Positions 1 through 64,000 of a stretch of 64,000 nt of DNA are shown piece by piece (within the stretch, counting starts at the first letter, position 1; every line of letters starts with the position of its first letter). A program made the position numbers and the translations under genes. The notes below the pieces were generated by a model. It was not told the DNA's origin. It saw only the letters and a program-made list of their open reading frames with translations, and made no database searches. Location: the IMG/VR virus record IMGVR_UViG_3300042339_001064, positions 1 to 64,000 of that record; one strand, written 5' to 3'. This stretch comes from a virus. Taxonomy: Duplodnaviria > Caudoviricetes.

Positions 1-1
1 T

Positions 2-229
2 GCAGAAGCTAAATCTGAATTAATAGCAGAGATTAAAGAATCAAGAGAAGGAGTAGTATCTTCTGAATTGACTGAAAAGTTAAATACACTTTACACTTCT
101 TTAAAGCCTGAATTAAAAGAAGAAGATATTTATCAATTAATTTCTGCTGACTTTTCTGAAAAAGAAAATAAATTTACAGGAATTATTAACTGTAGAGTTA
201 ATGGAGAACATAAACAAATAAGATTTTAA
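2..229 (+). CDS. 3' end of a hypothetical protein (5'-truncated by window)
   Basis: Open frame from base 2 (AEAKSELIAEIKESREG...GEHKQIRF) to TAA at 227-229; not in the ORF track because it has no start in the window. Confidence 0.7.
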   Translation, partial: AEAKSELIAEIKESREGVVSSELTEKLNTLYTSLKPELKEEDIYQLISADFSEKENKFTGIINCRVNGEHKQIRF

Positions 230-249
230 AAATAAATAAATAAAAATAC

Positions 250-1566
250 ATGAAAAAAATTAATATCATTTCAGAGACAATTTACAAAGGACAGCATAAA
301 CTTGTTAACCAAGGTGCTTTTGTTAATATGTCAAAATTAATTTCAGACATATTTGCTTGTTTTAATATCCCTTGCTGTGATAAACAAGCAGATTACTTTG
401 TAAGAAAATCTGCTTTAATTTATAGTAGAAAAAAACCAGGGGCTAATTGGCAGTCTTTAAACAAATTAGTTTTAGATGTTTATAATTGTTGTGCAAATAC
501 AACCTTGTGTTCTAATAACCAAAGTCAATGGTGGATAACTACAGATGTAATTAGACCAAAACAAACTATTGAAACAATTAACTTTACTAATATAATAATT
601 AAAGTTCTCACTTGTTGTGAACTATTAGATTGTTGTGGACCTGTAGTGCCACCAGGACCTCCTTATAATTTTGATATAACAGCAAATTGGTCTTTAGTTG
701 GTGCAGGAGTTACAGATCAAATTACTTTTGAAAATTGGTTAACTAGTGTAGGTGCTACTTCTGTAGTAATAAATTATTTTAATTTAAATGGAAACAGATT
801 ACAAGCTGACATAATAGTAGATGGATTAGGAACTCTTAATTTATCTAATAAAAATGTTACTTTAGTAGAAAAGATTGGAGGGTTTAATAGTAGTTTAACC
901 CAAATAAGATTAAATAACAATCAAATTGTAACATTTAGCCCTAGTATTGCTTTGCCAAGTAGTTTAACTCAATTAAGATTAGATTTTAATCAAATTGTAA
1001 CTTTTAACCCTCTAGTTGCATTGCCTTCAGGATTACTAACAATATTATTAAATAATAATAATATAACAACTTTTAATCCAACAATTGCATTACCAAATAG
1101 TTTAACATTTTTAAATTTAAATAATAATAGTATAACAAGTTTTAATCCTACAATTGCCTTACCAAGTAATTTACAAACTTTAAGTTTAAATAATAATACT
1201 ATAGTAACATTTAATCCAACAATTGCTTTACCAAATAGTGTAAAATATTTAAATTTAATTAATAATAATATAGTAACATTTAATCCGACAATTGCCTTGC
1301 CGACTAATTTGTTAGAGTTAAGATTAGAAAATAATGATATAGTAACATTTAATCCTTCAATTATATTGCCAACAAGTTTAATTAATTTAAATTTAAGTGC
1401 TAACCAAATGACAACGGCAGGATTTACATCTAGTGAACCTTGGGCAAATGCTCAAACTGCTTTTTCTTCTACTTGTACTACATTTTTTCCAGGAAACCCA
1501 AATTTAATTACAGGCACAAACTTAGAGACTATATTGCTAACTAAAAACTGTACAATAATTCCTTAA
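250..1566 (+). CDS. Leucine-rich-repeat protein with Cys-rich N-terminus (putative virion/receptor-binding protein)
   Basis: Seven 23-aa LRRs (xIVTFNPTIALPxxLxxLxLxxN), C-cap with GNP, three CC-containing helical repeats at the N-terminus. Confidence 0.75.
   Translation: MKKINIISETIYKGQHKLVNQGAFVNMSKLISDIFACFNIPCCDKQADYFVRKSALIYSRKKPGANWQSLNKLVLDVYNCCANTTLCSNNQSQWWITTDVIRPKQTIETINFTNIIIKVLTCCELLDCCGPVVPPGPPYNFDITANWSLVGAGVTDQITFENWLTSVGATSVVINYFNLNGNRLQADIIVDGLGTLNLSNKNVTLVEKIGGFNSSLTQIRLNNNQIVTFSPSIALPSSLTQLRLDFNQIVTFNPLVALPSGLLTILLNNNNITTFNPTIALPNSLTFLNLNNNSITSFNPTIALPSNLQTLSLNNNTIVTFNPTIALPNSVKYLNLINNNIVTFNPTIALPTNLLELRLENNDIVTFNPSIILPTSLINLNLSANQMTTAGFTSSEPWANAQTAFSSTCTTFFPGNPNLITGTNLETILLTKNCTIIP
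922..1404 (+). repeat. Seven imperfect 69-bp tandem repeats encoding LRR units
   Basis: Recurrent 'gtaacatttaatcc.acaattgc.tt.cc' at 69-bp spacing (starts 922, 991, 1060...). Confidence 0.85.
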
Positions 1567-1640
1567 TATTAAATAATTAAACTTTAATTTAGTAAACTTA
1601 AAATTAATTCTAATATTTGCAATACACCTAAAATATATTT

Positions 1641-2309
1641 ATGCCAGAATTTGCAAATGAAAGAGAAAAAAATATAAAATTCCAAATTACTTTAAATGAG
1701 GAACAAAAAAACGCAAAATCAATTATACTTCAAAATAGTATAACTTATATTGCAGGAAAGGCAGGGTCAGGTAAAACTTTAGTTTCTTGTCAAGTAGCTT
1801 TAGATTTGTTTTTTAAAAAGCAAGTAAAACACATTATAATAACAAGACCTGCTGTAGAAGCAGGAGAAAAACTAGGCTTTTTGCCAGGAGGATTAGAAGA
1901 AAAATTAGATCCTTATGTACAAGCTATTTATCAAAATTTTTATTCTTTATATAAGAAAGACAAAATAGATAGCATGATAAAAGAAGGGTCTATACAAATA
2001 AAACCTTTTGCCTATATGAGAGGTAGTACATTTTGTGAAGCTGTAATTATAGTGGATGAAGTACAAAATACTACTGAAAGTCAGGTAAAAATGGTTCTGG
2101 AAAGATTAGGTAAAGGAAGTAAGATGATGCTATGTGGAGATATTAATCAAATAGATTTAGGTAGAGGAATTACTTCAGGAATAAAATTTTTAGATTTTTT
2201 ACAAGAAAAAGAATTAAAGAATTATACTAAAATAATTTTAAAAACTAACCATAGAGATCCTATTGTAGAGGAAATATTAAACTTATACGAAAGCTTTAAA
2301 GCACAATAA
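1641..2309 (+). CDS. phoH: PhoH-family ATPase
   Basis: GKAGSGKT Walker A, ITRPAVEAGEKLGFLPG, AYMRGSTF, IIVDEVQN, GDINQID, HRDPIV. Confidence 0.95.
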   Translation: MPEFANEREKNIKFQITLNEEQKNAKSIILQNSITYIAGKAGSGKTLVSCQVALDLFFKKQVKHIIITRPAVEAGEKLGFLPGGLEEKLDPYVQAIYQNFYSLYKKDKIDSMIKEGSIQIKPFAYMRGSTFCEAVIIVDEVQNTTESQVKMVLERLGKGSKMMLCGDINQIDLGRGITSGIKFLDFLQEKELKNYTKIILKTNHRDPIVEEILNLYESFKAQ

Positions 2310-2310
2310 A

Positions 2311-2877
2311 ATGAATTTAAATTTAGAATTTAGTCAACATAGTTGCAAATATATTTATGTTAATAATACTTCTGAGTATGACTTAACATTAGGAAACATT
2401 GTTTCTACTTATGTTAATGTATTAATTCCTGGTCAAACTATACCTAAAAAAATATTAATTCCATTTGAAGGACAACTTACTTTAAATGCTAAAAATTTAG
2501 GCCAACAAACTAATATAAGTGCACTTCTACAAGATATAGCAGAAGGATATTATACTTTAGAATTAGTTGTAGAGCAACAAATAAATCCTAATAGTCCTTT
2601 AGTAGTTAATAAAGAAACTTTTTGTTATTATAATACTTGTCAATTAGATTGTACTATTGATAAAAAAACTTTAGAATTACTACAAAATAATTGTTGTAAT
2701 GAAAATGATTGTACAGGTAAATTAACTCAACAAACTAGAGATATTGAAACATTAAAACTTTATAGAGAAGGATTAAAGTCTGCTGCTAGTCTTTGCAAAA
2801 AAGAAACTGCTACAGAAATAAATGTATGCCTTCAGTATAAATTAGGAGTATTAAATATTGATTGTGGTTGTAAATAA
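2311..2877 (+). CDS. Cys-rich hypothetical virion protein
   Basis: 188-aa ORF in the structural block; C-terminal Cys cluster ending DCGCK. Confidence 0.55.
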   Translation: MNLNLEFSQHSCKYIYVNNTSEYDLTLGNIVSTYVNVLIPGQTIPKKILIPFEGQLTLNAKNLGQQTNISALLQDIAEGYYTLELVVEQQINPNSPLVVNKETFCYYNTCQLDCTIDKKTLELLQNNCCNENDCTGKLTQQTRDIETLKLYREGLKSAASLCKKETATEINVCLQYKLGVLNIDCGCK

Positions 2878-2885
2878 CTAAATAT

Positions 2886-3494
2886 ATGACTTTAAGTACT
2901 TATAAAGATTTATTGTGTAAATTAAATACTGAAATTTCAAAGTTAGTACAATCTTTTTGTAGATCAGAAACTTATGGGTATAAAACTTGTAAAGATAAAT
3001 TACAAAAATTAATTCATACAAAACAATTATTAGAAAATAATTTTAACTTACCAGAAATGAGTAAGTTATTTTTTAGTTGTACTAGTAATGAAGATGGTTC
3101 TATTAAAACTATTAAAAGATTTAATAAAATTGTAGGAAATAAAATAGAATTAATAGTAAAAACAATTACTAAAACTATTAATATTTCAAGAGAATTTAGA
3201 TTTGAATTACCTACAATACCTAATACAGATGGATTTTATATTTATTCTTTATGGATAAATTGTCAATTAAATACTGTAGCAGATGTAGCAAAAGTATTAG
3301 AAATATTAGAAAAAGCAAATTACTTAGGATTTTTTAATTTTCAATATGATTCTATTACTAATGAAATTTTTTCTAATGAATCTTATTTATATATTGAAAC
3401 ATTTGAATATGAATATATCCAATTTGATGTGTTTACTACTCTTCAATGTTTAGACTTAAAACCAATTACTCATTTAATAGAAAAAACTAATTAA
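2886..3494 (+). CDS. Hypothetical protein
   Basis: 202-aa ORF, tightly packed, genome-typical codon usage. Confidence 0.6.
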   Translation: MTLSTYKDLLCKLNTEISKLVQSFCRSETYGYKTCKDKLQKLIHTKQLLENNFNLPEMSKLFFSCTSNEDGSIKTIKRFNKIVGNKIELIVKTITKTINISREFRFELPTIPNTDGFYIYSLWINCQLNTVADVAKVLEILEKANYLGFFNFQYDSITNEIFSNESYLYIETFEYEYIQFDVFTTLQCLDLKPITHLIEKTN

Positions 3495-3512
3495 AAACTT
3501 AAAATTTATTCA

Positions 3513-3520
3513 TAAGTTTG
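3513..3520 (+). promoter_or_regulatory. Candidate Bacteroidota sigma-A -7 element (TAnnTTTG)
   Basis: TAAGTTTG in the intergenic gap ~22 nt before the ATG at 3542. Confidence 0.4.
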
Positions 3521-3541
3521 TAAAGTAATTAAATAAAAAAT

Positions 3542-4534
3542 ATGTGTGTAGACTGTAACCCTTTAGAAAGCAATACTGGATTAATTCATTACTCTGGACC
3601 TAATTTAGTTATATGTAATGGTAACACTATTACTAATGGTGAATTACTTACATCTGTAATTGCTAAGTTTGATAATTGTATTGGAATACTCCAAAGTCAA
3701 TTAGACATGTCAAGTTTAGTAGAAAATAGTCCTTGTATTAATTTAACTAAAACTTCTTTATTAACAGTATTACAAAGTATTTTAGATACTGAGTCTGCAT
3801 TTTGTACTCAACTACAAACATTAAATACTCAATTAACTGCTTTACAAAATCAAGTAAATAATTTTCCTGCAAATAAAATTATTAATGTTACAGCTTGTAA
3901 TGGAGTTACAGTTAATGAAACTGCAACTAGCAAAACATTTCAATTAGGAGCATTTGTTCCTAAAAAAACTATTCTTCCTTATTTTGGAGATATTAGTGAT
4001 TTCTTTCCTACTGGATTAGGTAAACCTTCTGCAGGATTAAATGGTTGGGCTATTGCTGATGGTAGAAATGGTACTATAAATGCTTGTGGTAGATATTTAA
4101 AATATAATTGTGAAGCATGCTGTACAACAGGAGGATCTAATACTATTACATTAGCTGAACCTAATATTCCTTTAGTTTCTTTAGATGTAGATGCAGAATT
4201 TACTTTAAATTTTACAGGAGAAACAGAATTAGATGGTAAACATAGACATTGGGTTAAAATTGATAATGATTCAGGATGTCCTGTAAATCCTGCAGATCCA
4301 ACTCCTCCAGGAGATCAAAATGCTTGTGCTAACTTTGAAACAGGACAAAATAATGCAGGTAATTATTATTCCGCATCAATGGTAGGGCCTTCAGGAGAAC
4401 ATTCTCATACATTTACTGTAGATTCTACTGTAACAGGAACTTTTACTTCAACTATAGGAAACTCTAATCCAACATCAATAAATATAGAACCATCTTATAT
4501 TGCAGGTATTCCTATTCAATTTTTAGGATGCTAA
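3542..4534 (+). CDS. Tail fibre / tail-collar-like protein
   Basis: Collar-like motif PKKTILPYFG...GWAIADGRNGT...G...TGGSNTITL..PNIP, HRH and HSHT motifs, N-terminal coiled coil. Confidence 0.7.
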   Translation: MCVDCNPLESNTGLIHYSGPNLVICNGNTITNGELLTSVIAKFDNCIGILQSQLDMSSLVENSPCINLTKTSLLTVLQSILDTESAFCTQLQTLNTQLTALQNQVNNFPANKIINVTACNGVTVNETATSKTFQLGAFVPKKTILPYFGDISDFFPTGLGKPSAGLNGWAIADGRNGTINACGRYLKYNCEACCTTGGSNTITLAEPNIPLVSLDVDAEFTLNFTGETELDGKHRHWVKIDNDSGCPVNPADPTPPGDQNACANFETGQNNAGNYYSASMVGPSGEHSHTFTVDSTVTGTFTSTIGNSNPTSINIEPSYIAGIPIQFLGC

Positions 4535-4569
4535 TAAAAAATAATAAATAATAATAAAAAATATATAAT

Positions 4570-6333
4570 ATGTGTAATAATTACCCAAATTGTAACTGTT
4601 CTAGTTGTTCACAATGTCAAAGTTGTACTCAAGTAACTCCTACTTGTAATTGTACAACTACTTGTACTTGTACTACTGAACAATTTACAGAAGAATGTCC
4701 TTGTGGATTACAATCTACAAATTGTTTAATTTATACAGGAGATAATTTACAAGATTGTGATGGAAATGATTATCTTTTTAGAGGAACTAATTTTAATACT
4801 TTTTTATCTCAATTATGGGATACAGTTAGATGTGCTGCAACTCCTACAACAAATACAATAAATTATACAGGAGCAAATATAAGAAACTGTGATAATACAG
4901 CAACAGTTGTTGCTACAGGATCTTCTTTAACTGTAGCTTTAAATAATATTTGGAATGCAGTTAAATGTGTATATAATGATATTAATAAAAAACAACCTGT
5001 TTGGCAAGGAAGTGCTACTATAACTATAGGGGCAAGTCAAACTGCCCCTTTTAATAATATTAACACTGCTTTAGCTGAATTATCTAAATATCATTTTAAC
5101 AATTCTACTATTACTTTAAATTTAGAAGATGGTATATATACTTTAAATTCTCAATCTGAATTTGGCGCATTATTGCAAGATAAAAATTTTTTAGAAATAC
5201 AATCTTTGTCTGGAATTAAAGAGAATGTTACAATTAAAGGATCTGCTGGACAAGGAGTGCATAGTTTTTCTATAGGCTTTATTATTTTTAGAAATTTAAC
5301 TTTGGCTTCTGAGAATAATGCTGCTATAATAGGATTATTTGCAACAGGAGCTTTTGCTAGCTTAATAAATGTTAAAATAACAAATAACTCTAGTTCATCA
5401 AATTTATTTGCTGTATCTGAAGGAGCTACTTTATTAATGACTAATTGTACATTTGTAGATTTAAATACTACAAATACACAAGCTTTTTTAGTTGCAGAAA
5501 GAAAGGGAAATATTCTTATAACTGGTAGTACATTTACAGTAAATAGAACTTTTATTTCAACAAGAGATGGAAGTTTGTATATATCAGACAGTTTTGTTAA
5601 TTTTACAAATCCTAGTCAATTAACTTTATTTATAATGACTGGAAACAGTAATTTAACTTTAGGAAATACTCCTTTAATAAATACAAATCCTTCTATAGCA
5701 CCAAGTAATGTTTTTTATCTTGAACAAAGTAATGTTATAATTTATAATTATTATGACGTTGTTACTTCTTGTATTTTAGGCTTTGATGTAGTATTTAATC
5801 AAACTAATAATTCTTCAGTAATAATTTATAATAAAAATGAGAAATCTGAATATACTAATTCAGTTTTTGCTAGTGTAACCACAGGGTCTTTTACTATGTG
5901 GAAGGGCAAAGTTAAAGGCTATAATTACAATGTTGCTACACAAGGTATTGCTAATATATCAGGTAAAGTTAGATTAAATGCGGTAAGTATAGAAGCTCAT
6001 AGAGTAATTACTAGTTGGAATAATGGAGACAATACTTTTGAAAATTGTACTTTTATATTTAATACAATTTATGCTTTAGCAAATCCTACTCAAAGTAGAA
6101 TTTATATTTGGGAAGATAATGGCAATACTTCTACTTTTACTGGTTGTACTTTTGATTTAAATAATTTATCATTAGGTATTAGAACATCTGTTAATGGTAC
6201 ACAATTTTGGATAGATTCTGGTAGTTTCTTAAATGTACCAGGGGGTGCAGCCCTTACTTCAGATTATAATTCAATTATATTCTCACCTTTAGTTACTGCA
6301 ATTCCAAAGATAACCCTTAATAATAGTATGTAA
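4570..6333 (+). CDS. Tail spike/fibre with probable right-handed beta-helix and very Cys-rich N-terminus
   Basis: PFNNINTAL...ITLNLEDGIY beta-helix cap then N/S/T/I-rich beta repeats; ~12 Cys in the first ~55 aa. Confidence 0.6.
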   Translation: MCNNYPNCNCSSCSQCQSCTQVTPTCNCTTTCTCTTEQFTEECPCGLQSTNCLIYTGDNLQDCDGNDYLFRGTNFNTFLSQLWDTVRCAATPTTNTINYTGANIRNCDNTATVVATGSSLTVALNNIWNAVKCVYNDINKKQPVWQGSATITIGASQTAPFNNINTALAELSKYHFNNSTITLNLEDGIYTLNSQSEFGALLQDKNFLEIQSLSGIKENVTIKGSAGQGVHSFSIGFIIFRNLTLASENNAAIIGLFATGAFASLINVKITNNSSSSNLFAVSEGATLLMTNCTFVDLNTTNTQAFLVAERKGNILITGSTFTVNRTFISTRDGSLYISDSFVNFTNPSQLTLFIMTGNSNLTLGNTPLINTNPSIAPSNVFYLEQSNVIIYNYYDVVTSCILGFDVVFNQTNNSSVIIYNKNEKSEYTNSVFASVTTGSFTMWKGKVKGYNYNVATQGIANISGKVRLNAVSIEAHRVITSWNNGDNTFENCTFIFNTIYALANPTQSRIYIWEDNGNTSTFTGCTFDLNNLSLGIRTSVNGTQFWIDSGSFLNVPGGAALTSDYNSIIFSPLVTAIPKITLNNSM

Positions 6334-6370
6334 TATTAGTAAATAATTAAATAAAATAAAATATAAAGAA

Positions 6371-6898
6371 ATGAACGAATTTAGAGTAAAATATATAAAA
6401 TTAGCCACTGATTATTTTATAGATTTTCTATCAGAAGAAAATAAAACTTTATTAATTACTGATAAAGACCAAACTGTAATTTTAGATGCTTTTCAAGTTA
6501 AGCCTAATAATAGATATAAATTTTTAGATTGGGTACAAAAAGCTAGAATTAAATGGAATTTTCCTGCTTCTTGGAGTGGTAATCCTACTGACATGATTGT
6601 TACAGAAGAAATATATAAATTTAGTGTTCTAGAGTCTATAAATACTAATTTATGGTTAAATGTTACAGCTTTTCCTGGAATTACTTTTCCTGATATTACA
6701 ACAACAGATCTTGAAGGTAATACAATTATTATTCCTGGAGGAGGAACTCCTACAACTATTAGTACAAATAATAAAACATTTTCAGAAATATCTGCGGAAG
6801 CAATTTTACAAGGAGTATTTTTTGGAGATATTGAAATGCCAGAACTATATACAGGTGAAGCAACTCCAGGAGGAGATTTATTTGTATTATCTGCATAA
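6371..6898 (+). CDS. Hypothetical protein (tail module)
   Basis: 175-aa ORF between fibre genes. Confidence 0.6.
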   Translation: MNEFRVKYIKLATDYFIDFLSEENKTLLITDKDQTVILDAFQVKPNNRYKFLDWVQKARIKWNFPASWSGNPTDMIVTEEIYKFSVLESINTNLWLNVTAFPGITFPDITTTDLEGNTIIIPGGGTPTTISTNNKTFSEISAEAILQGVFFGDIEMPELYTGEATPGGDLFVLSA

Positions 6899-6908
6899 TA
6901 AATAACTA

Positions 6909-7655
6909 ATGACTAAACAAAAAATTATAGACCTTTTTGGTTATAAAGCAGGAAGAAAGTTATATAACTTACTATATAGTAGTTGTGCTAATTTCTGTTG
7001 CATGGTAAAAGACTGTCTTGGAATTAGTTCTTTAGGAAGTGCAACATTGTATTTAAATCAACAAGGTAATTGGAGTGCTTCAACAGGGCCTCAAGGACCT
7101 CAAGGTATTCAAGGAATACAAGGTGTCCCAGGACCTGTAGGTATGCCAGGATTATTTGCTCAAACAGCAAATAGTACACCTATTACAGGTACTACAGTAG
7201 AAACAACATTAATAGGTGCAGGTGTAGGTACATTATCAGTTCCTGCAAATGGATTCCAAGTAGGGGATAGTTTTAGAGCTGTCTTTGGTGGTGTTATGGA
7301 TGCTGCAAATAATCAAACTATTAGAATTAAATTAAAAACAGGATCTGTTATTCTTCTAGATAGTGGAGTTCAAAACCTTGGAAGTGCTATTGTAGATGAT
7401 GTATGGAGTTTAAATGTTGATTTCACTATTAGACAAGTTGGAGCTGCTACTGTAGCTTCTATTGTATCATTAGGGTCTTTTCATTACACAAAAACTAATA
7501 ATGCTTCTGTTCAAGGATTTGGATTTAATGTAGTCAATAACACAACTTTTAACACTACAATAAGTAATACATTAGATGTTACTGTACAATGGGGTTCCAA
7601 TAATGCAACTAATAATATTTATAGTGATATATTTATATTAAACAAAACATATTAA
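6909..7655 (+). CDS. Collagen-repeat tail fibre protein
   Basis: GPQGPQGIQGIQGVPGPVGMPG; N-terminal ~55 aa paralogous to the next gene. Confidence 0.7.
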   Translation: MTKQKIIDLFGYKAGRKLYNLLYSSCANFCCMVKDCLGISSLGSATLYLNQQGNWSASTGPQGPQGIQGIQGVPGPVGMPGLFAQTANSTPITGTTVETTLIGAGVGTLSVPANGFQVGDSFRAVFGGVMDAANNQTIRIKLKTGSVILLDSGVQNLGSAIVDDVWSLNVDFTIRQVGAATVASIVSLGSFHYTKTNNASVQGFGFNVVNNTTFNTTISNTLDVTVQWGSNNATNNIYSDIFILNKTY

Positions 7656-7668
7656 AAAAGTTAAATAA

Positions 7669-8292
7669 ATGAACAGATTAAGTAGAGCAGATATTTTAAC
7701 AATGTTTGGGTACAAAGCAGGTACCAAACTATACAATTTATTATACAGCAGTTGTGCTAACTTTTGTTGTATAGTTAAAAATTGTTTAGGTATTTCTAGT
7801 GGAGGTAATGCAGGCTTAGTTTTAAATCAACAGGGAGATTGGGTTACTTTAGAAGAAAATGAATTTATAGAAGTAGCAAACTTTGCAGCCTTACCAGTCA
7901 CAGGCGAGTCGGGCGTTATTTATGTAACATTAGACACCAATAAATTATATCGGTGGACAGGTTCTACCTACGTTGAAATATCTGCTAGTGTATCTCCTGT
8001 ATGGGGTGGAATAACTGGAACACTTAGTAGTCAAACAGACTTACAAAATGCTTTAAATGCAGATACATTTGCCTTAGATTTTACAGGCGGTGTTTTAACT
8101 TATTCTTTTTACGCTCCGTATGCTATGAAAATAAATAGCGTTACAAATGTTTTAAATGCACCAACTACAACTATAACGACTACTGTAGGGTTAACTCCTT
8201 ACACATTAGGGGATACTATAACAATAGGTACTCTAATAAACATAACCGTTTCAATTTCTAGTGTTATAAGATTAAATATATTAACAGTATGA
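7669..8292 (+). CDS. Tail fibre protein (paralogous N-terminal module)
   Basis: Shared FGYKAGxKLYNLLYSSCANFCCxVKxCLGISS..LNQQGxW; fibre motifs LPVTGESGVIY..DTNKLYRWTGSTY and WGGITGTLSSQTDLQNAL. Confidence 0.7.
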   Translation: MNRLSRADILTMFGYKAGTKLYNLLYSSCANFCCIVKNCLGISSGGNAGLVLNQQGDWVTLEENEFIEVANFAALPVTGESGVIYVTLDTNKLYRWTGSTYVEISASVSPVWGGITGTLSSQTDLQNALNADTFALDFTGGVLTYSFYAPYAMKINSVTNVLNAPTTTITTTVGLTPYTLGDTITIGTLINITVSISSVIRLNILTV

Positions 8293-9428
8293 GCAATTAT
8301 ATAAAAGTTTTACCTCCAGGAAATGTTTGGACTAGACCTGCACAATGGTTAGCAATGCCTAATATAATCAGTACAGATAAGAAATTCGCAGGGCTATTCG
8401 CTATATTTAATGATAGGCACAATGAATGTGGAATCCAATTGAATATAGGTTATAATGCAACTATAAACTGGGGAGATGGAACTTCTATTACAGGTAGTGC
8501 ATACCCTTGGATACAAAATAAAGTTTACAATTATTCAACTATAAGTTCTCCTGAAATTACAGATGAATTTGGTAGAGTTTATAAACACGTATTAGTGACT
8601 ATTGACATAAATCCATTAGAAACACTAGTTGATATGTATGTATCTCAAAAATCTAATCATTGGTTAGATATAAAATTGGCAAATACTGGTTTAAGAATTT
8701 TTGGGTTATGTAATGTTAGTAAGCCAATATGCCTAAAGGTTATAGACATGGTGTCAACAACTAGTCTGTCATTAAATCAAAATTACCATGGATTAGAGTT
8801 AATAGAGCGGCTTAGATTTGACACGTCATCTCCTACCATATTCGCTCCTTTTTCATTTTTGGGTAGAAATGCTAGAGATTTGAATGGAAACCCAATAAAT
8901 TTCACATTTAATGCTACGAATGTAAATGGTGGATTAGCTGGAGTTAACACTGATAAAATAGGAACAATTAGTTTGCCAAATGCGACAGATTGCACTAATT
9001 TTTTAAGAATAGGAAGTCAATTTGTTGGTGATGTAAGTATTCCAGTAGCTACAAGTTTAAGTAACTTTTGTTTTGGAGCTGTAAATGTTAGGAAAGTAAA
9101 ATTAATTAGTAGTTCAAACTTATTGAATCTTAATCAATCATTTTTTGACACACCAGCTTTAGAAGATTTAGAAATAACAAATTGTAGTGGCGTTACGACA
9201 ACCAATTTGTTCAATACTAGTAGAGCTTTAAAAAGATTAATTCTTACAGGATTAACTAGAGCTGTAAATATTTCAAATCAAAACCATAATGCATCATCAT
9301 TGAATGCATTTTTTACTTCTTTAGGCACAGCATCAGGAACACAAAATGTAACTATAACAGGAAATCCAGGAGCTGCAACGTGCAATCAATCAATAGCTAC
9401 AGCAAAAGGATGGACAGTAATAAATTAA
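8289..9428 (+). CDS. LRR/BspA-like putative receptor-binding protein with PKD-like N-terminus
   Basis: WTRPAQWL start, TINWGDGT, irregular LRRs, C-cap ITGNPGA...IATAKGWTV; ATGA overlap with the upstream gene. Confidence 0.6.
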   Translation: MSNYIKVLPPGNVWTRPAQWLAMPNIISTDKKFAGLFAIFNDRHNECGIQLNIGYNATINWGDGTSITGSAYPWIQNKVYNYSTISSPEITDEFGRVYKHVLVTIDINPLETLVDMYVSQKSNHWLDIKLANTGLRIFGLCNVSKPICLKVIDMVSTTSLSLNQNYHGLELIERLRFDTSSPTIFAPFSFLGRNARDLNGNPINFTFNATNVNGGLAGVNTDKIGTISLPNATDCTNFLRIGSQFVGDVSIPVATSLSNFCFGAVNVRKVKLISSSNLLNLNQSFFDTPALEDLEITNCSGVTTTNLFNTSRALKRLILTGLTRAVNISNQNHNASSLNAFFTSLGTASGTQNVTITGNPGAATCNQSIATAKGWTVIN

Positions 9429-9433
9429 AAAAT

Positions 9434-9667
9434 ATGCAAGAAATAATAGACACATCAGGCTTTTATAAGCAAACGGATAATGAATGGCTTTATGCTAAAT
9501 TTGAAGTAATAGCACCGACTTATACTATAACTAGAAAAGGTTATGAAGAAATAGGAATAGCAGAAAATAAAGAAGGGTGGGTATGGTATGATGAAGCTCC
9601 GCAAGAATATTTAGATTGGATAGAATCCATAAAACCTCCAAGTATAGATAACCTTACGAAAAATTAA
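9434..9667 (+). CDS. Small hypothetical protein (fibre-associated)
   Basis: Likely start ATG 9434 (MQEIIDTSGFYK...EGWVWYDEAP) rather than 9380, which overlaps the upstream gene. Confidence 0.6.
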   Translation: MQEIIDTSGFYKQTDNEWLYAKFEVIAPTYTITRKGYEEIGIAENKEGWVWYDEAPQEYLDWIESIKPPSIDNLTKN

Positions 9668-9779
9668 CTGAATAAATTTATAACATAACTATTAACCAAT
9701 GAAAATGCCTAAATTTGATTTAATCCTATTCTTAAAGTCTTTAATACTAGCCTTTATATCTTTTAAATAATTAAAAATA

Positions 9780-10208
9780 ATGGGAAAATATTTTAATGCT
9801 TTTATAATGTCTATAATAACTTTTTTTTCTCCTATAGCAGGATTATTATTAGCTGTCGGAGCTATGATTATTTTAGACACTATATTAGGCATTACAAAAG
9901 CCATTAAAAATGAAGGGTGGGAATCTGTTACTTCAAGAAAAGCAAGTGTTATTATAAGTAAATTTCTACTTTACCAATTAACAGTAATAACATTTTTTAT
10001 AATAGACTATAACTTAATAAATGAGTTTACAAAAGTACATTATCAAAACAATTATTTATTAACTAAATTTATAACACTTTCTTTATGTTTTGTAGAAGCA
10101 AAAAGTATAGATGAAAATATTAAATCTATATTTGGGTTTTCTATTTGGACAACCTTAAAAGAAGTTTTAATAAGAACACAAGAAATAAAAAAAACTACAA
10201 AAAAATAA
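9780..10208 (+). CDS. Phage holin-family membrane protein
   Basis: Hydrophobic helices, ILDTILGI.KA, S.K.S....K, E.KSIDEN pattern of Bacteroidota phage holins; directly upstream of endolysin. Confidence 0.75.
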   Translation: MGKYFNAFIMSIITFFSPIAGLLLAVGAMIILDTILGITKAIKNEGWESVTSRKASVIISKFLLYQLTVITFFIIDYNLINEFTKVHYQNNYLLTKFITLSLCFVEAKSIDENIKSIFGFSIWTTLKEVLIRTQEIKKTTKK

Positions 10209-10212
10209 AATT

Positions 10213-10680
10213 ATGAAATTATCAAAACATTTAGATCTAGCGGAAGTTACAAGATCAGAAACTGCAAAAAGAAAAGGAGTTAGCAACATGCCTACTCCTG
10301 AGCATATTGAAAACTTTAAATTATTGGCTGAAAAAATATTCGAGCCTATTAGAGAGCATTTTAATGTTCCTATTTTTATATCTAGTGGATATAGAAGCAA
10401 AGCTTTAAACCAAGCTATTGGTGGGAGTTTAACCTCACAACATTGCCAAGGTGAAGCAATTGATATTGATATGGATGGTAGCTCAAGCGGAGTTACTAAT
10501 GCTCAAGTATTCCAATTCATTAAAGACAACTTGAATTTTGACCAAATGATTTGGGAATTTGGAACAGATAAAAATCCTGATTGGGTTCATGTTTCTTATG
10601 AATCAACTGGTAAACAAAGAAAACAAATACTTAAAGCCATAAAAGTTAACGGTAAAACAAGTTATGTTCCTTATAAATAA
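10213..10680 (+). CDS. Peptidase M15A-family endolysin
   Basis: ISSGYRS..LN.AIGG...SQHCQGEAIDI and WVHVS Zn-binding motifs. Confidence 0.9.
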   Translation: MKLSKHLDLAEVTRSETAKRKGVSNMPTPEHIENFKLLAEKIFEPIREHFNVPIFISSGYRSKALNQAIGGSLTSQHCQGEAIDIDMDGSSSGVTNAQVFQFIKDNLNFDQMIWEFGTDKNPDWVHVSYESTGKQRKQILKAIKVNGKTSYVPYK

Positions 10681-10712
10681 ATTAAAACTACAAAAACTTA
10701 AAAAATAAAACT

Positions 10713-10973
10713 ATGAAATTTTTTAGAGAAATGTTTAGTGATGATAATTCAATTAATGAAAAATCTTTAATTGGATTTTTAGCTTTTATCATGATGTGCT
10801 CATTTGCAATTGTAGATATTGTTACAGGATATTTAGGAAAAGAGCTTGTTGTAAATGAATTTATATTCAATGCTTTTGAAGTGCTAGTGTTAGGTTCATT
10901 TGGTATTGCAGCTACAGAAAAAATTACAAGCATTATAAAATCTAATAAAAACGAAGAAAACGAAGCAGAATAA
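10713..10973 (+). CDS. Small 2-TM membrane protein (holin/antiholin-like)
   Basis: 86 aa, two hydrophobic segments, within the lysis cassette. Confidence 0.6.
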   Translation: MKFFREMFSDDNSINEKSLIGFLAFIMMCSFAIVDIVTGYLGKELVVNEFIFNAFEVLVLGSFGIAATEKITSIIKSNKNEENEAE

Positions 10974-11434
10974 TGAAATATTTATTTATAATTCTTATTG
11001 TTTTACTAGGAGTATATATGTGGCTATCACATGATAAGTTTGTTCAAAACGAAGCTATTATACAAAGACTAGAAGACAGTTTGTCTAGAAAAGTAGACAC
11101 CTTGATAGTAGAAAGAGATGTGGTAAAAGACCATTACATTAAATCTAAAGAGATTGTATATAAGATAGACGAAAGATACATTGCAGGCAAAGATTCTGTT
11201 TGTGATAGCTTAGTAGTAGCCCTAAAAACATCTCTTACAAACTGTGATAAAGTAATAGTTAAATCAGATACTTTAATTAAAACACTATTAGTTAGAGATA
11301 CTGTAAGGCAAAATCATATACAATATTTACAATCTAAAAATAAGTTTTCTTTAATTGCAGGCCCCACCTTATCACTTACCCCACAAGGCATTCAACCTGG
11401 AATAGGTATTTCATTTGGTTTTAAATTAAAATAA
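10973..11434 (+). CDS. Spanin-like protein
   Basis: N-terminal TM, coiled-coil middle, C-terminal beta-hairpin-like GISFGFKLK; lysis-cassette position. Confidence 0.5.
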   Translation: MKYLFIILIVLLGVYMWLSHDKFVQNEAIIQRLEDSLSRKVDTLIVERDVVKDHYIKSKEIVYKIDERYIAGKDSVCDSLVVALKTSLTNCDKVIVKSDTLIKTLLVRDTVRQNHIQYLQSKNKFSLIAGPTLSLTPQGIQPGIGISFGFKLK

Positions 11435-11454
11435 ATAAATAACAAGGATTAACT

Positions 11455-12570
11455 ATGAAAACATTGTCTAAAGAAGAATTAATAAGTAGGTTAGAAGCTA
11501 TTAATCGTAGTAATGCTATTATTTATTTTGACCTTAATGGTATAATTCTTGGAGTAAATTCTATTTTTTTAGAGACAATGGGATATAAAGAAGGAGACCA
11601 TGAAAAAATTATAGGTAAGCATCATAGTATTTTTGTTTCTACTGACTATGCTAATTCAAAAGAATATGAAAAGTTTTGGAAGAAATTAAGAGATGGTCAA
11701 TTTTATGAAGGGGAATTTGAAAGAGTTAAATTAGATGGAGAAGTTATTTATTTACAAGCAACTTATAATCCTATATTAAATGAAAATGGAGAGGTTACTA
11801 AGATAATGAAAATTGCTAATGATGTTAGTACAACAGTTATAGCAAAAAATGAAATTAATGCTGTAAGTAAAAGTAATGCTGTTATTTATTTTGATTGTGA
11901 TGGATATATTCTTGGGGCAAATTCTCTTTTTTTAAAAACTATGGGTTTTGATGAAAGAGATGAGAATAAAATTATTGGAAAACATCATAGTATTTTTGTA
12001 AGTTTTGAGTATTCAAAATCAGAAGAATACAAGGAGTTTTGGAAAAAACTAAGTAGTGGTAAATTTTTTGAGGGGGAATATGAAAGAAAAAAAATGAATG
12101 GGGATACTATTTATTTAAAAGCTACTTATAATCCAATACTTAATAATGATGGGGTTTGTAAAAAAGTAATGAAAATTGCTAATGATATTACTGAGACTGT
12201 TGTTAGTAAAAACAAAATCAATGAGTTATCTAAAAATTTACAAGTAGAATTAGATAATTCTAATAAGCTTAGAGTTGCTTTAGAGATAGAAAAAAATAAT
12301 GTTTTAGAAGATTTAGAAGCAACAATTAAAAAAAGTCAAAATGAATTAATTGGTACTATTGTTAAAACTGCTTTAGGAGTTATAGTTAGCGTTGGCTTTA
12401 TAACAACTGTAATGTATTCATTTGCAATTTTATCAAATAAAGATACTCAAATAATTGGATCAACTTGGAGTAATATGTTTAGTGTATTATTAACTAATGC
12501 ATTTTCTATTGTAGGTACTATTATGGGTATTAAATATGCTACTCAAGAAAAAAAAGAAGATAAAATATAA
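11455..12570 (+). CDS. Tandem PAS-domain membrane protein (PAS-PAS-coiled coil-2TM)
   Basis: Two near-identical PAS/PAC units (IIGKHHSIFVS...EY..FWKKL..G.F.EGE..R...G..IYL.ATYNPILN..G...K.MKIAND), coiled coil, two C-terminal hydrophobic helices; no kinase/MCP/GGDEF domain. Confidence 0.85.
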   Translation: MKTLSKEELISRLEAINRSNAIIYFDLNGIILGVNSIFLETMGYKEGDHEKIIGKHHSIFVSTDYANSKEYEKFWKKLRDGQFYEGEFERVKLDGEVIYLQATYNPILNENGEVTKIMKIANDVSTTVIAKNEINAVSKSNAVIYFDCDGYILGANSLFLKTMGFDERDENKIIGKHHSIFVSFEYSKSEEYKEFWKKLSSGKFFEGEYERKKMNGDTIYLKATYNPILNNDGVCKKVMKIANDITETVVSKNKINELSKNLQVELDNSNKLRVALEIEKNNVLEDLEATIKKSQNELIGTIVKTALGVIVSVGFITTVMYSFAILSNKDTQIIGSTWSNMFSVLLTNAFSIVGTIMGIKYATQEKKEDKI

Positions 12571-12579
12571 GTATTGTCG

Positions 12580-12587
12580 TATCTTTG
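12580..12587 (+). promoter_or_regulatory. Candidate Bacteroidota -7 promoter element
   Basis: TATCTTTG in the intergenic region upstream of 12682; a second TAATTTTG at 12626-12633. Confidence 0.4.
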
Positions 12588-12681
12588 TACTTAATAAAAA
12601 TTAAAATAATATTAAAATTATTTTTTAATTTTGTGTATTAGTTTAATTTTTAATATTTTTATATTAAAACCCACATAACAC

Positions 12682-13899
12682 ATGGTAAATCAACAAGTTG
12701 TAAATAAATTTTTAAATTGGACAAGCAGTAACAAAAATTATTTAGAAATTGCAAGACCTAATAAAAAAAGATTATTAAAAAAATTAAACAATAATAATTT
12801 TAACTTAACTTCAGAAGAGCTTGATTTTTTATTAAGTACATACGGAAGAAATGTTAAAAATACTAAACAAAATACTGAAGGTACTAATGTATGGGTTCCT
12901 TTAGAAATGGTAGATACAGTTAAAGAGTTAAATGCTATTTACCAAGAAAGTTTATCTATAGGAGTGCCTGTAGAAGATATAAAACATGGTTGGCTTAAAA
13001 ATGATAAGTCTTCAATGTTTTTTACTAATCCTTTATATAAGAAAAAAGAAGAAGATAAGTTTTATAATGAATTAGTTTCTGATTTACAAAAATTTTCACC
13101 TGTATTTCCTGAAATAAAAAGAACTGCTTCTAAGGAAGGACATTTGTTAGTTATAGATCCTGCAGATATACATGTAGGTAAACTTGCAAGAGCATTTGAG
13201 ACAGGGGAAGATTATAATAGTCAAATAGCAGTTAAAAGAGTTTTAGAAGGAGTCCAGGGAATTTTAGATAAAACATCTGGATTTAATATAGATCAAATTC
13301 TTTTTGTAGGAGGAAATGATATTTTACATATTGATACTCCAAAAAGAATGACTACTTCTGGTACTCCTCAAGATACAGATGGTATGTGGTATGATAATTT
13401 TTTGATAGCCAAGCAGTTGTATATAGATGTATTAACTATGTTATTACCTATAGCTAATGTTCACTTTGTATTTAATCCATCAAATCATGATTATACAAAT
13501 GGGTTTTTTTTAGCAGATGTAATTAAAACATATTTTAAAGATTGTAAGAATATTACTTTTGATTGTTCAATAGCTCATAGAAAGTATTATAGTTATTTTA
13601 ACAATTTGATTGGAACTACACATGGTGATGGGGCAAAACAATCTGACTTACCATTATTAATGGCTCATGAAAGCACAGATTGGAGTACTTGTAAGCATAG
13701 ATATATTTATACTCACCATGTACACCATAAAACTGCTAAAGACCATATAGGAGTTACAATTGAAAGTTTAAGAAGTCCTAGTGCTTCAGATAGTTGGCAT
13801 AGTAGAAATGGTTACACAGGAGTTCCAAAGGCAATTGAAGGATTTTTACATCATAAAGAATTTGGACAAATAAGTAGAATTACTCATATATTTAATTAA
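12682..13899 (+). CDS. Calcineurin-like metallophosphoesterase
   Basis: DIHVG, GNDILH, SNHD, HGD, HVHH motifs. Confidence 0.85.
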   Translation: MVNQQVVNKFLNWTSSNKNYLEIARPNKKRLLKKLNNNNFNLTSEELDFLLSTYGRNVKNTKQNTEGTNVWVPLEMVDTVKELNAIYQESLSIGVPVEDIKHGWLKNDKSSMFFTNPLYKKKEEDKFYNELVSDLQKFSPVFPEIKRTASKEGHLLVIDPADIHVGKLARAFETGEDYNSQIAVKRVLEGVQGILDKTSGFNIDQILFVGGNDILHIDTPKRMTTSGTPQDTDGMWYDNFLIAKQLYIDVLTMLLPIANVHFVFNPSNHDYTNGFFLADVIKTYFKDCKNITFDCSIAHRKYYSYFNNLIGTTHGDGAKQSDLPLLMAHESTDWSTCKHRYIYTHHVHHKTAKDHIGVTIESLRSPSASDSWHSRNGYTGVPKAIEGFLHHKEFGQISRITHIFN

Positions 13900-13934
13900 A
13901 ATGTTTAATATACATATTAACAATACTAATAATC

Positions 13935-13970
13935 AAGCTAACTCTGAAAATATTGGAGTTAGCTTATTTG
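13935..13970 (+). terminator. Putative intrinsic terminator hairpin
   Basis: aagctaactc(13935-44)...gagttagctt(13956-65) inverted repeat followed by atttg. Confidence 0.55.
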
Positions 13971-14074
13971 CATTATATCAACACTATTTACAACATCCTA
14001 AAAGATTGTATAATTTAGGTTATCAAGATTTTAGTTATTTGTATACAAAATGGATAAATGAAAATTAAAAAAAA

Positions 14075-14755
14075 ATGACAATACGAGAAATAATTAATGG
14101 GTTTAGAGTTCCTATGGATAAGGGACTTCCTTCAGATGATAGTACATTTACTTATGCATATTTTTATCATTTAATGAAAATATGTAGAGGAGTTTTACTT
14201 TATGAAAAGATCAAAGATCCTGATTATAATTATAGTTTAAATTTACAAACATTAGATTGTGTACAATTACAATTAGCAGATACTAATGAATGTTGTGAAA
14301 AGTTACCTACAGGTTGTAAATGGTTAAAATCTAAAAAACCTATACCTAATACAATTAATAATATTATTACTAAAGTATATAATGATAGAGGAGATAACTA
14401 TACTAGAGTTGTTTCAGAATCTTCTAAATCATTTAGAAGATATAATGAATTAGGTAATACTGAAAATAACTTTAAATATTTAATAAAAAATAACTATTTA
14501 TTTGTTCCAGATTTAAATAGTCCACAATGGGTAAAACTTCAAGCATTATTTTATGATGATTTTGAAGTAAAAAATACTTGTGATAATGTTTGTGATTTTT
14601 TAGATACAGAATTTCCTTTAGATGAAAGGTTATTAGATAAAATGTATAATATGATGGCTGATAGAATATTAAAAACTTATCAATACTTTAATAGAGATGT
14701 TATAAATGATACATTTAATGAAGACGCAGGTTCCCCACAGAAAACAAATAAATAA
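14075..14755 (+). CDS. crAss-like tail ring/structural protein
   Basis: Position before IHF-like/tube/muzzle genes; Q.L.CV.L..D...C...C..L.S..PIP and FPLD pattern resembling Crassvirales ring proteins. Confidence 0.55.
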   Translation: MTIREIINGFRVPMDKGLPSDDSTFTYAYFYHLMKICRGVLLYEKIKDPDYNYSLNLQTLDCVQLQLADTNECCEKLPTGCKWLKSKKPIPNTINNIITKVYNDRGDNYTRVVSESSKSFRRYNELGNTENNFKYLIKNNYLFVPDLNSPQWVKLQALFYDDFEVKNTCDNVCDFLDTEFPLDERLLDKMYNMMADRILKTYQYFNRDVINDTFNEDAGSPQKTNK

Positions 14756-15119
14756 GCCTTTAAAATATTATTCAGTATATGATGTAATTAAAGAAACAGA
14801 GTATGCTGATAAAAAATTATATGTTAAAGTAATAAAAGAAATATTTAAAGTAGCTGCAGAAATTTTATTAAAAAAACATACTTTAAATTTATTAAAAATA
14901 GGTTCTTTTAAAATAATAGGATACAAGTCAAATAAAAAATTAATTGATTTTGGCTTAACTAAAAAACTACAAAAAACAATATATTATACAAACTTTCACA
15001 CAAATAGATTTAGATATAGAATTATTTATAACCACAATGTAATTAATACTTATTATAAATTTACAACTTATAGGCAACTAGATAGAAACTTAGCTAAAAA
15101 ATTAAAAGAAGATGAATAA
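14706..15119 (+). CDS. IHF/HU-like protein of the crAss-like tail module
   Basis: Basic protein, VIKEIFK...ILLK...LNL.KIGSFKI HU-like pattern, IDFGLTK..Y.N.H motif, conserved crAss gene order. Confidence 0.55.
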   Translation: MIHLMKTQVPHRKQINKPLKYYSVYDVIKETEYADKKLYVKVIKEIFKVAAEILLKKHTLNLLKIGSFKIIGYKSNKKLIDFGLTKKLQKTIYYTNFHTNRFRYRIIYNHNVINTYYKFTTYRQLDRNLAKKLKEDE

Positions 15120-16062
15120 TTTACAATTTACAAGCATTTCTACAGTTATTGAAAACTGGAAACAAATAGCTCCCAATGAAATTAATTTTAATGAAGAATT
15201 AATGACTGAATGGATTATAGATGCTTATTTTGAAATAGGAACAGCCAAACAATATAAAGAAAAAGTACAAAAATTACAAGTAAAGAATTTTAGAGTAAAA
15301 TTACCTTGTGGTTTTAAGCAAAATTTATATGTGTTAGCTAAATCTAAGGAACATTTAAGAGAACAATTTTTTCTAACAGAATTAATAAAACAAGATTTTA
15401 ATAATCCTGATTGCACATGGACTTATAAAAGAAATTGCAAATGTGAAAATAATTGTTCTTGTGATAATAGTTATTTAGAAACTAATGGTTGGTTGTTTAT
15501 TGAAAATTTAGAAAAAGCAAGATCATTTCAATTTGCTAGTGTTCAAGATTTTACCCCTTGGTTTGAAAGACATAGAAATGAGTGGATTATTTTACAACCT
15601 AGGAAAAATGAATTATCTTTATTAAGACATACTAATGTAGATTTTGAAAGAGAGTTAAGACCTCAAAATTCTTTTACTATTGATAATGGATATTTAATAT
15701 GTGATTATAAAGAAGCTGAAATAATATTAGGATATTTATCTATACCTGTAGATGAAAGTGATTTACCATTAGTACCTAATACCAAAAATTTTATTAATGC
15801 TTTAATAGCTGCAATAGAAGAAAAATTAGCTTATATTCAGTATAGAAAAAGTAAGTCTAATGCTGATTTAAACTTTTTTCAACTGGCTCAAAGAGAATAC
15901 ATTAAATATAGAATTAAAGCTAGAGAAGATTTAAATGCTCAAACATTTGATGAAATGTGGGCTATGGGTGAAGCACTTAATCAATTCTTAGTACCTAATC
16001 ATTATCATGGTTTAGATCAAAGAAAATCTCAAACAATAAATAATACATTTACAAAATATTAA
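15112..16062 (+). CDS. crAss-like tail tubular/ring protein
   Basis: V.NFRVKLPC, FTIDNGYL, YLSIPVDE.DLPLVP; immediately upstream of the muzzle gene. Confidence 0.65.
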   Translation: MNNLQFTSISTVIENWKQIAPNEINFNEELMTEWIIDAYFEIGTAKQYKEKVQKLQVKNFRVKLPCGFKQNLYVLAKSKEHLREQFFLTELIKQDFNNPDCTWTYKRNCKCENNCSCDNSYLETNGWLFIENLEKARSFQFASVQDFTPWFERHRNEWIILQPRKNELSLLRHTNVDFERELRPQNSFTIDNGYLICDYKEAEIILGYLSIPVDESDLPLVPNTKNFINALIAAIEEKLAYIQYRKSKSNADLNFFQLAQREYIKYRIKAREDLNAQTFDEMWAMGEALNQFLVPNHYHGLDQRKSQTINNTFTKY

Positions 16063-16064
16063 TT

Positions 16065-19000
16065 ATGGCAGAGCAAAATAATAAAACTAGGACTTTGCAA
16101 GACATAGCTAATTATACTTTTACTAAAGGTATAAATCAAGATGCCTCGCCAGATGCTCAACCTAAAGATACTTATAGAGCTGCATTAAATGTTTTAAAAG
16201 AGTCTTCTGAAGGTGATGAAAATTATTTAACTTCAGAGTATTCTAATTTAGATTTAAACATTAAATTACCTGGAAAAATATTAAATTCTAATTTAATAAA
16301 ACAATTAAATAAATGGGTTTTATTTTTATCTAATAATGAAATTGGAGTATTTGATGGTAATTTAAATACTTATACTACAATATATAAATCTCCTTGTTTA
16401 GACTTTAATAATTATGTAGAATCTGTTACTTATGCTAAAACAGAATGTGAAGATATAGTTATAGTATTTTGGGATGGTAAGAATAGAGTAAGAAATATTA
16501 ATATAACAGAATACTTAAAAGATCCTAATACAGATTGTTGTATTAATAATTGTGATGAATTAGATTTATTTAAAGTTGCAGATACTTGTATTAGACTAAA
16601 TAATGTTAATTTTATAGATAATGCAGCTTATGCTATAGAAGCAGGTATGTATAGACCATTTATTCAATATGAAGATAGCAATGGTAATACTACAAATTAT
16701 TATGTTATAAATGAAAATATTCCTTTAGTAGAAGATAATCTTATTTTTTCTTATGAATATATAGATGGTAATGAACCTAAACTTTTAAATAAAAGTATAG
16801 TTTTAAATTTTGAAAATTTAGATGTTTTATATCCATATATAAATGTAGGATTTATAAAAACTGTAGGTGGAGTTTCTACTTCTTTTTTATTTAAAAAGAA
16901 ACAACCAGTAACTTCTGAATTAACTGTAGTTTATGAAGGAGATACTATTTTTACTGAAACTGTAGATATAAGAGAAATCTTAGTTAAAAGAGCATTTTAT
17001 TTATCTGCTAAAAGTGGATTAATATATAATAATAGATTATTACTGGCAGGAGTTAATGGTAAAAGAAATGTTGATTATCAACAATATGCAAATGATATTA
17101 CTGTTAAATATGTAACAGGAAAAATTACTATAAATAAAACTAAAGGTTATAAAAACCCAGAACATGTTATTCATCACAAATCTTGGATGAGAGATGAAAA
17201 TTATATGTTAGGTATTGTTTTAGAATTTGAGGATATGTCAGAATCTGCTGTATTTCCTTTAATTAATAAAAAATATACTCCTTTTCCAAATTGGAATGGA
17301 GAAAACCCACAAACTAATGATACAGCATTATGTTGTACAGATAATAGAGTTTATTGGAAAGAAGTTAATACTGCTAAAAGAACTGCATATAATGCATTTG
17401 CTAAAAGTCTAAGCACAACAGATTTTTGTTCAGGTACTATTGATAATGATAATAATACTATTCGTTCTGAAGGATACTTAGGTTATTTTGAATCTGAAGA
17501 AAGATACCCTATAATTCCTAGATGTAATGTAGGTCCATTTAATCCTACTACTTATAATGAGAATAATTATATGTATCCTACGGAAGTCATTGGTAACAAA
17601 TTATATGGCAAACATATTACATTATTTAAAATGCCTGATTCTACTATTGAACCTTTTCATAATAATATAGTAGATGATTTTGCTATTGAAGAAAATAAAA
17701 ATAGATATGATAGTAAATATGATAGTTTAGAAATTTATCCTTTAGGATTAAAACTAGACAATGTTAAAATGCCTACTTTAGAAGAGACAGGAGGAGTTAG
17801 AGTAACAGGTTATAGATTAGTTTATGTAAGAAGAGATGCTTATAATAAATCTATTCAAGCTAAAGGGTTTTTTGTAGAAACTTTTACCAATGATAAATAT
17901 GGTACAGAATATATTTTTCCAAAACATAATGTAAACTCTGGTGCTAAATGGGATTACTTTTCAAATCAATATAATCCTGATTTAACTACTTCTAATACTG
18001 TTACAGATTTTGTAAAACAATGTGGGTATGGTGAACATTATGATAAAGCTTTAATGTTTTATGGAGGAAATACTATGGCAGTTCAAGGGGGTATAAATAT
18101 GAACCATGTTAAAATAGAACAACAATATAATACAACAGGATATTATTTAGATTCTATTGATGGCCAAAATGGTTACAGATCTTTAGCTAATAGTGGAGAT
18201 AAAGTTTTAGATACTTCTACCTTTTTAGATAAAGATGGTAGATTAAGAGGAGCTGCTATTCAAATTTATAATATGTACAATTATGGATATGTACAATCTG
18301 ATAATATAAGTATAGATAGAACAAATGGTTATAAAAATAGATCTTTATTTTATAATTTTAAAAATATTTGTGCAGAAAATTATTCTTATGTAAAAGATAA
18401 TGTTATTTTAAATAAAATTTTAGGAGCGGAATATTCTCTTGTAAATTTTTATAGAGAAAGTGGAGTTTTTGTTTTATTAAATAAACCAACAGATTTATCT
18501 TTTAATCATAATGGAAATTTTTTTAATTCAGATACTAGTGCTAAAAAATGCAATTGTACTACATTAACAACTAATAAAATTTTCTTTGAACTAGATGTAC
18601 CTGTAGTTTTAACTACAGCAACAATTTCATCAGATTACTTAACAAGTCCAACCACTTTTCCAACTGCTTTAACAGGTTATCCTAATAATACTGAATTTAC
18701 TATTATTAACACAGGAGGGGTTTCTCCATTTGATGCAGGAGATAAATATAAATGGAATTCAGTTGCAAATAGATTAGAAAAAACTTCAAATTTTTATAAT
18801 CCAGTACCAGCAACCCCTGTGCCTTCTACAGGTTTTGCAACTTTAAGATTTAGAACAGAGACATGGATTAACCAAACTTTTACAGTTGCAGAAACTAGTG
18901 GTCCTCCTTGGGGAACTCTTGTAAATTATTCTAATCCTGCATTTCCTGTCGGATCAGTTTTAACTATAACAAATAATCCTGGGGGTGCTTTTACTAATGG

Positions 19001-21074
19001 TATGGTTTTTTCTGTAGTTAGTACCACTCAAATAAGATGGTTAGCACCTTTTGGAGGTTCTTTTTCAAATGGAACAGCATCTTCAACTGTTTCTTTTACA
19101 GCTACAAGTCCTTCAGGAAATAGTGAACAATATTTTTTTGAAAATTATTTAGATAATGCAACTTCTAATAATATATTAAATAGTTGTAATGAGGGTTATA
19201 TTTATTATGGTTCCTTAAAAAATAATCTTCCTAGACAATATGGAGCAATACAAGATATGTTTTTTATTGATACAGGATTAAAAGCTTGTGCTGGTCAAAC
19301 AAGTGTTACAGGTTTTTATGGAGATAGTTTTATTAACACTTTTTCTTTTATTAGAACAGGTGTTACAGGAATGTTAGAAGATTCTTATATTAATGATAGT
19401 ATAGGAGCTAAGTGGATGACAAAATTTGATCCAACTTTTAGAATTCAAAATATTATAGCTAACAATAAAGGTTATTTACTTTCATTATATTTAATACAAA
19501 AAGCTAATGTAACTCTTATTAATTCTGTAATGGAATCTGATTATAATTTAGATTTAAGATATGAAGGACCTACATTTAATGAAATTTATTACCCTAAATT
19601 AGCTAATGGAAAATATAAATTATTTTCTAGTAAAACAAGAGAATATGCAGAAGATTGTTTTTTAAATAGTTATTTTTATCAAATTATTTGTGCTCAAGAT
19701 GGAGATAATTGTGCTAATTATTCTATGTTTGTAGAGTATGATGATTCTTTTAGAAATTTTCATGATAATATTATTCTTATGAATAATGATTATAATGAAT
19801 TAAATGGATTAAGATTTAACATATTTAAACCTATAGATGAAACTTATAAAACTTGCGAATGTGATAATCAATATGATAATAGAATTATAGTTTCTACTGC
19901 AGATAATCCTGCTGTACCAGAAAGTGGATTCTCTAAATTTTTAGCTAACAATTTTATAACAGTACCTGCTGCATATGGAAATATTACAAATCTTTTACAA
20001 GAAAGTAATATTATATATGCTCACACTACAGATACTATGTGGAAAATACAAGTATTAGAATCTCAATTACAAGCTAATAATAATACTATATATGTTGGAA
20101 CAAGTGATATATTAAGTACTCAACCTTTAAACTTATTTATATCTAATGAAGGATATATGGGTTTACAAGATAAAAGATTTACTTTTCAAAATAATTATGG
20201 CTACTTTTTTGTTGATCTAAAAAATCAAAGTATAAACTTATTGTCAGGAGGAAAACTAGATGCTATTTCTACTTATGGTATGAATAGTTTCTTTAAAAAT
20301 AATTTTAATGCTTATTATAATTCTTATAGTCCATTATTACCTTTGGCTGATATAGATATTACTTTTGGTTTTGATTATAGACATAAAAGATTATTATTTA
20401 CAGATCGTAATAATGATTATACCATTTCTTATTATCCAGAAGATAAAGCATTTTATTCTTTTCATTCTTATAAGCCAATAGCTTACTTACAAAATAGAGA
20501 TACATTCTTTACTCAAGATGAAGATTATAAATTATATTTACATGAAGATAACTTTAATTCTTATAGAAAATTCTATGGAGTTAATTATCCTTCAATGGTA
20601 GATGCAGTATTTACATATCATCCTTTAATTTACACTACATTACAAAATGTAGGAATTAAAATGGATTGTTATAAAAATGTAAATAACCAACTTATCTTAG
20701 TAGATGAACCCCCTACAAGTATTTCAGTTTGGACTGATAGACAACATAGTGGAGAAGTAATGTTAAAGACTCCTATTAATGCTAATTACATGAAGAATGT
20801 TGTATTAAATAATCAACCACATAACATTATTAATGGTACTATATTTTGTAACAGTTTAATGAACTATGTAGTTGACAGTAATTTAAATTTCTTAGTAGGA
20901 GATATTTTTCCTTACCCTAACTCAAATGTTTCATTATCAAAGGATTGGACAAAAATTGATAGATTAGAAAATGGATATTTTAATTATAGAGTTAATGTAG
21001 ATAATAAAGAATTAGAAAACTTAAAATTTATACTTAAATTTACACTCCTCAATTACAATATATCCATGCGTTAA
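16065..21074 (+). CDS. crAss-like tail stabilization/muzzle protein
   Basis: FTKGINQD.....QPKDTYR.ALN start, RDENYMLGIV, GDSFIN, YGYFFVD, TISY......SFHSYKP. Confidence 0.75.
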   Translation: MAEQNNKTRTLQDIANYTFTKGINQDASPDAQPKDTYRAALNVLKESSEGDENYLTSEYSNLDLNIKLPGKILNSNLIKQLNKWVLFLSNNEIGVFDGNLNTYTTIYKSPCLDFNNYVESVTYAKTECEDIVIVFWDGKNRVRNINITEYLKDPNTDCCINNCDELDLFKVADTCIRLNNVNFIDNAAYAIEAGMYRPFIQYEDSNGNTTNYYVINENIPLVEDNLIFSYEYIDGNEPKLLNKSIVLNFENLDVLYPYINVGFIKTVGGVSTSFLFKKKQPVTSELTVVYEGDTIFTETVDIREILVKRAFYLSAKSGLIYNNRLLLAGVNGKRNVDYQQYANDITVKYVTGKITINKTKGYKNPEHVIHHKSWMRDENYMLGIVLEFEDMSESAVFPLINKKYTPFPNWNGENPQTNDTALCCTDNRVYWKEVNTAKRTAYNAFAKSLSTTDFCSGTIDNDNNTIRSEGYLGYFESEERYPIIPRCNVGPFNPTTYNENNYMYPTEVIGNKLYGKHITLFKMPDSTIEPFHNNIVDDFAIEENKNRYDSKYDSLEIYPLGLKLDNVKMPTLEETGGVRVTGYRLVYVRRDAYNKSIQAKGFFVETFTNDKYGTEYIFPKHNVNSGAKWDYFSNQYNPDLTTSNTVTDFVKQCGYGEHYDKALMFYGGNTMAVQGGINMNHVKIEQQYNTTGYYLDSIDGQNGYRSLANSGDKVLDTSTFLDKDGRLRGAAIQIYNMYNYGYVQSDNISIDRTNGYKNRSLFYNFKNICAENYSYVKDNVILNKILGAEYSLVNFYRESGVFVLLNKPTDLSFNHNGNFFNSDTSAKKCNCTTLTTNKIFFELDVPVVLTTATISSDYLTSPTTFPTALTGYPNNTEFTIINTGGVSPFDAGDKYKWNSVANRLEKTSNFYNPVPATPVPSTGFATLRFRTETWINQTFTVAETSGPPWGTLVNYSNPAFPVGSVLTITNNPGGAFTNGMVFSVVSTTQIRWLAPFGGSFSNGTASSTVSFTATSPSGNSEQYFFENYLDNATSNNILNSCNEGYIYYGSLKNNLPRQYGAIQDMFFIDTGLKACAGQTSVTGFYGDSFINTFSFIRTGVTGMLEDSYINDSIGAKWMTKFDPTFRIQNIIANNKGYLLSLYLIQKANVTLINSVMESDYNLDLRYEGPTFNEIYYPKLANGKYKLFSSKTREYAEDCFLNSYFYQIICAQDGDNCANYSMFVEYDDSFRNFHDNIILMNNDYNELNGLRFNIFKPIDETYKTCECDNQYDNRIIVSTADNPAVPESGFSKFLANNFITVPAAYGNITNLLQESNIIYAHTTDTMWKIQVLESQLQANNNTIYVGTSDILSTQPLNLFISNEGYMGLQDKRFTFQNNYGYFFVDLKNQSINLLSGGKLDAISTYGMNSFFKNNFNAYYNSYSPLLPLADIDITFGFDYRHKRLLFTDRNNDYTISYYPEDKAFYSFHSYKPIAYLQNRDTFFTQDEDYKLYLHEDNFNSYRKFYGVNYPSMVDAVFTYHPLIYTTLQNVGIKMDCYKNVNNQLILVDEPPTSISVWTDRQHSGEVMLKTPINANYMKNVVLNNQPHNIINGTIFCNSLMNYVVDSNLNFLVGDIFPYPNSNVSLSKDWTKIDRLENGYFNYRVNVDNKELENLKFILKFTLLNYNISMR

Positions 21075-24000
21075 TGGCTAAAGGTAAAAATAAACTTAAT
21101 AAAACTAATTCTTCAGGGTGGTTGGATAACTACTCTGAGGAATTTTCTATTAGTAAATATGCTGATGGAGATAGAGTTATTGACCCTTTACTTTCTCCTG
21201 GACAGCTAGCTCAACTAAATAAATTAAAAGAATTATCAAAAAAACTTCCAAAAGATGAAGAAATTCTTTTAAAACAAATGCAAAATAAAAGAGCTCAAGA
21301 TAAATTATCTGTTTCAAAAGAAAAAACTACTTCTGATAAATTAAAAAAGCTTGTTAGAGAGCCTGTTACTACATTAGCAGACCAAGCTGAATATAATAAT
21401 TTTGATTTATTATTTGGTATTCCAGGAAGAGTAGGTACAGGTATATATAGTACTGTTGGTAATTTATTAACTCCTTCTACTTATCCTATATTAGGAAAAG
21501 GTGCGGTTAATTTAGTTAGTAATGCTTTAACAGATGAAAATGTTTATGAGGGAGTTAATGAAGATGCTAGTAGAATATTAGGAGAAGGGTTAGATATTTT
21601 AGATATAATGGATATGGGAGTGGCTTTAAAGTCTTTGCCTTATTTAAATAAATATATACCTAACCCTAAACAACTATCTAGTTCTAGTATAATTTCTTCT
21701 GTAGCTGATGTAAGTGATAAACTTTTAAAAAAACAATCAGTACAAAAATTTTTAAAAACCCCTCGTTTTGATTTAGGTCGTAAAGAGTTTTTACCAGAAT
21801 CTTTATCTTTTGATTATCAAGATTTAGGTGATGAAAATTTTGCTGTTTTATTAAAAGACCCTAATAATAAAATCCAAGCAAATCTTTCTTTATTTAAAGA
21901 ATATGAAGAATGGTATAAGCCTAGAATGATTACAGTAAAAGAAAATCTTCAAGGACATAAAATACAAGATCTTTTATATCAAAAAGGTATTGAAGAAGTT
22001 AGAAAAAAAGGCTTAAAAGGTATTAGAAGTGGGGATTATTTAATGGAACCAGAAAAAACTATAAAAGCTCAAAATAGATTTATTAAAGAAAATTTACTGC
22101 CTGATGCTAGTACACAAAATAAAAATTTACCTATAGTAGGATTATTAAACCATAAAAATCCAAATTTATATGAAGATTTTTTTGCATATTATGCTACTAT
22201 ACCTAAAGAAATAAAATATAAACATTCTATAAAAGAATTGTATGATAGTTTTAAAAATATACTGCTAGGTAATAAATCTACAAAAGCTATAGAGTATTTA
22301 AATGGAGGAGAAATAAATCAATATGAAGATGGAGGCAAAGTTAAAGATAAAAAAAGCACATTATCTAAATTAAAAAAAGCCTTATCTTTAAAAGAAAACT
22401 TAGGTAACTTAGATACTAAAGAAGGATACTTTACTCCTTTAAACCAACTTTTAAAAACAGCAGTTGGTATAGAAGGAAAAGATTATAGTAATGAACCTAT
22501 GGAACCTCTTGCTAGAGAGCAAGATGCTCTTAGAATGTATTTAGGGTTGCCTTCTAAAACAGGAGCATTTGAGCAAACTGCTCCAAATAAATATAGAATA
22601 AGAGATTATAATAAACTTTATCCTGACACTCTTTTATCTGATGAAGCTGTAAGAAATTGGGGAGTACCTAATGAAGATGGAGTACCTGACCCTGTTAACC
22701 CAGCATTTGATTTATATCCTTATGATGATTTTGTTATGGGAAAACATTATGTAACTAAAGGTAAAGATGCTAAAGGAGAATATTTAAAATATTCAGATAG
22801 ATTTGATTTTGATCCTACAAGATATGCAAATCAGTTTATTGATAAAAATTTCAATCCAAGTGTAGGTAAATATTTAAAAAAAGCAACTCCCGTTTTAGAT
22901 AAATTAGAAAGTTTAATGTTTAACCCTTTTGAACTAGAAGATAAAATTTATTATGACCCTAAAACAAAATTAAGGTCTGATATTATTTTACAACAAAATG
23001 CACCAAAAGTATATCCTGGACAACCAATGGCTACTCCACCAGAGTTTGCTGATGGAGGAAAAGTAAATGCCCCTATTTATGTAGATAATCGTAATGATCC
23101 TAGATTAAAGAAGTATCAGGATAGCTTGGCTTTATTTAACGCATCCAATATGGGCAGAGTGAATAGTTTGTTAAAACAGGGGTATAAGTACGACACAAAG
23201 GGTTCTGTTAAAAATAATAGAGAACTTACTCCGTCTCAGAAAAAGCAATATCAAAAAGCAATGGGAGTTAATCCAAATAAGTTTTTACAGAATATAATTC
23301 AAGATGGAAACGATGGGATAAAGGATAATCGAGTAGGGGGTAAAAAAGATTTAAAAAAACAGGCTGAATTAATGCATGGGCAAATAGCTCCTATAGAAAT
23401 GGCTGATTTGTTCGATAGTTTATGGAGAAATTCAGAATATTTAAAAGGGGACTTAAAAAATCCAATGCCAGGATTTGATAAAACTGATAAAACTTACAGA
23501 AAAAACCCTAATTATGGGAAGCCTTTAGCAAAAGATAAGGAGGGAGAAGTTATTAGAAATTTCTTTTCTGTGCCTATTTACAAAAAGCCAGTTCAACCAG
23601 TTATTTTAAATGTAGGGGATAACTCTACAATAAACACAACTAAAGGAAAAGTAAATGGCAAAGTTGCTCCAAACGATGTAAAAGGCTCCAAATTAATACA
23701 AGTTAGAAAGGAAATAAAGCCAGAAAACACTAATTTCAACGTAAATGTAAACGGAGAATTTAGCACTCCAGAAGATTATGTGGAGTCAGTAGTTGAACAA
23801 ATGCCTATTCAGCAAACTCCAGATTTCAGAAAATACCTACAACCAAGAGGATTTTCAAGACAAGGACAAAGCGGAGAAAGACAAGGTGAAAGTTTTTATG
23901 ATGCTAATGGGAAAATGACAGGGCAAATAATTAATGGGCAATATGTCCCTACGGAATATGGAAAGTTTCTTGAAAGTGGAATGTCGGAAGATGAATATTT

Positions 24001-26251
24001 AAATCAAATACAAGCATTTGCAAAAGGAGGAAAAATAAATGACGATAAGGGTTATTTAATATCTAACCTAAATAATTTTACACCTAAAAAAATAATTAAT
24101 AGTAATTATATAACTACTAATAATATGGCTTTTCCAGTAGAAGCTAATGGAGTAGTTTTATACCCAAATACAGGAGACTATGTATTTTCTACAGATAAAG
24201 TAACAGAGATACCTATAATAAAAAATGGAGGAAAAATAAATAATGATATGAAGAAACCAACAAAAATGTTACCTAAAGGGGAAAACGCAAAAAATCCTAT
24301 AAAAACAGTACGAAAAGTTTTACCAGAAGTAATTATAACTCCTGAAAAAAATAACACAAACAATGAAGCTGACTGGATGGATTATTTGTCAGATGCAGGT
24401 CTAGTAGCTCAACTAGCAGGAATAGGGGCTTCTACTACAGGAGTAGGAATATTAGCTGGAGGCCCCTTAGCTTTAGCAGGATATGCAATGGGAATGCCTG
24501 ATGCAATAAGAGATACTTACAATGCATATAATGAAGGTAATTATGGAGATGCAGCTTTAAGTGCTACTGGTTTAATTCCAGGGATAAGGGTATTAAACAA
24601 ACTTACTAGATTGCAAAAAGCATCTGATTTAGTAAATAAAGCTAATAAATTTAATAAAGGTATGGCAGGTGTAAATGCAGTAGAAACTGCAGTGGATAGA
24701 TACCAAAACCCTTATTTTAAATATCAAGGAGGAGGATACCTTAACTATCAAGATAGTTATAAAGGTTTTGGAGTAGGTCCTCAATTATATCAAGATAATA
24801 GTTACTTTAGATCTGTTATGCCTACTAACATTGAAAATATGGAAGAGGAAATTAACAAGCCAAGTGTATTTTCAGGAATTAATGATGTTCTTGGTGCTGT
24901 TAATCAAGGAGTTAGTCAAGCAACAGGATTACTAAGTCAGTTTGGTAATATGTCTGGAAATATGCCTCAAATAATGCCTGATATAAGTAATTGGCAAGCA
25001 CCAGGTACTGCTCCAAAAACAAATGAGCAATTAAATTTTGAAAATAGTGATGCTTATTTAAATTGGCAAAATGACCAAAAATTAAAACAAGCAGGGTTAT
25101 TTGATTCTTTTTATTCAAATCAAAATACTCAAACAGGTACAGGATTTATGGGAAATACTCCTACTGTTAAAACTGTTCCTTCTCCTAATAATTTTAATTG
25201 GAATATTAATACTCCTTCATTTAATCTTCCTACAGGTAAAAATGGAGGGTATTTAAAAAAATATCAAAATGGAGGAATGATGGATATGCTACCTGTAGGG
25301 TTTCCTGAATATATACATAAAAGTAATGTATTTCATGAAAATTATAATCCTGTTCCTAGAGTACACTTTAGTGATGATACTACTCCTTATGATATGGGAG
25401 TTAATCTAAATGATTTAGTAAACATGAATGGGGGCAGAATAAATAAATATCAATATGGGGGAATGATGCCTTTTTATTCTAGACAAAGAAGCCCTAGGGT
25501 ATTTAATAGTAATGCTAATAGAGCTTCAGCAGCTGATTTAGAGTCAGCATATGCTAATGATTTTATGCATACAAAAGTAAGAAAAGATAGACAATCTTTT
25601 GAAGATGATAAAGTAGATTGGGGTTTTATGGATTGGGCTAAAGAACCTGTCGGTGCTTTAACAGGTGTATTAAGTACAGTACCTATTGTAGGAGATATTA
25701 CCCAAAGTGCATTAGGAGATTCATTCTTAACTAGAACAGGTGGTTATGCAGTAGGTAAAGGAGTTGGAAATGTAGGAATGGGTGCTGCAAAAGTTATTGG
25801 TGGTGCTGCTACAGGAAATGTAGGAATGATTGGTAGTGGTATTGGAGATGTAGGAGAAGGAGTAGGCAGCACTGTTGGAACTTTTCAAGCTAAAGATGCA
25901 TTATCTAATTATGATAAATCAGGATATGTTTCAGGTAATAGAATGGTTAATGCTTCGCAAGACTTTGGAAATATGATGGATACTGCTTCAGGTTTATTTG
26001 GAAATATTAAAGGGGGAGTAGGAATGGTTAAAAATATGGGCGGATTAAAAGGTATGCTGGGCAACATGAAAGGGGGCGCAACAGGTGCAAAAGGATTTGG
26101 AAACATTATGGGTAAAATAACAGGATTTGGGCAAGATGGTGGCTATATTGATTATGACTTTAATAATATAGAAGAGTATAAATATGGTGGCAAAGTTTTT
26201 CAAAAAATTAATAAAAAACAAAATAAAGCTGGTTGGTTAGACCAACTATAA
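21074..26251 (+). CDS. Large modular virion cargo/ejection protein with repeated GG motifs
   Basis: 1725 aa, no Cys seen, ~12 GG motifs, Gly-rich hydrophobic hairpins, GNAT-like segment. Confidence 0.65.
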   Translation: MAKGKNKLNKTNSSGWLDNYSEEFSISKYADGDRVIDPLLSPGQLAQLNKLKELSKKLPKDEEILLKQMQNKRAQDKLSVSKEKTTSDKLKKLVREPVTTLADQAEYNNFDLLFGIPGRVGTGIYSTVGNLLTPSTYPILGKGAVNLVSNALTDENVYEGVNEDASRILGEGLDILDIMDMGVALKSLPYLNKYIPNPKQLSSSSIISSVADVSDKLLKKQSVQKFLKTPRFDLGRKEFLPESLSFDYQDLGDENFAVLLKDPNNKIQANLSLFKEYEEWYKPRMITVKENLQGHKIQDLLYQKGIEEVRKKGLKGIRSGDYLMEPEKTIKAQNRFIKENLLPDASTQNKNLPIVGLLNHKNPNLYEDFFAYYATIPKEIKYKHSIKELYDSFKNILLGNKSTKAIEYLNGGEINQYEDGGKVKDKKSTLSKLKKALSLKENLGNLDTKEGYFTPLNQLLKTAVGIEGKDYSNEPMEPLAREQDALRMYLGLPSKTGAFEQTAPNKYRIRDYNKLYPDTLLSDEAVRNWGVPNEDGVPDPVNPAFDLYPYDDFVMGKHYVTKGKDAKGEYLKYSDRFDFDPTRYANQFIDKNFNPSVGKYLKKATPVLDKLESLMFNPFELEDKIYYDPKTKLRSDIILQQNAPKVYPGQPMATPPEFADGGKVNAPIYVDNRNDPRLKKYQDSLALFNASNMGRVNSLLKQGYKYDTKGSVKNNRELTPSQKKQYQKAMGVNPNKFLQNIIQDGNDGIKDNRVGGKKDLKKQAELMHGQIAPIEMADLFDSLWRNSEYLKGDLKNPMPGFDKTDKTYRKNPNYGKPLAKDKEGEVIRNFFSVPIYKKPVQPVILNVGDNSTINTTKGKVNGKVAPNDVKGSKLIQVRKEIKPENTNFNVNVNGEFSTPEDYVESVVEQMPIQQTPDFRKYLQPRGFSRQGQSGERQGESFYDANGKMTGQIINGQYVPTEYGKFLESGMSEDEYLNQIQAFAKGGKINDDKGYLISNLNNFTPKKIINSNYITTNNMAFPVEANGVVLYPNTGDYVFSTDKVTEIPIIKNGGKINNDMKKPTKMLPKGENAKNPIKTVRKVLPEVIITPEKNNTNNEADWMDYLSDAGLVAQLAGIGASTTGVGILAGGPLALAGYAMGMPDAIRDTYNAYNEGNYGDAALSATGLIPGIRVLNKLTRLQKASDLVNKANKFNKGMAGVNAVETAVDRYQNPYFKYQGGGYLNYQDSYKGFGVGPQLYQDNSYFRSVMPTNIENMEEEINKPSVFSGINDVLGAVNQGVSQATGLLSQFGNMSGNMPQIMPDISNWQAPGTAPKTNEQLNFENSDAYLNWQNDQKLKQAGLFDSFYSNQNTQTGTGFMGNTPTVKTVPSPNNFNWNINTPSFNLPTGKNGGYLKKYQNGGMMDMLPVGFPEYIHKSNVFHENYNPVPRVHFSDDTTPYDMGVNLNDLVNMNGGRINKYQYGGMMPFYSRQRSPRVFNSNANRASAADLESAYANDFMHTKVRKDRQSFEDDKVDWGFMDWAKEPVGALTGVLSTVPIVGDITQSALGDSFLTRTGGYAVGKGVGNVGMGAAKVIGGAATGNVGMIGSGIGDVGEGVGSTVGTFQAKDALSNYDKSGYVSGNRMVNASQDFGNMMDTASGLFGNIKGGVGMVKNMGGLKGMLGNMKGGATGAKGFGNIMGKITGFGQDGGYIDYDFNNIEEYKYGGKVFQKINKKQNKAGWLDQL

Positions 26252-26262
26252 ACATATAAATT

Positions 26263-29007
26263 ATGAAAGAATTATTATTACAAATAGCAGGAGTAAAAAC
26301 AGAAGCTGAGTTTTATAAGAAATTTCCAACACAAGAAGCTTTCTTCAAAGCATACCCTGAAGCTCAAGAAATTATTGCTCAATACCAACAACAAGAAATG
26401 ATGGCTAATGCTCCAGAAAATTCTGAAGAGCAAATGATGGGTACTGAAGAAGAAATGGTAGCTCAAATGGCAATGGGAGGAATGATTAAGAGAAAAGATG
26501 GTTCTTACTCTAAAAGAGGGTTGTGGGACAATATAAGAGCTAATAAAGGTTCTGGTAAAAACCCTACAAAACAAATGTTAGAGCAAGCTAAAAAAATCCA
26601 AGCAGAAGAAATGATGTATGGAGGAATGGTTGATTCCTACTATAATGGAGGAGGAATAAACAACCCAGGATTTAAAGCTTTACCTAAATCTGTGCAAGAA
26701 AACATAATATCTAATATGTCTATGGGTGGTATGGTAGATGAGTATGGAAATGGAGGGTACACTGTAAGAAAGAGTAATGATAGAAAAGGTAAAACACACG
26801 TTGTTACTGGACCTGATGGTACTAAAAAATACTTTGGTGATCCTAAAATGGGAGAAAAAAGCAAATCTAAATATGGTAAAGAAGCCTTTTATGCTAGACA
26901 TAAAACTAATTTAAAAAACAATCCTTACTTTAGAGCTTATGCTAGATCTACTTGGGCTGATGGTGGAATTATTCCTGAAATGGAAGAATTGATGTTAGCT
27001 GGAGATTATTATAATATGGGAGGATATGTAGAATATCCTACAATGTATCCTGGGGGAGGCATGATAGCAGGTCCTATGATGGGTTATGAAGATGATGAAT
27101 TTATGTATGCTATGGGAGGAGGAATTAATATTAACCCTGCTAATAAAGGTAAGTTTACTGAATGGGCTGCTAGTAGAGGAATGGGAGTACAAGAGGCTGC
27201 TAATAAAGTAATGGCTAATAAAGATAAATATTCTACTAATGTAGTACAAATGGCTAACTTTGCTAGAAATGCTGCTAAGTGGAAAAAACAAGATGGTGGA
27301 GAAATAGATGCATTAGATACTTTGTATAATAGAATGCCAGTGCAAACAGAGTCTTATCAAGGTCAACCTGAACAAGTAGTATTACCTGATGGTACTATTC
27401 AATCTGTTAATGCTACTCAATCTCATGAAAGTATGTCTGATAATGAAATTACAGATGTATTACCTACAGGATCTCATATTCAAAGTTCAAGAAATAAATA
27501 TACTCCAGCACAATATCAACAACTAATTGATATGTTTACACCTGAAGTAGCAAAAGAAAGAATGCTTCAAATAGAACAAATTACAAAAGGAAAAAATAAA
27601 AAAATATCTCCTGCTGAAATTTCTGAGTATGCTAAAAATAAATATCAAAAAAAATCAACACCTAATTCTTTTAATACTGATAAATTAAAAGAAAGTAATA
27701 AACAATCATTTGTAGACTTAAGTATTCAAATGAATGACTTAATAAAAGCTGGTAAAGAATTGGCTGAAGGTCAAATGCAATTACCTATGGAAAATCCTAT
27801 GATGGCTTATGGGGGGATGGTTAATAAATATCAAGATGGTACAAACAGCAATGTAAAAATAGTTACATATCCTGGGGGTAAAACAAAAACTCCTACAGGA
27901 AAAGAAAATAAATATAATAAAGATGCATCTTATTTAACCCAGTGGGAAGATTTAATTCCAGGTATTTCAAAAAAGTCTAATATAGAAGCTCAAGAATTAA
28001 TTTACGATTATACATTAAAAAATAATCCTGAAGAAATTAAAAATATGTGGAGTAGTTATGGTTTAACTTCACAAGGTATGAAAGATCCTAGGTTTAAAAC
28101 AAAGTATCCTACAGGTACAATTGATTCTTCTACATTAACTCCAGAAGAACTTATGTCTTTACGTTCTGCTTATGCAGATAGTTTTTTTGGTGCAAGACAA
28201 CTTGAACCTAAAAGAAAAGCAACTCCTGTAACTACCTCTGTAACTCCTCAAACTCCTGCAGAAAAAGCAGCTAATTTAGAATTAGCAAGGATTAATGCAG
28301 TAGCTGGTGCAAAACAAATGCCTATGCAAAATAGGTTTAATTATGGACTATTAGAAGGACAATTAGGAAGAGGTCTTGCAGCAAATGAAGCTTATACAAA
28401 TGCAGCAATGGATTTAGATCCTTTATATATAATGGAAACTCCTGATACTTATATTAGAAGTAGAAAGAATGAAATTCCTATAGGAAACATTCTTTATAAT
28501 ATAGAAAGAGCTCAAAGAAATTCTGCAAATGCTTTAGCAGCACAAACAGGGGATTGGAGTACTTTAGCTAGTAATATTGCTAATGCAGGGGCATCAGCTA
28601 TGAATCAAGTGGGAGATACTTTAAGTGCTTTAAATACTCAAAATGTAGGACTTTATAACACAACACAAGGTCTTCAACAAGGATTACTAGCAGATAATAT
28701 GGATGTAAGAAATCAAAATCTTACAGCTGCTCAAAATTTAGCAAATCTTAAAAGAAACTTATTGGGTAAAAAAGCTGTTACAGATGCAGAGTTGTACTCT
28801 CAATATGTTAAAAGTATGGGTGAAAATACTCAAAAAGAACAAAATCAAAAATTAGCATTATTAGATATAATGGCTGCAAAACCAGATATGTTTAGAGGAG
28901 AGCAAGGACAAAGATTTGCTAATCAAATTATGGGTACTACAGGTTCTTTTAATAATCCTTTTGCAGGGTCTCCATTAGACTTTCTTTTTAATAATATTAG
29001 TAGGTAA
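26263..29007 (+). CDS. Modular virion cargo protein with repeated GG motifs
   Basis: 914 aa, no Cys seen, ~11 MAMGG/YNGG/DGG motifs separating small basic modules; Q/A/N-rich helical C-terminus. Confidence 0.65.
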   Translation: MKELLLQIAGVKTEAEFYKKFPTQEAFFKAYPEAQEIIAQYQQQEMMANAPENSEEQMMGTEEEMVAQMAMGGMIKRKDGSYSKRGLWDNIRANKGSGKNPTKQMLEQAKKIQAEEMMYGGMVDSYYNGGGINNPGFKALPKSVQENIISNMSMGGMVDEYGNGGYTVRKSNDRKGKTHVVTGPDGTKKYFGDPKMGEKSKSKYGKEAFYARHKTNLKNNPYFRAYARSTWADGGIIPEMEELMLAGDYYNMGGYVEYPTMYPGGGMIAGPMMGYEDDEFMYAMGGGININPANKGKFTEWAASRGMGVQEAANKVMANKDKYSTNVVQMANFARNAAKWKKQDGGEIDALDTLYNRMPVQTESYQGQPEQVVLPDGTIQSVNATQSHESMSDNEITDVLPTGSHIQSSRNKYTPAQYQQLIDMFTPEVAKERMLQIEQITKGKNKKISPAEISEYAKNKYQKKSTPNSFNTDKLKESNKQSFVDLSIQMNDLIKAGKELAEGQMQLPMENPMMAYGGMVNKYQDGTNSNVKIVTYPGGKTKTPTGKENKYNKDASYLTQWEDLIPGISKKSNIEAQELIYDYTLKNNPEEIKNMWSSYGLTSQGMKDPRFKTKYPTGTIDSSTLTPEELMSLRSAYADSFFGARQLEPKRKATPVTTSVTPQTPAEKAANLELARINAVAGAKQMPMQNRFNYGLLEGQLGRGLAANEAYTNAAMDLDPLYIMETPDTYIRSRKNEIPIGNILYNIERAQRNSANALAAQTGDWSTLASNIANAGASAMNQVGDTLSALNTQNVGLYNTTQGLQQGLLADNMDVRNQNLTAAQNLANLKRNLLGKKAVTDAELYSQYVKSMGENTQKEQNQKLALLDIMAAKPDMFRGEQGQRFANQIMGTTGSFNNPFAGSPLDFLFNNISR

Positions 29008-29026
29008 CATTAAAATATATTAAATT

Positions 29027-30349
29027 ATGGCACAAAGATTTTCACCAAATACTTCAGTAGCTGAACAAATTTTACTTAATCCTACATTTGCCAATATAGA
29101 TTTTGCAGATTTTCAAGGATTAGATATGAATCTAATTGACAGAAATGCTGAATATACTCAAAACATAGCTAATAAGAGATTTGAGGAAATGGTACAAGCA
29201 CAAACTAAATTATTAGAAGATGTACAGTTACATAAAAGATTTGATTATCTTGAAAAAGATTTACAAAATAAATTAGCATCTGTAATAGATAATGCAGGTA
29301 ATGTTCAATTATCTGATAATGCTAATTTTAATAAATTAAATACTAATTTAATTTCATTAAAAGCTGATCCTCAACTAAGAAAAGCTGTATATTCTTCTGA
29401 AGAAGCCAGAAAAATGCAAGAAATTTTAGAAAAAGATCCTACTCTTGAAAAAAGACCTTGGGATGCACCTGCAGCAATTAACTATAAAAAATTTTTAAAA
29501 GGAGAAACTAATGATTTTGAGTTAACTCCTATTTATAAAAATGTTGACTTACCATCATTTTGGTATAATGAGTTTTTTAGTAAATTGCCTGCAGATCAAC
29601 AAGAAGTTTTAAGAGATTATGGTACTTATGGATTAGTTCAAGCTAAACAAGAAGGAAGAAATGTAGATCAATTAATAGACGCAATAAAAGATTTTAAAAA
29701 TTTTACAATTAAAAATAATCCTGAAATTGTATCTCATTTAGAAAGAAGAGGAAATTATGAAGTTACAACTAACCCAAATGTAAATAAAGATCAATTTATT
29801 AATGATTATATAGATGAAAGTGCAAGAGCTGCTGCAAGTAAAGTTGCTGGAATAAGTAATACTATATCTAGTGTAGGAATAAAGCCTGATGCAACTATGG
29901 GTTTAGAATGGAAGAGAGAAAATAGAATGCAAATAGCTCAAGATAAACAAAATGAATTTTATGCTCCTTATGATTTTCAAGGAGGAGTACTAGTAAAAGG
30001 AAACAAACCTGTTACAGGAGCAATGGAAAAGGAGGCTCTTAAAAATGGAGTAGCAGCTTATCTAATTCCTAAAGATGGAAAAGTTAATACAACTAGTACC
30101 TCAACAGTAGATGGAAAAAATGTAACTGTACAAAATAAAAAATTAGTAGACTTTAATTCATTATATGTAACTACTGTAAATGGTCAAAATATTTTAAAAG
30201 GAAATACAAAAACAGGAAAACCTATTGATCCTATTCCTGTGCCTGCAAATGTAATGTTAGATGTTCTTAATCAAATGGGAGGTAGAGGTAATTCTACTAC
30301 ACAACAACCTGGTTTAAATTGGGACCCTGTTACACAAACTTATAAATAA
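29027..30349 (+). CDS. Putative virion cargo/ejection protein
   Basis: 440 aa, helical, no Cys seen, between cargo genes and the giant-protein genes. Confidence 0.55.
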   Translation: MAQRFSPNTSVAEQILLNPTFANIDFADFQGLDMNLIDRNAEYTQNIANKRFEEMVQAQTKLLEDVQLHKRFDYLEKDLQNKLASVIDNAGNVQLSDNANFNKLNTNLISLKADPQLRKAVYSSEEARKMQEILEKDPTLEKRPWDAPAAINYKKFLKGETNDFELTPIYKNVDLPSFWYNEFFSKLPADQQEVLRDYGTYGLVQAKQEGRNVDQLIDAIKDFKNFTIKNNPEIVSHLERRGNYEVTTNPNVNKDQFINDYIDESARAAASKVAGISNTISSVGIKPDATMGLEWKRENRMQIAQDKQNEFYAPYDFQGGVLVKGNKPVTGAMEKEALKNGVAAYLIPKDGKVNTTSTSTVDGKNVTVQNKKLVDFNSLYVTTVNGQNILKGNTKTGKPIDPIPVPANVMLDVLNQMGGRGNSTTQQPGLNWDPVTQTYK

Positions 30350-30362
30350 CAATAATTTTTTT

Positions 30363-33300
30363 ATGCCACAAGTTAATCATCCTAAATACGGAATTATAAA
30401 TTTTCCTGATAATATGTCTCAAGAAGACATAAGACAAGCATTAATTAAATTAGATCAACAAGGAAATAAAATTATACAACCTACCCAACAAAAACTTATG
30501 CAACAACAACCTGTTGCACCTAAACCTGTTGTAAAACAAGAAGAAGAACAAACTTTTTATAATCAATTAACAAATAAAGTTTCGCAAGGTATTAAAGGAG
30601 TAACAAATTTTTTTACAGGTGAAGAAGAGCAGACTCCTCAACAAAAAATTAGTAATCAAATTCCTAATGTAAATCAATCTAAAAGTGTAAAAGGGTATGG
30701 TCAAAGCAATATTGAAACACCTAAACCTATTAATACAAATGCTAAAGCTAGTGAACTTGCAAATGTAGGATATAGACAAGGATCTTCTTTTGAAGAACAA
30801 AAAAGTGTTATTGACGATAATTATAATAAAGAAAGTGAAAAAGTAAAAAACAATTATTTAGCTCTTTTAAGAATGGCTGGAGAAGAAAATCCAAGTTTAG
30901 ATCAATTACCTCCTAATATAAAGTTATTATATAATAAAGATTTACAACCTATTACTGCAAAATATAACGCAGAAATAAATAAATTAAAAGCACAACCTTT
31001 AACTAATAGAAAAGGACTTATTACAGATATTAATCAAAAAAACAAACGTATTGAACAATTAAATGAAGGTATTGATTCATATACTAAAAAAGTAGAAAAT
31101 CTTTCTAAACAAAATGAATTTTTAAATTTAGCAAAAGAAAATAATCCTTTAAACAAACCTTCATCAATAATTCCAATTGTTGGAATTTATAATATATATG
31201 ATACATATTCAAAAAGAAAGGCAGAGATAAATAAAGCAAAAAAACAACTTGAAGGAGGAAAAAAAGATTTACAAAATTTAAAAAATTTTAATATTGATCC
31301 TATTCAAATATTAAAAAATACTCCTGCAAATGAATTACCTCAAATTACAGCTAGTTTAGAAAAACCTATAAAAAATCTATTAGAGTCTGCTAAAAAATTT
31401 ATAAATTTAGAAGATGAAACCACTATTAGAGATTTAAATAAAGAACAAGAAACAAATAAAATTTGGACAGGTAATGTTATATTTGATTGGTTTACAAATA
31501 ATGTAGTAAAAAGAGAAAGAGATGTTGTAAAAGTAAAAAATTACTTGTCAGATACAAATGCAAAAGGGGCTTTAGAAAATACTACTAATTACTATTATGA
31601 TAAAGTAGAGTTTAGTAATGCAGGATCTAAAAATAGATTACAACAAAAAATTGTTGAAAAAGGTTGGGATAAAGATATTAATGCATTTGATGAAAAATTT
31701 AATGCCTTATTAGAAGATTTTCCTAGTTTAAAAAATGATTCTAATAAATTAATGGGAACTATACAAAATTTATATAGTACTCCTGAACAACAACAAAAAG
31801 TTTTAAGTTTAATTCAAGATCCTGATTTTCAAGAAATTGTAACTAATAATGAAGCATTATATAATTTAAATGGGGCTAGAATTGGCCAGAGTTTAAAAAT
31901 GTTTCAAGCTGAAAAAATTAATGAATTACAAGCTTTAAAAGTTGTTAAAAATTTAAATGAAAGACAACAAGCAGCCCAAGATAAATTAGAATTGCGATCA
32001 AAAGAATCTGGTTTATTTAGTGCTGATAGAGTAAATTATTATTTACAACAATTAGATAAAGGAAAAAGTTATATTGCAGAATATGGTAAACAACAAGTAG
32101 GTTCATTAGCTACAACTATTAATCCAGAATCAGAATCTGCTAGAAAATTAGAATATAGTGCTGATTTATGGAAAGCTATTAATTTTGCACAAGATGAAGG
32201 AAATATTAGTCTTTTTGATAAAGGAGTAGAATGGGTAAATCTTGAAGCTGATAAAAATAATAACTACCAAATTGGTTTTAATAAATTGGGACAAGTTGTT
32301 GATGTAAAAGCTAATGATATGAGCATTTCTGTAAAAGGTTCTCAACGAGATTTAATTGAAAATTATTTTTATAGTAATAGTTCTGAATTAAAAAAGCAAG
32401 CTGGGGATATTTATAGTATGCCTGGAGGTACATCTGCTGCTTTGGGAGGAACTAGTAAAGCTATTGCAGTAGGTATTGCAGAAGAAGCTCCTACTATTGC
32501 AGCAGAAGTTGCAGCTACTATATTTACAGAAGGAGCAGCAGCTCCTTTATTAGAAGCAACTTTATTAAGATTAGGTGCAAAAGGAATAACTGCTGCAAAA
32601 GCTAGCAGAAACTTTAGTAAAATTGCAGGACAAGTTATTAATACTACATCTACTTATGCAGAGGTAAAACATGACGTTGAAAAAAATTATAAAGAACAAG
32701 GTTTAGATCCAGGATTACTTCAAGTAATAACTACTTCAGGAGCTATATCAGCAGTTTCTCAACTTACTCCTGGTCTAGAAAATAAATATAGACAAATAGG
32801 AGCTGATTTTGTAGCAGATAGAGTAAAGAAAGAAGCAAACAATGTTTTTGTTGAAGATATACCAAAGGTAATTAAATCTCTTACAGATGATTTAGTGGAT
32901 ATTAAAAATCCTAGTGTAAAAGATTATTTATTTAATAAAGAATTAAGAAATTATGCAGTAGCTAGATTTAGTGATAGAATGGGAACTGTAGCTAAATCTT
33001 TTCGTAAGGAAGGCTTACAAGAAGCATCTGAAGAAACCATTTTAGAACCTTTAGCACAAGTTTTAGCTAATGCAGCTAATGCTTCTTTAACAGGTAATGA
33101 AGAATATAATAAAGAAACTTTAAGAGATTTAGGATTTTTAGATCCTGAAACTGCTTTAATTGCAGGATTAACAGGAGGAATTATGTCTTCTGGGATAGAA
33201 GTTTCCAAAGCTAGTTCAGATTTAAATGAAACATTAGCAGCAAATTTTAAAAAAGATAATGGTTTAAATACTATAAATGCATTACAAGCAGCTATAAAAG

Positions 33301-36300
33301 ATCCTAATAAATTTAAAAGTTTATTGTCAACTTTTATTGGTAATTCTAGTCCTTCTGGAAATAGTTTAACTCAAGAAACTTATAATAATCTTATTGAGTC
33401 TTTTGATACTGTTAAAAATAATTTTGAACAAACTAAGAAAGACTTTAATTTAGATAATGATTTTATTTCTAAATTAGATTTTGAAAATCCATTACATAAA
33501 TCTATATTAGAAAGTGTAGGAGTTAATTTAAAAAATATTGAAAGTTTTAATGGTAGTAAAACTTTTGATAATGTTATTTTAAATTCAGAATTAAATAAAG
33601 TTAATAAAGAAAAAGTAGTAGCTAGTTTAGCTCAATCTTTAGGTATTCCAAATAATAATAATCAATTAGATTTAACTCCTTATTTAGATGAAAATGGATT
33701 TTTTGATTATAATAAATATATTGAAATAATAGGTAAAGATACTTTAGATGAAATAACTATTAATAATATAAAAGAATACAATAATATTGTAGGTAGAGAA
33801 AAAAGTACTAAAAATTTAATTAATTTATTTAATAAAAATTTAGGACCAATTCAAAGTCAATTTAAAGCTCAATATCAAACTGCTATAGAAAATAACCCTG
33901 AGTTATTAAATCCTCAAGCAGGATTTGTTAGAAGTATTTATCAACAAAATTTATTTAATAAATTAGCTAATCAAACTAGAATTGATAGAATTAATTCTTT
34001 ATTAGAAATAGGGCAAGCAATTGATAAAGATAAGGAATTACGAGAAGAATTAAAGACTTTAAATGAAAATAATAAAAGTTTAGATAAATCTTTAACTTCT
34101 ATTACTGATACTTACACTAATGGATACTTTGATGCTCAAGAAAATTTAAATAATTTAGATGAAGAGTTTAATGAAATAGATAAACAATTGCAAGATAAAT
34201 TAAATTCTTATTTATCTCCAGGACTTATTGATAATTTATCTGAAGAAAAAGAAAATGAAATAAAAAATTTAATTAGAATTAAATCTGATAAGCTAAAAGA
34301 AATTAAAAAAACTCATAAAGAATTTAATTCAAGATTTAATAATGGTTTAAAATCTCAAACTTTAAATAGAAAAGCCTTAATAACTGATGCAGAAGGTAAA
34401 AGAACTGTTAAAGATGTAACTATTGATAAACAATTAGAAGAATCAATTAAAGGGGATAAAGAAAGATTAACTAAAATAAAAGAATATAGAAAAATTTTTG
34501 CTAATCTAATAAATGGTCAAGCAACTAAACAAGATTTAGATAAATTAAAAAAGAATAATAGATTATATAATAAACAATTATTAGAAGAAACAGTCTTACC
34601 TTATTATGTATCTTTTAATAAAGAGGAATTAATACAAGCATTTGATAATGATCCTGATTTATTATTAGGTATGTTTTCTATATTAGAAGATATGGGATAT
34701 GTTGGAGATATTCAAAATTATAAAAATGTTAATTTAGATACACTAACTTCTGTTGTTACTGATGGCATTATAAAGTTAAATTATAATATTAGTTTGATAA
34801 ATAATAATCAAGAAAATTTAATTAATAATTTTGACCAAAAAAATGGAGCATTATTAGTTAATAATTATATTAAAACAATTGAAGAAAATTCTGCAAAAAA
34901 TCAAGAACAACCTGCTGTTGAAACTCCTACTCAGTCAAGTGATAATGTACAAGATAATGTTATTAGTCTTATTGAAAAAAATAGTAAATTAAAGTCTGAC
35001 TTTGATGAAGATGAAATAACAAATAATTTCTACATTATTAATGATAAAGAATATAAAAGAGTTACTTCTGTAGAAAGAGATGAGTTAAACTCTAATGAAA
35101 ATTTAACTGCAGGTGCAAATGTTGGAAACTTTTTTGATTCATTAGGAAGGTTTATTTTTGGTAATTTAAATGTTACTAAGGAAAACAGTGATGTTATATT
35201 ACAAGCACAATTAGATTATTTTAAAAATAACGGAATAACATTTAACTTAAAAAAAGATAGTTATGTTGAAATGTTTAATAATTTAATAGAGCAAAGAGAT
35301 TCTTTAATACAAGAAGGATTTAAATTTATAACAGAAGAAAGAGTGCTTTATCATGCTTATGATGGTTTAAAATTTATAGGAGAAGATTCAACAGGTATTA
35401 ATGATAATACAATAGGTGTTGCAGGCACTATGGATATTATTGCTGTAGGTAAAGATGGTAAAGTAGATATTATTGACTTAAAAACTATTTCAGATAATAA
35501 AGGAAAAGATACTGAAAATTTAAAAGATAAAGAAACCAATGGTTGGTCAAAACAATTAGGTTTTTATAAAACATTATTAGAAAAAATACCATCTGTAAAA
35601 GTTAATAATACAAAAGTATTTGTTTCAAAAGTTAAATATGATATTAGTGATTTTGGTAATACAATTTCTTTTTTAAATTTTATAGAACCAAAACTTAATA
35701 CTATTAATATATCTAAGTCAGCTTTAACATTAATAAATAATTATTTAAGTATTCCTAATTTAGTTATAGATAAACCTGTAGAAATTATTACTAATACAGA
35801 AGCTATAACAGAAGAAGAAATGCCAGATTATATTTTAGAGCAACAAATGTTATTAGCTGAAGATAGTAATCCTGAGTTACCTAATAATGAAGATTTTGGT
35901 CCAGATGAATTTCAGTTAAGTCAGGCAACAGGGGTGCCTGTAACAGAAATGGAAGGTATAGTTCCTATTATTAAAACAGAAGTAATTGATTTACAAACAG
36001 ATAATAATATATTTTTTACACCTGTTAATCAAACTAAAGCAGAAAATTTAGAAATTGAAATTAATAAATTAATATCAGATAAAAATAAAGAATTAAGAAA
36101 TTTAATTGTAAATACAGAAAATGTTGATCAAAAAATAAATAAAATTACTAATAAATATAACAAATTAATTACAAAAGCTAAAAAAGAATTATTAATATTA
36201 CAAGGAAAATCTCCTATACAAAAAACTAAATTAGTTAATGAATTAGTAACTGGAGATAAAATAATAATAGATAATAAAGTAGTAACTGTAGTTAGTATAT

Positions 36301-37955
36301 ATCCAGGTGAATATACTGATGGTAATCAAAGTTGGTTTGAAGGAAATGAAACATTTAAAATAAATATAGAAAGAGAAGGCATAACTTCAGGAATATTTGA
36401 TAATAATGAAATATTTAATCCTATTAATAGTCAAAATAGTGATGAATATAGTAATTGGGAAGTTAATTTAGTTAATGATTTAGAAAATGAAACTACTGCA
36501 GAATTTGAAATAGAACCTACTGCAGAAGAAAGTGCAAGAGCAAAGTCTGTATTTGGTACTAAACCTGTATTAGATCCTGTAACACAATTAATTACAGGTC
36601 AAGCTAATCAAGTTAATTTTGAAACTAGTTCAAATAATGTCTTAGAAGGATTTGAAGATGAAGCTGATAGTAATATTGTTTCTTTAACTAGAGTAGCTTA
36701 TGTTAAATTTAATATTACTTATGATGAGCAAAATAACAAACAATATGATGTAAGTATTTTTAATAATCAAGAATTAAATAAAAAGTTTAATAATAAAATA
36801 TTAACTGAAACAGAGGTTGAAAAACTTTTTAAAGATAATGGATTATTTTTTAGTAATAAAATAGAGTCTAATAATGTTTATGTACTTAAAGATATAAATA
36901 AAAAACCAATTAATTCTTTTCAACAAGAAAATATTATATCTAAAATAACTATCCCTGAATCTAGTATATTAAATAGTATTTATGCCAATGATTTAACTAA
37001 TCAAGAAGGAGAAATAGTTGTATTAGATACAGAAAATAAATACAATAACACTTTAAAGACTGAAAAAGATTTTAGAAATAATGCAGCATTAGGAGTAGTA
37101 GTAAATAATGCTTTAGTAGCAATTATTCCTGCTAATAAAGGAAATACTAGGAATGCCCAAGTAAGAAATAAATTAACTATTACTAAGGTAGGTAATACTT
37201 TTACTGTACAACCATTTAAAGTTAAAATTAAAAAAGTTAAAAAAGATGCATTTTTATTTAATAATCAACCTATAAGAATAAATAACTTTTTAAATAAAGT
37301 TAATGGATTTAAATCTACTATTGCTTTTGTATATGAAGTAGATAAAGTTAAAAAATTAGTTAATCCTTTTGTTAATAGAGAAGTTTCTGAATTAAATATA
37401 CCTGCAGATAATTTAACTAATAATGGAGTATTTTTAATATTAGAAAAAAGTGGAGAAAATCCTATTATTATTCCTTTGCAAACTCCTAAGTTAAGAGAAT
37501 TTTTTGAAGGAACACAAGAAGATTTAGAAAATATTAAAACTATTCTTAAAACTAGTATTTCTGATGTATTTACATCACAAGATTTACAAGGAAATTATAA
37601 TGTTTTTTTAAATAGACTTAGAACTGCTTCTGATAAAAATCCAATAATAAGTCAAATTTTTAAAATTATTCCTACAAGTATTAATGAAACATCTACTAAT
37701 ACATCTCAAAAAATAAAATTAGAAAATTTAAAATTAAATTTTAATTTAGATAATATTATGGATTATTTGTGGGATACTTTAATTACATTAAATGAAAATA
37801 CTAGAGACTTTTATTCTGTAGATTTAGATCCTGAGAACTTTTATGCTAATAACTCTGTTATAATTGATTATGATAAAAATATTATAATGGATACAAAAAA
37901 TAATGATATTACATCAAATTCTATCTTTAATCAAGATAATGATGTTTATTGCTAA
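30363..37955 (+). CDS. Giant virion ejection protein with PD-(D/E)XK nuclease-like domain
   Basis: 2530 aa; Ala/Gly-rich hydrophobic region; YKRVTS...GVAGTMDII...IIDLKT...QLGFY at ~35040-35580. Confidence 0.7.
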   Translation: MPQVNHPKYGIINFPDNMSQEDIRQALIKLDQQGNKIIQPTQQKLMQQQPVAPKPVVKQEEEQTFYNQLTNKVSQGIKGVTNFFTGEEEQTPQQKISNQIPNVNQSKSVKGYGQSNIETPKPINTNAKASELANVGYRQGSSFEEQKSVIDDNYNKESEKVKNNYLALLRMAGEENPSLDQLPPNIKLLYNKDLQPITAKYNAEINKLKAQPLTNRKGLITDINQKNKRIEQLNEGIDSYTKKVENLSKQNEFLNLAKENNPLNKPSSIIPIVGIYNIYDTYSKRKAEINKAKKQLEGGKKDLQNLKNFNIDPIQILKNTPANELPQITASLEKPIKNLLESAKKFINLEDETTIRDLNKEQETNKIWTGNVIFDWFTNNVVKRERDVVKVKNYLSDTNAKGALENTTNYYYDKVEFSNAGSKNRLQQKIVEKGWDKDINAFDEKFNALLEDFPSLKNDSNKLMGTIQNLYSTPEQQQKVLSLIQDPDFQEIVTNNEALYNLNGARIGQSLKMFQAEKINELQALKVVKNLNERQQAAQDKLELRSKESGLFSADRVNYYLQQLDKGKSYIAEYGKQQVGSLATTINPESESARKLEYSADLWKAINFAQDEGNISLFDKGVEWVNLEADKNNNYQIGFNKLGQVVDVKANDMSISVKGSQRDLIENYFYSNSSELKKQAGDIYSMPGGTSAALGGTSKAIAVGIAEEAPTIAAEVAATIFTEGAAAPLLEATLLRLGAKGITAAKASRNFSKIAGQVINTTSTYAEVKHDVEKNYKEQGLDPGLLQVITTSGAISAVSQLTPGLENKYRQIGADFVADRVKKEANNVFVEDIPKVIKSLTDDLVDIKNPSVKDYLFNKELRNYAVARFSDRMGTVAKSFRKEGLQEASEETILEPLAQVLANAANASLTGNEEYNKETLRDLGFLDPETALIAGLTGGIMSSGIEVSKASSDLNETLAANFKKDNGLNTINALQAAIKDPNKFKSLLSTFIGNSSPSGNSLTQETYNNLIESFDTVKNNFEQTKKDFNLDNDFISKLDFENPLHKSILESVGVNLKNIESFNGSKTFDNVILNSELNKVNKEKVVASLAQSLGIPNNNNQLDLTPYLDENGFFDYNKYIEIIGKDTLDEITINNIKEYNNIVGREKSTKNLINLFNKNLGPIQSQFKAQYQTAIENNPELLNPQAGFVRSIYQQNLFNKLANQTRIDRINSLLEIGQAIDKDKELREELKTLNENNKSLDKSLTSITDTYTNGYFDAQENLNNLDEEFNEIDKQLQDKLNSYLSPGLIDNLSEEKENEIKNLIRIKSDKLKEIKKTHKEFNSRFNNGLKSQTLNRKALITDAEGKRTVKDVTIDKQLEESIKGDKERLTKIKEYRKIFANLINGQATKQDLDKLKKNNRLYNKQLLEETVLPYYVSFNKEELIQAFDNDPDLLLGMFSILEDMGYVGDIQNYKNVNLDTLTSVVTDGIIKLNYNISLINNNQENLINNFDQKNGALLVNNYIKTIEENSAKNQEQPAVETPTQSSDNVQDNVISLIEKNSKLKSDFDEDEITNNFYIINDKEYKRVTSVERDELNSNENLTAGANVGNFFDSLGRFIFGNLNVTKENSDVILQAQLDYFKNNGITFNLKKDSYVEMFNNLIEQRDSLIQEGFKFITEERVLYHAYDGLKFIGEDSTGINDNTIGVAGTMDIIAVGKDGKVDIIDLKTISDNKGKDTENLKDKETNGWSKQLGFYKTLLEKIPSVKVNNTKVFVSKVKYDISDFGNTISFLNFIEPKLNTINISKSALTLINNYLSIPNLVIDKPVEIITNTEAITEEEMPDYILEQQMLLAEDSNPELPNNEDFGPDEFQLSQATGVPVTEMEGIVPIIKTEVIDLQTDNNIFFTPVNQTKAENLEIEINKLISDKNKELRNLIVNTENVDQKINKITNKYNKLITKAKKELLILQGKSPIQKTKLVNELVTGDKIIIDNKVVTVVSIYPGEYTDGNQSWFEGNETFKINIEREGITSGIFDNNEIFNPINSQNSDEYSNWEVNLVNDLENETTAEFEIEPTAEESARAKSVFGTKPVLDPVTQLITGQANQVNFETSSNNVLEGFEDEADSNIVSLTRVAYVKFNITYDEQNNKQYDVSIFNNQELNKKFNNKILTETEVEKLFKDNGLFFSNKIESNNVYVLKDINKKPINSFQQENIISKITIPESSILNSIYANDLTNQEGEIVVLDTENKYNNTLKTEKDFRNNAALGVVVNNALVAIIPANKGNTRNAQVRNKLTITKVGNTFTVQPFKVKIKKVKKDAFLFNNQPIRINNFLNKVNGFKSTIAFVYEVDKVKKLVNPFVNREVSELNIPADNLTNNGVFLILEKSGENPIIIPLQTPKLREFFEGTQEDLENIKTILKTSISDVFTSQDLQGNYNVFLNRLRTASDKNPIISQIFKIIPTSINETSTNTSQKIKLENLKLNFNLDNIMDYLWDTLITLNENTRDFYSVDLDPENFYANNSVIIDYDKNIIMDTKNNDITSNSIFNQDNDVYC

Positions 37956-37980
37956 ATTATAAAAAATAAATATTAATTTT

Positions 37981-40900
37981 ATGGCTTGCTACATTAATCC
38001 TTTCCCTAATGAAATATCTCAAGATGAGTATTTATTAATTTTAAATACTAATAATTTATATGATACTTATTTAAATATTATTAATAATGGTGAAGAAGGT
38101 TTATTAGAATTTTTTAACATTAATAAAGCTGTAATTGATAAAGGAATAAATCAAATTAAAGAATTAAGAGATTTTAAAGCTGGAAAATTAACCTCAACAG
38201 ATGTTATTATTAATAATCCTATTATTAATTATTTTATAAATAATAATATAAACTCTAATATACTTAAAACTTTAGATAAATCTTTTACAGAAATTTTTTA
38301 TAAATTAGCTAATGAAAATAATAAACCTGTATCAGACTTTATTAATATAAATGATTTATTTAAATTACCTTATCAAGAAGGAGTAAAATCTAGTAATGTT
38401 CTTATTAGATTTTTAGGTTCTTTAAATGGATATAAAAATATGTTATCTAATCAGTTAACTACAGGATTAAATAATAATAATGAAGTTTTAACAGAGTATG
38501 ATAAAATTTATATTCAACAAACTATTAACTATATTAACAGTTTAGGTGTTTTTAAAGATCTTAATTATCCTATTATTTCTTTAGAAAATTTTAAAAATAA
38601 TTTAAGATTAAAAGAATTAATTAATTATTTAGGAAGAGATGGTTTATTTAAGCTAGATAATCAATTAGTAGAAGATTTAAATAATGAAAAAGAAGATCTA
38701 GAAAATAATATTCAAATATATGAAAAAGATCCTTTAACAGAAGATCCTTCAGATAAAATATCTGCTAGACTTAAATTAATGCTTAGAGGTATTAATATGT
38801 ATGATAGTTCTGGCAACAAAGTTATAAAATCTAATATTGAATTATTTTGGAAACCTGCAGATTTAATACAAAAAATGTTAATAGCAGTTTCTAATAATAA
38901 TGTACATAATTTAACAATAGATCAAATTTTAGACAAATTAACAGTATTATCTACTCAAGAATTTTCTATATTATCTCAACCTATATCTACATTTTTAAAA
39001 AGATTAAATGCTTTAAAAACAAATAATAATTTATTTAATAGTGCAGGTCCAGATATTTATACTGATTTATTTTTATATTTTCAACAATATCCTGTAGGTA
39101 TTAAAGTTTTAGAAACTGAAACTACTATATTTAAAAATAAACCAATTTATATAAATGGTATTGAAGTTATAGAAGATATAGAAGTAAAAAGTTTAAAAAT
39201 TCAAAATAAAGTTGATTATGTAAATGCAGGTTTAAATAGAGTACGAAAAGATATATTTAATAATCTTTTAAATAGTAGCGAATTACAAAATAATTTTAAT
39301 ACTAAAAATGAATTAATATTAGCTTCTAATCAAAGTGTAGCTCAATTAGCTGAAATTATTGCAACTTTATTATCACCGAGTCTTACAACAACTCAAAAAA
39401 ATATTAAAGAACAAGTTTTTAATAAAATTAAACAAACAGATTTAAAAAATGGAATAAATTTTTTAACTGTTTTAGAAGGTATTATTAATGGTGATAATAT
39501 ATTAAACTCAAGTATAATTAATAAAGTTTATAATATTAATAATGATACATTATTTCCAGTACTTAGTCCTTCAGAATTAAGTGAAGAATTAAGTATTATT
39601 AATTCTAGCATTGCTGCTATTAAAAATGGAGTAGCTTATGAAGATACAGATTTTTATAAAAAGTTTAATGGAGATATTATTAGTATGTCATTATGGGCAG
39701 ACTATGTAAAAAATGCTAGTAATCCTTTAAGTTTATCTATATTTATTGGACATAAACTTGATGAAAATATTAAAGAAGAATATTCTGATTTTACACAAGC
39801 AGAGTTATTAGCTAATTTATTTAATGTTATAAGTTCTGGTAGTATCCCTACTCCAATTTTATCAGATAAATCTAATATTTATTTAATTGATAATTACAGT
39901 CTTAATCAAGGAGCTTTAAATCAATTAAATTTTAGACAAGATCCTATTTCATATTTTAAATATTTTATTAGTTATTTAAAAATAGATAATGAATTAAATG
40001 AGCAAATTAATAATGGTATTAATATTGGAAAAAATATTGATAAAGCTATTGCTAAGCAAAAATTAATTTTATTTAATCCTGCATTTTATGAAATTGCAGA
40101 TAATGAAGAAGTATTAGAAATTTATAATACTTATGTTAATGGAGATACTGAAAATAAACAAACTGCTGAAAAACAACTTATAGATATTATTAATAAATAC
40201 CAAACTAAATTAGGAAATGATTTATATCAAAAATTTATTGATACTAAATTAATTACTTATAATGATGATTTAGAAGGATATTATATTAATAGTAATTTAT
40301 TAGATAAAACAATTTATTTAAAAACTAAAGCAGGAGTAGAGCAATTAAAAAATAATATTAAAGAAGTTGCTGTAAAATACTATGTTTTAAATACACAAGT
40401 TAAATTACTTTCAGTAGGTCATTCAGGTTTCTTTAAAGAGAATGATGAGCAAAAAAGAGTTAAAGCTATTGCTGCAAATTCTAAAAAAGTAAATTTAAAT
40501 GCTACTTATAAAAATAAACAAATTATAACTAAAAATAGTGGTAAAAGAATTATTTTAAAAGACATAGAAAATCCCGTAGTAAATAAAATAGCTGAAGATT
40601 TTTTTCTTCAAAGATTAAAAGAAGAAAAGTTTTCTAATGAAGATATTCTTAAAAAAATGGCTAATTTGTTTTCAAATTATACTTTATTAGATGGTACACC
40701 TGTCTATTCTTTAAACAGTGCTAAATTAGATAAAATAAAAGAAGAATTTAATATTGAAGCAGCACCTTTATTAGAAAAAATAAATACTTTAAAATTAGAA
40801 AATAATTTAGAAGAAGTTGCTTTAATTCAAGAAGATTATAATAAAATTTTAACTAAATATTCTAATTTAGAAAAAGAAATTAAATTCTTGCCTACTAAAA

Positions 40901-43900
40901 AAAGTAATACTACTGATGCTTCATCTGTATCCTCTTTAGATTTTTCTAAAAAATATCATGTAGGATTAAATATGTATTCTGATAACCAAGAAGAAGCTTA
41001 TAATGCAGAATTAAATGGTAATTATTTAAATAAGTTTACAGAAAATAACTTTAAAGTTATTAAAAATATAGTATATACTAAAACTAAAAGTAAAAATTCT
41101 GATATATTACTTCCTTACATGGAAAAAACATCTACAGATAATTTTACTGCACAAAGAGTATTTTTAGGAGAAGAGCCTAATTTATACCAAGCTATGATTG
41201 GAAAAATGTTTGGTTATACTTTTAATGAAAAAAATGAATCATGGACTTATAATCCAAATAATGCAATAATAGATAAAATTGTTTATGAGAGTGCTGTTAA
41301 AGCTGAAATGCCTGTAAACCAAAATGGAGATATTGTTGTATTTGATTTATTAAAAGAAATAGAAAATAAAAATATTAAAAGTTTAGAAGATGTAAATAAT
41401 TGGAAACCTGAACAAAATTTTGAAGAAAATTATGTTATAGATATTCCTATTACTGAAGATAGATTACAAGTAGAAACTCCAGAACATTTAGAAGGTCAAG
41501 CAGATATAGGCACACAAATTGAAGGACTTATAAGTAATGGTATAGATGCAGACTCTGAATTTGTAATTAATAATAAAACATTTAATGGGCTTGAATTAAC
41601 AAATTTATTAAATCAATTAAGAGTTAATTATGTAGACAAAGGAGAAAATGATTTATATAATGAATTTTTTAAAGAAGATAGAATTTATGATTTAGTTGCT
41701 TCATTATATAATGATAGAGAATATTTAAATTTAGAGACTTTAACTCCTGAAAAATTACCCGATTTATTAAGTAATCCTCAATTTGGATTAGCTTTAGTTT
41801 CAAAAATACAATCTTTAATAAAACAAAATGTAGTTAAAACAAAAATTAATGGTATTCAATTTTTTAATGGAGTTGTTGCTAATGATAAAAGTTTAAATAT
41901 ATTAGTAGAAGATGTTATAGATGCAAATGGTAAAACTATTAAAAAATTAATATTTGAAGTAGCAGTACCTGCATTTAGTGAAAACATGTTTAAAGCAGCA
42001 TTAAATTCTGAAACAGGAAAGTTAGATGTAAATTTAATTCCAGAAGAATTAAGAGAGTTTGTTGTATATAGAATACCTACAGAAGCAATGTATTCTATGT
42101 TTGCAGTTAGAATTAAAAAATTATTACATCCTTCATCAGGACCTATTATATATATGCCAGAAGGCCCCACAAATATTGCAGGTTTTGATATGGATATTGA
42201 TAAACTATTTGGTATTGTAAAAAATTATTATTCAAAAGATAATAAATTAATTCCTATTTCTTATTCTTTAGAAAAAGATAGTAATATTAATTTTAAAGAA
42301 TGGATTAAAGAAAATATTACTGATACTGACCAATTAACTTTAAATGATTTATTTTTAGAAAAAAGTAATTTAATTGAAAAAAATCCAGATTTATTTAAAG
42401 AAAGATCTGATATTAAAAAATTAAAAGAAGAAAAAAATAAAATAATCTCTGATTTAGAAAAAGATTTAATAGAAGAATATGATCTTTCTGGAAAACAATT
42501 ATCTACAGCACTTTCAAGACAATTAAAAAATTATCCAAAATATTTAGAAATTAAAGAAACTCTTAATACTTTTTATGACTCTATTAAAATAGAAGAAAAT
42601 GAAAGTTTAAAAAATTCTGTAAAAGAAATAAATAAACAAATAAATGATATTTATGCTATTTATAAAGATTCTTGGAAAAATTTAAATGTTGCAGCACAAC
42701 TTAGTACTAGTCAATATCAAAATCTTTATTTAGATATTATTAAAGGGGTTGTTACTAATGAAAAAAGTGTAAATGAATATATTACAGGAAATGGATTTCA
42801 AAGATTAGAAGATATAAATACTGATTTAGAAAATAGAAATACTTCTAAAGAAAGTAAAAAAGATAAATTATTAAGAGCTCAAAATCCTTATAGAGATGCT
42901 AATTTAGTTAACTCTTTAAATACTTTTAGAGCTATTATGTCAGGTGCACAAAATATTGGACCTGCAGCTATTTATAACCAATTTGTAGCTTTAAATCAAT
43001 TTTTAAAGAATTTTGGAATTGAAAGTACAGTAGGATTTAATGTTAAATCAATTAATTTATTAAGTAAAAATCAAAAAGATACTGAACAATTTAATATATT
43101 TAAAGGTTTAAATAATTATGTAACTAAATCTGGGTTAAAACCAAATATGGCTATTGCTGAGTTATTAGCACAAGCAGTAGATAATATTAAGAAAGATTTA
43201 TCTGTTCCTTTAAATTTACAAAAACAATTAGTAGGATTAAGATCTTTATTATATATTACAGGTTTAGATGAAAATATTGTTGATAGAATATTTACAGATT
43301 ATCCTCTAGTAGATAAAATTATTAAAGAATCTATTGAATCAGATGATATTAATAGATATAAAAATAATATATTTAAATATAATTTATATGATTTATCAGA
43401 AAAACCTAGTAAATTTATATTTTTAGATAAAGATGAAAAAATAAACATTAATTTAGAATTATTAAATAAAAAATTTAAACCAGGTAATTTAGTATCAGAC
43501 ATATTATCTTCTGATATTTCAGAAGAAGAAATAGTTTATTTTTTACATGAAATGTTAGAATTAGCTAATGAGTTATCTGATATTATAAACACTATTAATT
43601 ATTATCAAAAAGGGTTAGGTAAAAACTTTGCTAGTTTAATTTTTTCTTATGATAAAACAAAGCAATTATTAAATTCTACTTTATCAAATAACTTTAGTAT
43701 TGATTTGTCAAATAGTTTTATAGAATATAAACTTCAAAAGTTAGTTGAAATTACAGAAAATATATATAGTAATTTTAATATTAATTTAGAAGATCCAAAT
43801 TTTAATTTCTTTAAACAATATTTTCAAAGACTTAATAATTCAAAATATTTAGGATATTTATTTAATGCTAATTTAAGTTCTAACTTATATTTAAATTTAT

Positions 43901-46900
43901 TAGCAGAGTTTGGTTCTGCAGAAAATCTTAAAAAAGCATATTTTAAAGAAGTTTCTGATTTAAAATTAATTTTTGGACAAAATACTATAATAGAAAAAAC
44001 TGGAGATAATTATGTAAAATCAGATGTGCAAAATTTAAATTTAAATATTTTAAATTCTATTATTAGATTTGTAGATAATAATCCTTTCTTTGAAGAAAAT
44101 ATAAAAAATATAACAATTTTAAAACAACTTTATCCTTTTGATATACAATTTTTAGGCCAATCAGAATCTTTTAATAGTTCTTTGAATCCTAAAAATATTA
44201 TTGATATAATGTCAATAGATAATAAAACTTTATATTACGGAGGTAATCAAGATATTATTACTGAAGATAATGTATTTAGTGCACAAGAAATTACTCAAAA
44301 GTTATTTTTTATTAATATGGTTCAATCAGGATTATTTAGTGGAAAAAACAATAAAGGAAGAAGTAATGTATTTGATTTGTTATTTTTAGATAATATTATT
44401 TTACAAAACTTTTTATTATATATTAATAAACCATATTCTTATTTATTAAATAATTCAGTAGTAAACCCAGAAATACTTAGAAATAGTTCAAATGTTTTAA
44501 GTGCTTATACTGATTTTATTCTTTTAAATAATCCAGAAGGATTTAATAAATATACTCGAAGTTTAGAAGATACTTATTTATTAGATAATAATACTAAAAA
44601 ATTAATTAAAAATATATTTGTTAATAGTACCCCTATAACATTAAATAATAATTATTTAGATGTTTATGTTATAGATAAATCTATTATACTTCCTACAGAT
44701 GATCCTAAAAAATTAGTAAAATTAGGTAACTTTTTAAATTCTACTTATATTACTTTTAATGATAACGGATCTAAAAAATTATTTAAATTAGTATATAGTT
44801 TAGGTAATAATTTATTATATAAAAATCTAGGAATTATTGGTGGTAATTTATTATCAAATGAATTCAGTGGAAAAATAAATCCTATTGCATTTAATTTTTT
44901 AGATGAAGTTATAAGTAATTTAGGTATTACTCGTTCTAATATAGAAAGTAGTGATGTAAATCTTGCAAATCAAGTTATTGGTACTTGGAGTAAACCAGCA
45001 ATTCAAACTCCTGTAAATACAACTGTTGAAACTATATCTACACCTCAAAATCCTATTAAGATTTATTCTGATGGATCTGACATAAAAGGAACAGGTAAAG
45101 TAGGTTTTGGTGCTGTATATGAATATAATAATAAAGAGTATGCTTTAACAGGCACAGAAGAAGGCTTTGAAGTTAAAGATTTACAAAAAATGTTTCCTGA
45201 AGCTAAATTTAGTAATCCTACTATGGAAATGTTAGCTCTTGTAAGAGTACTTCAATCATTCTCTAATAATTCTGAACATCTTTCTATTTATCAAGATTAT
45301 AAGGGTGCTGTAAACTATAATGAATTATGGAACTACTCTGAAGGATCTCAGCAAAGAGAGTCAAAACCTTGGAATGCTAAAGAAAGTTATATCAAATATT
45401 TAGTTGCACAAGCTGTAGATGCTATAAAGAAAATTGAAACTAACGGTGGTTCAGTAAAAATTAACTGGGTAAAAGGACATGCTGGTAATAAAATGAATGA
45501 CAGAGCTGACTTTTATGCTAAAAGTAGAGAAAACTTTAATAATTTAACAGAGCCTCTTAGTAAAACATTTATTGAACCTACTACTCAACCATCTACTGAT
45601 GTTAAAACTAAACAAGAAGAACAAAGTAAATTATTTCAATTACCTTCAACAGAAGGTCAAGTAGCATCAGAAAAAACTATTAGAGATTTAGCTGCAAGAA
45701 TGTCTGATAGAATAGGTATGCCTGTTAAGTTTGAATCTGATAGAACTAAACAATATAAAGGTAAAATTGAAAATAATATTGCTTATGTTAATTTAGCTTA
45801 TGCTACATTAGATACTCCTATACATGAGATATTAGGTCATCCTATTATTAGAGCAATTAAAGGTAAAAATAAAGGTTATGTAGTAAAAGGATCTACTATA
45901 ACAGATAAAGCTACTAATAAAACTTATATTGTTAAAGAAGTAACTGAAGATTATGATTTTGTCATAGAAGAAAATGGTAAAGATATAACTGTTGATAGTT
46001 CTACTTTTGAATGGAATACTAATGCAATATCTCAATTATACCAAAATCTACTTAAAGAACTTGAATATGGTAAAGGTAAAGAAGTATTAGATAGGATTAA
46101 AAGGGATTACAAAGAGTATGAAAAAAATTTAACAGCAGTTAAATCTGAAATAAACAGAATACAAAATATTATTTCTAAGGGTTATCTATACGAAATAGAT
46201 GGGAATCTTTTTAACAAAAAAGATGCTATAGAATACTCTATAGATAATAATTATGATTTTGAAGAAGAAATAGAATTTGATTCTTATGCAAATTTAGAAA
46301 TTAACTTATTAAGACAACAGCAAATATTAGAAGAAAAAAATTCTGTTTCTAAAAGTAATGTTGCTGAAGATTTTATTATAGATGATAAAGAAATAAGAAT
46401 TGTTTATAATTTAGAAAAAGTTCAAGAAGAAGCTATTGTAGAACTTCTTGGTATGATGACTGCTGAAAAACTTGATAATGTTAAAGACGGTAAATTAATA
46501 TCTTTACTTAAAAGATTACTTAAAGAAATGAAACAATTTATTCGTTCTTTAATTAATCAGAAAGAAGTTGAGATTGATAAATTACCTGATAATATGACTA
46601 TTAATGATTTAGCTGATTTATTAGCTTATTCTAATAGTAAACTTATATTACCTGGGTATGAAGTAGAATATACTACTCCTGATAATATGAAGTTTAAAAC
46701 TTATCAAGAAGCTAGTAATCATATTAGTCAATTAGCTAAAAATGTTAAAGATGTTGATTTAGATAATATTTCTTTATTAAAAGAAAAACCTAAATATAAA
46801 ATAGGAGATTATTTTGGACAATATGAAAAAGGATTTGTAGAACAAGAAGGTCTAAATAAAATAGAAACACAAGAAGAAGCAGACTATTTAAATTCAAAAG

Positions 46901-48300
46901 AGTATAGACTTCAAGAGCCTGATACAATAAAAAACTTTATAGAAAAAAACAAAGAATACGAACAATCTAAAGAAATTATAGAAGAATGGAAAAAAGTAAA
47001 TAACATTCAATATAATCCTGAAGAAATATATTCAAGAGGTCAAGAATTTGTATCTGTACTAGGGGCTTACTCTGATTTTGATGTTAATCTTATGATGCAG
47101 AATCTTCTTCAACATATAGAGGATAATGAAAAAGCTGGAGGTAAATTTGTTATATCTGCATTTACTAAACCTGTTGATAAAACAATTGGTCACTTAGAAG
47201 GTGGTGGAGGAAAAATTAAGTTTAAAATATACCCACAATCTAATGATATATTATGGGCTGCTAATACTGATGTTTATAGTGGTAGTGTTTGGGATGCTAG
47301 TGAAAAAATTAATAAAGATAAAAAATCTGAATTACTTGGAGTTAGTTATACTAAATATCCTTCTTTATATAATGTGGGTACTGTACAACCTAATTTAGCT
47401 TCTGTTGTAGATAATTTAGCACATCATCATAATGAACTTGGTATTGCTTTAACAGGTAATAACTTTAGATTAGAATATGATGAAGATATTCCTTATACTA
47501 CTAAAAAGATTATTGAGGGTATAAATAAAATATTAGACCAAAAATATGGCAAGTTAGTTAACCCTGAGATTAAAAAAGTTACAATTATACCTAATGAATT
47601 TGAATTTTGGCAACAAGATATGAATGAGGATGGAGGTTTAGATAGATTTAGAATAAGTATATTTAAAAAAGATGATAAATGGTTTGAAGAATTTTTTGAT
47701 ACTTATGGAGAATCTGAAAGTGTTAGAGAAATAGATTATAATGAAGTAAAATTAAAATTTGATGAAGCTCTATCTTCTAATTCAACTTTAACAAGAGGTA
47801 GAGGTATTCAACCAACTCAAACTAAAGATAATTTAAAAGAAAGTATTGAGAGTGTTAAGAGTAAAGTAACTAATGAAATTGAAGATTCTGATGGAATAGG
47901 TTCTTTTGGTTATGATAATAATGGTATTAGATATGTTAAAAGTGATGATGGTACTTATTCTAAATCATCTGATAAATTTAAAACTTGGGTAGAAATAACT
48001 GAAGAAGAGTATGAAAGTAATAAACCTAAAAGAGATATTAAACAAAAAGAATACATATCTCAAGCATTAATTAACACTAAAATAGCAGCATTAAAAGAAG
48101 TAGCTAAAAAATATCCTAGAAGTTTAATTAGAAGTGAAGTTAAACCTGTTAAACCTTTTGATACTAATTCTTATGAACAATTTAATGATGAATTACCATT
48201 TCAAAAAATACTTTCTACTGAAGATAAATTTTTTATTCAGTATATTAAAGAAGAAGCACTTAAAAATAATATAGATCTTTCAAAAAATAATTGTAAATAA
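37981..48300 (+). CDS. crAss-like virion RNA polymerase (two-barrel, single chain) with RNase H and zincin-like fusions
   Basis: YRIPTE...GFDMDIDK catalytic loop (42181-42204), TDA and GTQ motifs, AVDNIK; 3439 aa. Confidence 0.88.
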   Translation: MACYINPFPNEISQDEYLLILNTNNLYDTYLNIINNGEEGLLEFFNINKAVIDKGINQIKELRDFKAGKLTSTDVIINNPIINYFINNNINSNILKTLDKSFTEIFYKLANENNKPVSDFININDLFKLPYQEGVKSSNVLIRFLGSLNGYKNMLSNQLTTGLNNNNEVLTEYDKIYIQQTINYINSLGVFKDLNYPIISLENFKNNLRLKELINYLGRDGLFKLDNQLVEDLNNEKEDLENNIQIYEKDPLTEDPSDKISARLKLMLRGINMYDSSGNKVIKSNIELFWKPADLIQKMLIAVSNNNVHNLTIDQILDKLTVLSTQEFSILSQPISTFLKRLNALKTNNNLFNSAGPDIYTDLFLYFQQYPVGIKVLETETTIFKNKPIYINGIEVIEDIEVKSLKIQNKVDYVNAGLNRVRKDIFNNLLNSSELQNNFNTKNELILASNQSVAQLAEIIATLLSPSLTTTQKNIKEQVFNKIKQTDLKNGINFLTVLEGIINGDNILNSSIINKVYNINNDTLFPVLSPSELSEELSIINSSIAAIKNGVAYEDTDFYKKFNGDIISMSLWADYVKNASNPLSLSIFIGHKLDENIKEEYSDFTQAELLANLFNVISSGSIPTPILSDKSNIYLIDNYSLNQGALNQLNFRQDPISYFKYFISYLKIDNELNEQINNGINIGKNIDKAIAKQKLILFNPAFYEIADNEEVLEIYNTYVNGDTENKQTAEKQLIDIINKYQTKLGNDLYQKFIDTKLITYNDDLEGYYINSNLLDKTIYLKTKAGVEQLKNNIKEVAVKYYVLNTQVKLLSVGHSGFFKENDEQKRVKAIAANSKKVNLNATYKNKQIITKNSGKRIILKDIENPVVNKIAEDFFLQRLKEEKFSNEDILKKMANLFSNYTLLDGTPVYSLNSAKLDKIKEEFNIEAAPLLEKINTLKLENNLEEVALIQEDYNKILTKYSNLEKEIKFLPTKKSNTTDASSVSSLDFSKKYHVGLNMYSDNQEEAYNAELNGNYLNKFTENNFKVIKNIVYTKTKSKNSDILLPYMEKTSTDNFTAQRVFLGEEPNLYQAMIGKMFGYTFNEKNESWTYNPNNAIIDKIVYESAVKAEMPVNQNGDIVVFDLLKEIENKNIKSLEDVNNWKPEQNFEENYVIDIPITEDRLQVETPEHLEGQADIGTQIEGLISNGIDADSEFVINNKTFNGLELTNLLNQLRVNYVDKGENDLYNEFFKEDRIYDLVASLYNDREYLNLETLTPEKLPDLLSNPQFGLALVSKIQSLIKQNVVKTKINGIQFFNGVVANDKSLNILVEDVIDANGKTIKKLIFEVAVPAFSENMFKAALNSETGKLDVNLIPEELREFVVYRIPTEAMYSMFAVRIKKLLHPSSGPIIYMPEGPTNIAGFDMDIDKLFGIVKNYYSKDNKLIPISYSLEKDSNINFKEWIKENITDTDQLTLNDLFLEKSNLIEKNPDLFKERSDIKKLKEEKNKIISDLEKDLIEEYDLSGKQLSTALSRQLKNYPKYLEIKETLNTFYDSIKIEENESLKNSVKEINKQINDIYAIYKDSWKNLNVAAQLSTSQYQNLYLDIIKGVVTNEKSVNEYITGNGFQRLEDINTDLENRNTSKESKKDKLLRAQNPYRDANLVNSLNTFRAIMSGAQNIGPAAIYNQFVALNQFLKNFGIESTVGFNVKSINLLSKNQKDTEQFNIFKGLNNYVTKSGLKPNMAIAELLAQAVDNIKKDLSVPLNLQKQLVGLRSLLYITGLDENIVDRIFTDYPLVDKIIKESIESDDINRYKNNIFKYNLYDLSEKPSKFIFLDKDEKININLELLNKKFKPGNLVSDILSSDISEEEIVYFLHEMLELANELSDIINTINYYQKGLGKNFASLIFSYDKTKQLLNSTLSNNFSIDLSNSFIEYKLQKLVEITENIYSNFNINLEDPNFNFFKQYFQRLNNSKYLGYLFNANLSSNLYLNLLAEFGSAENLKKAYFKEVSDLKLIFGQNTIIEKTGDNYVKSDVQNLNLNILNSIIRFVDNNPFFEENIKNITILKQLYPFDIQFLGQSESFNSSLNPKNIIDIMSIDNKTLYYGGNQDIITEDNVFSAQEITQKLFFINMVQSGLFSGKNNKGRSNVFDLLFLDNIILQNFLLYINKPYSYLLNNSVVNPEILRNSSNVLSAYTDFILLNNPEGFNKYTRSLEDTYLLDNNTKKLIKNIFVNSTPITLNNNYLDVYVIDKSIILPTDDPKKLVKLGNFLNSTYITFNDNGSKKLFKLVYSLGNNLLYKNLGIIGGNLLSNEFSGKINPIAFNFLDEVISNLGITRSNIESSDVNLANQVIGTWSKPAIQTPVNTTVETISTPQNPIKIYSDGSDIKGTGKVGFGAVYEYNNKEYALTGTEEGFEVKDLQKMFPEAKFSNPTMEMLALVRVLQSFSNNSEHLSIYQDYKGAVNYNELWNYSEGSQQRESKPWNAKESYIKYLVAQAVDAIKKIETNGGSVKINWVKGHAGNKMNDRADFYAKSRENFNNLTEPLSKTFIEPTTQPSTDVKTKQEEQSKLFQLPSTEGQVASEKTIRDLAARMSDRIGMPVKFESDRTKQYKGKIENNIAYVNLAYATLDTPIHEILGHPIIRAIKGKNKGYVVKGSTITDKATNKTYIVKEVTEDYDFVIEENGKDITVDSSTFEWNTNAISQLYQNLLKELEYGKGKEVLDRIKRDYKEYEKNLTAVKSEINRIQNIISKGYLYEIDGNLFNKKDAIEYSIDNNYDFEEEIEFDSYANLEINLLRQQQILEEKNSVSKSNVAEDFIIDDKEIRIVYNLEKVQEEAIVELLGMMTAEKLDNVKDGKLISLLKRLLKEMKQFIRSLINQKEVEIDKLPDNMTINDLADLLAYSNSKLILPGYEVEYTTPDNMKFKTYQEASNHISQLAKNVKDVDLDNISLLKEKPKYKIGDYFGQYEKGFVEQEGLNKIETQEEADYLNSKEYRLQEPDTIKNFIEKNKEYEQSKEIIEEWKKVNNIQYNPEEIYSRGQEFVSVLGAYSDFDVNLMMQNLLQHIEDNEKAGGKFVISAFTKPVDKTIGHLEGGGGKIKFKIYPQSNDILWAANTDVYSGSVWDASEKINKDKKSELLGVSYTKYPSLYNVGTVQPNLASVVDNLAHHHNELGIALTGNNFRLEYDEDIPYTTKKIIEGINKILDQKYGKLVNPEIKKVTIIPNEFEFWQQDMNEDGGLDRFRISIFKKDDKWFEEFFDTYGESESVREIDYNEVKLKFDEALSSNSTLTRGRGIQPTQTKDNLKESIESVKSKVTNEIEDSDGIGSFGYDNNGIRYVKSDDGTYSKSSDKFKTWVEITEEEYESNKPKRDIKQKEYISQALINTKIAALKEVAKKYPRSLIRSEVKPVKPFDTNSYEQFNDELPFQKILSTEDKFFIQYIKEEALKNNIDLSKNNCK

Positions 48301-48309
48301 AATAAATAT

Positions 48310-51300
48310 ATGTCATTAGCCTGCGATTTAAATATAAATATTGCCAAAAGAGGTATTTTAAAAGGAATTTCTAATAAATATATTCCTGAAGAATATGAAA
48401 ATAATCAATCTGATTTTAAAGATGATGAATTACAAATACCCCTTAAAAATAAAAATAAAGATGAAGTAGCAGAAATATTTAAACCTATTTTATCAACTAT
48501 AGAAAAAGACTATAAAGGTAATATAAAAGCAGAAATAGTTAAAAATTCTATACTTGATCCTTTTTATATAAAATTTAATGTTAATAGAAATTATATTCTT
48601 GACCAGTTACAACTAACTGTAAAAGATATAAATGAACTTCAAACTAAAGAAACTATTAATACTAAAATTGTAGACCCTTTGTTAAATGTACAAAAAGGGC
48701 TTACAGATCCCTTAATTAGACAAAAATATTTTTCTGATGGAGATACTACTACAGATAAAGAAGTATTAACTAAGATTGCAAATTCTAGTCACCCTTTAAG
48801 TGGATTAGCTAAACAATTAATTCCTTTTAGTAAAGGAATAAAATTTAATTTATTACCTATTAATTATATTAATGTTAATAATAATAAATCTTCTGGAGTA
48901 TATAAAAGTTTTGGAATAAATAATGAAGAAATAATTGAAATTGCAGAATTTGCAAAGTTTAGAGGTTTAGGGTCTGAACCTACAATTATTCATGAAATTC
49001 TACATGGATTAACTTTTAATTGGTTAGATTCTGTAAATCAATCAGATCCATTATATAAAGAATTTGAAAGACTTTATAATGAAACAATTTCAAAAATAGG
49101 TATTGCTAATAATTATGGTTTAACTAAAATTGAAGAATTTGCAGTAGCTTTATTTACAGATGAAGAATTTATTAATAAAATTAAAGAATTACCTTCAGAT
49201 AATCCTACTAAATATGTTAATTTATTTGAAAATATATTAAATACTTTATTAAAAGTATTTAATATAACTGATTCTAAAAGTACTTTATATACAGATGCAT
49301 TTGCAATTGTTTCAAATATAATTAATATTCAAAAAGAATTAGAAAACATTTTTAATATTCAAAAAGAAATAGAAGAAGCTTTTTTACCTACTCTTGATGA
49401 ATTTGAAAACTTACAAGATGATATAGATAATTATTATATTGATGATTATTCAGAATATACACCTGAACTTCCTGAAGATACTTTTCAAGAAAATGTTTTA
49501 GAAGAAAAAACTGTCATAGAAAGTAAATCAACTATAAATCCAAATTTAATTCCAGATAATATTGAAGAACAATTTAATGAGTTTGAATCTTTAAGAAATA
49601 AAGATGCAGAAACTACTGAAGAGTTTGACAAACAAATTTTATATTCTTTAATATTACCAAATGTTAGTAAAGATAAATTCTTTGAAATATTTTCTCAAAA
49701 CAATCCAGAAGAATTTAATAAATATAGGCAAAAAGAAGTTAAAAGAATTATTAATAACTTTGCAGAAAAATTTGGAATTACTATTGAGCAAATTAATCAA
49801 TACCAAGATAGATATGTTTTAGCTAATAATAAAACATTAAGTTATAATGGTGTAGCTAATTTAGCAAATAAAACTATTAAATATTTAGAAGGAGATGAGG
49901 CTGCATTAACAGAAGAAGTAGCTCACTTTATGGTAGCTATGTTACCTAAAACAAGTCCTGAGTATGTTAATTTAAAAAATTATATTAGTAGAACTCCTGA
50001 ATATCAACTTTATTATGAATCTTACTTAGAAGTTTATAATGGAGATGTAGATAAAACTGAGGAAGAAATAATGGGTAAGGTTGTAGCTAATAGTTTATTA
50101 GGAGTTACAGAAAATGTACCTTTATCTTTAAAAAGTCTTATTACTTCAATTTTAAACTACATTAATAACTTTTTTAATCCAGAGTATAGAAAAGCTTTTC
50201 AAAGAAGTGTAGATAATATTAATCATTTATTTTTTACAGAAAATTTTGATACTAATTTTTCTGAAGCTAATATAACTTTTGATGAATTATATAGTTTAAA
50301 ATTTACAACTTCTAATGATGAAAAAGTATTTAATTCTTCTACAGATCAAATATTAAATAATATTTTACAAAATTTAAAAAACCAAAGACAAAGGTTTATT
50401 GAAAATAAACAAACTGATTTAATTAAAAGTATTGATACTTTAATTGATATAATTACAGAAAAAGATTCAAATATTGATAATTCTGATAGAATTATTAATT
50501 ATATACAAATGTCTTTATTAGAAATACAAAAAGTTGAACAATCTTTAAATAATTTTGAAAAAAGTGGTATTTTACAAGATTTAGAAAAGAAAAATTTTAA
50601 TAACTTAACAAAAGAACAACAAGAAGCTCAAACTCAAGAAGATAGAGCTAACCATTTACAATATGTAGCTGCAGCTATTACAACTTTACAAAATTTAAAT
50701 TCATTAATTACTTTAATTGAATGGAATTTTAAAGGATTTAATAATACTTTTCAATCTTTATCAGATTATAATAAAATTATAGATACTTTACCTGATTCTA
50801 ATGAAAATAAAATATTTTCAGAAGCATTAAAATTAACAAAAGCTACATATAGAGATGCAAAACTTGGAACTATAAAAGGAGTTTATCAAGATCTTTCTCA
50901 AAAATTATTAGATGTAACTTTTAAAACTTTAAATACTCAAGATCAAAAAAACTTTTTAGAATTAACACAAACAAATTTAACTCCTAATGTTAAAAAACAA
51001 GAAGATGTAAATAATGATATATCTCCTTTAGGTACAGTTAAAGATCTTATTACAGGAGAATTTAATATATCTTCTTTTAAAGAAAATATAATGCCTTTAA
51101 CTTTCCAAAAAGATGTTTATTTAAGATCTGTTGACAATGCTAATGCAGTTTTAAGGCAATTTGCATTAATGGCTTCAGCAAAAGATGTCCATGAATATAA
51201 TTTATTTCAAGAAAAATTAAATCAATTAGGTGAATTTAATGAAACATGGCTTTCAGCAAAAGATGAAAAAGGTAAACTTACATTTAAGTTATTGCAAAAA

Positions 51301-54300
51301 TATAATTTTAAAGTATTTAAAAAAACTTTATCTCAAAAAATTATTAAAGATAATTTAGCAACTATTATAAATCAAAATGTTGTATTAGATGAAGTAGAAA
51401 ATAAAGATCCTAAAATATTAAAATCTATTATTAATAAAAAATATAATTCGCCAAATGCAATAAAAGATGATATTACTCAATTATATATTAATAAAAAAAT
51501 ATCAAAAAGTTTATTTTTATTTTTAAATAATTATATTAATGGCTACGAAACATTATATACTTTAAAATTAAGTGAACAAAATAATTTATTATCTAATAAT
51601 AATCAAAATATATTACAAAAATATAAAAATGATTATATATCTCAATTAGAAAATAATTTAGCAAATTTAAATTTTAATAAAAAATCTTTACCTTATTTTA
51701 ATAATAAATTTGCTTTTACTGAAAATACTATTAGTGCATCACAACTAGCAAGTGTTGTTCAAAATATTATAGATAATAAGAAAGCTGCTTTAATTAACAA
51801 ATTTGTAGTAGTTCCTAAAACTATAAATGGTTTTGAAAATCCTGTTTACACAAATCAAATGGCTTATGTAGAAGGATTAATGAATTATTTTAAAAATAAT
51901 ATAGGGTATTTACAAGATATTGAAGGTGAAATTAAAACTGATAATATTAATTTTTTAATGTTAGGTGATGAATACTTTTTTAATTTATCAGATAAAAAAT
52001 CTTTAGCAGGAATTAATTTTGTAGACAATGATTATATTAATTTAGAAAAACTTGCTCAATCAAATAATCCTAAAGAAAGAGAAATAGCAACATTAAAATT
52101 AACTGCTATTGAAAAAATAAAACAAGATAATTTAAAACATAATACGCCTTCTAATGATTTAGGAGGAGTATTAATAAATAATAGTGCTGCATTTTTAAGT
52201 AATTCTAAAGAATATAGAGAATTTTATAATAGAATATTTAGAATGGCTTTTCCTTTAGCTTTAACATTAGCATCACCAGTTAATCCATTAGCTAGTGTTA
52301 TGTTATATCTTACTTATATAGGAGCATTAGATACTTTAATTTATAAACCTTTTTATTTTTTAAAAAATGATACAGAATCTAATTTATTAAAAAGAGCATA
52401 TAATGCTTGGAAACTAAGTTTATCAGAATTTTTTAACAGAGATTTAAGAGAAAAAAATATAGAAAATAATGCTGAATTAGAAAAAGAAGTTGCAAAAGGT
52501 TATAAAAAAATAATTTCTAACTTAATTGAAAATATAAAAAATAAATTAAATAAAAATAGAATTAATGATAATATTCTATTATTAGGAGAATATAAAATTC
52601 CTAAACCTTTTGAAGTTGAAAGAAATAATAGATTATTATTATCTACAGATTTTTTATCTAACCAAAAAAGCATTACTCAAGCTAGATATAATTATGAAAC
52701 AAATATAAGATGGGAATCTTGGATTAGAATGACTGCTGATTATAATGAAACAAGGGCAGGTGTAACTAATTCAAATATTATTAATACAATTAAAGATAGG
52801 TATTGGTTTAATAAATTTTTTAAACCAACAAAATCATTAAGTGCTTTAAGGTTTACTTTAGGAATAATATCTAGTAAATTACTAAAAGGAAACATACAAT
52901 CAGCAATAATGAACTTAACTATTGGTCAATTTGGAGTATTTTTACATACAAATCCTAGTACTTTTGCTAAAAGTGTTATTAATATGTTTACTCATAATAC
53001 TGAAATGTTATATATGGGTACTAATTTAAACAATGTTGTAAATAGTTTTATAGGTAATTTTGGGAATCCTTCTAATTCAACTACTAGATTATCTTTTTTT
53101 GATGCTTTAAAAAATATGTTTACAGGAAGAGATACTAATGTAGCAAAATATAATAATAATCTTATAAAGCATATTTCAAAAAATTTAAGAAAAAATAGAG
53201 GTACAGGTTTTACAGAATTTGATGAAAGTGAATCTATCTTAACAAGGGAATTTGGTTTAACTAATACTCAAATGCTTAATAATCTTGGTGAAAAGTTTAT
53301 TGAAGAAAATACAATATTTCAATATTTAAATAGTAATCCAATTATAGATGAAAATGGAAAGCCTATAAAAAATTTAAAAAAATATTTAAAAATTGAAAAT
53401 GGTTTAATAGTTTTAGATAGAACTAAATTGCCTAAGAATTTATATTTAAAAAATACTACTAATTTAGCTTATAAAAATTATTATAATTTAGATATAGATT
53501 CTAATGTTAATATTGAAAAAGCTAGTCCTAAAGATTTAGGAATTAACCCTTTAACTGATGTAGAACTAAATGAATTTTTAAATATTACTATGTCAAATGA
53601 TATTTCTAATTTAATGGAAAAATCTCAAGGGGTGTATAATATTTTTAATAAAGCTTATTGGAGAAATACTGGAATAGGATTAATATTATTTCAATTTAAA
53701 GATTATGTATTAACTTCATTAACAAATACTATAGGTTCTAGAAAAATTAAAAATAATTTTACTAGTTATGAAACAAGTATTTTAAATTCTTTAACTAAGG
53801 CTTTTGATAGAATGGCTATTTCAGGTTATAGATTTATTGATAAAGATGCTAAATTTAATAAAGATGTAGATCAAAATTTATTAATTTTAAATAATGTATC
53901 TAAAATACAATTTTTTAGAGAATTAAATTTTTTAAGAAATCGTTTAGTTTCTTTTTTAACTCAATCTGAAGGTAAAATAAATAAAAAATTAAAAGAATTA
54001 GCTAATAATAATGAAAAATTTAGAAAAGATACAAATAGAAAAACAAGTTCTAATATTTTATTAAATTTACCTATAAATTGGTATTTAACAAATATTAAAG
54101 ATAAACCAATTGATGATGTTAATTTTAAAATATCTGGAGAATTTAATTTAGATACTAATAATCCTAATTTTAATAAACAACTTAATTATATTAAAAGTTT
54201 AATTGATAAAAAATTTAAAACAAAAGAAAATTTTACTCAAGCTGATTTAGATATATTAACTAAATTTGATATTGATCAAAATTATTTAAACATAGTTCAA

Positions 54301-55068
54301 GGTTATTTAAAATTAAAATTAAGTTTAACTGCAGATGTAGAATCAATTAACAAATTACTTAATTTTGGAGTTTTAAATTTAGGACTTATATTATTGTTAG
54401 GGTTTTTAAAATCTTTAGAGTGGCCAGAAGATGAAGAAGATGAAGAAGGGAAAAAAATATTAAATCTAAAAGATTGGTTTTTTGCAACAGGAGAATATTC
54501 TTTATCTAGTTTTCTATTAAACTATGTTCCTTTTGATATTGATGATGCTTATGGAATAGATTATAAGAAATTTACTGTAGAAGCTTATAAATTTGCACCT
54601 TTTATATCTCAGATTAAAGAAATTTTAGAACCAATTACTACTATAGGTTATGAAGAAGAAATGAGAAAAAATATTACTGAAGAAAAAAAAGAATTTTTAA
54701 TAACAGTAGCAGAAAAAGCAGGAAAAAAAGAAAATAATAAAATAAAATTACCTCTTTTAAAGCCTAAATTAGTGTATAATGAAGAAACAGAGGAAAATGA
54801 TTTAATTCTTGGATCAACATTATTAAAAAATAAATTAATAGGATTAGGTATAAATAAAGAAATTTTAAATAGTTTTTCTTCTTTTGCAGAAGATAAAGAA
54901 AAATTAAAAGAAAGAAAAAATAAAAAATTTATTGAATTATTATCTAAAAAAGCTATTGATAATAGATCATATAAATTTGGAGATAGAGATCCTAATAAAA
55001 GTGAAGAAGACAAGGAAGAACAAGATGAAATGTTACAAGAACTTGATGAAACATTACAAGATTTATAA
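48310..55068 (+). CDS. Giant polyvalent virion protein with zincin metallopeptidase-like domains
   Basis: TIIHEILH...EEF (48991-49140), degenerate EEVAH...EEE (~49912-50070), C-terminal QGVYN...LFQFK.Y and TM-like segments. Confidence 0.7.
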   Translation: MSLACDLNINIAKRGILKGISNKYIPEEYENNQSDFKDDELQIPLKNKNKDEVAEIFKPILSTIEKDYKGNIKAEIVKNSILDPFYIKFNVNRNYILDQLQLTVKDINELQTKETINTKIVDPLLNVQKGLTDPLIRQKYFSDGDTTTDKEVLTKIANSSHPLSGLAKQLIPFSKGIKFNLLPINYINVNNNKSSGVYKSFGINNEEIIEIAEFAKFRGLGSEPTIIHEILHGLTFNWLDSVNQSDPLYKEFERLYNETISKIGIANNYGLTKIEEFAVALFTDEEFINKIKELPSDNPTKYVNLFENILNTLLKVFNITDSKSTLYTDAFAIVSNIINIQKELENIFNIQKEIEEAFLPTLDEFENLQDDIDNYYIDDYSEYTPELPEDTFQENVLEEKTVIESKSTINPNLIPDNIEEQFNEFESLRNKDAETTEEFDKQILYSLILPNVSKDKFFEIFSQNNPEEFNKYRQKEVKRIINNFAEKFGITIEQINQYQDRYVLANNKTLSYNGVANLANKTIKYLEGDEAALTEEVAHFMVAMLPKTSPEYVNLKNYISRTPEYQLYYESYLEVYNGDVDKTEEEIMGKVVANSLLGVTENVPLSLKSLITSILNYINNFFNPEYRKAFQRSVDNINHLFFTENFDTNFSEANITFDELYSLKFTTSNDEKVFNSSTDQILNNILQNLKNQRQRFIENKQTDLIKSIDTLIDIITEKDSNIDNSDRIINYIQMSLLEIQKVEQSLNNFEKSGILQDLEKKNFNNLTKEQQEAQTQEDRANHLQYVAAAITTLQNLNSLITLIEWNFKGFNNTFQSLSDYNKIIDTLPDSNENKIFSEALKLTKATYRDAKLGTIKGVYQDLSQKLLDVTFKTLNTQDQKNFLELTQTNLTPNVKKQEDVNNDISPLGTVKDLITGEFNISSFKENIMPLTFQKDVYLRSVDNANAVLRQFALMASAKDVHEYNLFQEKLNQLGEFNETWLSAKDEKGKLTFKLLQKYNFKVFKKTLSQKIIKDNLATIINQNVVLDEVENKDPKILKSIINKKYNSPNAIKDDITQLYINKKISKSLFLFLNNYINGYETLYTLKLSEQNNLLSNNNQNILQKYKNDYISQLENNLANLNFNKKSLPYFNNKFAFTENTISASQLASVVQNIIDNKKAALINKFVVVPKTINGFENPVYTNQMAYVEGLMNYFKNNIGYLQDIEGEIKTDNINFLMLGDEYFFNLSDKKSLAGINFVDNDYINLEKLAQSNNPKEREIATLKLTAIEKIKQDNLKHNTPSNDLGGVLINNSAAFLSNSKEYREFYNRIFRMAFPLALTLASPVNPLASVMLYLTYIGALDTLIYKPFYFLKNDTESNLLKRAYNAWKLSLSEFFNRDLREKNIENNAELEKEVAKGYKKIISNLIENIKNKLNKNRINDNILLLGEYKIPKPFEVERNNRLLLSTDFLSNQKSITQARYNYETNIRWESWIRMTADYNETRAGVTNSNIINTIKDRYWFNKFFKPTKSLSALRFTLGIISSKLLKGNIQSAIMNLTIGQFGVFLHTNPSTFAKSVINMFTHNTEMLYMGTNLNNVVNSFIGNFGNPSNSTTRLSFFDALKNMFTGRDTNVAKYNNNLIKHISKNLRKNRGTGFTEFDESESILTREFGLTNTQMLNNLGEKFIEENTIFQYLNSNPIIDENGKPIKNLKKYLKIENGLIVLDRTKLPKNLYLKNTTNLAYKNYYNLDIDSNVNIEKASPKDLGINPLTDVELNEFLNITMSNDISNLMEKSQGVYNIFNKAYWRNTGIGLILFQFKDYVLTSLTNTIGSRKIKNNFTSYETSILNSLTKAFDRMAISGYRFIDKDAKFNKDVDQNLLILNNVSKIQFFRELNFLRNRLVSFLTQSEGKINKKLKELANNNEKFRKDTNRKTSSNILLNLPINWYLTNIKDKPIDDVNFKISGEFNLDTNNPNFNKQLNYIKSLIDKKFKTKENFTQADLDILTKFDIDQNYLNIVQGYLKLKLSLTADVESINKLLNFGVLNLGLILLLGFLKSLEWPEDEEDEEGKKILNLKDWFFATGEYSLSSFLLNYVPFDIDDAYGIDYKKFTVEAYKFAPFISQIKEILEPITTIGYEEEMRKNITEEKKEFLITVAEKAGKKENNKIKLPLLKPKLVYNEETEENDLILGSTLLKNKLIGLGINKEILNSFSSFAEDKEKLKERKNKKFIELLSKKAIDNRSYKFGDRDPNKSEEDKEEQDEMLQELDETLQDL

Positions 55069-55116
55069 AAAACATTTGAAGAAAATTCTGAAAAAACAAT
55101 AAAAAAAAACAAATAA

Positions 55117-55146
55117 AAAAAAGCCACCAATTAAGGTGGCTTTTTT
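55117..55146. terminator. Bidirectional intrinsic terminator between convergent gene blocks
   Basis: aaaaaagccacc-aattaa-ggtggctttttt perfect stem with A/T tracts on both sides. Confidence 0.9.
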
Positions 55147-55188
55147 AATAATATTAAATATTTTTTGGTCTACAAATATTTTACTAAA

Positions 55189-55569
55189 TTAATAATACTC
55201 ATCTTTATAGTCATCAAAGCAATCATCAAACTCAGCATAGTTTGTAAAAAGTTCTTCCCCTGGCTCAATATTTTTAAGTGCTATTGTAACATCTTTAGTG
55301 TTATCTAGATTAGGGGTATAACTATGATTTAAAAAATTTGATAAATCACAAGAAGAATAATAATAATTATCTTCTATCCAAGCATATTTATTAAAATATT
55401 CTTGTTGAGCATCGGGCATTTGTTTTACTTTATCTATAGAAATTTTAATATCTACTCCTTCTTCAAACTTCCATACTATAGAATCTTTTGGTATAAATTC
55501 TGTAGCAAATAAACCTAACCCCATTTTAGGATTAGTAGCTACTTTAACTTCTGTTTTAAATAAAAACAT
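55189..55569 (-). CDS. SET-domain protein (putative lysine methyltransferase)
   Basis: GLGLFATEFIPK, FLNHSYTPN, ALKNIEPGEELFTNY. Confidence 0.9.
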   Translation of the reverse strand: MFLFKTEVKVATNPKMGLGLFATEFIPKDSIVWKFEEGVDIKISIDKVKQMPDAQQEYFNKYAWIEDNYYYSSCDLSNFLNHSYTPNLDNTKDVTIALKNIEPGEELFTNYAEFDDCFDDYKDEYY

Positions 55570-55590
55570 ATTTTATTTTATTAATTGTGA

Positions 55591-56226
55591 TTAAATATTT
55601 TCAGTTCTATAAATATAATAAGGACTATTTGCATAAGTCATATCAACATCTTCACTAGACATTCTCGGATTATTAATTTTTATTTTAGGAGGAGATTCTT
55701 TACTATAAGGTTTAATAAAATCTGCATTGTGCCATCTTAATAAATTATTAGGGTGTATACAAAAATTACCACAATCCATTTCAATAAAATGAAAGCATTT
55801 ACTGTCTAAATCTTCTGAATAGCCTACATTAATTATATTAGGATCAGAAACATAGTCATCAATAGTGAATAAGTAAATCCCACTTCTCCATTTACCATCT
55901 CTACAAAATATATCCACTCTTTTATGTTGTAATAATTTAAAACAAGTGGTAGCAATAGCATTAGATTGGCAATCCCAACTCTCTAATAGAGAAAGTCTTT
56001 TTTGTTCATTATCAGATAGCACATCATAGTCATCCTTATGTTGAAATGCTGATATAGGCATATTCCACATAATAGCTCCTATATTAGACTGAAAATGAAA
56101 TAACATAGGATAGTTTATAACAGACTTAACTCCAAATATAAACCCTGGTAAGTCTTCCTCTAGCCCTATAAATTCTTTTCTAATTTTACATTCTATATAA
56201 GGTGTATTTGCATTTAATTGTGCCAT
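55591..56226 (-). CDS. Hypothetical phage protein
   Basis: 211-aa ORF with WDC and YLFTID motifs, tightly packed. Confidence 0.65.
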   Translation of the reverse strand: MAQLNANTPYIECKIRKEFIGLEEDLPGFIFGVKSVINYPMLFHFQSNIGAIMWNMPISAFQHKDDYDVLSDNEQKRLSLLESWDCQSNAIATTCFKLLQHKRVDIFCRDGKWRSGIYLFTIDDYVSDPNIINVGYSEDLDSKCFHFIEMDCGNFCIHPNNLLRWHNADFIKPYSKESPPKIKINNPRMSSEDVDMTYANSPYYIYRTENI

Positions 56227-56229
56227 ATT

Positions 56230-57102
56230 TTAAAATATATATCTAATTTTTATTTTTAAATCTTCATTAATTAATTGAGTAAGTTCATTAATTAATTTTT
56301 CTTTTAATTGCCATTTGTATCTAACATTATTTCCACCATACTTACTTATTTTTTCTTCTTGTATTTCTGGATTCCATAATAAAGATTCATTTAATCCTCT
56401 TTCTAAATTAATTTTATTTAAGTTAGCATTATGAGTTAAAAATATAATTTCTAAACCACATTGGTCTTTAAATTCTTGACTAACTTCATTGTTAATTATA
56501 TTAAATAATTCTTTATAATCATTTAAATAATTGTCATAATAAATAACAGGACTTAAGTTAAAATGTACTTCCCAACCTGCTTCAAATAATTTTTGAGCTC
56601 CTTTAATTCTAGTTAATGTTAAACTTGTAGACTTTTCTACTTGAGTTCTAATATTTTCTGGTATTAAAGAATGTCTTATTCTAATTTTTTTATTAGAGTC
56701 ATAATTTAATAACAAAGGATTATACCATTTAGTTGCAAATGTAGCACCCATTCTTGGATGATCTTTAAAGTAATCAAATACTCTTTTCCAATCATATTTA
56801 TTCCAATATTTATTTATATCTACATCACACCCAATATCTACAAGGTATAAACTATTATGAACTTGATTAGGAGTTTTAATTAAAGGTTTAGTATTAACCC
56901 AATTATTACAAGCTAATAAAATTTCATTTATATTAGTATTAAGATAAACAGCTGGTCTATTAAATCTATGTACATAACAGTATTGACAATAAGGATTATT
57001 GTTTTGGTCTCTACACCCTAAAATAAAATTGGCAGAAGTAGCATCGCCACTTCTACCATTATCTTTACATAATATTGTTTTAGTTTTTTGAAATTTTTCC
57101 AT
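56230..57102 (-). CDS. Spore photoproduct lyase-family radical SAM protein
   Basis: NGRSGD, GC...CQYCY, DIGCDVD, FATK, RIRHSL.P, RI......AGWEVHFNLSPVI, RYK. Confidence 0.8.
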   Translation of the reverse strand: MEKFQKTKTILCKDNGRSGDATSANFILGCRDQNNNPYCQYCYVHRFNRPAVYLNTNINEILLACNNWVNTKPLIKTPNQVHNSLYLVDIGCDVDINKYWNKYDWKRVFDYFKDHPRMGATFATKWYNPLLLNYDSNKKIRIRHSLIPENIRTQVEKSTSLTLTRIKGAQKLFEAGWEVHFNLSPVIYYDNYLNDYKELFNIINNEVSQEFKDQCGLEIIFLTHNANLNKINLERGLNESLLWNPEIQEEKISKYGGNNVRYKWQLKEKLINELTQLINEDLKIKIRYIF

Positions 57103-57112
57103 TTAAATTAAA

Positions 57113-57295
57113 TTAACAAGCATCTCTATACATTATATTATATTTCTGGATTATTAAATCAACTTTTTGCCAATTACTTCCAGCTGCTCTTACTTCATTT
57201 TCAAACATTTTATCTAGTTGAGCTTTGTCGTATATACAATCTTTAGAGCATGATACTATCATAAATAATAATAAGATAAATAATATTTTTTTCAT
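57113..57295 (-). CDS. Small lipoprotein
   Basis: MKK + hydrophobic stretch + lipobox IVSC. Confidence 0.65.
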   Translation of the reverse strand: MKKILFILLLFMIVSCSKDCIYDKAQLDKMFENEVRAAGSNWQKVDLIIQKYNIMYRDAC

Positions 57296-57300
57296 TATAT

Positions 57301-57462
57301 TTAATTTAATTTTTTAGTAAGAATTTCAGTTATAATATCTTGTACTTCAAATTCAGATTCATTATCAGTATCAAGACAATCAGGAATTAATTCTAATTCT
57401 ACAAGTTTGTCAGTTATTACAATTGATATATCTCTTATATCATCTTCAGTTAATTTTTTCAT
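57301..57462 (-). CDS. Small acidic hypothetical protein (53 aa, not in ORF track)
   Basis: ATG 57462 to TAA 57301: MKKLTEDDIRDISIVITDKLVELELIPDCLDTDNESEFEVQDIITEILTKKLN; fills the gap between neighbours. Confidence 0.65.
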   Translation of the reverse strand: MKKLTEDDIRDISIVITDKLVELELIPDCLDTDNESEFEVQDIITEILTKKLN

Positions 57463-57886
57463 TGTATTTGTGTTTAATTTTTAAATTCATTACTGGATGT
57501 ATTTCTGTAATACCATGTGTTTTATCAAAAACATAAGGTCCTTCAATTTCAATACTATCTCCTTCTGTTGGAATTATAATTTTATTTTTATAAAACCAAC
57601 AGATTGGAAATATTGATGGGGCAGCACATACAATTTCACCTACTATACACCCATTTTCATCTTTATGGTTATTTTTGGATAATAAACTTTTATTCTTTAT
57701 TCTTAATTGAATATGTATATCACCATCAAGATCTGATTCAACTTTTTTAACTCTTCCTACTAAAGTTTTGGAAGAATCTAATAGAACCAATCTTTTTGGG
57801 TGATGCACTCTATTACAAGGACAATCTTCTTTTGAAACTAAGGTTAATAATAATAAAATACCTATAACTAATAATGTTAATTTCAT
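57446..57886 (-). CDS. Exported/membrane-anchored OB-fold-like protein
   Basis: N-terminal signal/TM; G.V....DGDIH...GEI...GDSIEIEG..V.D..HG..EIHP. Confidence 0.55.
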   Translation of the reverse strand: MKLTLLVIGILLLLTLVSKEDCPCNRVHHPKRLVLLDSSKTLVGRVKKVESDLDGDIHIQLRIKNKSLLSKNNHKDENGCIVGEIVCAAPSIFPICWFYKNKIIIPTEGDSIEIEGPYVFDKTHGITEIHPVMNLKIKHKYNEKIN

Positions 57887-57907
57887 ATTATAATTATTTA
57901 TTTATAA

Positions 57908-59533
57908 TTACCCACTACAAGAAGCACACTCTAAAATATTTCTAACAAAACTTTGGGCACTACTTTCACTAAATTGATAATATAAAGTCTTAATGCCTTC
58001 TTCCCAAGCATATAAATATAGTTGATTAATATCTTTAGCTGGTACAGAAGGATGTATTGTTAGATTTAAAGATTGAGCCTGGTCAATAAACTTTTGTCTT
58101 TGAGCTGCTTGTAAAATAATTTCTTTAGGAGAAATCTCTAAAAAAGTCTTAAATACATTTTTTGTAGGAAAATCTAAATGTTCTACAGAGCCATTATTCT
58201 TTAAAATACTTTCCCAAATTTCATTAGTATTTAAATTGTATTTTTCTAATTCAGTTACTAAAAAAGGATTTTTATATACAGTTTTAATTTTAGCCAAATC
58301 TTTAATAAAATAATTAGATTTAATAGGCTCTATTCCCATACTTACTTGCCCTAAAATAAAAGATGAAGATTTTGTAGGAGCAATTGCAATTAATGTAGTA
58401 TTTGCAAAACCCTCTCTACTACAAGTATATCCATGAGTATTAAATAAAGATTGACTAGCTTGCTCAGTTCTTTCTTTTAAAGTTTTAAATATCTGATAGT
58501 TTAGTTGTTTAGTTTCTAAAGATTCAAACTCAATTAATTTAGATTGTAATAAAGAATGATACCCTAAAACTCCTACACCAATAGCTCTGTGATTTTTTGC
58601 AAACCTATAGGCTCTTTTCATACCTGGAAGTACTGAAGACTTTTCTATAAATTCATTTATTACAGCATTTAAAAATAAAGTATAAGTTTCAATAGCATCT
58701 GTATCTTTTATTTCATCCCAATGAAGTAGATTTATAGAACCAATACAACATACAAATGATTCAAAGCTATTTGTAGGAAGCATTATTTCGGAACAAAGAT
58801 TACTTGCAGTAATTTCTAATCCTAATTCTTTATAAGGAGAATTATTATTAGCATTATCTTTAAACATTAAATAAGGAAACCCAAACTCAGTTCTTTTTTC
58901 AATAACTTTAGCCCAGATTTTTCTTTTAGCAGTGTCTCCTTCTTTCATAGACTTTAACCACTCATCTGTAATAGTAATACCAAATTGTAAATTTTGTATA
59001 GGATTACCATCACTACCTATTTCTAAAAATTCTTCAATATCTTCGTGTTCTATAGGTAGCCATATTGCACAAGCACCTCTTCTGGATTCTCCTTGTTTAC
59101 AAGTATCTATTACTGTATCATAAATTTTAGCATAATGAGTTGGCCCATCTGCCTTTCCTCCTGTAGATATAGTAGTACCTCTAGATCTAATATTTCCTAA
59201 ATAAGCAGATGTTCCTCCACCATATTTAGACATTAAGCCTATTTCTCTTGCAGCATTTAAAATGCTATCTAAAGAGTCATCTACATTAGACCCATAACAA
59301 GAAATAGGAAGGCCTTTATTCTTACCAAAATTACTCCATACAGGAGTAGATAAAGAATAAAAGCCTCTTTGCATGTAATTTTCAAACTTATCAGCAAAAC
59401 CTTCTATTTTAAGAATTTGTTCTGCACTATAAGAAATGTGTTTAATTCTTTCTTCAGGAGTTTCTGTAATGTATCCTCTATTTAAATAAAGTCTACTTTC
59501 CTCATTTAACCAGTAATTTTTAGAATAAGTCAT
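57908..59533 (-). CDS. nrdA: Ribonucleotide reductase class I alpha subunit (short, no ATP cone)
   Basis: PISC, GGGTS, SNLCSEI, APTKSSS, KTLYY, C-terminal CASC. Confidence 0.95.
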   Translation of the reverse strand: MTYSKNYWLNEESRLYLNRGYITETPEERIKHISYSAEQILKIEGFADKFENYMQRGFYSLSTPVWSNFGKNKGLPISCYGSNVDDSLDSILNAAREIGLMSKYGGGTSAYLGNIRSRGTTISTGGKADGPTHYAKIYDTVIDTCKQGESRRGACAIWLPIEHEDIEEFLEIGSDGNPIQNLQFGITITDEWLKSMKEGDTAKRKIWAKVIEKRTEFGFPYLMFKDNANNNSPYKELGLEITASNLCSEIMLPTNSFESFVCCIGSINLLHWDEIKDTDAIETYTLFLNAVINEFIEKSSVLPGMKRAYRFAKNHRAIGVGVLGYHSLLQSKLIEFESLETKQLNYQIFKTLKERTEQASQSLFNTHGYTCSREGFANTTLIAIAPTKSSSFILGQVSMGIEPIKSNYFIKDLAKIKTVYKNPFLVTELEKYNLNTNEIWESILKNNGSVEHLDFPTKNVFKTFLEISPKEIILQAAQRQKFIDQAQSLNLTIHPSVPAKDINQLYLYAWEEGIKTLYYQFSESSAQSFVRNILECASCSG

Positions 59534-60524
59534 CTTCTGTAATTGATTTAGTTTTTTTAGAATAATCTACGCTACGTTTATAAAAAAAGTCCCCTTCTTT
59601 TGTTGAAGTTATCTCTACTTCAAACCACATTGTTTTTTCAAGTAAAGTAATATCAGGACTAAAAACAGGACTCATTCCTATTTTTATAAGAGAATTATTA
59701 AATCTATTCATAATAAAATGTTGTATAGTTTCTTTAGATAAGAAATCTAACTCTCCTTTTTCAAATATCCAATCAAGTACTTGACACTCAGCTATATATG
59801 CTTTTTTACATGCAGAATAAACTAAGTTTTCAAATTCTTCATCAAACCATTCTGGATTTTCTCTTTTAATAATATTAATTATTTCTACACCAAAATTACC
59901 ATGAACATCTTCTTCTTTACTTGTTGCCTCAACTACATTTGATATACCTTTAAAAAGATTCTTTTCTTTATTAAAAGACATCATAATTAGAAACTGGCTA
60001 AATAAAGAAACATGCTCTATAAATAAAGAGAATAAAAGTACACTTTTTGTATACATTTTATTATCCTTACTTCTAGTTCCATCTAAGTATTTAGTAAGAT
60101 AATTAATTCTATTTTTAATAGCAGGAACTTCTATTAAGGTTTCAAACTCTTTCTGTAAGCCTAAAACATTTAATAATTCAGCATAAGCATCTTTATGTCT
60201 TACTTCACTTTCTGCAAAGGTCATACCTACATCTCCAATTTCAGTTTTAGGCATTCTTTTATACATATCTGCCCAAAAAGTTTTAACTTTAACTTCTATT
60301 TGAGCAATAGCTAACATTGTTCTTTTTATAGCCTCTCTTTCAGAATCATTAACTTTTATTTTAAAGTCATTTATATCTGAGGTAAAGTTAAATTCTGATT
60401 CTAGCCAATAAGAATGTCTAATAGCTTTTTTATATTCTAAAAGTTCAGGATATTCATAAGGTAATATGTTTTCTCTCTTTTTAAAAATATCTTGTTTTTC
60501 AAAGATTGTTTCATTTTGATTCAT
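59520..60524 (-). CDS. nrdB: Ribonucleotide reductase class I beta subunit (class Id-like)
   Basis: QIE77VKVK81, E107VRH110KDAY114, IEHVSLFSQF, EEDVH, DFF.KRS.DY. Confidence 0.95.
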   Translation of the reverse strand: MNQNETIFEKQDIFKKRENILPYEYPELLEYKKAIRHSYWLESEFNFTSDINDFKIKVNDSEREAIKRTMLAIAQIEVKVKTFWADMYKRMPKTEIGDVGMTFAESEVRHKDAYAELLNVLGLQKEFETLIEVPAIKNRINYLTKYLDGTRSKDNKMYTKSVLLFSLFIEHVSLFSQFLIMMSFNKEKNLFKGISNVVEATSKEEDVHGNFGVEIINIIKRENPEWFDEEFENLVYSACKKAYIAECQVLDWIFEKGELDFLSKETIQHFIMNRFNNSLIKIGMSPVFSPDITLLEKTMWFEVEITSTKEGDFFYKRSVDYSKKTKSITEDDLF

Positions 60525-60582
60525 TTTTTTTGTTAATTTTTAAATATTAATAATAATTTTTTTTTTAGGAAAAAAAGGGTTG

Positions 60583-60590
60583 CAAATCTA
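60583..60590 (-). promoter_or_regulatory. Candidate Bacteroidota -7 promoter element for nrdB-nrdA
   Basis: TAGATTTG on the - strand ~60 nt upstream of nrdB. Confidence 0.45.
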
Positions 60591-60605
60591 TAAAAAAATT
60601 ATTAA

Positions 60606-61316
60606 TTATATGATTTTTTCTTTTACAAGAATATCTTTAACTTTTTTAATTAATTCTTCAATAGTACCTGAATTATCTATTGTATAATTAAACTCTGCAG
60701 TATCTAAACTTGTCTCACTTGGATGGTCTAAAAGGTTTATTTCAGGTCTATTTATTCTAATAGTAATACCTTCTCTTTTTTTTATAGCTGTTAGTTCATT
60801 ACTAAAACGTAAATCCGTTATTATCCAATTAGGATAATAATTTTTATAAGACATATCAGACATTTCATCTAATATTGTATTTGTAGGATTAAATTTAGAC
60901 ACATAATCAGCAAATAAAGCATTAACCCATACATTAGTATGTAATCCATTACGCATTGCTTCTGTGCCAAGTTTTTGAAGAAACTCTCTTGAAGTCATTT
61001 CTACCCAATGTTCTCTTCCTTGCCATTCTGTGGGATAACACCATTCTCTACCAAGAGCTTTTTTTTTAAACTCTTGGTCTTCAAACTTTTCTATAGGAAT
61101 ACCAGTAAGAAGAGAAGCTATTTCTTTTACTTTACCTGCAAACTTTTTTATTTCCCAATCGCAATATTTTTGTTTAAAGTTTTTACAATAAGACTCAAAA
61201 TCATCTTGAGAATCAGGGTGTGAATACCCTCCTTTATCTTTATCTGTTAAATATTGTATTATTTTACCAACAATATCTTTTCCTGAACCTGATTTACCAC
61301 TTAATGCTAAAATCAT
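60606..61316 (-). CDS. Deoxynucleoside monophosphate kinase
   Basis: LSGKSGSGKD, FA..VK, REFLQKLGTE..R, WIITDLRF.NE, HPSE, IDNSGT. Confidence 0.9.
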   Translation of the reverse strand: MILALSGKSGSGKDIVGKIIQYLTDKDKGGYSHPDSQDDFESYCKNFKQKYCDWEIKKFAGKVKEIASLLTGIPIEKFEDQEFKKKALGREWCYPTEWQGREHWVEMTSREFLQKLGTEAMRNGLHTNVWVNALFADYVSKFNPTNTILDEMSDMSYKNYYPNWIITDLRFSNELTAIKKREGITIRINRPEINLLDHPSETSLDTAEFNYTIDNSGTIEELIKKVKDILVKEKII

Positions 61317-61918
61317 AATGATATATTTTTATTATTACAATACAAAACTACTACATTATCTTTTTTAATAGTACATTTATAATATTCTTCTTGATGAATT
61401 TTAAGTTTGTCAATATTAAAAGGTTTTGTTATTATTTGCATACCAGATTTAGTCTCTAATTCAGGCAAAATAGTTTCATTTCCTGGAAAAATATCTTTAA
61501 AAATTTTTCTTATTTTAAATAAACTTGTTAAGGATAAATTATTAAAATACAAGTTAATAACATAAAAATTTAAAGTAGGTTTCATATTTTCAATAGACGT
61601 TAAAAATATATCAGAATAATCTAAATCTTTATTTTGAAACTTATTAGAAAGAGTTTCTACCATTTTATATCCTAATTGTTTTTTAGAATAAGAACCTAAT
61701 TTAATGTATACAGTTCCATTAAATATGTTTGCTAGTCTTTTCATTTCATCATAATAAAAAAATAATTCATTTAAATTATTAATTATATAATGTTTTATTA
61801 AGTTATTATTTTTTTCATAAGGCTGATCTAAATTATCATTTTTATAGATAATTATTTCAAAAAAATATCCAGGTTGAAACTGGAGTATTGGTAAAATTTT
61901 ATTTAAGTTATCAATCAT
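61313..61918 (-). CDS. Hypothetical protein
   Basis: 201 aa; ETKSGMQIITKPFN motif; overlaps the kinase start. Confidence 0.6.
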   Translation of the reverse strand: MIDNLNKILPILQFQPGYFFEIIIYKNDNLDQPYEKNNNLIKHYIINNLNELFFYYDEMKRLANIFNGTVYIKLGSYSKKQLGYKMVETLSNKFQNKDLDYSDIFLTSIENMKPTLNFYVINLYFNNLSLTSLFKIRKIFKDIFPGNETILPELETKSGMQIITKPFNIDKLKIHQEEYYKCTIKKDNVVVLYCNNKNISL

Positions 61919-61919
61919 T

Positions 61920-62135
61920 TTATTGAGTTTGAGTTAATAATGTTTCTAATTCTTTTTTAATTAAAAAAAGATTATCAAATATTTCTATACTATTATTATT
62001 ATAAATTATTGATAATTTCTTTTCTAAGCTTTTACTATTGTTTACATCAATAAGTGCTGCACTAATTGCTTGTTGTTTGTTTAAACCAATATTAATATAT
62101 TTAGATATTAATTCTTCTGTTGTGTATTCTAGCAT
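61920..62135 (-). CDS. Small hypothetical protein
   Basis: 71-aa ORF, tightly packed. Confidence 0.55.
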   Translation of the reverse strand: MLEYTTEELISKYINIGLNKQQAISAALIDVNNSKSLEKKLSIIYNNNSIEIFDNLFLIKKELETLLTQTQ

Positions 62136-62151
62136 AGTTTTAAATTAAAAT

Positions 62152-62200
62152 AAAAAAAGTTTGTAAACTTAAAGACATAGTATCTTTAAGCTTACAAACT
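62152..62200 (-). terminator. Long-stem intrinsic terminator/attenuator
   Basis: - strand AGTTTGTAAGCTTAAAGA-TACTATG-TCTTTAAGTTTACAAACT-TTTTTT: 18-bp stem with one G-U pair, then a U tract. Confidence 0.7.
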
Positions 62201-62307
62201 AAATAAATAAATAATATTAATTAAACAGTAAACCTATTTAATGTATTCTAAGAGTAAACCTGTTATTTTATATTTAAAAAATACGTTACAAAGTTTTTTT
62301 ATGTAAT

Positions 62308-62625
62308 TTATTCTTTAATTTTCTTAGTATTTCTTGGTTTTCTAAAAGTATTTGGTTTTTTACTTGGTGTATTTTTTTCTAACTCAGAAGTTACTTCTGT
62401 TTTAGTAATTTGTGGAGTTATGATTTTTTTTGATAACTCTATAATTTTGTTTTCTAATTTAAGGTTTTCTTCATAAGAATTAGCTAATTTAAAAACTAAT
62501 CTATTTACTTCATTTTCTACAGTTTTAAGTGTTTTCTTATTGAAAAAATACTTATAAAGTAAAATAATTGTAAAACATAAAGTAATACCTTCACTTAGAA
62601 TAAATAATTTAATTAAATTGTTCAT
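62308..62625 (-). CDS. Hypothetical membrane-anchored coiled-coil protein
   Basis: N-terminal hydrophobic helix, coiled coil, basic tail. Confidence 0.55.
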   Translation of the reverse strand: MNNLIKLFILSEGITLCFTIILLYKYFFNKKTLKTVENEVNRLVFKLANSYEENLKLENKIIELSKKIITPQITKTEVTSELEKNTPSKKPNTFRKPRNTKKIKE

Positions 62626-62652
62626 ATAATTTGATTTTTATAATTTAGTTTA

Positions 62653-62660
62653 CAAATATA
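62653..62660 (-). promoter_or_regulatory. Candidate Bacteroidota -7 promoter element
   Basis: TATATTTG on the - strand ~28 nt upstream of ATG 62625. Confidence 0.45.
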
Positions 62661-62696
62661 CAATGTTTTTAACAAATAAAACTTTTTAAATTTAAA

Positions 62697-62999
62697 TTAA
62701 ATGTTAAAAGTTTCAAATTTTGAAGTAGCAGGAGATTCAGTAATAATATATCCTATTCTATTAATATAATGTAAACCAGAGCTTATTATTAGTTCATCTC
62801 CTTCATCAATTAATGTCCATACATGTTGTCTAGGATAGTTTTTAACAAAATCAAATTCTTCCCCAAAAGTTTCATACATACAACCATTAAAAGGATAATC
62901 CTCAATATTGTTTACATTATTTTTTAAATGAATTTGGTTTAGTTGCGGAGTATAAGCAGAATAAAAATCTGTATTATTTGTTTGATAATTGTGACTCAT
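62697..62999 (-). CDS. Hypothetical phage protein
   Basis: 100 aa; YETFGEE, VWTL.D, G.HYINRIGY.ITE motifs. Confidence 0.65.
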   Translation of the reverse strand: MSHNYQTNNTDFYSAYTPQLNQIHLKNNVNNIEDYPFNGCMYETFGEEFDFVKNYPRQHVWTLIDEGDELIISSGLHYINRIGYIITESPATSKFETFNI

Positions 63000-63993
63000 T
63001 TTTATTAATTAAAATAATTTTATCTCTTTGTAATTTTTCTTGAATTATTTCTAATAATGCATTAGAACCTAAAAATTTAACAACATCTGAAGGGTCTTTT
63101 TCCCTCATAAAAGAAGGATTGTTAATATAATTTAATCTAGTATCAATTTCTAGGGTTAATAATCTAGAAAATCTCTTACCAGCTTCATCATTATTTAAAT
63201 AAACATAAACAACTTCAAATTTATTAAATAAATCATTTATAATTGGTAATAAAATTTTATAACTATTTTCACTTGCTAAATTAAATGCATCAAACCCTAA
63301 ACTATCTAAACACATAGTGTCCTTTAAAGAAGAAGTAATAAAACAAACATTAGTTTTATACTCTAATTTAGTATAACCCTCTAGAATAGCTTTAATAGTC
63401 CTCCATTTTTGCATAGGATTACCTAAAGGATTGTATAATTTAAATAATTCATCATTATTATAATAACCAAATATAGGATTAAATTTGCTAGAAGAATAAT
63501 TAATAACATCATTCTTTAATACATACTTAATAGGTTTAATTTCAAATCTATTTAAAGTATTTAAATTAATTTGAAATTGATTCCAGTAATTTAATTCATA
63601 ATCTTCAAAAGATTTAATAATACCAGTATATTTAGACTTTTGTTCCATTACAGGTTTTTTTTCTAAAATTAAAAGAGGAGCTTTTTGGTGCTCCCCTTTA
63701 ATTTTAGTTAAAAAATTACCTTTAACTTTATTACTATACTTTAAATCTAAATTTATTTTATTTATACTAGACTTTCTATCACTTAAATTATACAGTTTAT
63801 TTACATATTCAATACAATCTAAGTGAGTAGGATTAAATGCCCAGTCCATAAATAAAAGAGTATCATTTCTTTCTGTAAAATAACATTTAGGAGTTTTATC
63901 ATTTCTTAATGGATTTTTAAAACTAGTTTTTAAGTCAAAACTTCCAAAATAATGCCTAAATATTTCATACTGTTGATCTAAAGCATATATCAT
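62974..63993 (-). CDS. crAss-type DnaG-like TOPRIM primase
   Basis: NPLRNDKTP, ITSSLKD.MCL, ASE, NNDEAG, KDPSD. Confidence 0.8.
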   Translation of the reverse strand: MIYALDQQYEIFRHYFGSFDLKTSFKNPLRNDKTPKCYFTERNDTLLFMDWAFNPTHLDCIEYVNKLYNLSDRKSSINKINLDLKYSNKVKGNFLTKIKGEHQKAPLLILEKKPVMEQKSKYTGIIKSFEDYELNYWNQFQINLNTLNRFEIKPIKYVLKNDVINYSSSKFNPIFGYYNNDELFKLYNPLGNPMQKWRTIKAILEGYTKLEYKTNVCFITSSLKDTMCLDSLGFDAFNLASENSYKILLPIINDLFNKFEVVYVYLNNDEAGKRFSRLLTLEIDTRLNYINNPSFMREKDPSDVVKFLGSNALLEIIQEKLQRDKIILINKNESQLSNK

Positions 63994-64000
63994 AATAAAG

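Follow-up and report, generated by a model that had tools for sequence, protein, structure and literature searches.

Lysis timing sets phage fitness, and to our knowledge the only well-studied cases of signal-dependent lysis timing are the lysis inhibition systems of T4 and ICP1, which answer superinfection from outside the cell. In staphylococci, the LytSR two-component system controls the holin/antiholin-like proteins LrgAB and CidAB. On the sensory side, BdlA and AerC are named examples of soluble chemoreceptors with tandem PAS domains. Sections of two papers describe how T4 lysis inhibition joins holin T with the antiholins RI, a periplasmic sensor, and RIII, which is cytoplasmic (PMC11413866; PMC9636201). 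Class II holins and the pinholin S21-68, with its antiholin S21-71, are treated in parts of the latter (PMC9636201).

Here we analyze a gene carried by an uncultured, crAss-like phage, whose natural host is probably one of the Bacteroidota, on a stretch of 64,000 nucleotides (IMGVR_UViG_3300042339_001064:1-64000, hereafter the window). Like T4 RI and RIII, its product is an accessory lysis-cassette protein whose sensing part would tune holin triggering according to a signal. However, RI detects superinfection on the periplasmic side and has a single cognate holin as its partner, whereas the window protein, known from sequence alone and without sequence relation to the T4 system, has predicted cytoplasmic PAS domains on an invariant hairpin of two transmembrane (TM) helices, found beside diverse holin candidates. 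It shares with the class II holins and the pinholin two TM helices, a place next to endolysins and a polar second helix that might form the wall of a small channel and dissipate the proton motive force (PMC9636201). Unlike S21-68, which has about 70 aa, it has 371 aa, large cytoplasmic sensors and no dual start, it is optional in this lineage, it has no match among the holin families of Pfam and PHROGs, and an SAR endolysin partner was not observed. A phage kinase-receiver-hairpin form described below resembles LytSR in coupling a sensor kinase and a response regulator to holin-like membrane proteins. LytR, however, acts on transcription of host genes, whereas the phage receiver (144 aa, Response_reg only) has no DNA-binding domain, and in the window protein the sensor and the membrane module form one polypeptide; control would therefore be post-translational and phage-encoded.

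Two PAS domains and a membrane hairpin beside lysis genes

The gene follows a run of genes with lysis features, and a structural gene lies further downstream:

9780-10208, plus strand, holin (Phage_holin_4_1, Pfam E 4.9e-11)
10213-10680, plus strand, endolysin (Peptidase_M15_3 / phrog_894, Pfam and PHROG matches)
10713-10973, plus strand, holin-like 86-aa protein with two TM helices (two hydropathy peaks) and a charged C-tail, hereafter tm86
10973-11434, plus strand, putative spanin-like 153-aa protein with an N-terminal hydrophobic helix (hydropathy)
14075-14755, structural gene (CrAss_Ring_2 / phrog_9863), with giant ORFs further downstream

No Pfam or PHROG family matched tm86, and the 153-aa protein gave only a sub-threshold Pfam match to DUF6808 (E 0.0099). 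The window is low in GC (20-33%). An earlier note on this DNA had placed a gene at 11455..12570, 20 nt past a run of holin, endolysin, membrane protein and spanin-like protein. The ORF list returns this gene, with the 20 nt at 11435-11454, and we divide it as follows:

11455..12570, plus strand, PAS-PAS-helix-hairpin gene, 371 aa, ATG start (ORF list, two Pfam PAS matches, AlphaFold2 model)
11512..11826, plus strand, PAS domain 1, about residues 20-124, predicted cytoplasmic (best Pfam PAS_3/PAS_9/PAS stretch 20-125)
11875..12189, plus strand, PAS domain 2, the duplicate of domain 1, about residues 141-245 (second Pfam stretch, AlphaFold2 model)
12190..12348, plus strand, signaling helix, about residues 246-298, running into TM1, presumed coiled coil (AlphaFold2 model)
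12349..12432, plus strand, TM helix 1 (TM1), about residues 299-326 (hydropathy peak 298-316, AlphaFold2 model)
12445..12543, plus strand, invariant 33-residue segment T331-T363, the end of the periplasmic loop and the amphipathic TM helix 2 (TM2) with its Ser/Thr/Asn/Gly face

A Pfam scan of the protein at E <= 0.01 found no family besides PAS, with PAS_3 (E 4.8e-22) and PAS_9 (E 1.1e-20) each matching in two stretches and PAS_3 scoring 78.5 bits over them against a curated cut-off of 25.6. The same scan gave no MCPsignal, kinase or cyclase domain, in line with the earlier reading. The PAS domains, which that reading had taken for duplicates, are 62% identical to each other (70/113, E 1e-56), so the pair arose by duplication. 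An AlphaFold2 model built on a 17-sequence alignment (mean pLDDT 81.4) folds both PAS domains at pLDDT ~90, each with the five-stranded sheet and flanking helices of a PAS fold. A continuous 81-residue helix (246-326) follows them and is joined by five loop residues to a second helix at 332-363. The coiled-coil state of the long helix, itself predicted by this model, is a presumption. Hydropathy peaks at 298-316 and 341-359 coincide with the modeled helices and confirm the two-TM C-terminus noted before.

A chemoreceptor-like PAS pair with an altered flavin-contact set

Among solved structures, the nearest sequences are those of MmoS (3ewk, E 1.5e-7), NifL (2gj3) and Aer (8dik). Foldseek likewise places the tandem PAS of 3ewk on top (E 5e-16), followed by DosP, NifL, LOV-HK and FixL. 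The nearest cellular homologues of the pair are PAS-PAS-MCPsignal chemoreceptors at 35-45% identity. That the pair is of chemoreceptor type, as the earlier note proposed, agrees with the eight cellular homologues examined, seven of which are PAS(n)-MCPsignal and one 3xPAS-STAS. As in the soluble PAS-PAS-MCPsignal chemoreceptors, the PAS pair leads into a long signaling helix, but here a membrane hairpin replaces their MCP signaling hairpin.

The Aer flavin contacts given in the paper on its structure are H53, N85 and R115, with H132, N164 and R195 as their MmoS equivalents (PMC9668731). In HMMER alignments, Aer H53 is kept as H57 in PAS 1 and H178 in PAS 2, N85 is replaced by arginine (R90 and R211) and R115 by alanine (A121 and A242), and all of these residues are invariant in the 17-protein alignment. 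The flavin-contact set of Aer, MmoS and NifL is thus rejected for this protein, each PAS domain keeping one of the three side chains. Unlike these flavin sensors, it retains only the histidine of Aer H53, so that flavin is not assured and the binding of flavin or heme, raised by the earlier note as common for such domains, is not predictable here. Redox or O2 sensing is a plausible guess.

An abundant viral family

Of 8000 candidates scored in a word-indexed search, 3934 proteins matched at E <= 0.001. The top 120 of these matches have 247-392 aa, are 65-97% identical and carry PAS families in all cases. The family takes two forms, one of about 370 aa with two PAS domains and one of about 247 aa with a single PAS. 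Some database sources label its members 'methyl-accepting chemotaxis protein'; we reject this label, since MCPsignal is absent at E <= 0.01 whereas it is present in 7/8 cellular homologues.

In IMG/VR, relatives are encoded in 238 of the 246 matched stretches. A genome collection of 185,579 species gave 19 matches, 15 of them cellular and PAS-only. The other four are full length, on short contigs of metagenome-assembled genomes (MAGs) from four unrelated phyla, and endolysin PHROGs adjoin all four, which marks these contigs as phage DNA. Among cultured phages, no record carries the family: a tblastn search of 50,697 phage records gave three PAS-level matches for the whole protein and no match for P0130, a protein of the hairpin family. 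In the ESM Atlas, the C-terminal part found one unnamed viral cluster with a score of 0.75, below the lead threshold. A full-text literature search, with subscription-only papers outside its scope, found no description of a PAS-, GAF- or kinase-coupled phage lysis protein. Altogether, this family is abundant, with thousands of proteins and several hundred viral contigs, and its members are unannotated or mis-named.

Relatives lie beside unrelated endolysins in different phages

We fetched 79 viral loci from the IMG/VR matches, called their ORFs, clustered the four genes on each side of the PAS-hairpin gene and scanned the cluster representatives. Clustering gave a recognized endolysin within four genes in 71/79 loci. 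In three more (L072-L074), a 196-aa neighbor matches phrog_3000 and the endolysin family phrog_33083 (E 1e-10), which brings the count to 74/79. The endolysin lies within two genes in 63 of the 79 loci and is adjacent in 31. The commonest neighbor is the tm86 family, found within four genes in at least 52/79 loci and adjacent in 38/79; these counts are lower bounds, since copies in L036 and L066 appear when ORFs of at least 30 aa are listed. Its members are diverse, with 13-57% identity to the tm86 protein of the window. Phage_holin_4_1 occurs within four genes in 18/79 loci, and 77/79 have a recognized endolysin, tm86 or Phage_holin_4_1 at that distance. Collapsing the PAS proteins at 90% identity leaves 30 clusters, 27 with an endolysin neighbor and 29 with some lysis gene.

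The neighboring endolysin is of the GH19 family in 44 loci, of Peptidase_M15 in 21 and of GH24 Phage_lysozyme in 12; with the phrog_3000 type, these make four families that are unrelated to one another. From locus to locus, holin, endolysin, 2-TM protein and PAS gene come in shuffled order, and the phage backbones differ (crAss-like, RNR-bearing, PPK2-bearing). The loci that depart from this picture are few. L007 is cut off upstream; L011, L051 and L065, from three lineages, have a tm86 neighbor with no recognized endolysin within four genes; and in L077 the gene sits among replication genes (recombinase, exonuclease, helicase, RNR).

The neighborhood analysis of homologues that the earlier note called for thus links the family to endolysins in 74/79 viral loci and on 4/4 MAG contigs. 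This context supports a putative role for the protein as a sensor-bearing membrane component of phage lysis cassettes. Gene order shows linkage and says nothing on direction or mode of action.

A conserved hairpin behind different sensors

Residues T331-T363 are invariant in all 17 aligned two-PAS proteins, which are 64-84% identical overall to the window protein. These 33 residues hold across 51 unique nucleotide versions, with two to four synonymous codons at nearly every degenerate position, including AGT/TCA serine switches. The synonymous codons vary almost throughout, which rules out a DNA or RNA element; with codons free and residues fixed, the constraint acts on the protein. Among 50%-identity representatives, the mean majority-residue frequency is 0.86 in TM2 against 0.54-0.57 for the coiled-coil part, TM1 and the loop of the module, TM1 being moderately conserved at 0.57. 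The hydrophobic moment of TM2 is 0.82, compared with 0.46 for TM1, and its mean hydropathy is 0.89, with Ser/Thr/Asn/Gly confined to one half of the helix; S339, N340, S343, T347, N348, S351 and T355 lie on this polar face. TM2 is, judging by these patterns, under strong protein-level selection.

A HMMER search with the C-terminal 122 aa against 1.84 billion 50%-identity representatives returned 91 at E <= 0.001, of which 70 also pass E <= 1e-10. Nearly all representatives listed carry the module at the C-terminus, and their N-termini vary. Its signature, taken with the window protein as query, is a C-terminal long helix followed by a two-TM hairpin with W-S-N ... F-S-I-[IV]-G-T-[IV]-x-G. We scanned 59 module-bearing proteins and found no consistent Pfam family, with PAS in four and GAF in one. 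Most have a short conserved cap and then a very long helix, and one such protein that we modeled has a 149-residue helix leading into the hairpin; helix length varies among members of the hairpin family. Single SOUL, GT2 and TsaD fusions also occur among the 59 and may be gene-call chimeras. The whole window protein matched no PHROG at E <= 0.01, the C-terminal module gave weak matches to PHROG families of unknown function (phrog_1544, E 0.007), and the hairpin matched no holin family of Pfam or PHROGs.

The cap and long-helix form is the commonest, with more than 598 viral stretches matched, and 80 of its loci were fetched. A 144-aa receiver-only protein (Response_reg only) directly precedes the hairpin gene in 75 of these 80 loci, and a 530-aa PAS-PAS-HATPase_c kinase together with the receiver is encoded in 63; the upstream side is truncated in 11 loci. 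In 42/80, a PG_binding-GH19 endolysin is found no more than four genes away from the hairpin gene. The window protein is, by its predicted architecture, a one-piece version of this phage kinase-receiver-hairpin unit.

The helix and two-TM hairpin together are, on this pattern of fusions and gene neighbors, a predicted phage-only modular output domain. The description of the protein as lacking an output domain, given in the earlier note, has to be dropped, since the same conserved hairpin also stands behind GAF, a single PAS or a kinase and receiver set.

An accessory gene

Comparison with a close relative, L179, by blastn delimits a gene-sized indel in the window:

11452..12547 (about), plus strand, segment present in the window and absent from L179

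The flanks align at 78.7% upstream (window 10969-11451 vs L179 2097-2579) and 96.3% downstream (window 12548-14998 vs L179 2552-5000), and the two matches abut in L179 with an overlap of 28 nt. Both edges of the indel carry a short A/T-rich AAG(G/T)ATT microhomology. With the downstream exonuclease (phrog_704) as query, the PAS-hairpin gene was found in none of the 80 returned loci, 53 of which have at least 2.5 kb upstream. The gene is, by these comparisons, optional in this phage lineage, and the near-identical L179 without it argues against an essential holin.

One RNA-library contig of 2899 nt covers window positions 11051-12951 at ~94% identity, reaching from the upstream gene across the entire PAS-hairpin gene into the first part of the exonuclease gene; it comes from one study, and DNA carry-over is possible. 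A search of RNA runs gave one run only, with 0.14 of sampled words. A sigma-70 promoter scan of 9400-13000 found 11 promoter-like sites against 23.6 expected, and no terminators.

Discussion

We describe what is probably a new way of regulating phage lysis, in which a sensor is coupled to a membrane module not described before and of putative function. The reading that we prefer, and to which we give an even chance, is that the PAS-hairpin protein is an optional, signal-gated modulator of holin triggering and thereby of lysis timing. The two cytoplasmic PAS domains would sense an intracellular ligand or a redox or energy cue. From there, the signal would travel down one long helix of predicted fold, probably a dimeric coiled coil, straight into TM1. 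The hairpin would be the output domain, which, going by architecture and gene order, other phages would drive by a single PAS, by GAF or by a kinase and receiver. Given its neighborhood, this output would act where lysis involves the membrane and would make holins trigger sooner or later.

We favor an action independent of the holin family, in which TM2 oligomers would alter membrane integrity or the proton motive force, and judge a tailor-made contact with a single holin less likely. The generic route is favored because one invariant hairpin goes with diverse holin candidates and four endolysin families. According to a review, holins form their holes after the proton motive force has dropped, can cross-complement between phages and, in the case of pinholins, act by collapsing the proton motive force (PMC9636201). 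A response of holins to loss of proton motive force, with their cross-complementation, would explain how a single hairpin can serve beside diverse holins, and a gated leak through the polar face of TM2 would fit all three points; it is the amphipathic pattern that suggests channel formation by TM2. A stronger form of the proposal makes the hairpin a phage-specific, signal-gated depolarizing leak channel, a universal lysis-trigger output fed through PAS, GAF or a kinase and receiver, by which phages would time bursting from the redox or energy state of the host whatever their holin and endolysin. We regard this as possible, if rather doubtful. Against the modulator reading stand a length of 371 aa, well beyond that of holins, the missing holin match in Pfam and PHROGs, the L077 copy amid replication genes, the three lineages with tm86 but no recognized endolysin within four genes, and the two flavin-contact positions changed in both PAS domains. 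Unrelated accessory genes are also common at the ends of lysis cassettes. The extreme invariance of TM2 is also unusual for self-assembling holins and could point to a conserved host target instead.

The earlier note had proposed a sensor-gated holin or antiholin that ties lysis to host state. Its membrane sensor of the lysis cassette stands, by context; an essential holin is disfavored by the optional gene, and a tailor-made antiholin by an invariant hairpin beside diverse holins. As a specific antiholin, the hairpin would bind the Phage_holin_4_1 protein or tm86 and block or release it by PAS signal, as T4 RI does on holin T. Its position in the lysis cassette, the frequency of tm86 next to it and within four genes, and its optional nature, which is that of antiholins, are all consistent with this, and antiholins with sensing domains are known (parts of PMC11413866 and PMC9636201). 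However, TM2 is invariant whereas the candidate partners are diverse or swapped, as the wide divergence of tm86 illustrates, and Phage_holin_4_1 is near in less than a quarter of the loci. A profile comparison of the hairpin with tm86 by hhalign gave a probability of 15%, on which we reject a dual-start-type holin paralogue. We hold a specific antiholin to be unlikely. A complex prediction for hairpin residues 280-371 with tm86 scored 0.00, which, run without controls, gives no answer either way. Alternatively, the gene may only ride in the late operon while its hairpin targets a conserved inner-membrane protein or process of the host, such as respiration, transport, division or superinfection exclusion. 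The gene is accessory, moron-like and bounded by microhomology. Thirty-three fixed residues under free synonymous change would be expected of a conserved external target more than of self-assembly, L077 has its copy amid replication genes, and the kinase-receiver-hairpin form has an endolysin nearby in only about half of its loci. Yet hitch-hiking alone is hard to credit across four unrelated endolysin families, shuffled gene orders and varied backbones (74/79 loci, 27/30 clusters), and we find a non-lysis effector distinctly unlikely.

The gene could also itself encode the holin, as a holin or pinholin gated by its sensor, at least where a phage has no other. Its pair of TM helices, which probably has an N-in/C-in topology, its charged C-tail and the polar face of TM2 recall the class II holins and pinholins (PMC9636201), and in L013, L014, L015 and L020 the gene stands at the operon head directly before the endolysin. 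The window protein thus has the helices, tail and position of a holin, but its 371 aa and cytoplasmic sensors contrast with the usual size of less than 150 aa. The near-identical phage without the gene keeps the remaining cassette, the window already encodes one holin recognized by Pfam and another holin-like protein, and the neighboring endolysins have no N-terminal TM or SAR helix to pair with a pinholin, which makes this reading highly improbable. The hairpin was considered as the sole membrane protein near the endolysin in L013, L015, L020, L036, L037 and L066, and this was rejected, other small TM ORFs being present when ORFs of at least 30 aa are listed. That the PAS domains act as a decoy or sink, sequestering a ligand or a host signaling partner at the membrane, was a further suggestion of the earlier note. 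Apart from the kinship of the PAS pair with cellular chemoreceptors, nothing speaks in its favor; it accounts neither for the invariant membrane hairpin being the most conserved part nor for the coupling of this hairpin to GAF or to a kinase and receiver elsewhere, and is scarcely credible.

The modulator reading would bring a different kind of lysis decision, in which cytoplasmic PAS, GAF or two-component input on a membrane module of the lysis cassette lets the phage decide according to the physiology of the cell that it has infected. The natural variants with and without the gene, the window and L179, make the question directly testable. Joining sensor, helix and hairpin in this compact way could also yield a switch by which a ligand controls lysis or the membrane.

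Mosaic lysis cassettes in near-identical phages

We compared the segment of the lysis cassette at 10680-11434 of the window with its counterparts in relatives (L001, L005, L006, L030, L179 and L181) and found the cassette to be mosaic across near-identical phages. M15 is the only endolysin in the window's cassette. L001, whose PAS gene is 100% identical to that of the window, and L006 carry M15 plus a GH19 gene, the latter inserted between the genes of the 86-aa two-TM protein and the 153-aa protein. At this same site, L005, L030, L179, L181 and L182 carry GH19 without an M15 match. One further reading frame overlaps the cassette on the opposite strand:

10688-10933, - strand, 81-aa ORF opposite the 86-aa two-TM gene

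Greedy ORF picking took this antisense shadow in nine related loci, and the ORF is most likely not a gene.

In the PPK2-bearing phages L013, L015 and L020, a gene lying ∼2.4 kb downstream of the PAS-hairpin/GH19 pair encodes a conserved 51-aa protein with a single TM helix and an acidic tail, possibly a small holin of these phages:

L013:9615-9767
L015:4566-4718
L020:9524-9676

Among the 79 viral PAS-hairpin loci, L077 is the sole clear exception to lysis linkage:

L077:6001-7113, two-PAS hairpin gene, 64% identical

No lysis gene was found within four genes of it, and its surroundings are replication genes encoding a UvsX-like recombinase, an exonuclease, a DnaB-like helicase and RNR.

Farther downstream in the window, co-directional giant ORFs of 1669, 1725, 914, 440, 2530, 3439 and 2252 aa occupy 16065-55068. 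Beyond this run, at ∼55.1 kb, the coding strand switches and GC skew changes sign. Giant ORFs of this kind are usual in crAss-like phages.

Relatives of the PAS domains and other partners of the hairpin

The phage PAS domains are 38-44% identical to those of cellular 3xPAS-STAS proteins, encoded at L088:5935-7512 and in the related Vibrio loci L087, L089, L094 and L095, and share with them the motifs G-K-H-H and Y-L-Q-A-T-Y-N-P. The hairpin module itself is fused to a GAF domain in P0131 (360 aa). SOUL, GT2 or TsaD fragments are joined to it in single representatives (P0136, P0158 and P0132), which may be genuine fusions or chimeras of gene calling or assembly.

A phage-encoded signaling triad

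The commonest hairpin form, surveyed in the best 80 of more than 598 stretches (L099-L178), belongs to a phage-encoded signaling triad: a histidine kinase (PAS-PAS-HATPase_c, ∼530 aa) that has TM helices at its N-terminus, a REC protein of ∼144 aa consisting of a receiver domain only, and a protein made of a cap, a long helix and the hairpin. Examples are:

L100:2972-4561
L158:4570-5001
L145:1964-2638

REC was found in 75 of these 80 loci and together with the kinase in 63; 11 of the 80 are truncated upstream. A PG_binding-GH19 endolysin is encoded within four genes in 42/80.

What the first reader, a model, noticed from the sequence alone, without database searches (positions are those of the whole stretch)
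37940..48330. Only four cysteines in three giant ejection proteins, all at facing termini: candidate head-to-tail disulfide chain
Seen by eye across 2530+3439+2252 aa: protein 1 ends ...NDVYC*; the RNAP starts MAC... and ends ...KNNCK*; protein 3 starts MSLAC.... I found no internal Cys, and none at the outer ends (start of protein 1, end of protein 3). This matches a linear order of 1, RNAP, 3, linked C-terminus to N-terminus. Inference: the proteins are covalently concatenated in the capsid, threaded through the tail as one chain in gene order, and released by reduction in the cytoplasm. This would be a redox-released 'ejection train'. Terminal Cys pairs binding a metal are an alternative.
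Basis: partly seen in the sequence, partly recalled or inferred. Interest (0 to 1): 0.85.

Follow-up and report, generated by a model that had tools for sequence, protein, structure and literature searches.

The report
Terminal cysteines chain crAss cargo proteins
Three giant proteins that this crAss-like phage carries in its particle, with its RNA polymerase in the middle, have no cysteine except one at each end that faces the next protein, a rule kept across the phage order that points to untested end-to-end disulfide links.

Summary
The ORFs at 30363-37955, 37981-48300 and 48310-55068 (8,221 aa) hold four Cys: the last residue of protein 1, residues 3 and 3438 of the RNAP, and residue 5 of protein 3. 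About 150 would be expected. The three ORFs upstream (3,079 aa) have none.

The rule holds widely. It is kept in 12/12 RNAP, 21/21 protein-1 and 43/44 protein-3 homologues. In 21 genomes, 31 of 33 breaks between chain members have Cys on both sides, and no outer end has one. Among 114 long RNAP representatives, 74 have both terminal Cys.

Where genes are fused (Intestiviridae, Suoliviridae, locus L001) the pair at that joint is gone. An extra 127-aa link in L002 has Cys at both ends.

Cyanophage A4 shows the same signature, and its Cys1715-Cys5 disulfide was seen by cryo-EM.

Most likely these are head-to-tail disulfide tethers. The chemistry, single-file threading and release by reduction are untested. 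Earlier agents of this scan reached the same reading on other genomes. My literature searches found no paper reporting it for Crassvirales.

The parts
14075..16062 (+). Context: tail ring protein 2 (14075-14755) and ring protein 1 (15112-16062) of the crassvirus tail. Each has 7 Cys.
   Evidence: Pfam CrAss_Ring_2 E=6e-17 and CrAss_Ring_1 E=7e-27; Cys counts.
16065..21074 (+). Context: muzzle-like virion protein, 1669 aa, 23 Cys. It is the last Cys-bearing protein before the Cys-poor block.
   Evidence: PHROG 15100 'virion structural protein' E=2e-26; weak Pfam crAss_MUZ_C hit, E=5e-4, below the cut-off; Cys count.
21074..30349 (+). Three ORFs with no Cys (21074-26251, 1725 aa; 26263-29007, 914 aa; 29027-30349, 440 aa). 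By position they match the small cargo proteins gp45/gp46 of crAss001, plus one more.
   Evidence: Cys count. No Pfam or PHROG family. The position after the muzzle gene matches crAss001 and phi14:2. The equivalents in L006 also have 0 Cys.
30363..37955 (+). Protein 1 (gp47-like; 2530 aa, 285.8 kDa). Its only Cys is the last residue. It has a PD-(D/E)XK-like stretch at aa 1664-1743 (35352-35591).
   Evidence: Pfam PDDEXK_1 E=7e-4, below the cut-off. 21 of 21 homologues end in Cys or Cys plus one residue.
37950..37952 (+). TGC codon of Cys2530, the last codon of protein 1 before TAA.
   Evidence: Sequence read.
37981..48300 (+). Virion RNA polymerase (gp50/gp66-like; 3439 aa, 394.3 kDa), with Cys only at 3 and 3438. 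The conserved core is about aa 1-2330. The catalytic GFDMDID motif is at aa 1403 (42187-42201). An RNase H domain at aa 2359-2515 (45055-45525) lies in a lineage-specific C-terminal extension.
   Evidence: tblastn to annotated Crassvirales RNAPs; motif; Pfam RNase_H E=1e-12 and PHROG 531; core limits.
37987..37989 (+). TGC codon of RNAP Cys3 (MAC...).
   Evidence: 12 of 12 homologues have Cys at 3 or 4.
48211..48297 (+). The last 29 residues of the RNAP (aa 3411-3439). They are the same tail as the C-terminus of a separate 127-aa adaptor protein in relative L002. This tail carries Cys3438 (TGT, 48292-48294).
   Evidence: BLASTP 86% identity over 29 aa; alignment; sequence.
48310..55068 (+). 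Protein 3 (gp49/gp65-like; 2252 aa, 260.4 kDa). Its only Cys is residue 5 (TGC, 48322-48324). It has an HEILH zincin-type motif at aa 228 (48991-49005).
   Evidence: 43 of 44 homologues have Cys at 3-5. The zincin domain of phi14:2 gp65 orthologues is stated in the preprint passage read.

Best explanation
The window holds the virion-cargo module of a distant, AT-rich, crAss-like phage whose nearest relatives came from environmental metagenomes (one contig is labelled marine). After the muzzle gene come six proteins that are carried in the particle and must pass the tail (inferred from synteny with crAss001 and phi14:2). As in N4-like phages, they are purged of cysteine.

The only cysteines left sit within 5 residues of the ends that face each other: protein 1 C-terminus with RNAP N-terminus, and RNAP C-terminus with protein 3 N-terminus. 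I read each pair as an intermolecular disulfide. It would form once the proteins have docked and the particle leaves the reducing cytoplasm. It would tie the three proteins head to tail into one chain of 8,221 residues and about 940 kDa. This is the functional equivalent of the peptide bond that joins the same proteins in families where the genes are fused.

Because each Cys lies at the very end, the linked chain has almost no side branch. It could therefore behave as one thread.

Shown: the pattern, its conservation, and its pairwise gain and loss with gene fission and fusion. Inferred: the disulfide chemistry (by analogy with cyanophage A4) and the time at which it forms. More speculative, about one chance in three: single-file N-to-C threading through the tail, and release of the RNAP by reduction in the host cytoplasm. 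The bond could instead lock a folded cargo complex, as in A4.
For: (1) The window has 4 Cys in 8,221 aa, all at the inner termini.

(2) Close relatives: 12 of 12 RNAP homologues (39-85% whole-length identity to the window's in alignment A2; 2396-3439 aa) have exactly two Cys, at 3-4 and at -1 to -4. 21 of 21 protein-1 homologues have Cys at -1 or -2, and it is the sole Cys in 20. 43 of 44 protein-3 homologues have Cys at 3-5, and it is the sole Cys in 41.

(3) Order-wide: in 21 genomes (5 of this clade, 7 Steigviridae including crAss001 and phi14:2, 4 Intestiviridae, 5 Suoliviridae), 31 of 33 breaks have Cys within 11 aa on both sides, 2 have it on one side and 0 on neither. Outer N-termini with Cys: 0 of 18. 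Outer C-termini with Cys: 0 of 16.

(4) In 57 cr85_1-like IMG/VR loci, 48 of 48 unsplit RNAPs, 55 of 55 protein 3 and 50 of 50 protein-1 C-terminal parts keep the terminal Cys.

(5) Of 150 representatives from a search of 1.8 billion proteins, 114 are at least 1900 aa long. Of these, 74 have Cys at both ends, 23 at the C-terminus only, 10 at the N-terminus only, and 7 at neither. In 16 of the 23 the catalytic motif lies beyond residue 2400, as expected for a protein 1 + RNAP fusion. Cys per residue is 6.8% and 8.0% in the end windows against 0.28% inside.

(6) Natural experiments. In Intestiviridae the RNAP is fused to protein 3: the N-terminal Cys is kept and there is no C-terminal Cys. In Suoliviridae protein 1 is fused to the RNAP: there is no N-terminal Cys, and the pair at the remaining break is kept in 4 of 5. 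L002 has a fourth link of 127 aa with Cys at both ends. In L001, L005 and L006 that link is fused to protein 3; the alignment made for L001 shows no Cys at the joint, and the L005 and L006 proteins have no internal Cys at all. In the window the tail of that link is fused to the RNAP, which has no internal Cys.

(7) Gene order is not the cause: crAss001-like phages encode protein 1 on the other strand.

(8) Precedent: in Anabaena phage A-4L, ORF27 (1717 aa) has its sole Cys at 1715 and ORF26 (1114 aa) has its sole Cys at 5. Cryo-EM shows that very disulfide, with the C-terminal helix docked into a cleft of the next protein (PMC12002296, passages read).

(9) crAss001 virions contain disulfides in the tail and in gp57 (PMC10172136, passages read).
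Against: No chemistry has been shown for any crassvirus.

The proteins are made in a reducing cytoplasm, and gut crassviruses are released into an anoxic lumen. When a disulfide would form is therefore unclear.

Exceptions exist. In cr273_1 the nearest C-terminal Cys lies at -50. The IAS virus gp055|gp056 break has Cys on one side only; those ORFs overlap and the record has ambiguous bases. P0075 has no Cys. Among the 114 long representatives, 7 have no terminal Cys, and 10 N-only plus 6 of the 23 C-only cases are not explained by what I could see. Some are cut at contig ends, and their neighbours were not available.

Two of four Suoliviridae fusions examined have a lone Cys near the predicted joint (cr4_1 Cys2180, cr7_1 Cys2625).

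Some families carry many internal Cys (up to 34 in one RNAP). The 'Cys-free thread' picture is therefore not universal.

A4 gp26 and gp27 are not detectably homologous to proteins 3 and 1. The precedent is an analogy.
Confidence: 0.6

Rival explanations
1. The facing terminal Cys do pair, but through a bridging metal ion or some other non-disulfide contact that stabilises a docked complex of the three proteins.
For: The pairing evidence does not distinguish chemistries. A metal bridge could form in the reducing cytoplasm, where assembly takes place.
Against: Two thiolates alone make a poor site for the usual metals, and I saw no conserved His or further Cys beside them. A single four-Cys site does not fit chains with 2 Cys (Intestiviridae, Suoliviridae) or 6 Cys (L002). 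The same signature in phage A4 is a disulfide.
Confidence: 0.1
2. Each terminal Cys acts on its own. It might bond to a third partner such as a Cys-bearing portal, ring or muzzle protein, carry a modification, or act as a redox switch. It would not link the neighbouring cargo protein.
For: Tail and portal-vertex proteins of crAss001 do form disulfides. p-crAssphage gp47 (857 aa) has its sole Cys at -2 with no obvious partner at the next N-terminus. Some representatives have Cys at one end only.
Against: The outer ends of the chain never carry Cys (0 of 18 and 0 of 16), while inner ends nearly always do, and both sides appear or vanish together with fission or fusion. A function attached to each terminus on its own would not respect this polarity.
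Confidence: 0.12
3. Chance or relaxed selection: Cys is purged inside ejected proteins but merely tolerated at flexible ends.
For: Suppression of Cys in ejected proteins is known for N4-like phages (PMC11445570, passages read).
Against: Tolerance predicts scattered, variable terminal Cys, also at the outer ends. Observed instead: near-invariance, 24- to 29-fold enrichment at the ends, none at the outer ends, and a placement P of about 3e-12 in the window alone.
Confidence: 0.01

Closest known systems
Cyanopodophage A4 (Anabaena phage A-4L) pre-ejectosome proteins gp27 and gp26 (PNAS 2025, PMC12002296)
   Same: There are two consecutive giant ejection proteins. The upstream one has its sole Cys 3 residues from the C-terminus, and the downstream one has its sole Cys at residue 5. 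Cryo-EM shows these two joined by a disulfide after the C-terminal helix docks into the next protein.
   Different: There is no detectable homology to proteins 1 and 3 (hhalign probability below 1%). It is a different phage family (Saffermanviridae) with one link and not two or three. No RNA polymerase is in the chain. There the bond locks a folded five-fold ring. Here nothing structural is known.
Virion RNA-polymerase module of cultured crassviruses: crAss001 gp47/gp50/gp49 and phi14:2 gp67/gp66/gp65
   Same: The RNAP is homologous, with the DxDxD motif, and lies in the same place after the ring, muzzle and small cargo genes. The terminal-Cys rule is identical: phi14:2 gp67 at -1, gp66 at 3 and -2, gp65 at 3; crAss001 Gp47 at -3, Gp50 at 5 and -9, Gp49 at 5.
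   Different: Identity is only 24-29% over the core. The window's RNAP has a C-terminal extension of about 1,100 aa with an RNase H domain. The papers I read do not mention these cysteines. In the crAss001 atlas I searched for cysteine and disulfide terms and read the cargo passages and the MS methods. In the gp66 preprint the terms cysteine, disulfide and Cys occur 0 times.
Cys-suppressed ejection proteins of Schitoviridae (N4 gp50, DEV gp71-gp73)
   Same: These are giant virion RNA polymerases and companion proteins that are ejected into the host. They are almost free of Cys, a feature explained by passage through the periplasm (PMC11445570).
   Different: N4-type vRNAP is one polypeptide with no Cys at all. 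No terminal Cys pairs are reported in the passages I read. The polymerase is of a different kind according to the literature, which I did not test here.
Fused forms of the same proteins (Intestiviridae RNAP+subunit fusion; Suoliviridae giant ORFs of 4,460-5,794 aa)
   Same: The same modules occur in the same N-to-C order, joined by a peptide bond where this phage has a Cys pair.
   Different: The window's proteins are separate. The gp66 preprint suggests that fused forms are cleaved into parts. The Cys rule suggests instead that continuity is what is kept.

Membership tests
Crassvirales virion RNA-polymerase cargo module | Giant protein homologous to crassvirus RNAPs, with the catalytic DxDxD motif | tested here: met
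   tblastn hits to annotated RNAPs of cr85_1, crAss001, IAS virus and Carjivirus, E down to 6e-21; GFDMDID at aa 1403.
Crassvirales virion RNA-polymerase cargo module | Position downstream of the ring proteins, muzzle and small cargo genes, flanked by two further giant proteins | tested here: met
   Pfam CrAss_Ring_2 and CrAss_Ring_1 plus a muzzle-like ORF just upstream. The order is the same as in phi14:2 and crAss001.
Crassvirales virion RNA-polymerase cargo module | The downstream partner carries a zincin-like HExxH motif (stated for gp65 orthologues in the gp66 preprint) | tested here: met
   HEILH at aa 228 of protein 3, also present in the consensus of 22 homologues. This is a motif only; no family model matched.
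Crassvirales virion RNA-polymerase cargo module | The proteins are present in the virion and are ejected | not testable with these tools
   Known by MS for crAss001 and phi14:2. Inferred here from homology and synteny.
Disulfide-linked ejection proteins as in cyanophage A4 gp27-gp26 | Sole Cys near the C-terminus of the upstream protein and sole Cys near the N-terminus of the next | tested here: met
   Window: Cys at -1 | 3 and at -2 | 5. A-4L: Cys at -3 | 5.
Disulfide-linked ejection proteins as in cyanophage A4 gp27-gp26 | The disulfide is observed in the particle | not testable with these tools
   Needs non-reducing gels, MS or cryo-EM of a crassvirus.
Disulfide-linked ejection proteins as in cyanophage A4 gp27-gp26 | Sequence homology to gp27 and gp26 | tested here: not met
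   hhalign of the protein 1 and protein 3 alignments against ORF27 and ORF26 gives probabilities of 0.4% and 0.2%. It works alike but is not a family member.
Cys-suppressed ejection proteins (Schitoviridae type) | Strong depletion of Cys compared with the rest of the proteome | tested here: met
   4 Cys in 11,300 aa of the block against 1.8% in the 11 other ORFs of at least 300 aa.
Cys-suppressed ejection proteins (Schitoviridae type) | Homology to N4 gp50 and its companions | not tested
   No comparison with N4 proteins was run. No Schitoviridae record appears among the organism names or the rows listed by the two tblastn searches; 28 and 14 further records were not listed.

The most novel reading that the evidence does not exclude
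Across the whole order Crassvirales, the RNA polymerase and its two giant companions travel as one redox-stitched thread of 0.7-1 MDa. Wherever evolution has cut the giant gene, a terminal Cys pair restores the chain. The thread is pulled through the tail N to C as a single file. The first reducing compartment it meets, the host cytoplasm, cuts it into active parts. The same trick in the unrelated cyanophage A4 would make terminal-Cys stitching a general device of podophage ejection proteins that can be read from sequence alone.
Probability: 0.3. Interest if true: 0.88.

Novelty: new variant of a known kind. Interest (0 to 1): 0.72.

Why it matters
How crassviruses, the most abundant phages of the human gut, deliver about 0.7-1 MDa of protein, including their RNA polymerase, through a narrow tail is an open question. 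The crAss001 atlas could not resolve these three proteins and only proposed that packing and mutual interactions set the order of exit.

A conserved head-to-tail tether would give that order a physical basis. It would also explain why the genes can be fused or split freely, and would explain equal dosing of the three proteins.

It can be tested at once in two cultured phages (crAss001, phi14:2) with non-reducing gels and MS. The crAss001 study already ran reduced and unreduced virion samples.

It also gives a rule that can be read from sequence, terminal Cys pairs in otherwise Cys-poor neighbours. That rule could help find linked cargo proteins in other phages.

Tried and rejected
Co-folding of the protein 1 C-terminus (aa 2281-2530, alignment A3) with the RNAP N-terminus (aa 1-300, alignment A2) gave no verdict: score 0.04 against a mark of 0.32, and the controls were not run. 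This is evidence neither way.

PHROGs and Pfam gave no family for proteins 1 and 3 or for the three Cys-free ORFs, apart from a sub-threshold PD-(D/E)XK hit.

A sequence search of the PDB with the RNAP core (aa 900-1500) found only weak CsgF matches and no polymerase.

Scans of IMG/VR and of the metagenome contigs found only four loci of this clade.

I considered that five cr85_1-like loci with a split RNAP and no Cys at the new ends break the rule. I rejected this. The pieces abut on the unsplit protein, the gaps hold endonuclease-sized ORFs, and L060 has an Rfam group I intron. For L036, L047, L053 and L055 the intron is inferred only.

I considered split inteins, lipoprotein signals and ligation chemistry for the terminal Cys. 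I dropped these because the Cys lie 0-10 residues from the ends, which leaves no room for such domains or signals. This is reasoning, not a test.

Searches for a paper on this rule found none. Subscription papers and supplements were not visible. Extended Data Tables 2 and 3 of the crAss001 atlas were seen only as legends.

Crevaviridae and the other families I did not pick by name (names recalled) were not sampled by name.
Full report
WHAT IS THERE. The window is AT-rich (21-33% G+C) and encodes a crassvirus virion module. It holds tail ring proteins 2 and 1 (14075-14755 and 15112-16062; Pfam E=6e-17 and 7e-27) and a muzzle-like protein (16065-21074). Six ORFs follow on the + strand: 21074-26251 (1725 aa), 26263-29007 (914 aa), 29027-30349 (440 aa), 30363-37955 (protein 1, 2530 aa), 37981-48300 (RNAP, 3439 aa) and 48310-55068 (protein 3, 2252 aa).

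The middle giant is a distant relative of annotated Crassvirales RNA polymerases, with 24-29% identity over aa 928-1445. It carries GFDMDID at aa 1403. Its C-terminal extension holds an RNase H domain at aa 2359-2515. Protein 1 has a sub-threshold PD-(D/E)XK hit. Protein 3 has an HEILH motif.

Protein 1 has one Cys, its last residue. The RNAP has two, at residues 3 and 3438. Protein 3 has one, at residue 5. The three ORFs before them have none (junction sequences). The muzzle protein just upstream has 23 Cys, and the 11 other ORFs of at least 300 aa average 1.8%. TGY codons are common in the two unused frames of the giants (61 and 365 of 8,218), against 4 of 8,221 in frame. Base composition is therefore not the cause. 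About 150 Cys would be expected, and the placement alone has P of about 3e-12.

CLOSE RELATIVES. The word-indexed protein search returned 12 RNAP homologues (39-85% whole-length identity to the window's in alignment A2). All 12 have exactly two Cys, at position 3-4 and at -1 to -4. This holds although their C-terminal extensions differ in length and content (190 to 1,100 aa; RNase H here, helicase domains in P0011 and P0012) and end in a shared ...EEDFSSVPPC.. tail. A thirteenth hit at 28% identity (P0013, 4360 aa) has one Cys at -4 and none at its N-terminus.

All 21 protein-1 homologues end in Cys or in Cys plus one residue, and it is the sole Cys in 20. Of 44 protein-3 homologues, 43 have Cys at 3-5 and it is the sole Cys in 41. 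P0075 has none.

Four loci of the clade were fetched: L001 and L002 from IMG/VR, and L005 and L006 from metagenomes, one of them labelled marine. All four follow the rule.

NATURAL EXPERIMENTS INSIDE THE CLADE. In L001, L002, L005 and L006 a ferritin-like gene (Pfam E=1e-19 for L002) follows the RNAP. In L002 a separate 127-aa protein then begins MSKC and ends ...DNCK, just before protein 3 (MSLAC...). In this four-member chain the inner links have Cys at both ends. In L001, L005 and L006 this small module is fused in frame to protein 3. In the alignment made for L001 the fused joint has no Cys where the split forms have ...NCK | MSLAC..., and the L005 and L006 fused proteins have no internal Cys at all. 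In the window, the last 29 residues of the RNAP are the tail of that small module (86% identity). The break between RNAP and adaptor, with its two Cys, is absent from the window.

ORDER-WIDE SURVEY. I fetched 15 of the 74 phage records that matched the RNAP core, picked to spread over families, plus phi14:2. I tabulated them together with the five loci of the clade. Of 33 breaks between chain members, 31 have Cys within 11 residues on both sides, 2 on one side, and none on neither. No outer N-terminus (0 of 18) and no outer C-terminus (0 of 16) has one. Internal Cys number 147 in 132,493 residues.

In Steigviridae all three proteins are separate. phi14:2 has gp67 at -1, gp66 at 3 and -2, and gp65 at 3. 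crAss001 has Gp47 at -3, Gp50 at 5 and -9 plus one internal, and Gp49 at 5. In crAss001-like phages protein 1 lies on the opposite strand, so neither gene order nor coupled translation explains the rule.

In the four Intestiviridae the RNAP is fused to protein 3. The pair between protein 1 and the RNAP is kept, the fused protein has no C-terminal Cys, and no Cys lies at the mapped joint.

In the five Suoliviridae protein 1 is fused to the RNAP, as BLAST against Gp47 and the RNAPs shows for the four giants compared, cr273_1 not among them. The giant has no N-terminal Cys, and the pair at the remaining break is kept in four.

The exceptions are as follows. In cr273_1 the nearest C-terminal Cys is at -50. 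The IAS virus break between gp055 and gp056 involves overlapping ORFs in a record with ambiguous bases. A lone Cys lies near the predicted joint in cr4_1 and in cr7_1.

In 57 IMG/VR loci close to cr85_1, the terminal Cys is kept in 48 of 48 unsplit RNAPs, 55 of 55 protein 3 and 50 of 50 protein-1 C-terminal parts. Five loci have an RNAP interrupted by 0.9-3.9 kb with no Cys at the new ends. The pieces abut on the intact protein, and L060 has a group I intron. I read these as introns and not as protein ends.

AN UNBIASED SAMPLE. A search of 1.8 billion cluster representatives with the RNAP core gave 150 listed proteins, of which 114 are at least 1900 aa long. Of these, 74 have Cys within 11 residues of both ends, 23 at the C-terminus only, 10 at the N-terminus only and 7 at neither. 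In 16 of the 23 C-only proteins the catalytic motif lies beyond residue 2400, which fits a protein 1 + RNAP fusion. Cys per residue is 6.8% and 8.0% in the two end windows against 0.28% inside.

WHAT IT MOST LIKELY IS. The data show a pairwise relation between the C-terminus of one cargo protein and the N-terminus of the next. That relation is interchangeable in evolution with a peptide bond. A covalent Cys-Cys link is the simplest reading.

The paper's passages describe a disulfide between Cys1715 of gp27 and Cys5 of gp26, with the C-terminal helix of gp27 inserted into a cleft of gp26. In the A-4L genome these are the only Cys of two consecutive giant proteins, at -3 and at 5. The same sequence signature therefore corresponds to a real disulfide there. 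The proteins are not detectably homologous to those of the window.

crAss001 virions do contain disulfides in the tail and at the portal vertex. Suppression of Cys in ejected proteins is known for N4-like phages. Neither the crAss001 atlas nor the gp66 preprint mentions these cysteines in what I read. Seven literature searches found no report for crassviruses.

WHAT REMAINS OPEN. It is not known when the bond forms, given a reducing cytoplasm and an anoxic gut. It is not known whether the linked proteins leave as one thread or whether the bond only locks a folded complex as in A4. It is not known whether reduction releases the polymerase. These are inferences. I give the tether 0.6 and the full 'ejection train' about 0.3.

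STANDING OF THE FINDING. Earlier agents of this scan reported the same rule on at least eight other genomes, so it is not new to the scan. What this window adds is the adaptor-tail fusion to an RNAP that bears RNase H, the four-member chain in L002, and the count over 114 long representatives.

Noticed in passing
L002:16414-16902; also L001:14896-15387, L005:10297-10785, L006:17200-17688: A ferritin-like gene (162-163 aa, Pfam Ferritin E=1e-19 for L002) sits inside the cargo module, between the RNAP and the next chain member, in all four relatives. It is absent from the window. It has one internal Cys and no terminal Cys.
   Followed up: partly
window 45055-45525 (RNAP aa 2359-2515): The stretch between the conserved RNAP core (about 2,330 aa) and the conserved Cys tail is a variable slot. 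It holds RNase H here and PIF1/AAA_30-type helicase domains in P0011-P0013. Some protein-3 relatives carry PF18760 (P0044, P0063). This looks like swapping of effector domains within the ejected proteins.
   Followed up: partly
L036, L047, L053, L055, L060 (RNAP genes of cr85_1-like IMG/VR contigs): The RNAP ORF is interrupted by 0.9-3.9 kb inserts that hold ORFs of 181-286 aa. L060 has an Rfam group I intron at 17054-17199. The other loci had no Rfam hit at the gathering score (only L036 and L055 were scanned).
   Followed up: partly
window 55189-55569 (-) and 56230-57102 (-): A SET-domain protein (Pfam E=3e-13) and a spore-photoproduct-lyase-like protein (E=5e-22) are encoded just downstream of the cargo module, on the other strand. 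L006 has homologous ORFs in the same place.
   Followed up: no
window 3542-4534 and 4570-6333 (+): Two Cys-rich proteins (4.2% and 3.6% Cys); the first matches a tail-fibre family (PHROG 8469, E=1.5e-5), the second matched no family. They also face each other with terminal Cys (...FLGC* then MCNNYPNC...). With so many Cys this may be chance.
   Followed up: no
L064 (Carjivirus communis BK010471) 5012-7585: p-crAssphage gp47 (857 aa) has its sole Cys at -2, but the next protein, gp46, has no Cys. It is an unpaired terminal Cys outside the three-protein chain.
   Followed up: no
L066 (IAS virus NC_049978) 14450-23432: The RNAP is annotated as two overlapping ORFs (gp055, called 'molybdenum carrier', and gp056), and the translations contain X. 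This is probably a frameshift or a sequence-quality problem and not a true split.
   Followed up: no
L003-L004, L065 and L007-L063 (Steigviridae RNAPs): Gut Steigviridae RNAPs keep one or two conserved internal Cys about 1,000-1,080 residues from the C-terminus. The window's clade and phi14:2 lack them.
   Followed up: no
L064 30402-30680 and 31400-31669; L074 28699-28968: Intestiviridae records annotate thioredoxin genes near the RNAP module. A phage thiol-disulfide enzyme could bear on how or when the proposed bonds form or break.
   Followed up: no

Follow-up and report, generated by a model that had tools for sequence, protein, structure and literature searches.

An RNase H domain in the variable slot behind a predicted crAss-type virion RNA polymerase

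Crassviruses rank among the most abundant known phages. Published work on two crAss-type polymerases, phi14:2 gp66 and crAss001 gp50, describes both as virion proteins that are ejected into the host, and presents the crAss001 polymerase-block proteins as virion cargo for which partial unfolding is needed for exit. As a transcriptase, phi14:2 gp66 is reported to be far more effective on single-stranded or denatured DNA than on duplex. With such a template preference, the enzyme would therefore make RNA:DNA hybrids.

A second system is that of the polyvalent proteins, which are found on N4-like virion RNA polymerases, contain 2 to 15 domains per protein and carry RNases of the BECR fold, unlike the RNase H reported here (Iyer, Burroughs, Anand, de Souza and Aravind, 2017; PMC5512222). 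The terms 'crAss', 'RNaseH' and 'ribonuclease H' are all absent from the text of PMC5512222. A third is Goslar Rhc, an RNase H-clamp protein of the Chimalliviridae which is reported to support replication and also, as a separate function, transcription, probably through the resolution of R-loops (bioRxiv 10.64898/2026.10.01.755736). At the level of titles and abstracts, a literature search returned no report that connects crAss-type polymerases with an RNase H domain or with polyvalent proteins. Yutin et al. (2018, Nat Microbiol) may describe the domain content of such giants.

The window considered here is the whole stretch of 64,000 nucleotides, positions 1 to 64,000 of the virus record IMGVR_UViG_3300042339_001064, and its source is a lake-water crAss-like phage. 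The virion block comprises the following features:

14075..16062, + strand: crAss tail ring proteins 2 and 1 (Pfam), upstream in the same-strand virion block
30363..37955, + strand: upstream giant cargo-block ORF, 2530 aa, with its sole cysteine as the last residue
37981..48300, + strand: host ORF, 3439 aa, with polymerase body, RNase H cassette and conserved module X
37981..44919, + strand: predicted gp66-like virion RNA polymerase body, residues 1-2313 (tblastn to L026, core profile match)
42187..42201, + strand: DxDxD catalytic motif D1403-M-D-I-D1407 (GFDMDIDKL), a motif invariant in alignment A3
48310..55068, + strand: downstream giant cargo-block ORF, 2252 aa, with its sole cysteine at residue 5 and HExxH at residue 228

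Since CrAss_Ring_2 (E 6.2e-17) and CrAss_Ring_1 (E 6.8e-27), both above the Pfam cut-off at 14075..16062, are encoded in the virion block, the phage is a crassvirus. The trio of giant genes (2530, 3439 and 2252 aa) follows downstream of these and of a weak muzzle match, and its middle member, in which the only cysteines are C3 and C3438, resembles phi14:2 gp66 and crAss001 gp50 both in its DxDxD core and in its place in the middle of a giant-gene trio that follows the tail genes. To judge by its sequence, this ORF is a crAss-type virion RNA polymerase of the phi14:2 gp66 family. The core profile A3, with the window included, matches residues 1159-1478 of 6VR4_A (E 2.6e-23), positions D243, D245 and D247 of the alignment (DxDxD) are invariant, and tblastn to these crAss-like virion polymerases gives E 2e-20. 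Residues 1001-1700 match 74 phage records (tblastn), and among the 30 matches listed most lie in genes called 'putative RNA polymerase'. L026, the closest polymerase relative, is 47.5% identical over residues 3-2313 (tblastn), where homology stops, so that a body of about 2313 aa, near the 2194 aa of the 6VR4 chain of phi14:2 gp66, is followed by 1126 added residues that hold the RNase H and module X. By contrast, crAss001 gp50 and gp49 and the three giants of cr111_1 show no Pfam domain at E<=1e-4, and the whole genomes of crAss001 and cr111_1 are without RNase H.

The RNase H and its surroundings are arranged as follows:

44920..45054, + strand: upstream P/T-rich linker, residues 2314-2358; the variable slot begins here
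45055..45525, + strand: predicted type-1 RNase H domain, residues 2359-2515 (Pfam, PHROG and PDB matches, AF2 fold)
45070-45072, 45226-45228, 45295-45297, 45478-45480 and 45508-45510, + strand: RNase H catalytic codons for D2364, E2416, D2439, H2500 and D2510
45526..45657, + strand: downstream P/T-rich linker, residues 2516-2559, containing EPTTQPST

Frame 1 of 45055-45525 (+) is free of stops and reads IKIYSDGS...GFGAV...NPTMEMLAL...IYQDYKG...WVKGHAGNKMNDRADFYAKS, whereas the reverse strand of the same interval has many stops. Pfam RNase_H (PF00075, curated cut-off 25.8 bits) matches the whole ORF at E 1.3e-12 and 48.5 bits and the domain alone at E 3.8e-14 and 53.5 bits; phrog_531 'Rnase H' matches the domain at E 1.5e-20, and E. 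coli RNase HI chains match it at about 1e-5 (HMMER). The HMMER alignments place D2364, E2416, H2500 and D2510 on D10, E48, H124 and D134 of E. coli RNase HI. The remaining acidic residue, D2439 of IYQDY, falls two columns off D70 in the phmmer alignment and is equated with it not by alignment column but by its position at the end of strand 4 in the model and by its invariance. The AF2 model of the domain is confident (pLDDT 95.2, pTM 0.92), and Foldseek ranks E. coli RNase HI first among PDB structures (E 3e-9, TM 0.59-0.67), the best viral structure match being the RNase HI of an uncultured marine phage (BFVD A0A8D9CFZ2, 41% identity, TM 0.74-0.79). The segment is, almost beyond doubt, an RNase H with an intact catalytic site, and sequence and model together predict a catalytically competent enzyme of type 1 (RNase HI-like). 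The complete D, E, D, H, D set that the initial annotation had read from the letters is thus present, all five residues being aligned or modelled. Its placement of the domain between P/T-rich linkers also stands, with proline and threonine making up 30% of the two 30-residue stretches that flank the HMM envelope vs 7.6% of the whole protein, as does its placement C-terminal to the polymerase core, identified by the DxDxD at 1403-1407 and the 6VR4 profile match. The motif (GFDMDID, 1401-1407) precedes the domain by 953 residues, and it is practically certain that RNase H and polymerase form one polypeptide.

In comparison with E. coli RNase HI, the domain shares the fold, the D-E-D-H-D set and a counterpart of the alpha-C/protrusion region, but is only ~20% identical, has no cysteines and is embedded at residues 2359-2515 of 3439 aa. 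SNPTME, QDY and GN(D)xAD motifs, which the E. coli enzyme does not share, place it in a separate phage subfamily, and it has an extra insert of ~14 residues after strand 3; copies in giant proteins differ further from E. coli RNase HI by an insert of ~13 residues in the protrusion. The counterpart of the basic E. coli protrusion has about equal numbers of acidic and basic residues, which would suit a degenerate, non-catalytic RNase H fold serving as a nucleic-acid binder or structural spacer. This is very improbable, given the Pfam score above cut-off, the confident AF2 model and the five catalytic residues, which are near-invariant in 85 giant proteins (D10 84/85, E48 84/85, D70 85/85, H124 81/85, D134 84/85).

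The window comes from a metagenomic assembly, and the third-position GC of the domain departs from that of its flanks (25/157 codons vs 197/3282 elsewhere in the ORF, p 8e-6); among windows of 157 codons, 32 reach the maximal GC3 count, and every one of these overlaps the domain. Both facts could be expected of an assembly chimera or a mis-joined contig, the outcome that would have overturned the initial annotation. There is, however, scarcely any chance of it, because contigs from other runs span both borders of the domain: record 3 of X7 covers 44000-45597 with 0 differences, record 22 of X9 covers 44905-45096 and record 15 of X8 covers 45473-45672. The protein cluster of the ORF is also found on 4 contigs, and 84 other giant proteins carry an embedded RNase H domain. 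Coverage of the stretch by X6 is partial. One X7 contig joins 44651 to 46118 across 9 intervening letters; its net length is not a multiple of three, and this joint is absent from the joints table.

Together with the window protein, those 84 other giants make n=85 (at least 1800 aa, with a full-length RNase H domain). As a general feature of crAss RNA polymerases the RNase H does not hold up, being absent from L026, crAss001, cr111_1 and all of the IMG/VR polymerase loci considered (0/80; the best 80 of 382, with one data set dominating), and the polymerase can function without the domain. The variable slot begins about 45 residues behind the polymerase body, and L026 has there an AAA_30/PIF1/UvrD_C_2 helicase and a NADAR domain instead of the RNase H. 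Fixed coupling in cis is unlikely, since the RNase H is N-terminal of the polymerase core in 11/85 giants and occurs in 15/85 without a detectable core; where the core precedes the domain (59 relatives), a median of 61 aa follows the domain. Among relatives the RNase H domains are 52-79% identical, and their polymerase cores show 23-46% local identity. The RNase H is not a fixed or polymerase-specific accessory, and very likely represents a cassette in a variable effector slot.

Near-identical DNA of the window is absent from 50,697 phage records, among which tblastn with the RNase H and its flanks retrieves one unannotated 4.6-kb record at 29% identity. The partner modules of the RNase H, present in 11/11 metagenomic giants scanned, are ART-PolyVal, Kinase-PolyVal, LPD23, NADAR (adjoining the RNase H in 5/11) and SprT-like domains, together with HD_4, 2OG-FeII_Oxy_2 (AlkB-like), a PIF1-type helicase and HATPase. 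The window protein itself has no PolyVal-named Pfam domain; relatives with the same RNase H cassette do have such domains, among them the eponymous ART-PolyVal and Kinase-PolyVal and also LPD23. Its polymerase, RNase H and module X are unrelated modules in one ORF of the virion block. As in the N4-type proteins, in which a giant virion protein combines an injected polymerase, a metallopeptidase and exchangeable effectors (ART, RNase, lysozyme), a polymerase is here joined to a putative metallopeptidase and an exchangeable effector, but this polymerase is of the two-barrel crAss type and unrelated to the T7-like N4 enzyme. By analogy, the cargo array is a crAss-type counterpart of the N4-type polyvalent proteins. 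Goslar Rhc likewise unites a phage RNase H with a further nucleic-acid module, but it is a small replisome subunit in the phage nucleus and not a domain of a virion polymerase, and the two are likened by description.

Several of these companions (ART-PolyVal, Kinase-PolyVal, NADAR, SprT-like and AlkB-like) are of a conflict type, and a presence that does not track polymerase kinship, together with the GC3 island, is expected of arms-race cargo. The injected RNase H might thus be a counter-defence effector that destroys the hybrid RNA of immunity systems (crRNA:DNA R-loops, Argonaute duplexes, retron or DRT intermediates) at DNA entry; RNases of phage polyvalent proteins may block CRISPR-like systems, according to Iyer et al. 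(2017; PMC5512222). We regard this as improbable. The identity of 52-79% represents strong conservation, unlike typical fast-evolving anti-defence proteins. Hybrids inside Cas and Argonaute complexes are, moreover, largely shielded. Retron maturation reportedly requires host RNase H1 and is not blocked by it (PMC8989520).

Behind the downstream linker lies a second module:

45658..48297, + strand: module X, residues 2560-3439, putative metallopeptidase, conserved in relatives
45823-45840 and from 46423, + strand: module X motifs HEILGH and QEEAIVELL

In most relatives module X forms the start of a separate protein of 2000-2500 aa. In 10 aligned sequences HEILGH (HExxxH, not HExxH) and QEEAIVELL do not vary, and in 120 they are near-invariant (conservation marks of at least 90%); on these motifs the module is a candidate metallopeptidase. 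Pfam and PHROGs searches on eight chunks of the ORF give nothing for module X above cut-off, with one weak Pox_A22 match in this chunk search (E 0.0028, 18.2 bits vs a cut-off of 22); a PDB profile search with module X gives no match, and 50,697 phage records contain none. The AF2 model of residues 2560-2960 is poor (pLDDT 53.8), and an atlas feature search leads to ART-PolyVal/LPD23 clusters (score 0.85), a lead only. The putative peptidase stands behind the RNase H, which counts against the domain staying attached.

The conserved HExxGH module at this position would also fit an ordinary replication RNase H, engaged in primer or R-loop removal, that hitch-hikes in a polyprotein, is made late, is perhaps freed by a peptidase and acts in the infected cell instead of on injection. 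The nearest standalone relatives are indeed small phage RNase HI genes (the 186-aa ORF of L007, with 54% identity to the window domain, and that of the BFVD marine phage), the embedded copy is the sole RNase H in the genomes of two near-complete relatives (89% and 93%), and Goslar Rhc is reported to be a phage RNase H fusion that serves replication and transcription. This alternative is nevertheless doubtful. The neighbours of the domain are injected-effector domains and not replisome parts, and the embedded copies are purged of cysteine like other cargo proteins, with none in 78/85 (mean 0.08) vs 2.71 on average in 75 small relatives. In addition, as a rule no other domain separates the RNase H from a conserved terminal cysteine, a Cys occurring within the last 12 residues in 69/85 giants, and this position suggests that the domain stays in the chain.

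Taken as a whole, a competent RNase H that was acquired as a slot cassette, is delivered by the virion and cuts polymerase-made hybrids on phage DNA has about an even chance of being correct. The cassette would have been gained in the fast-changing effector slot behind the gp66-like body, and would be translated within an almost cysteine-free cargo polypeptide of 3439 aa. By analogy with crAss001 and phi14:2, the polypeptide would be packed in the virion, would be extruded in a partly unfolded state, either before the DNA or together with it, and would refold in the host, where the RNase H domain would cut the RNA strand of RNA:DNA hybrids. Of the initial proposal of an injected RNA polymerase with its own nuclease, the union in one ORF therefore stands, and injection is carried over from phi14:2 gp66 and crAss001 gp50; delivery of the RNase H with the virion is, on that analogy, probable. 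The most likely substrates would be hybrids or R-loops left by the co-delivered polymerase on incoming phage DNA, which as the main substrate we rate slightly below an even chance. Cutting these would release the template and make way for replication, and the cut RNA could offer 3'-OH ends usable as primers. The RNase H cannot simply aid early mRNA output, because hybridised transcripts would be destroyed. Hosts usually possess their own RNase HI, which counts against the need for a phage copy.

A wider proposal, which seems unlikely to us, is that crAss virion polymerases of freshwater and other environmental phages bear a hypervariable slot for swappable first-minute enzymes, forming a convergent polyvalent system on a two-barrel polymerase, in which the RNase H cuts the RNA of host RNA-guided DNA-targeting complexes at entry or forms a primer-making unit with the tethered polymerase (the one transcribing, the other trimming the R-loop). 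A primer-making role, if true, would allow replication to start without host primase or host RNase H. Under the reading preferred here, the cassette is probably a ready-made tool for RNA:DNA hybrids early in infection, and action on polymerase-made hybrids would explain how a polymerase that prefers single strands escapes being trapped by its own product. In environmental crAss lineages the polymerase protein would double as a delivery vehicle for exchangeable enzymes: RNase H here, helicase and NADAR in L026, the nearest relative, and elsewhere ADP-ribosyltransferase, kinase, AlkB-like or HD domains. This ties the biology of crAss phages to the polyvalent-protein concept, which has until now been described for N4-like phages. 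The RNase H, as a compact and testable module of ~160 residues with clear catalytic mutants, offers a probe of what an incoming phage genome needs in its first minutes.

Standalone phage RNase HI genes (phrog_531; BFVD A0A8D9CFZ2) belong to the same subfamily as the window domain but contain cysteines, and most are without the 13-residue protrusion insert. Since the embedded domains are related, their cysteine depletion could have been inherited once. The RNase H tree (FastTree, 181 rows; 39/174 inner branches well supported) requires a minimum of 2 shifts of the domain between N- and C-terminal positions, and of 9 from giant to small proteins or back, with weak support, and no history is drawn from it. 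For L007, recoding (TAG=Q, table 4) was considered as the reason for its missing long ORFs and was rejected, the genome having small genes and a standalone RNase H. Finally, the linker motif TQP(S/T)T occurs at 11 sites in 10/85 giants vs 1.45 in shuffles, a genuine enrichment, though confined to this subset.

Positions 45055-45525 on the forward strand form a stop-free frame of 157 residues within one very long ORF, and the reverse strand over this interval is closed. The elements concerned are as follows.

30363-37955, upstream giant ORF, 2530 aa
37981..48300 (+), polymerase ORF, 3439 aa
45055-45525 (+), RNase H domain, residues 2359-2515 of the polymerase ORF
45585-45605, copy of the (E)PTTQPST linker
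45658-48297, module X, residues 2560-3439 of the polymerase ORF (880 aa)
48310-55068, downstream giant ORF, 2252 aa

All the motifs from which the initial annotation had deduced an RNase HI domain are found in the 157-residue translation, and the assignment is borne out by profile searches: Pfam RNase_H (PF00075) scores 48.5 bits (E 1.3e-12), well over its curated cut-off of 25.8, PHROG 531 is matched as “Rnase H,” at E 1.5e-20, while E. coli RNase HI chains are matched by phmmer at E ~1e-5. The AlphaFold2 model of the domain, calculated from a 42-sequence alignment (A1), has a pLDDT of 95.2 and a pTM of 0.92. Among PDB structures it comes closest to those of E. coli RNase HI (E 3e-9, TM 0.59-0.67), and among viral ones to a “putative Ribonuclease HI” from an uncultured marine phage (41% identity). 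In the HMMER alignment, E. coli D10, E48, H124, and D134 correspond to D2364, E2416, H2500, and D2510. The remaining aspartate, D2439, lies two columns from E. coli D70 there; in the model it stands at the end of strand 4, and it is invariant. Each of the five catalytic positions is conserved in 81-85 of 85 giant proteins (≥1800 aa) carrying the domain.

The protein hosting the RNase H domain is, by homology, a crAss-type virion polymerase. Residues 1001-1700 give tblastn matches in 74 phage records, “putative RNA polymerase” being the annotation of most of the 30 genes listed, and crAss001 gp50 matches at E 2e-20. A core profile built from the window, three IMG/VR loci, crAss001, and cr111_1 (A3) matches chain A of PDB 6VR4 (phi14:2 gp66; E 2.6e-23), aligning GFDMDIDK of the window with GSDFDIDK. 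The ORF is the middle one of the three giants, and upstream on the same strand are CrAss_Ring_2 and CrAss_Ring_1, both over the Pfam cut-off, and a weak muzzle match. No near-identical DNA is present among 50,697 deposited phage records; the stretch occurs in at least 24 public runs, nearly all labelled as lake-water metagenomes.

The join between polymerase and RNase H, for which an assembly chimera had been considered, is not chimeric. Both domain borders are bridged by contigs from sequencing runs not flagged as a possible source of the record: a contig of run X7 (record 3) covers 44000-45597 with zero differences, one of X9 (record 22) covers 44905-45096, and one of X8 (record 15) covers 45473-45672, with a further X8 contig (record 17) extending into module X. 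The 90% protein cluster of the polymerase ORF is seen on 4 contigs. In one X7 contig (depth 6.1), 44651 is linked to 46118 through 9 other letters, giving a net length not divisible by three; this contig might stem from a co-occurring variant that lacks the cassette, or reflect a chance local match.

The fusion recurs in other giant proteins. A search limited to proteins of 1891-6019 aa returns 62 with the domain, the window's own included, and phmmer over 1.84 billion representatives gives 194 matches at E≤1e-3, with the 38 at ≤1e-30 being mostly giant proteins. The full-length domain is present in 181 pooled proteins, comprising 85 giants, 21 of intermediate size, and 75 small proteins (≤300 aa). 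With a polymerase-core HMM iterated on the 85 giants, the core is detected in 70 and not in the remaining 15. The best 80 of 382 confirmed relatives from a core-alignment scan of IMG/VR, each taken with flanks of at most 10 kb per side, contain no RNase H (0/80), a sample dominated by one large data set and hence no estimate of prevalence. Six-frame searches of the crAss001 and cr111_1 genomes likewise reveal none, and the five giant proteins scanned from these two genomes show no Pfam domain at E≤1e-4. Two IMG/VR relatives, with completeness estimates of 89% and 93%, have the embedded copy as their sole RNase H. A standalone ORF of the same subfamily (179 aa, 186 aa stop to stop; 54% identical) is found at 9986-10525 of L007, an unrelated-looking 88-kb viral contig, among small genes.

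The RNase H is C-terminal of the core in 59 giants and N-terminal in 11. In two of the latter (P0085 and P0090), it lies only ~420-435 residues before DxDxD and would be inside the polymerase body, not at its end. A C-terminal RNase H is normally the last domain (median tail 61 aa; ≤150 aa in 43/59), and the window has the longest tail of the 59, 912 aa. In a Pfam scan of eleven metagenomic giants RNase_H exceeds the cut-off in all eleven, accompanied by ART-PolyVal, Kinase-PolyVal, LPD23, NADAR (adjoining RNase H in 5/11), SprT-like, HD_4, 2OG-FeII_Oxy_2, PIF1/AAA_30 helicase, DUF1848, HATPase_c_3, and DUF7831 modules.

The RNase H is read as a cassette in a variable slot behind the polymerase body, one module of a polyvalent cargo protein. 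The closest polymerase relative, L026, is 47.5% identical across residues 3-2313, where homology ends, so that the slot starts at about residue 2314, ~45 residues ahead of the RNase H. Past that point the L026 ORF encodes an SF1 helicase (AAA_30, PIF1, UvrD_C_2) and NADAR, connected through a similar TQPST linker. Linkers of the (E)PTTQPST type, which mark the boundaries of modules in some relatives, L026 among them, occur at 11 sites in 10/85 giants, against 1.45 expected. In base composition, too, the domain forms an island: G or C occupies the third position in 25/157 codons (15.9%), compared with 197/3282 (6.0%) elsewhere in the ORF (binomial p 8e-6), and the 32 windows of 157 codons sharing the maximum count all start at residues 2354-2386. 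No such rise is seen in the equally conserved module X (7.7%) or in the polymerase core (5.6%). This island is read as a sign that the domain was gained fairly recently, from a donor with a lower AT content; the relatives retrieved have a GC of 33-48%, against 25.5% for the window.

The three giant ORFs contain cysteines only at their facing ends (residue 2530 of 2530 in the upstream ORF; 3 and 3438 of 3439 in the polymerase ORF; 5 of 2252 in the downstream ORF), and 69/85 RNase H-bearing giants have a cysteine within the last 12 residues. The embedded RNase H domains are cysteine-free in 78/85 (mean 0.08); the 75 small relatives average 2.71 cysteines, and only 7 have none. This cargo-type depletion argues that the domain is subject to the constraints that act on the remainder of the cargo chain, although the embedded copies are related and it may represent one inherited state.

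According to published work, phi14:2 gp66 is a virion polymerase with a strong preference for single-stranded or denatured templates over duplex DNA in transcription, and the three giant proteins are fused in some phages; for crAss001, gp47, gp49, and gp50 are described as cargo of the virion, obliged to unfold in part on their way through the tail and to refold once inside the cell. N4-like virion polymerases are presented in the article by Iyer et al. (2017; PMC5512222) as polyvalent proteins fused to metallopeptidase and ART, lysozyme, or BECR-RNase domains. On these grounds it is proposed that the RNase H would be injected with the virion polymerase, be active in the host, and strip the RNA from hybrids formed on the phage DNA as it enters, hybrids that would most likely be made by the co-delivered polymerase. 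Roles in priming or in counter-defence, both raised in the initial annotation, are live alternatives to hybrid removal. A strict polymerase accessory is argued against, because the cassette is absent from L026 and from crAss001 and cr111_1, the two genomes of gut crassviruses examined, its position varies, and an RNase H would destroy a hybridised transcript. PIF1-type helicases are a family able to unwind RNA:DNA hybrids. The L026 helicase cassette is compatible with hybrid removal as a task common to both cassettes, which is only a lead.

Polyvalent virion proteins and crAss virion polymerases are already known; the new part, within the literature searched, is judged to be the RNase HI cassette in the variable slot. 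Search listings contain no report tying RNase H or polyvalent proteins to crAss-type polymerases. “RNase H” has no occurrence in the retrieved text of a Crassvirales review (PMC10136315), nor do “RNase,” “ribonuclease,” or “polyvalent” occur in the main text of Yutin et al. (2021), or “crAss,” “RNaseH,” or “ribonuclease H” in the article by Iyer et al.

Module X, behind the RNase H, is more conserved than the polymerase core: at least 218 giant proteins share 44-68% identity with it in their best local alignments. Among the first 45 of these examined, most have the module beginning 50-390 residues into a separate protein of 1900-2900 aa, and a few have it ahead of the polymerase within a fused protein. 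Because it usually heads a separate protein, the window's ORF is an unusual fusion of polymerase, RNase H, and the head of the usual next cargo protein. Searches of Pfam, PDB, and deposited phages yield no match to module X, and its predicted-structure model is poor. Two motifs of the module, HEILGH (spaced as HExxxH rather than HExxH) and QEEAIVELL, do not vary in a 10-sequence alignment and are near-invariant in one of 120, and a metallopeptidase is plausible. Also within the module, 46714-47007 (residues 2912-3009) weakly resembles Pox_A22, a RuvC-like resolvase whose fold is RNase H-like, at 18.2 bits (E 0.0028), below the cut-off of 22.

At 15611-16557 of L026, the interval that separates the polymerase gene from the following giant gene contains a ferritin-like small ORF and a ~130-aa ORF (MSKC...DNCK), the last 29 residues of which are 86% identical to those of the window's polymerase ORF. 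This stretch looks like a conserved junction peptide, able to sit on different carriers. The upstream giant ORF has, at 35352-35591 (residues 1664-1743), a PD-(D/E)XK nuclease match of 20.1 bits (E 6.8e-4), short of the cut-off of 22. The window also carries these unusual phage cargo genes.

250-1563 (+), leucine-rich-repeat protein
11455-12567 (+), double-PAS protein (E 4.8e-22)
55192-55569 (-), SET-domain protein (E 2.7e-13)
56233-57102 (-), spore-photoproduct-lyase-like protein (E 5e-22)
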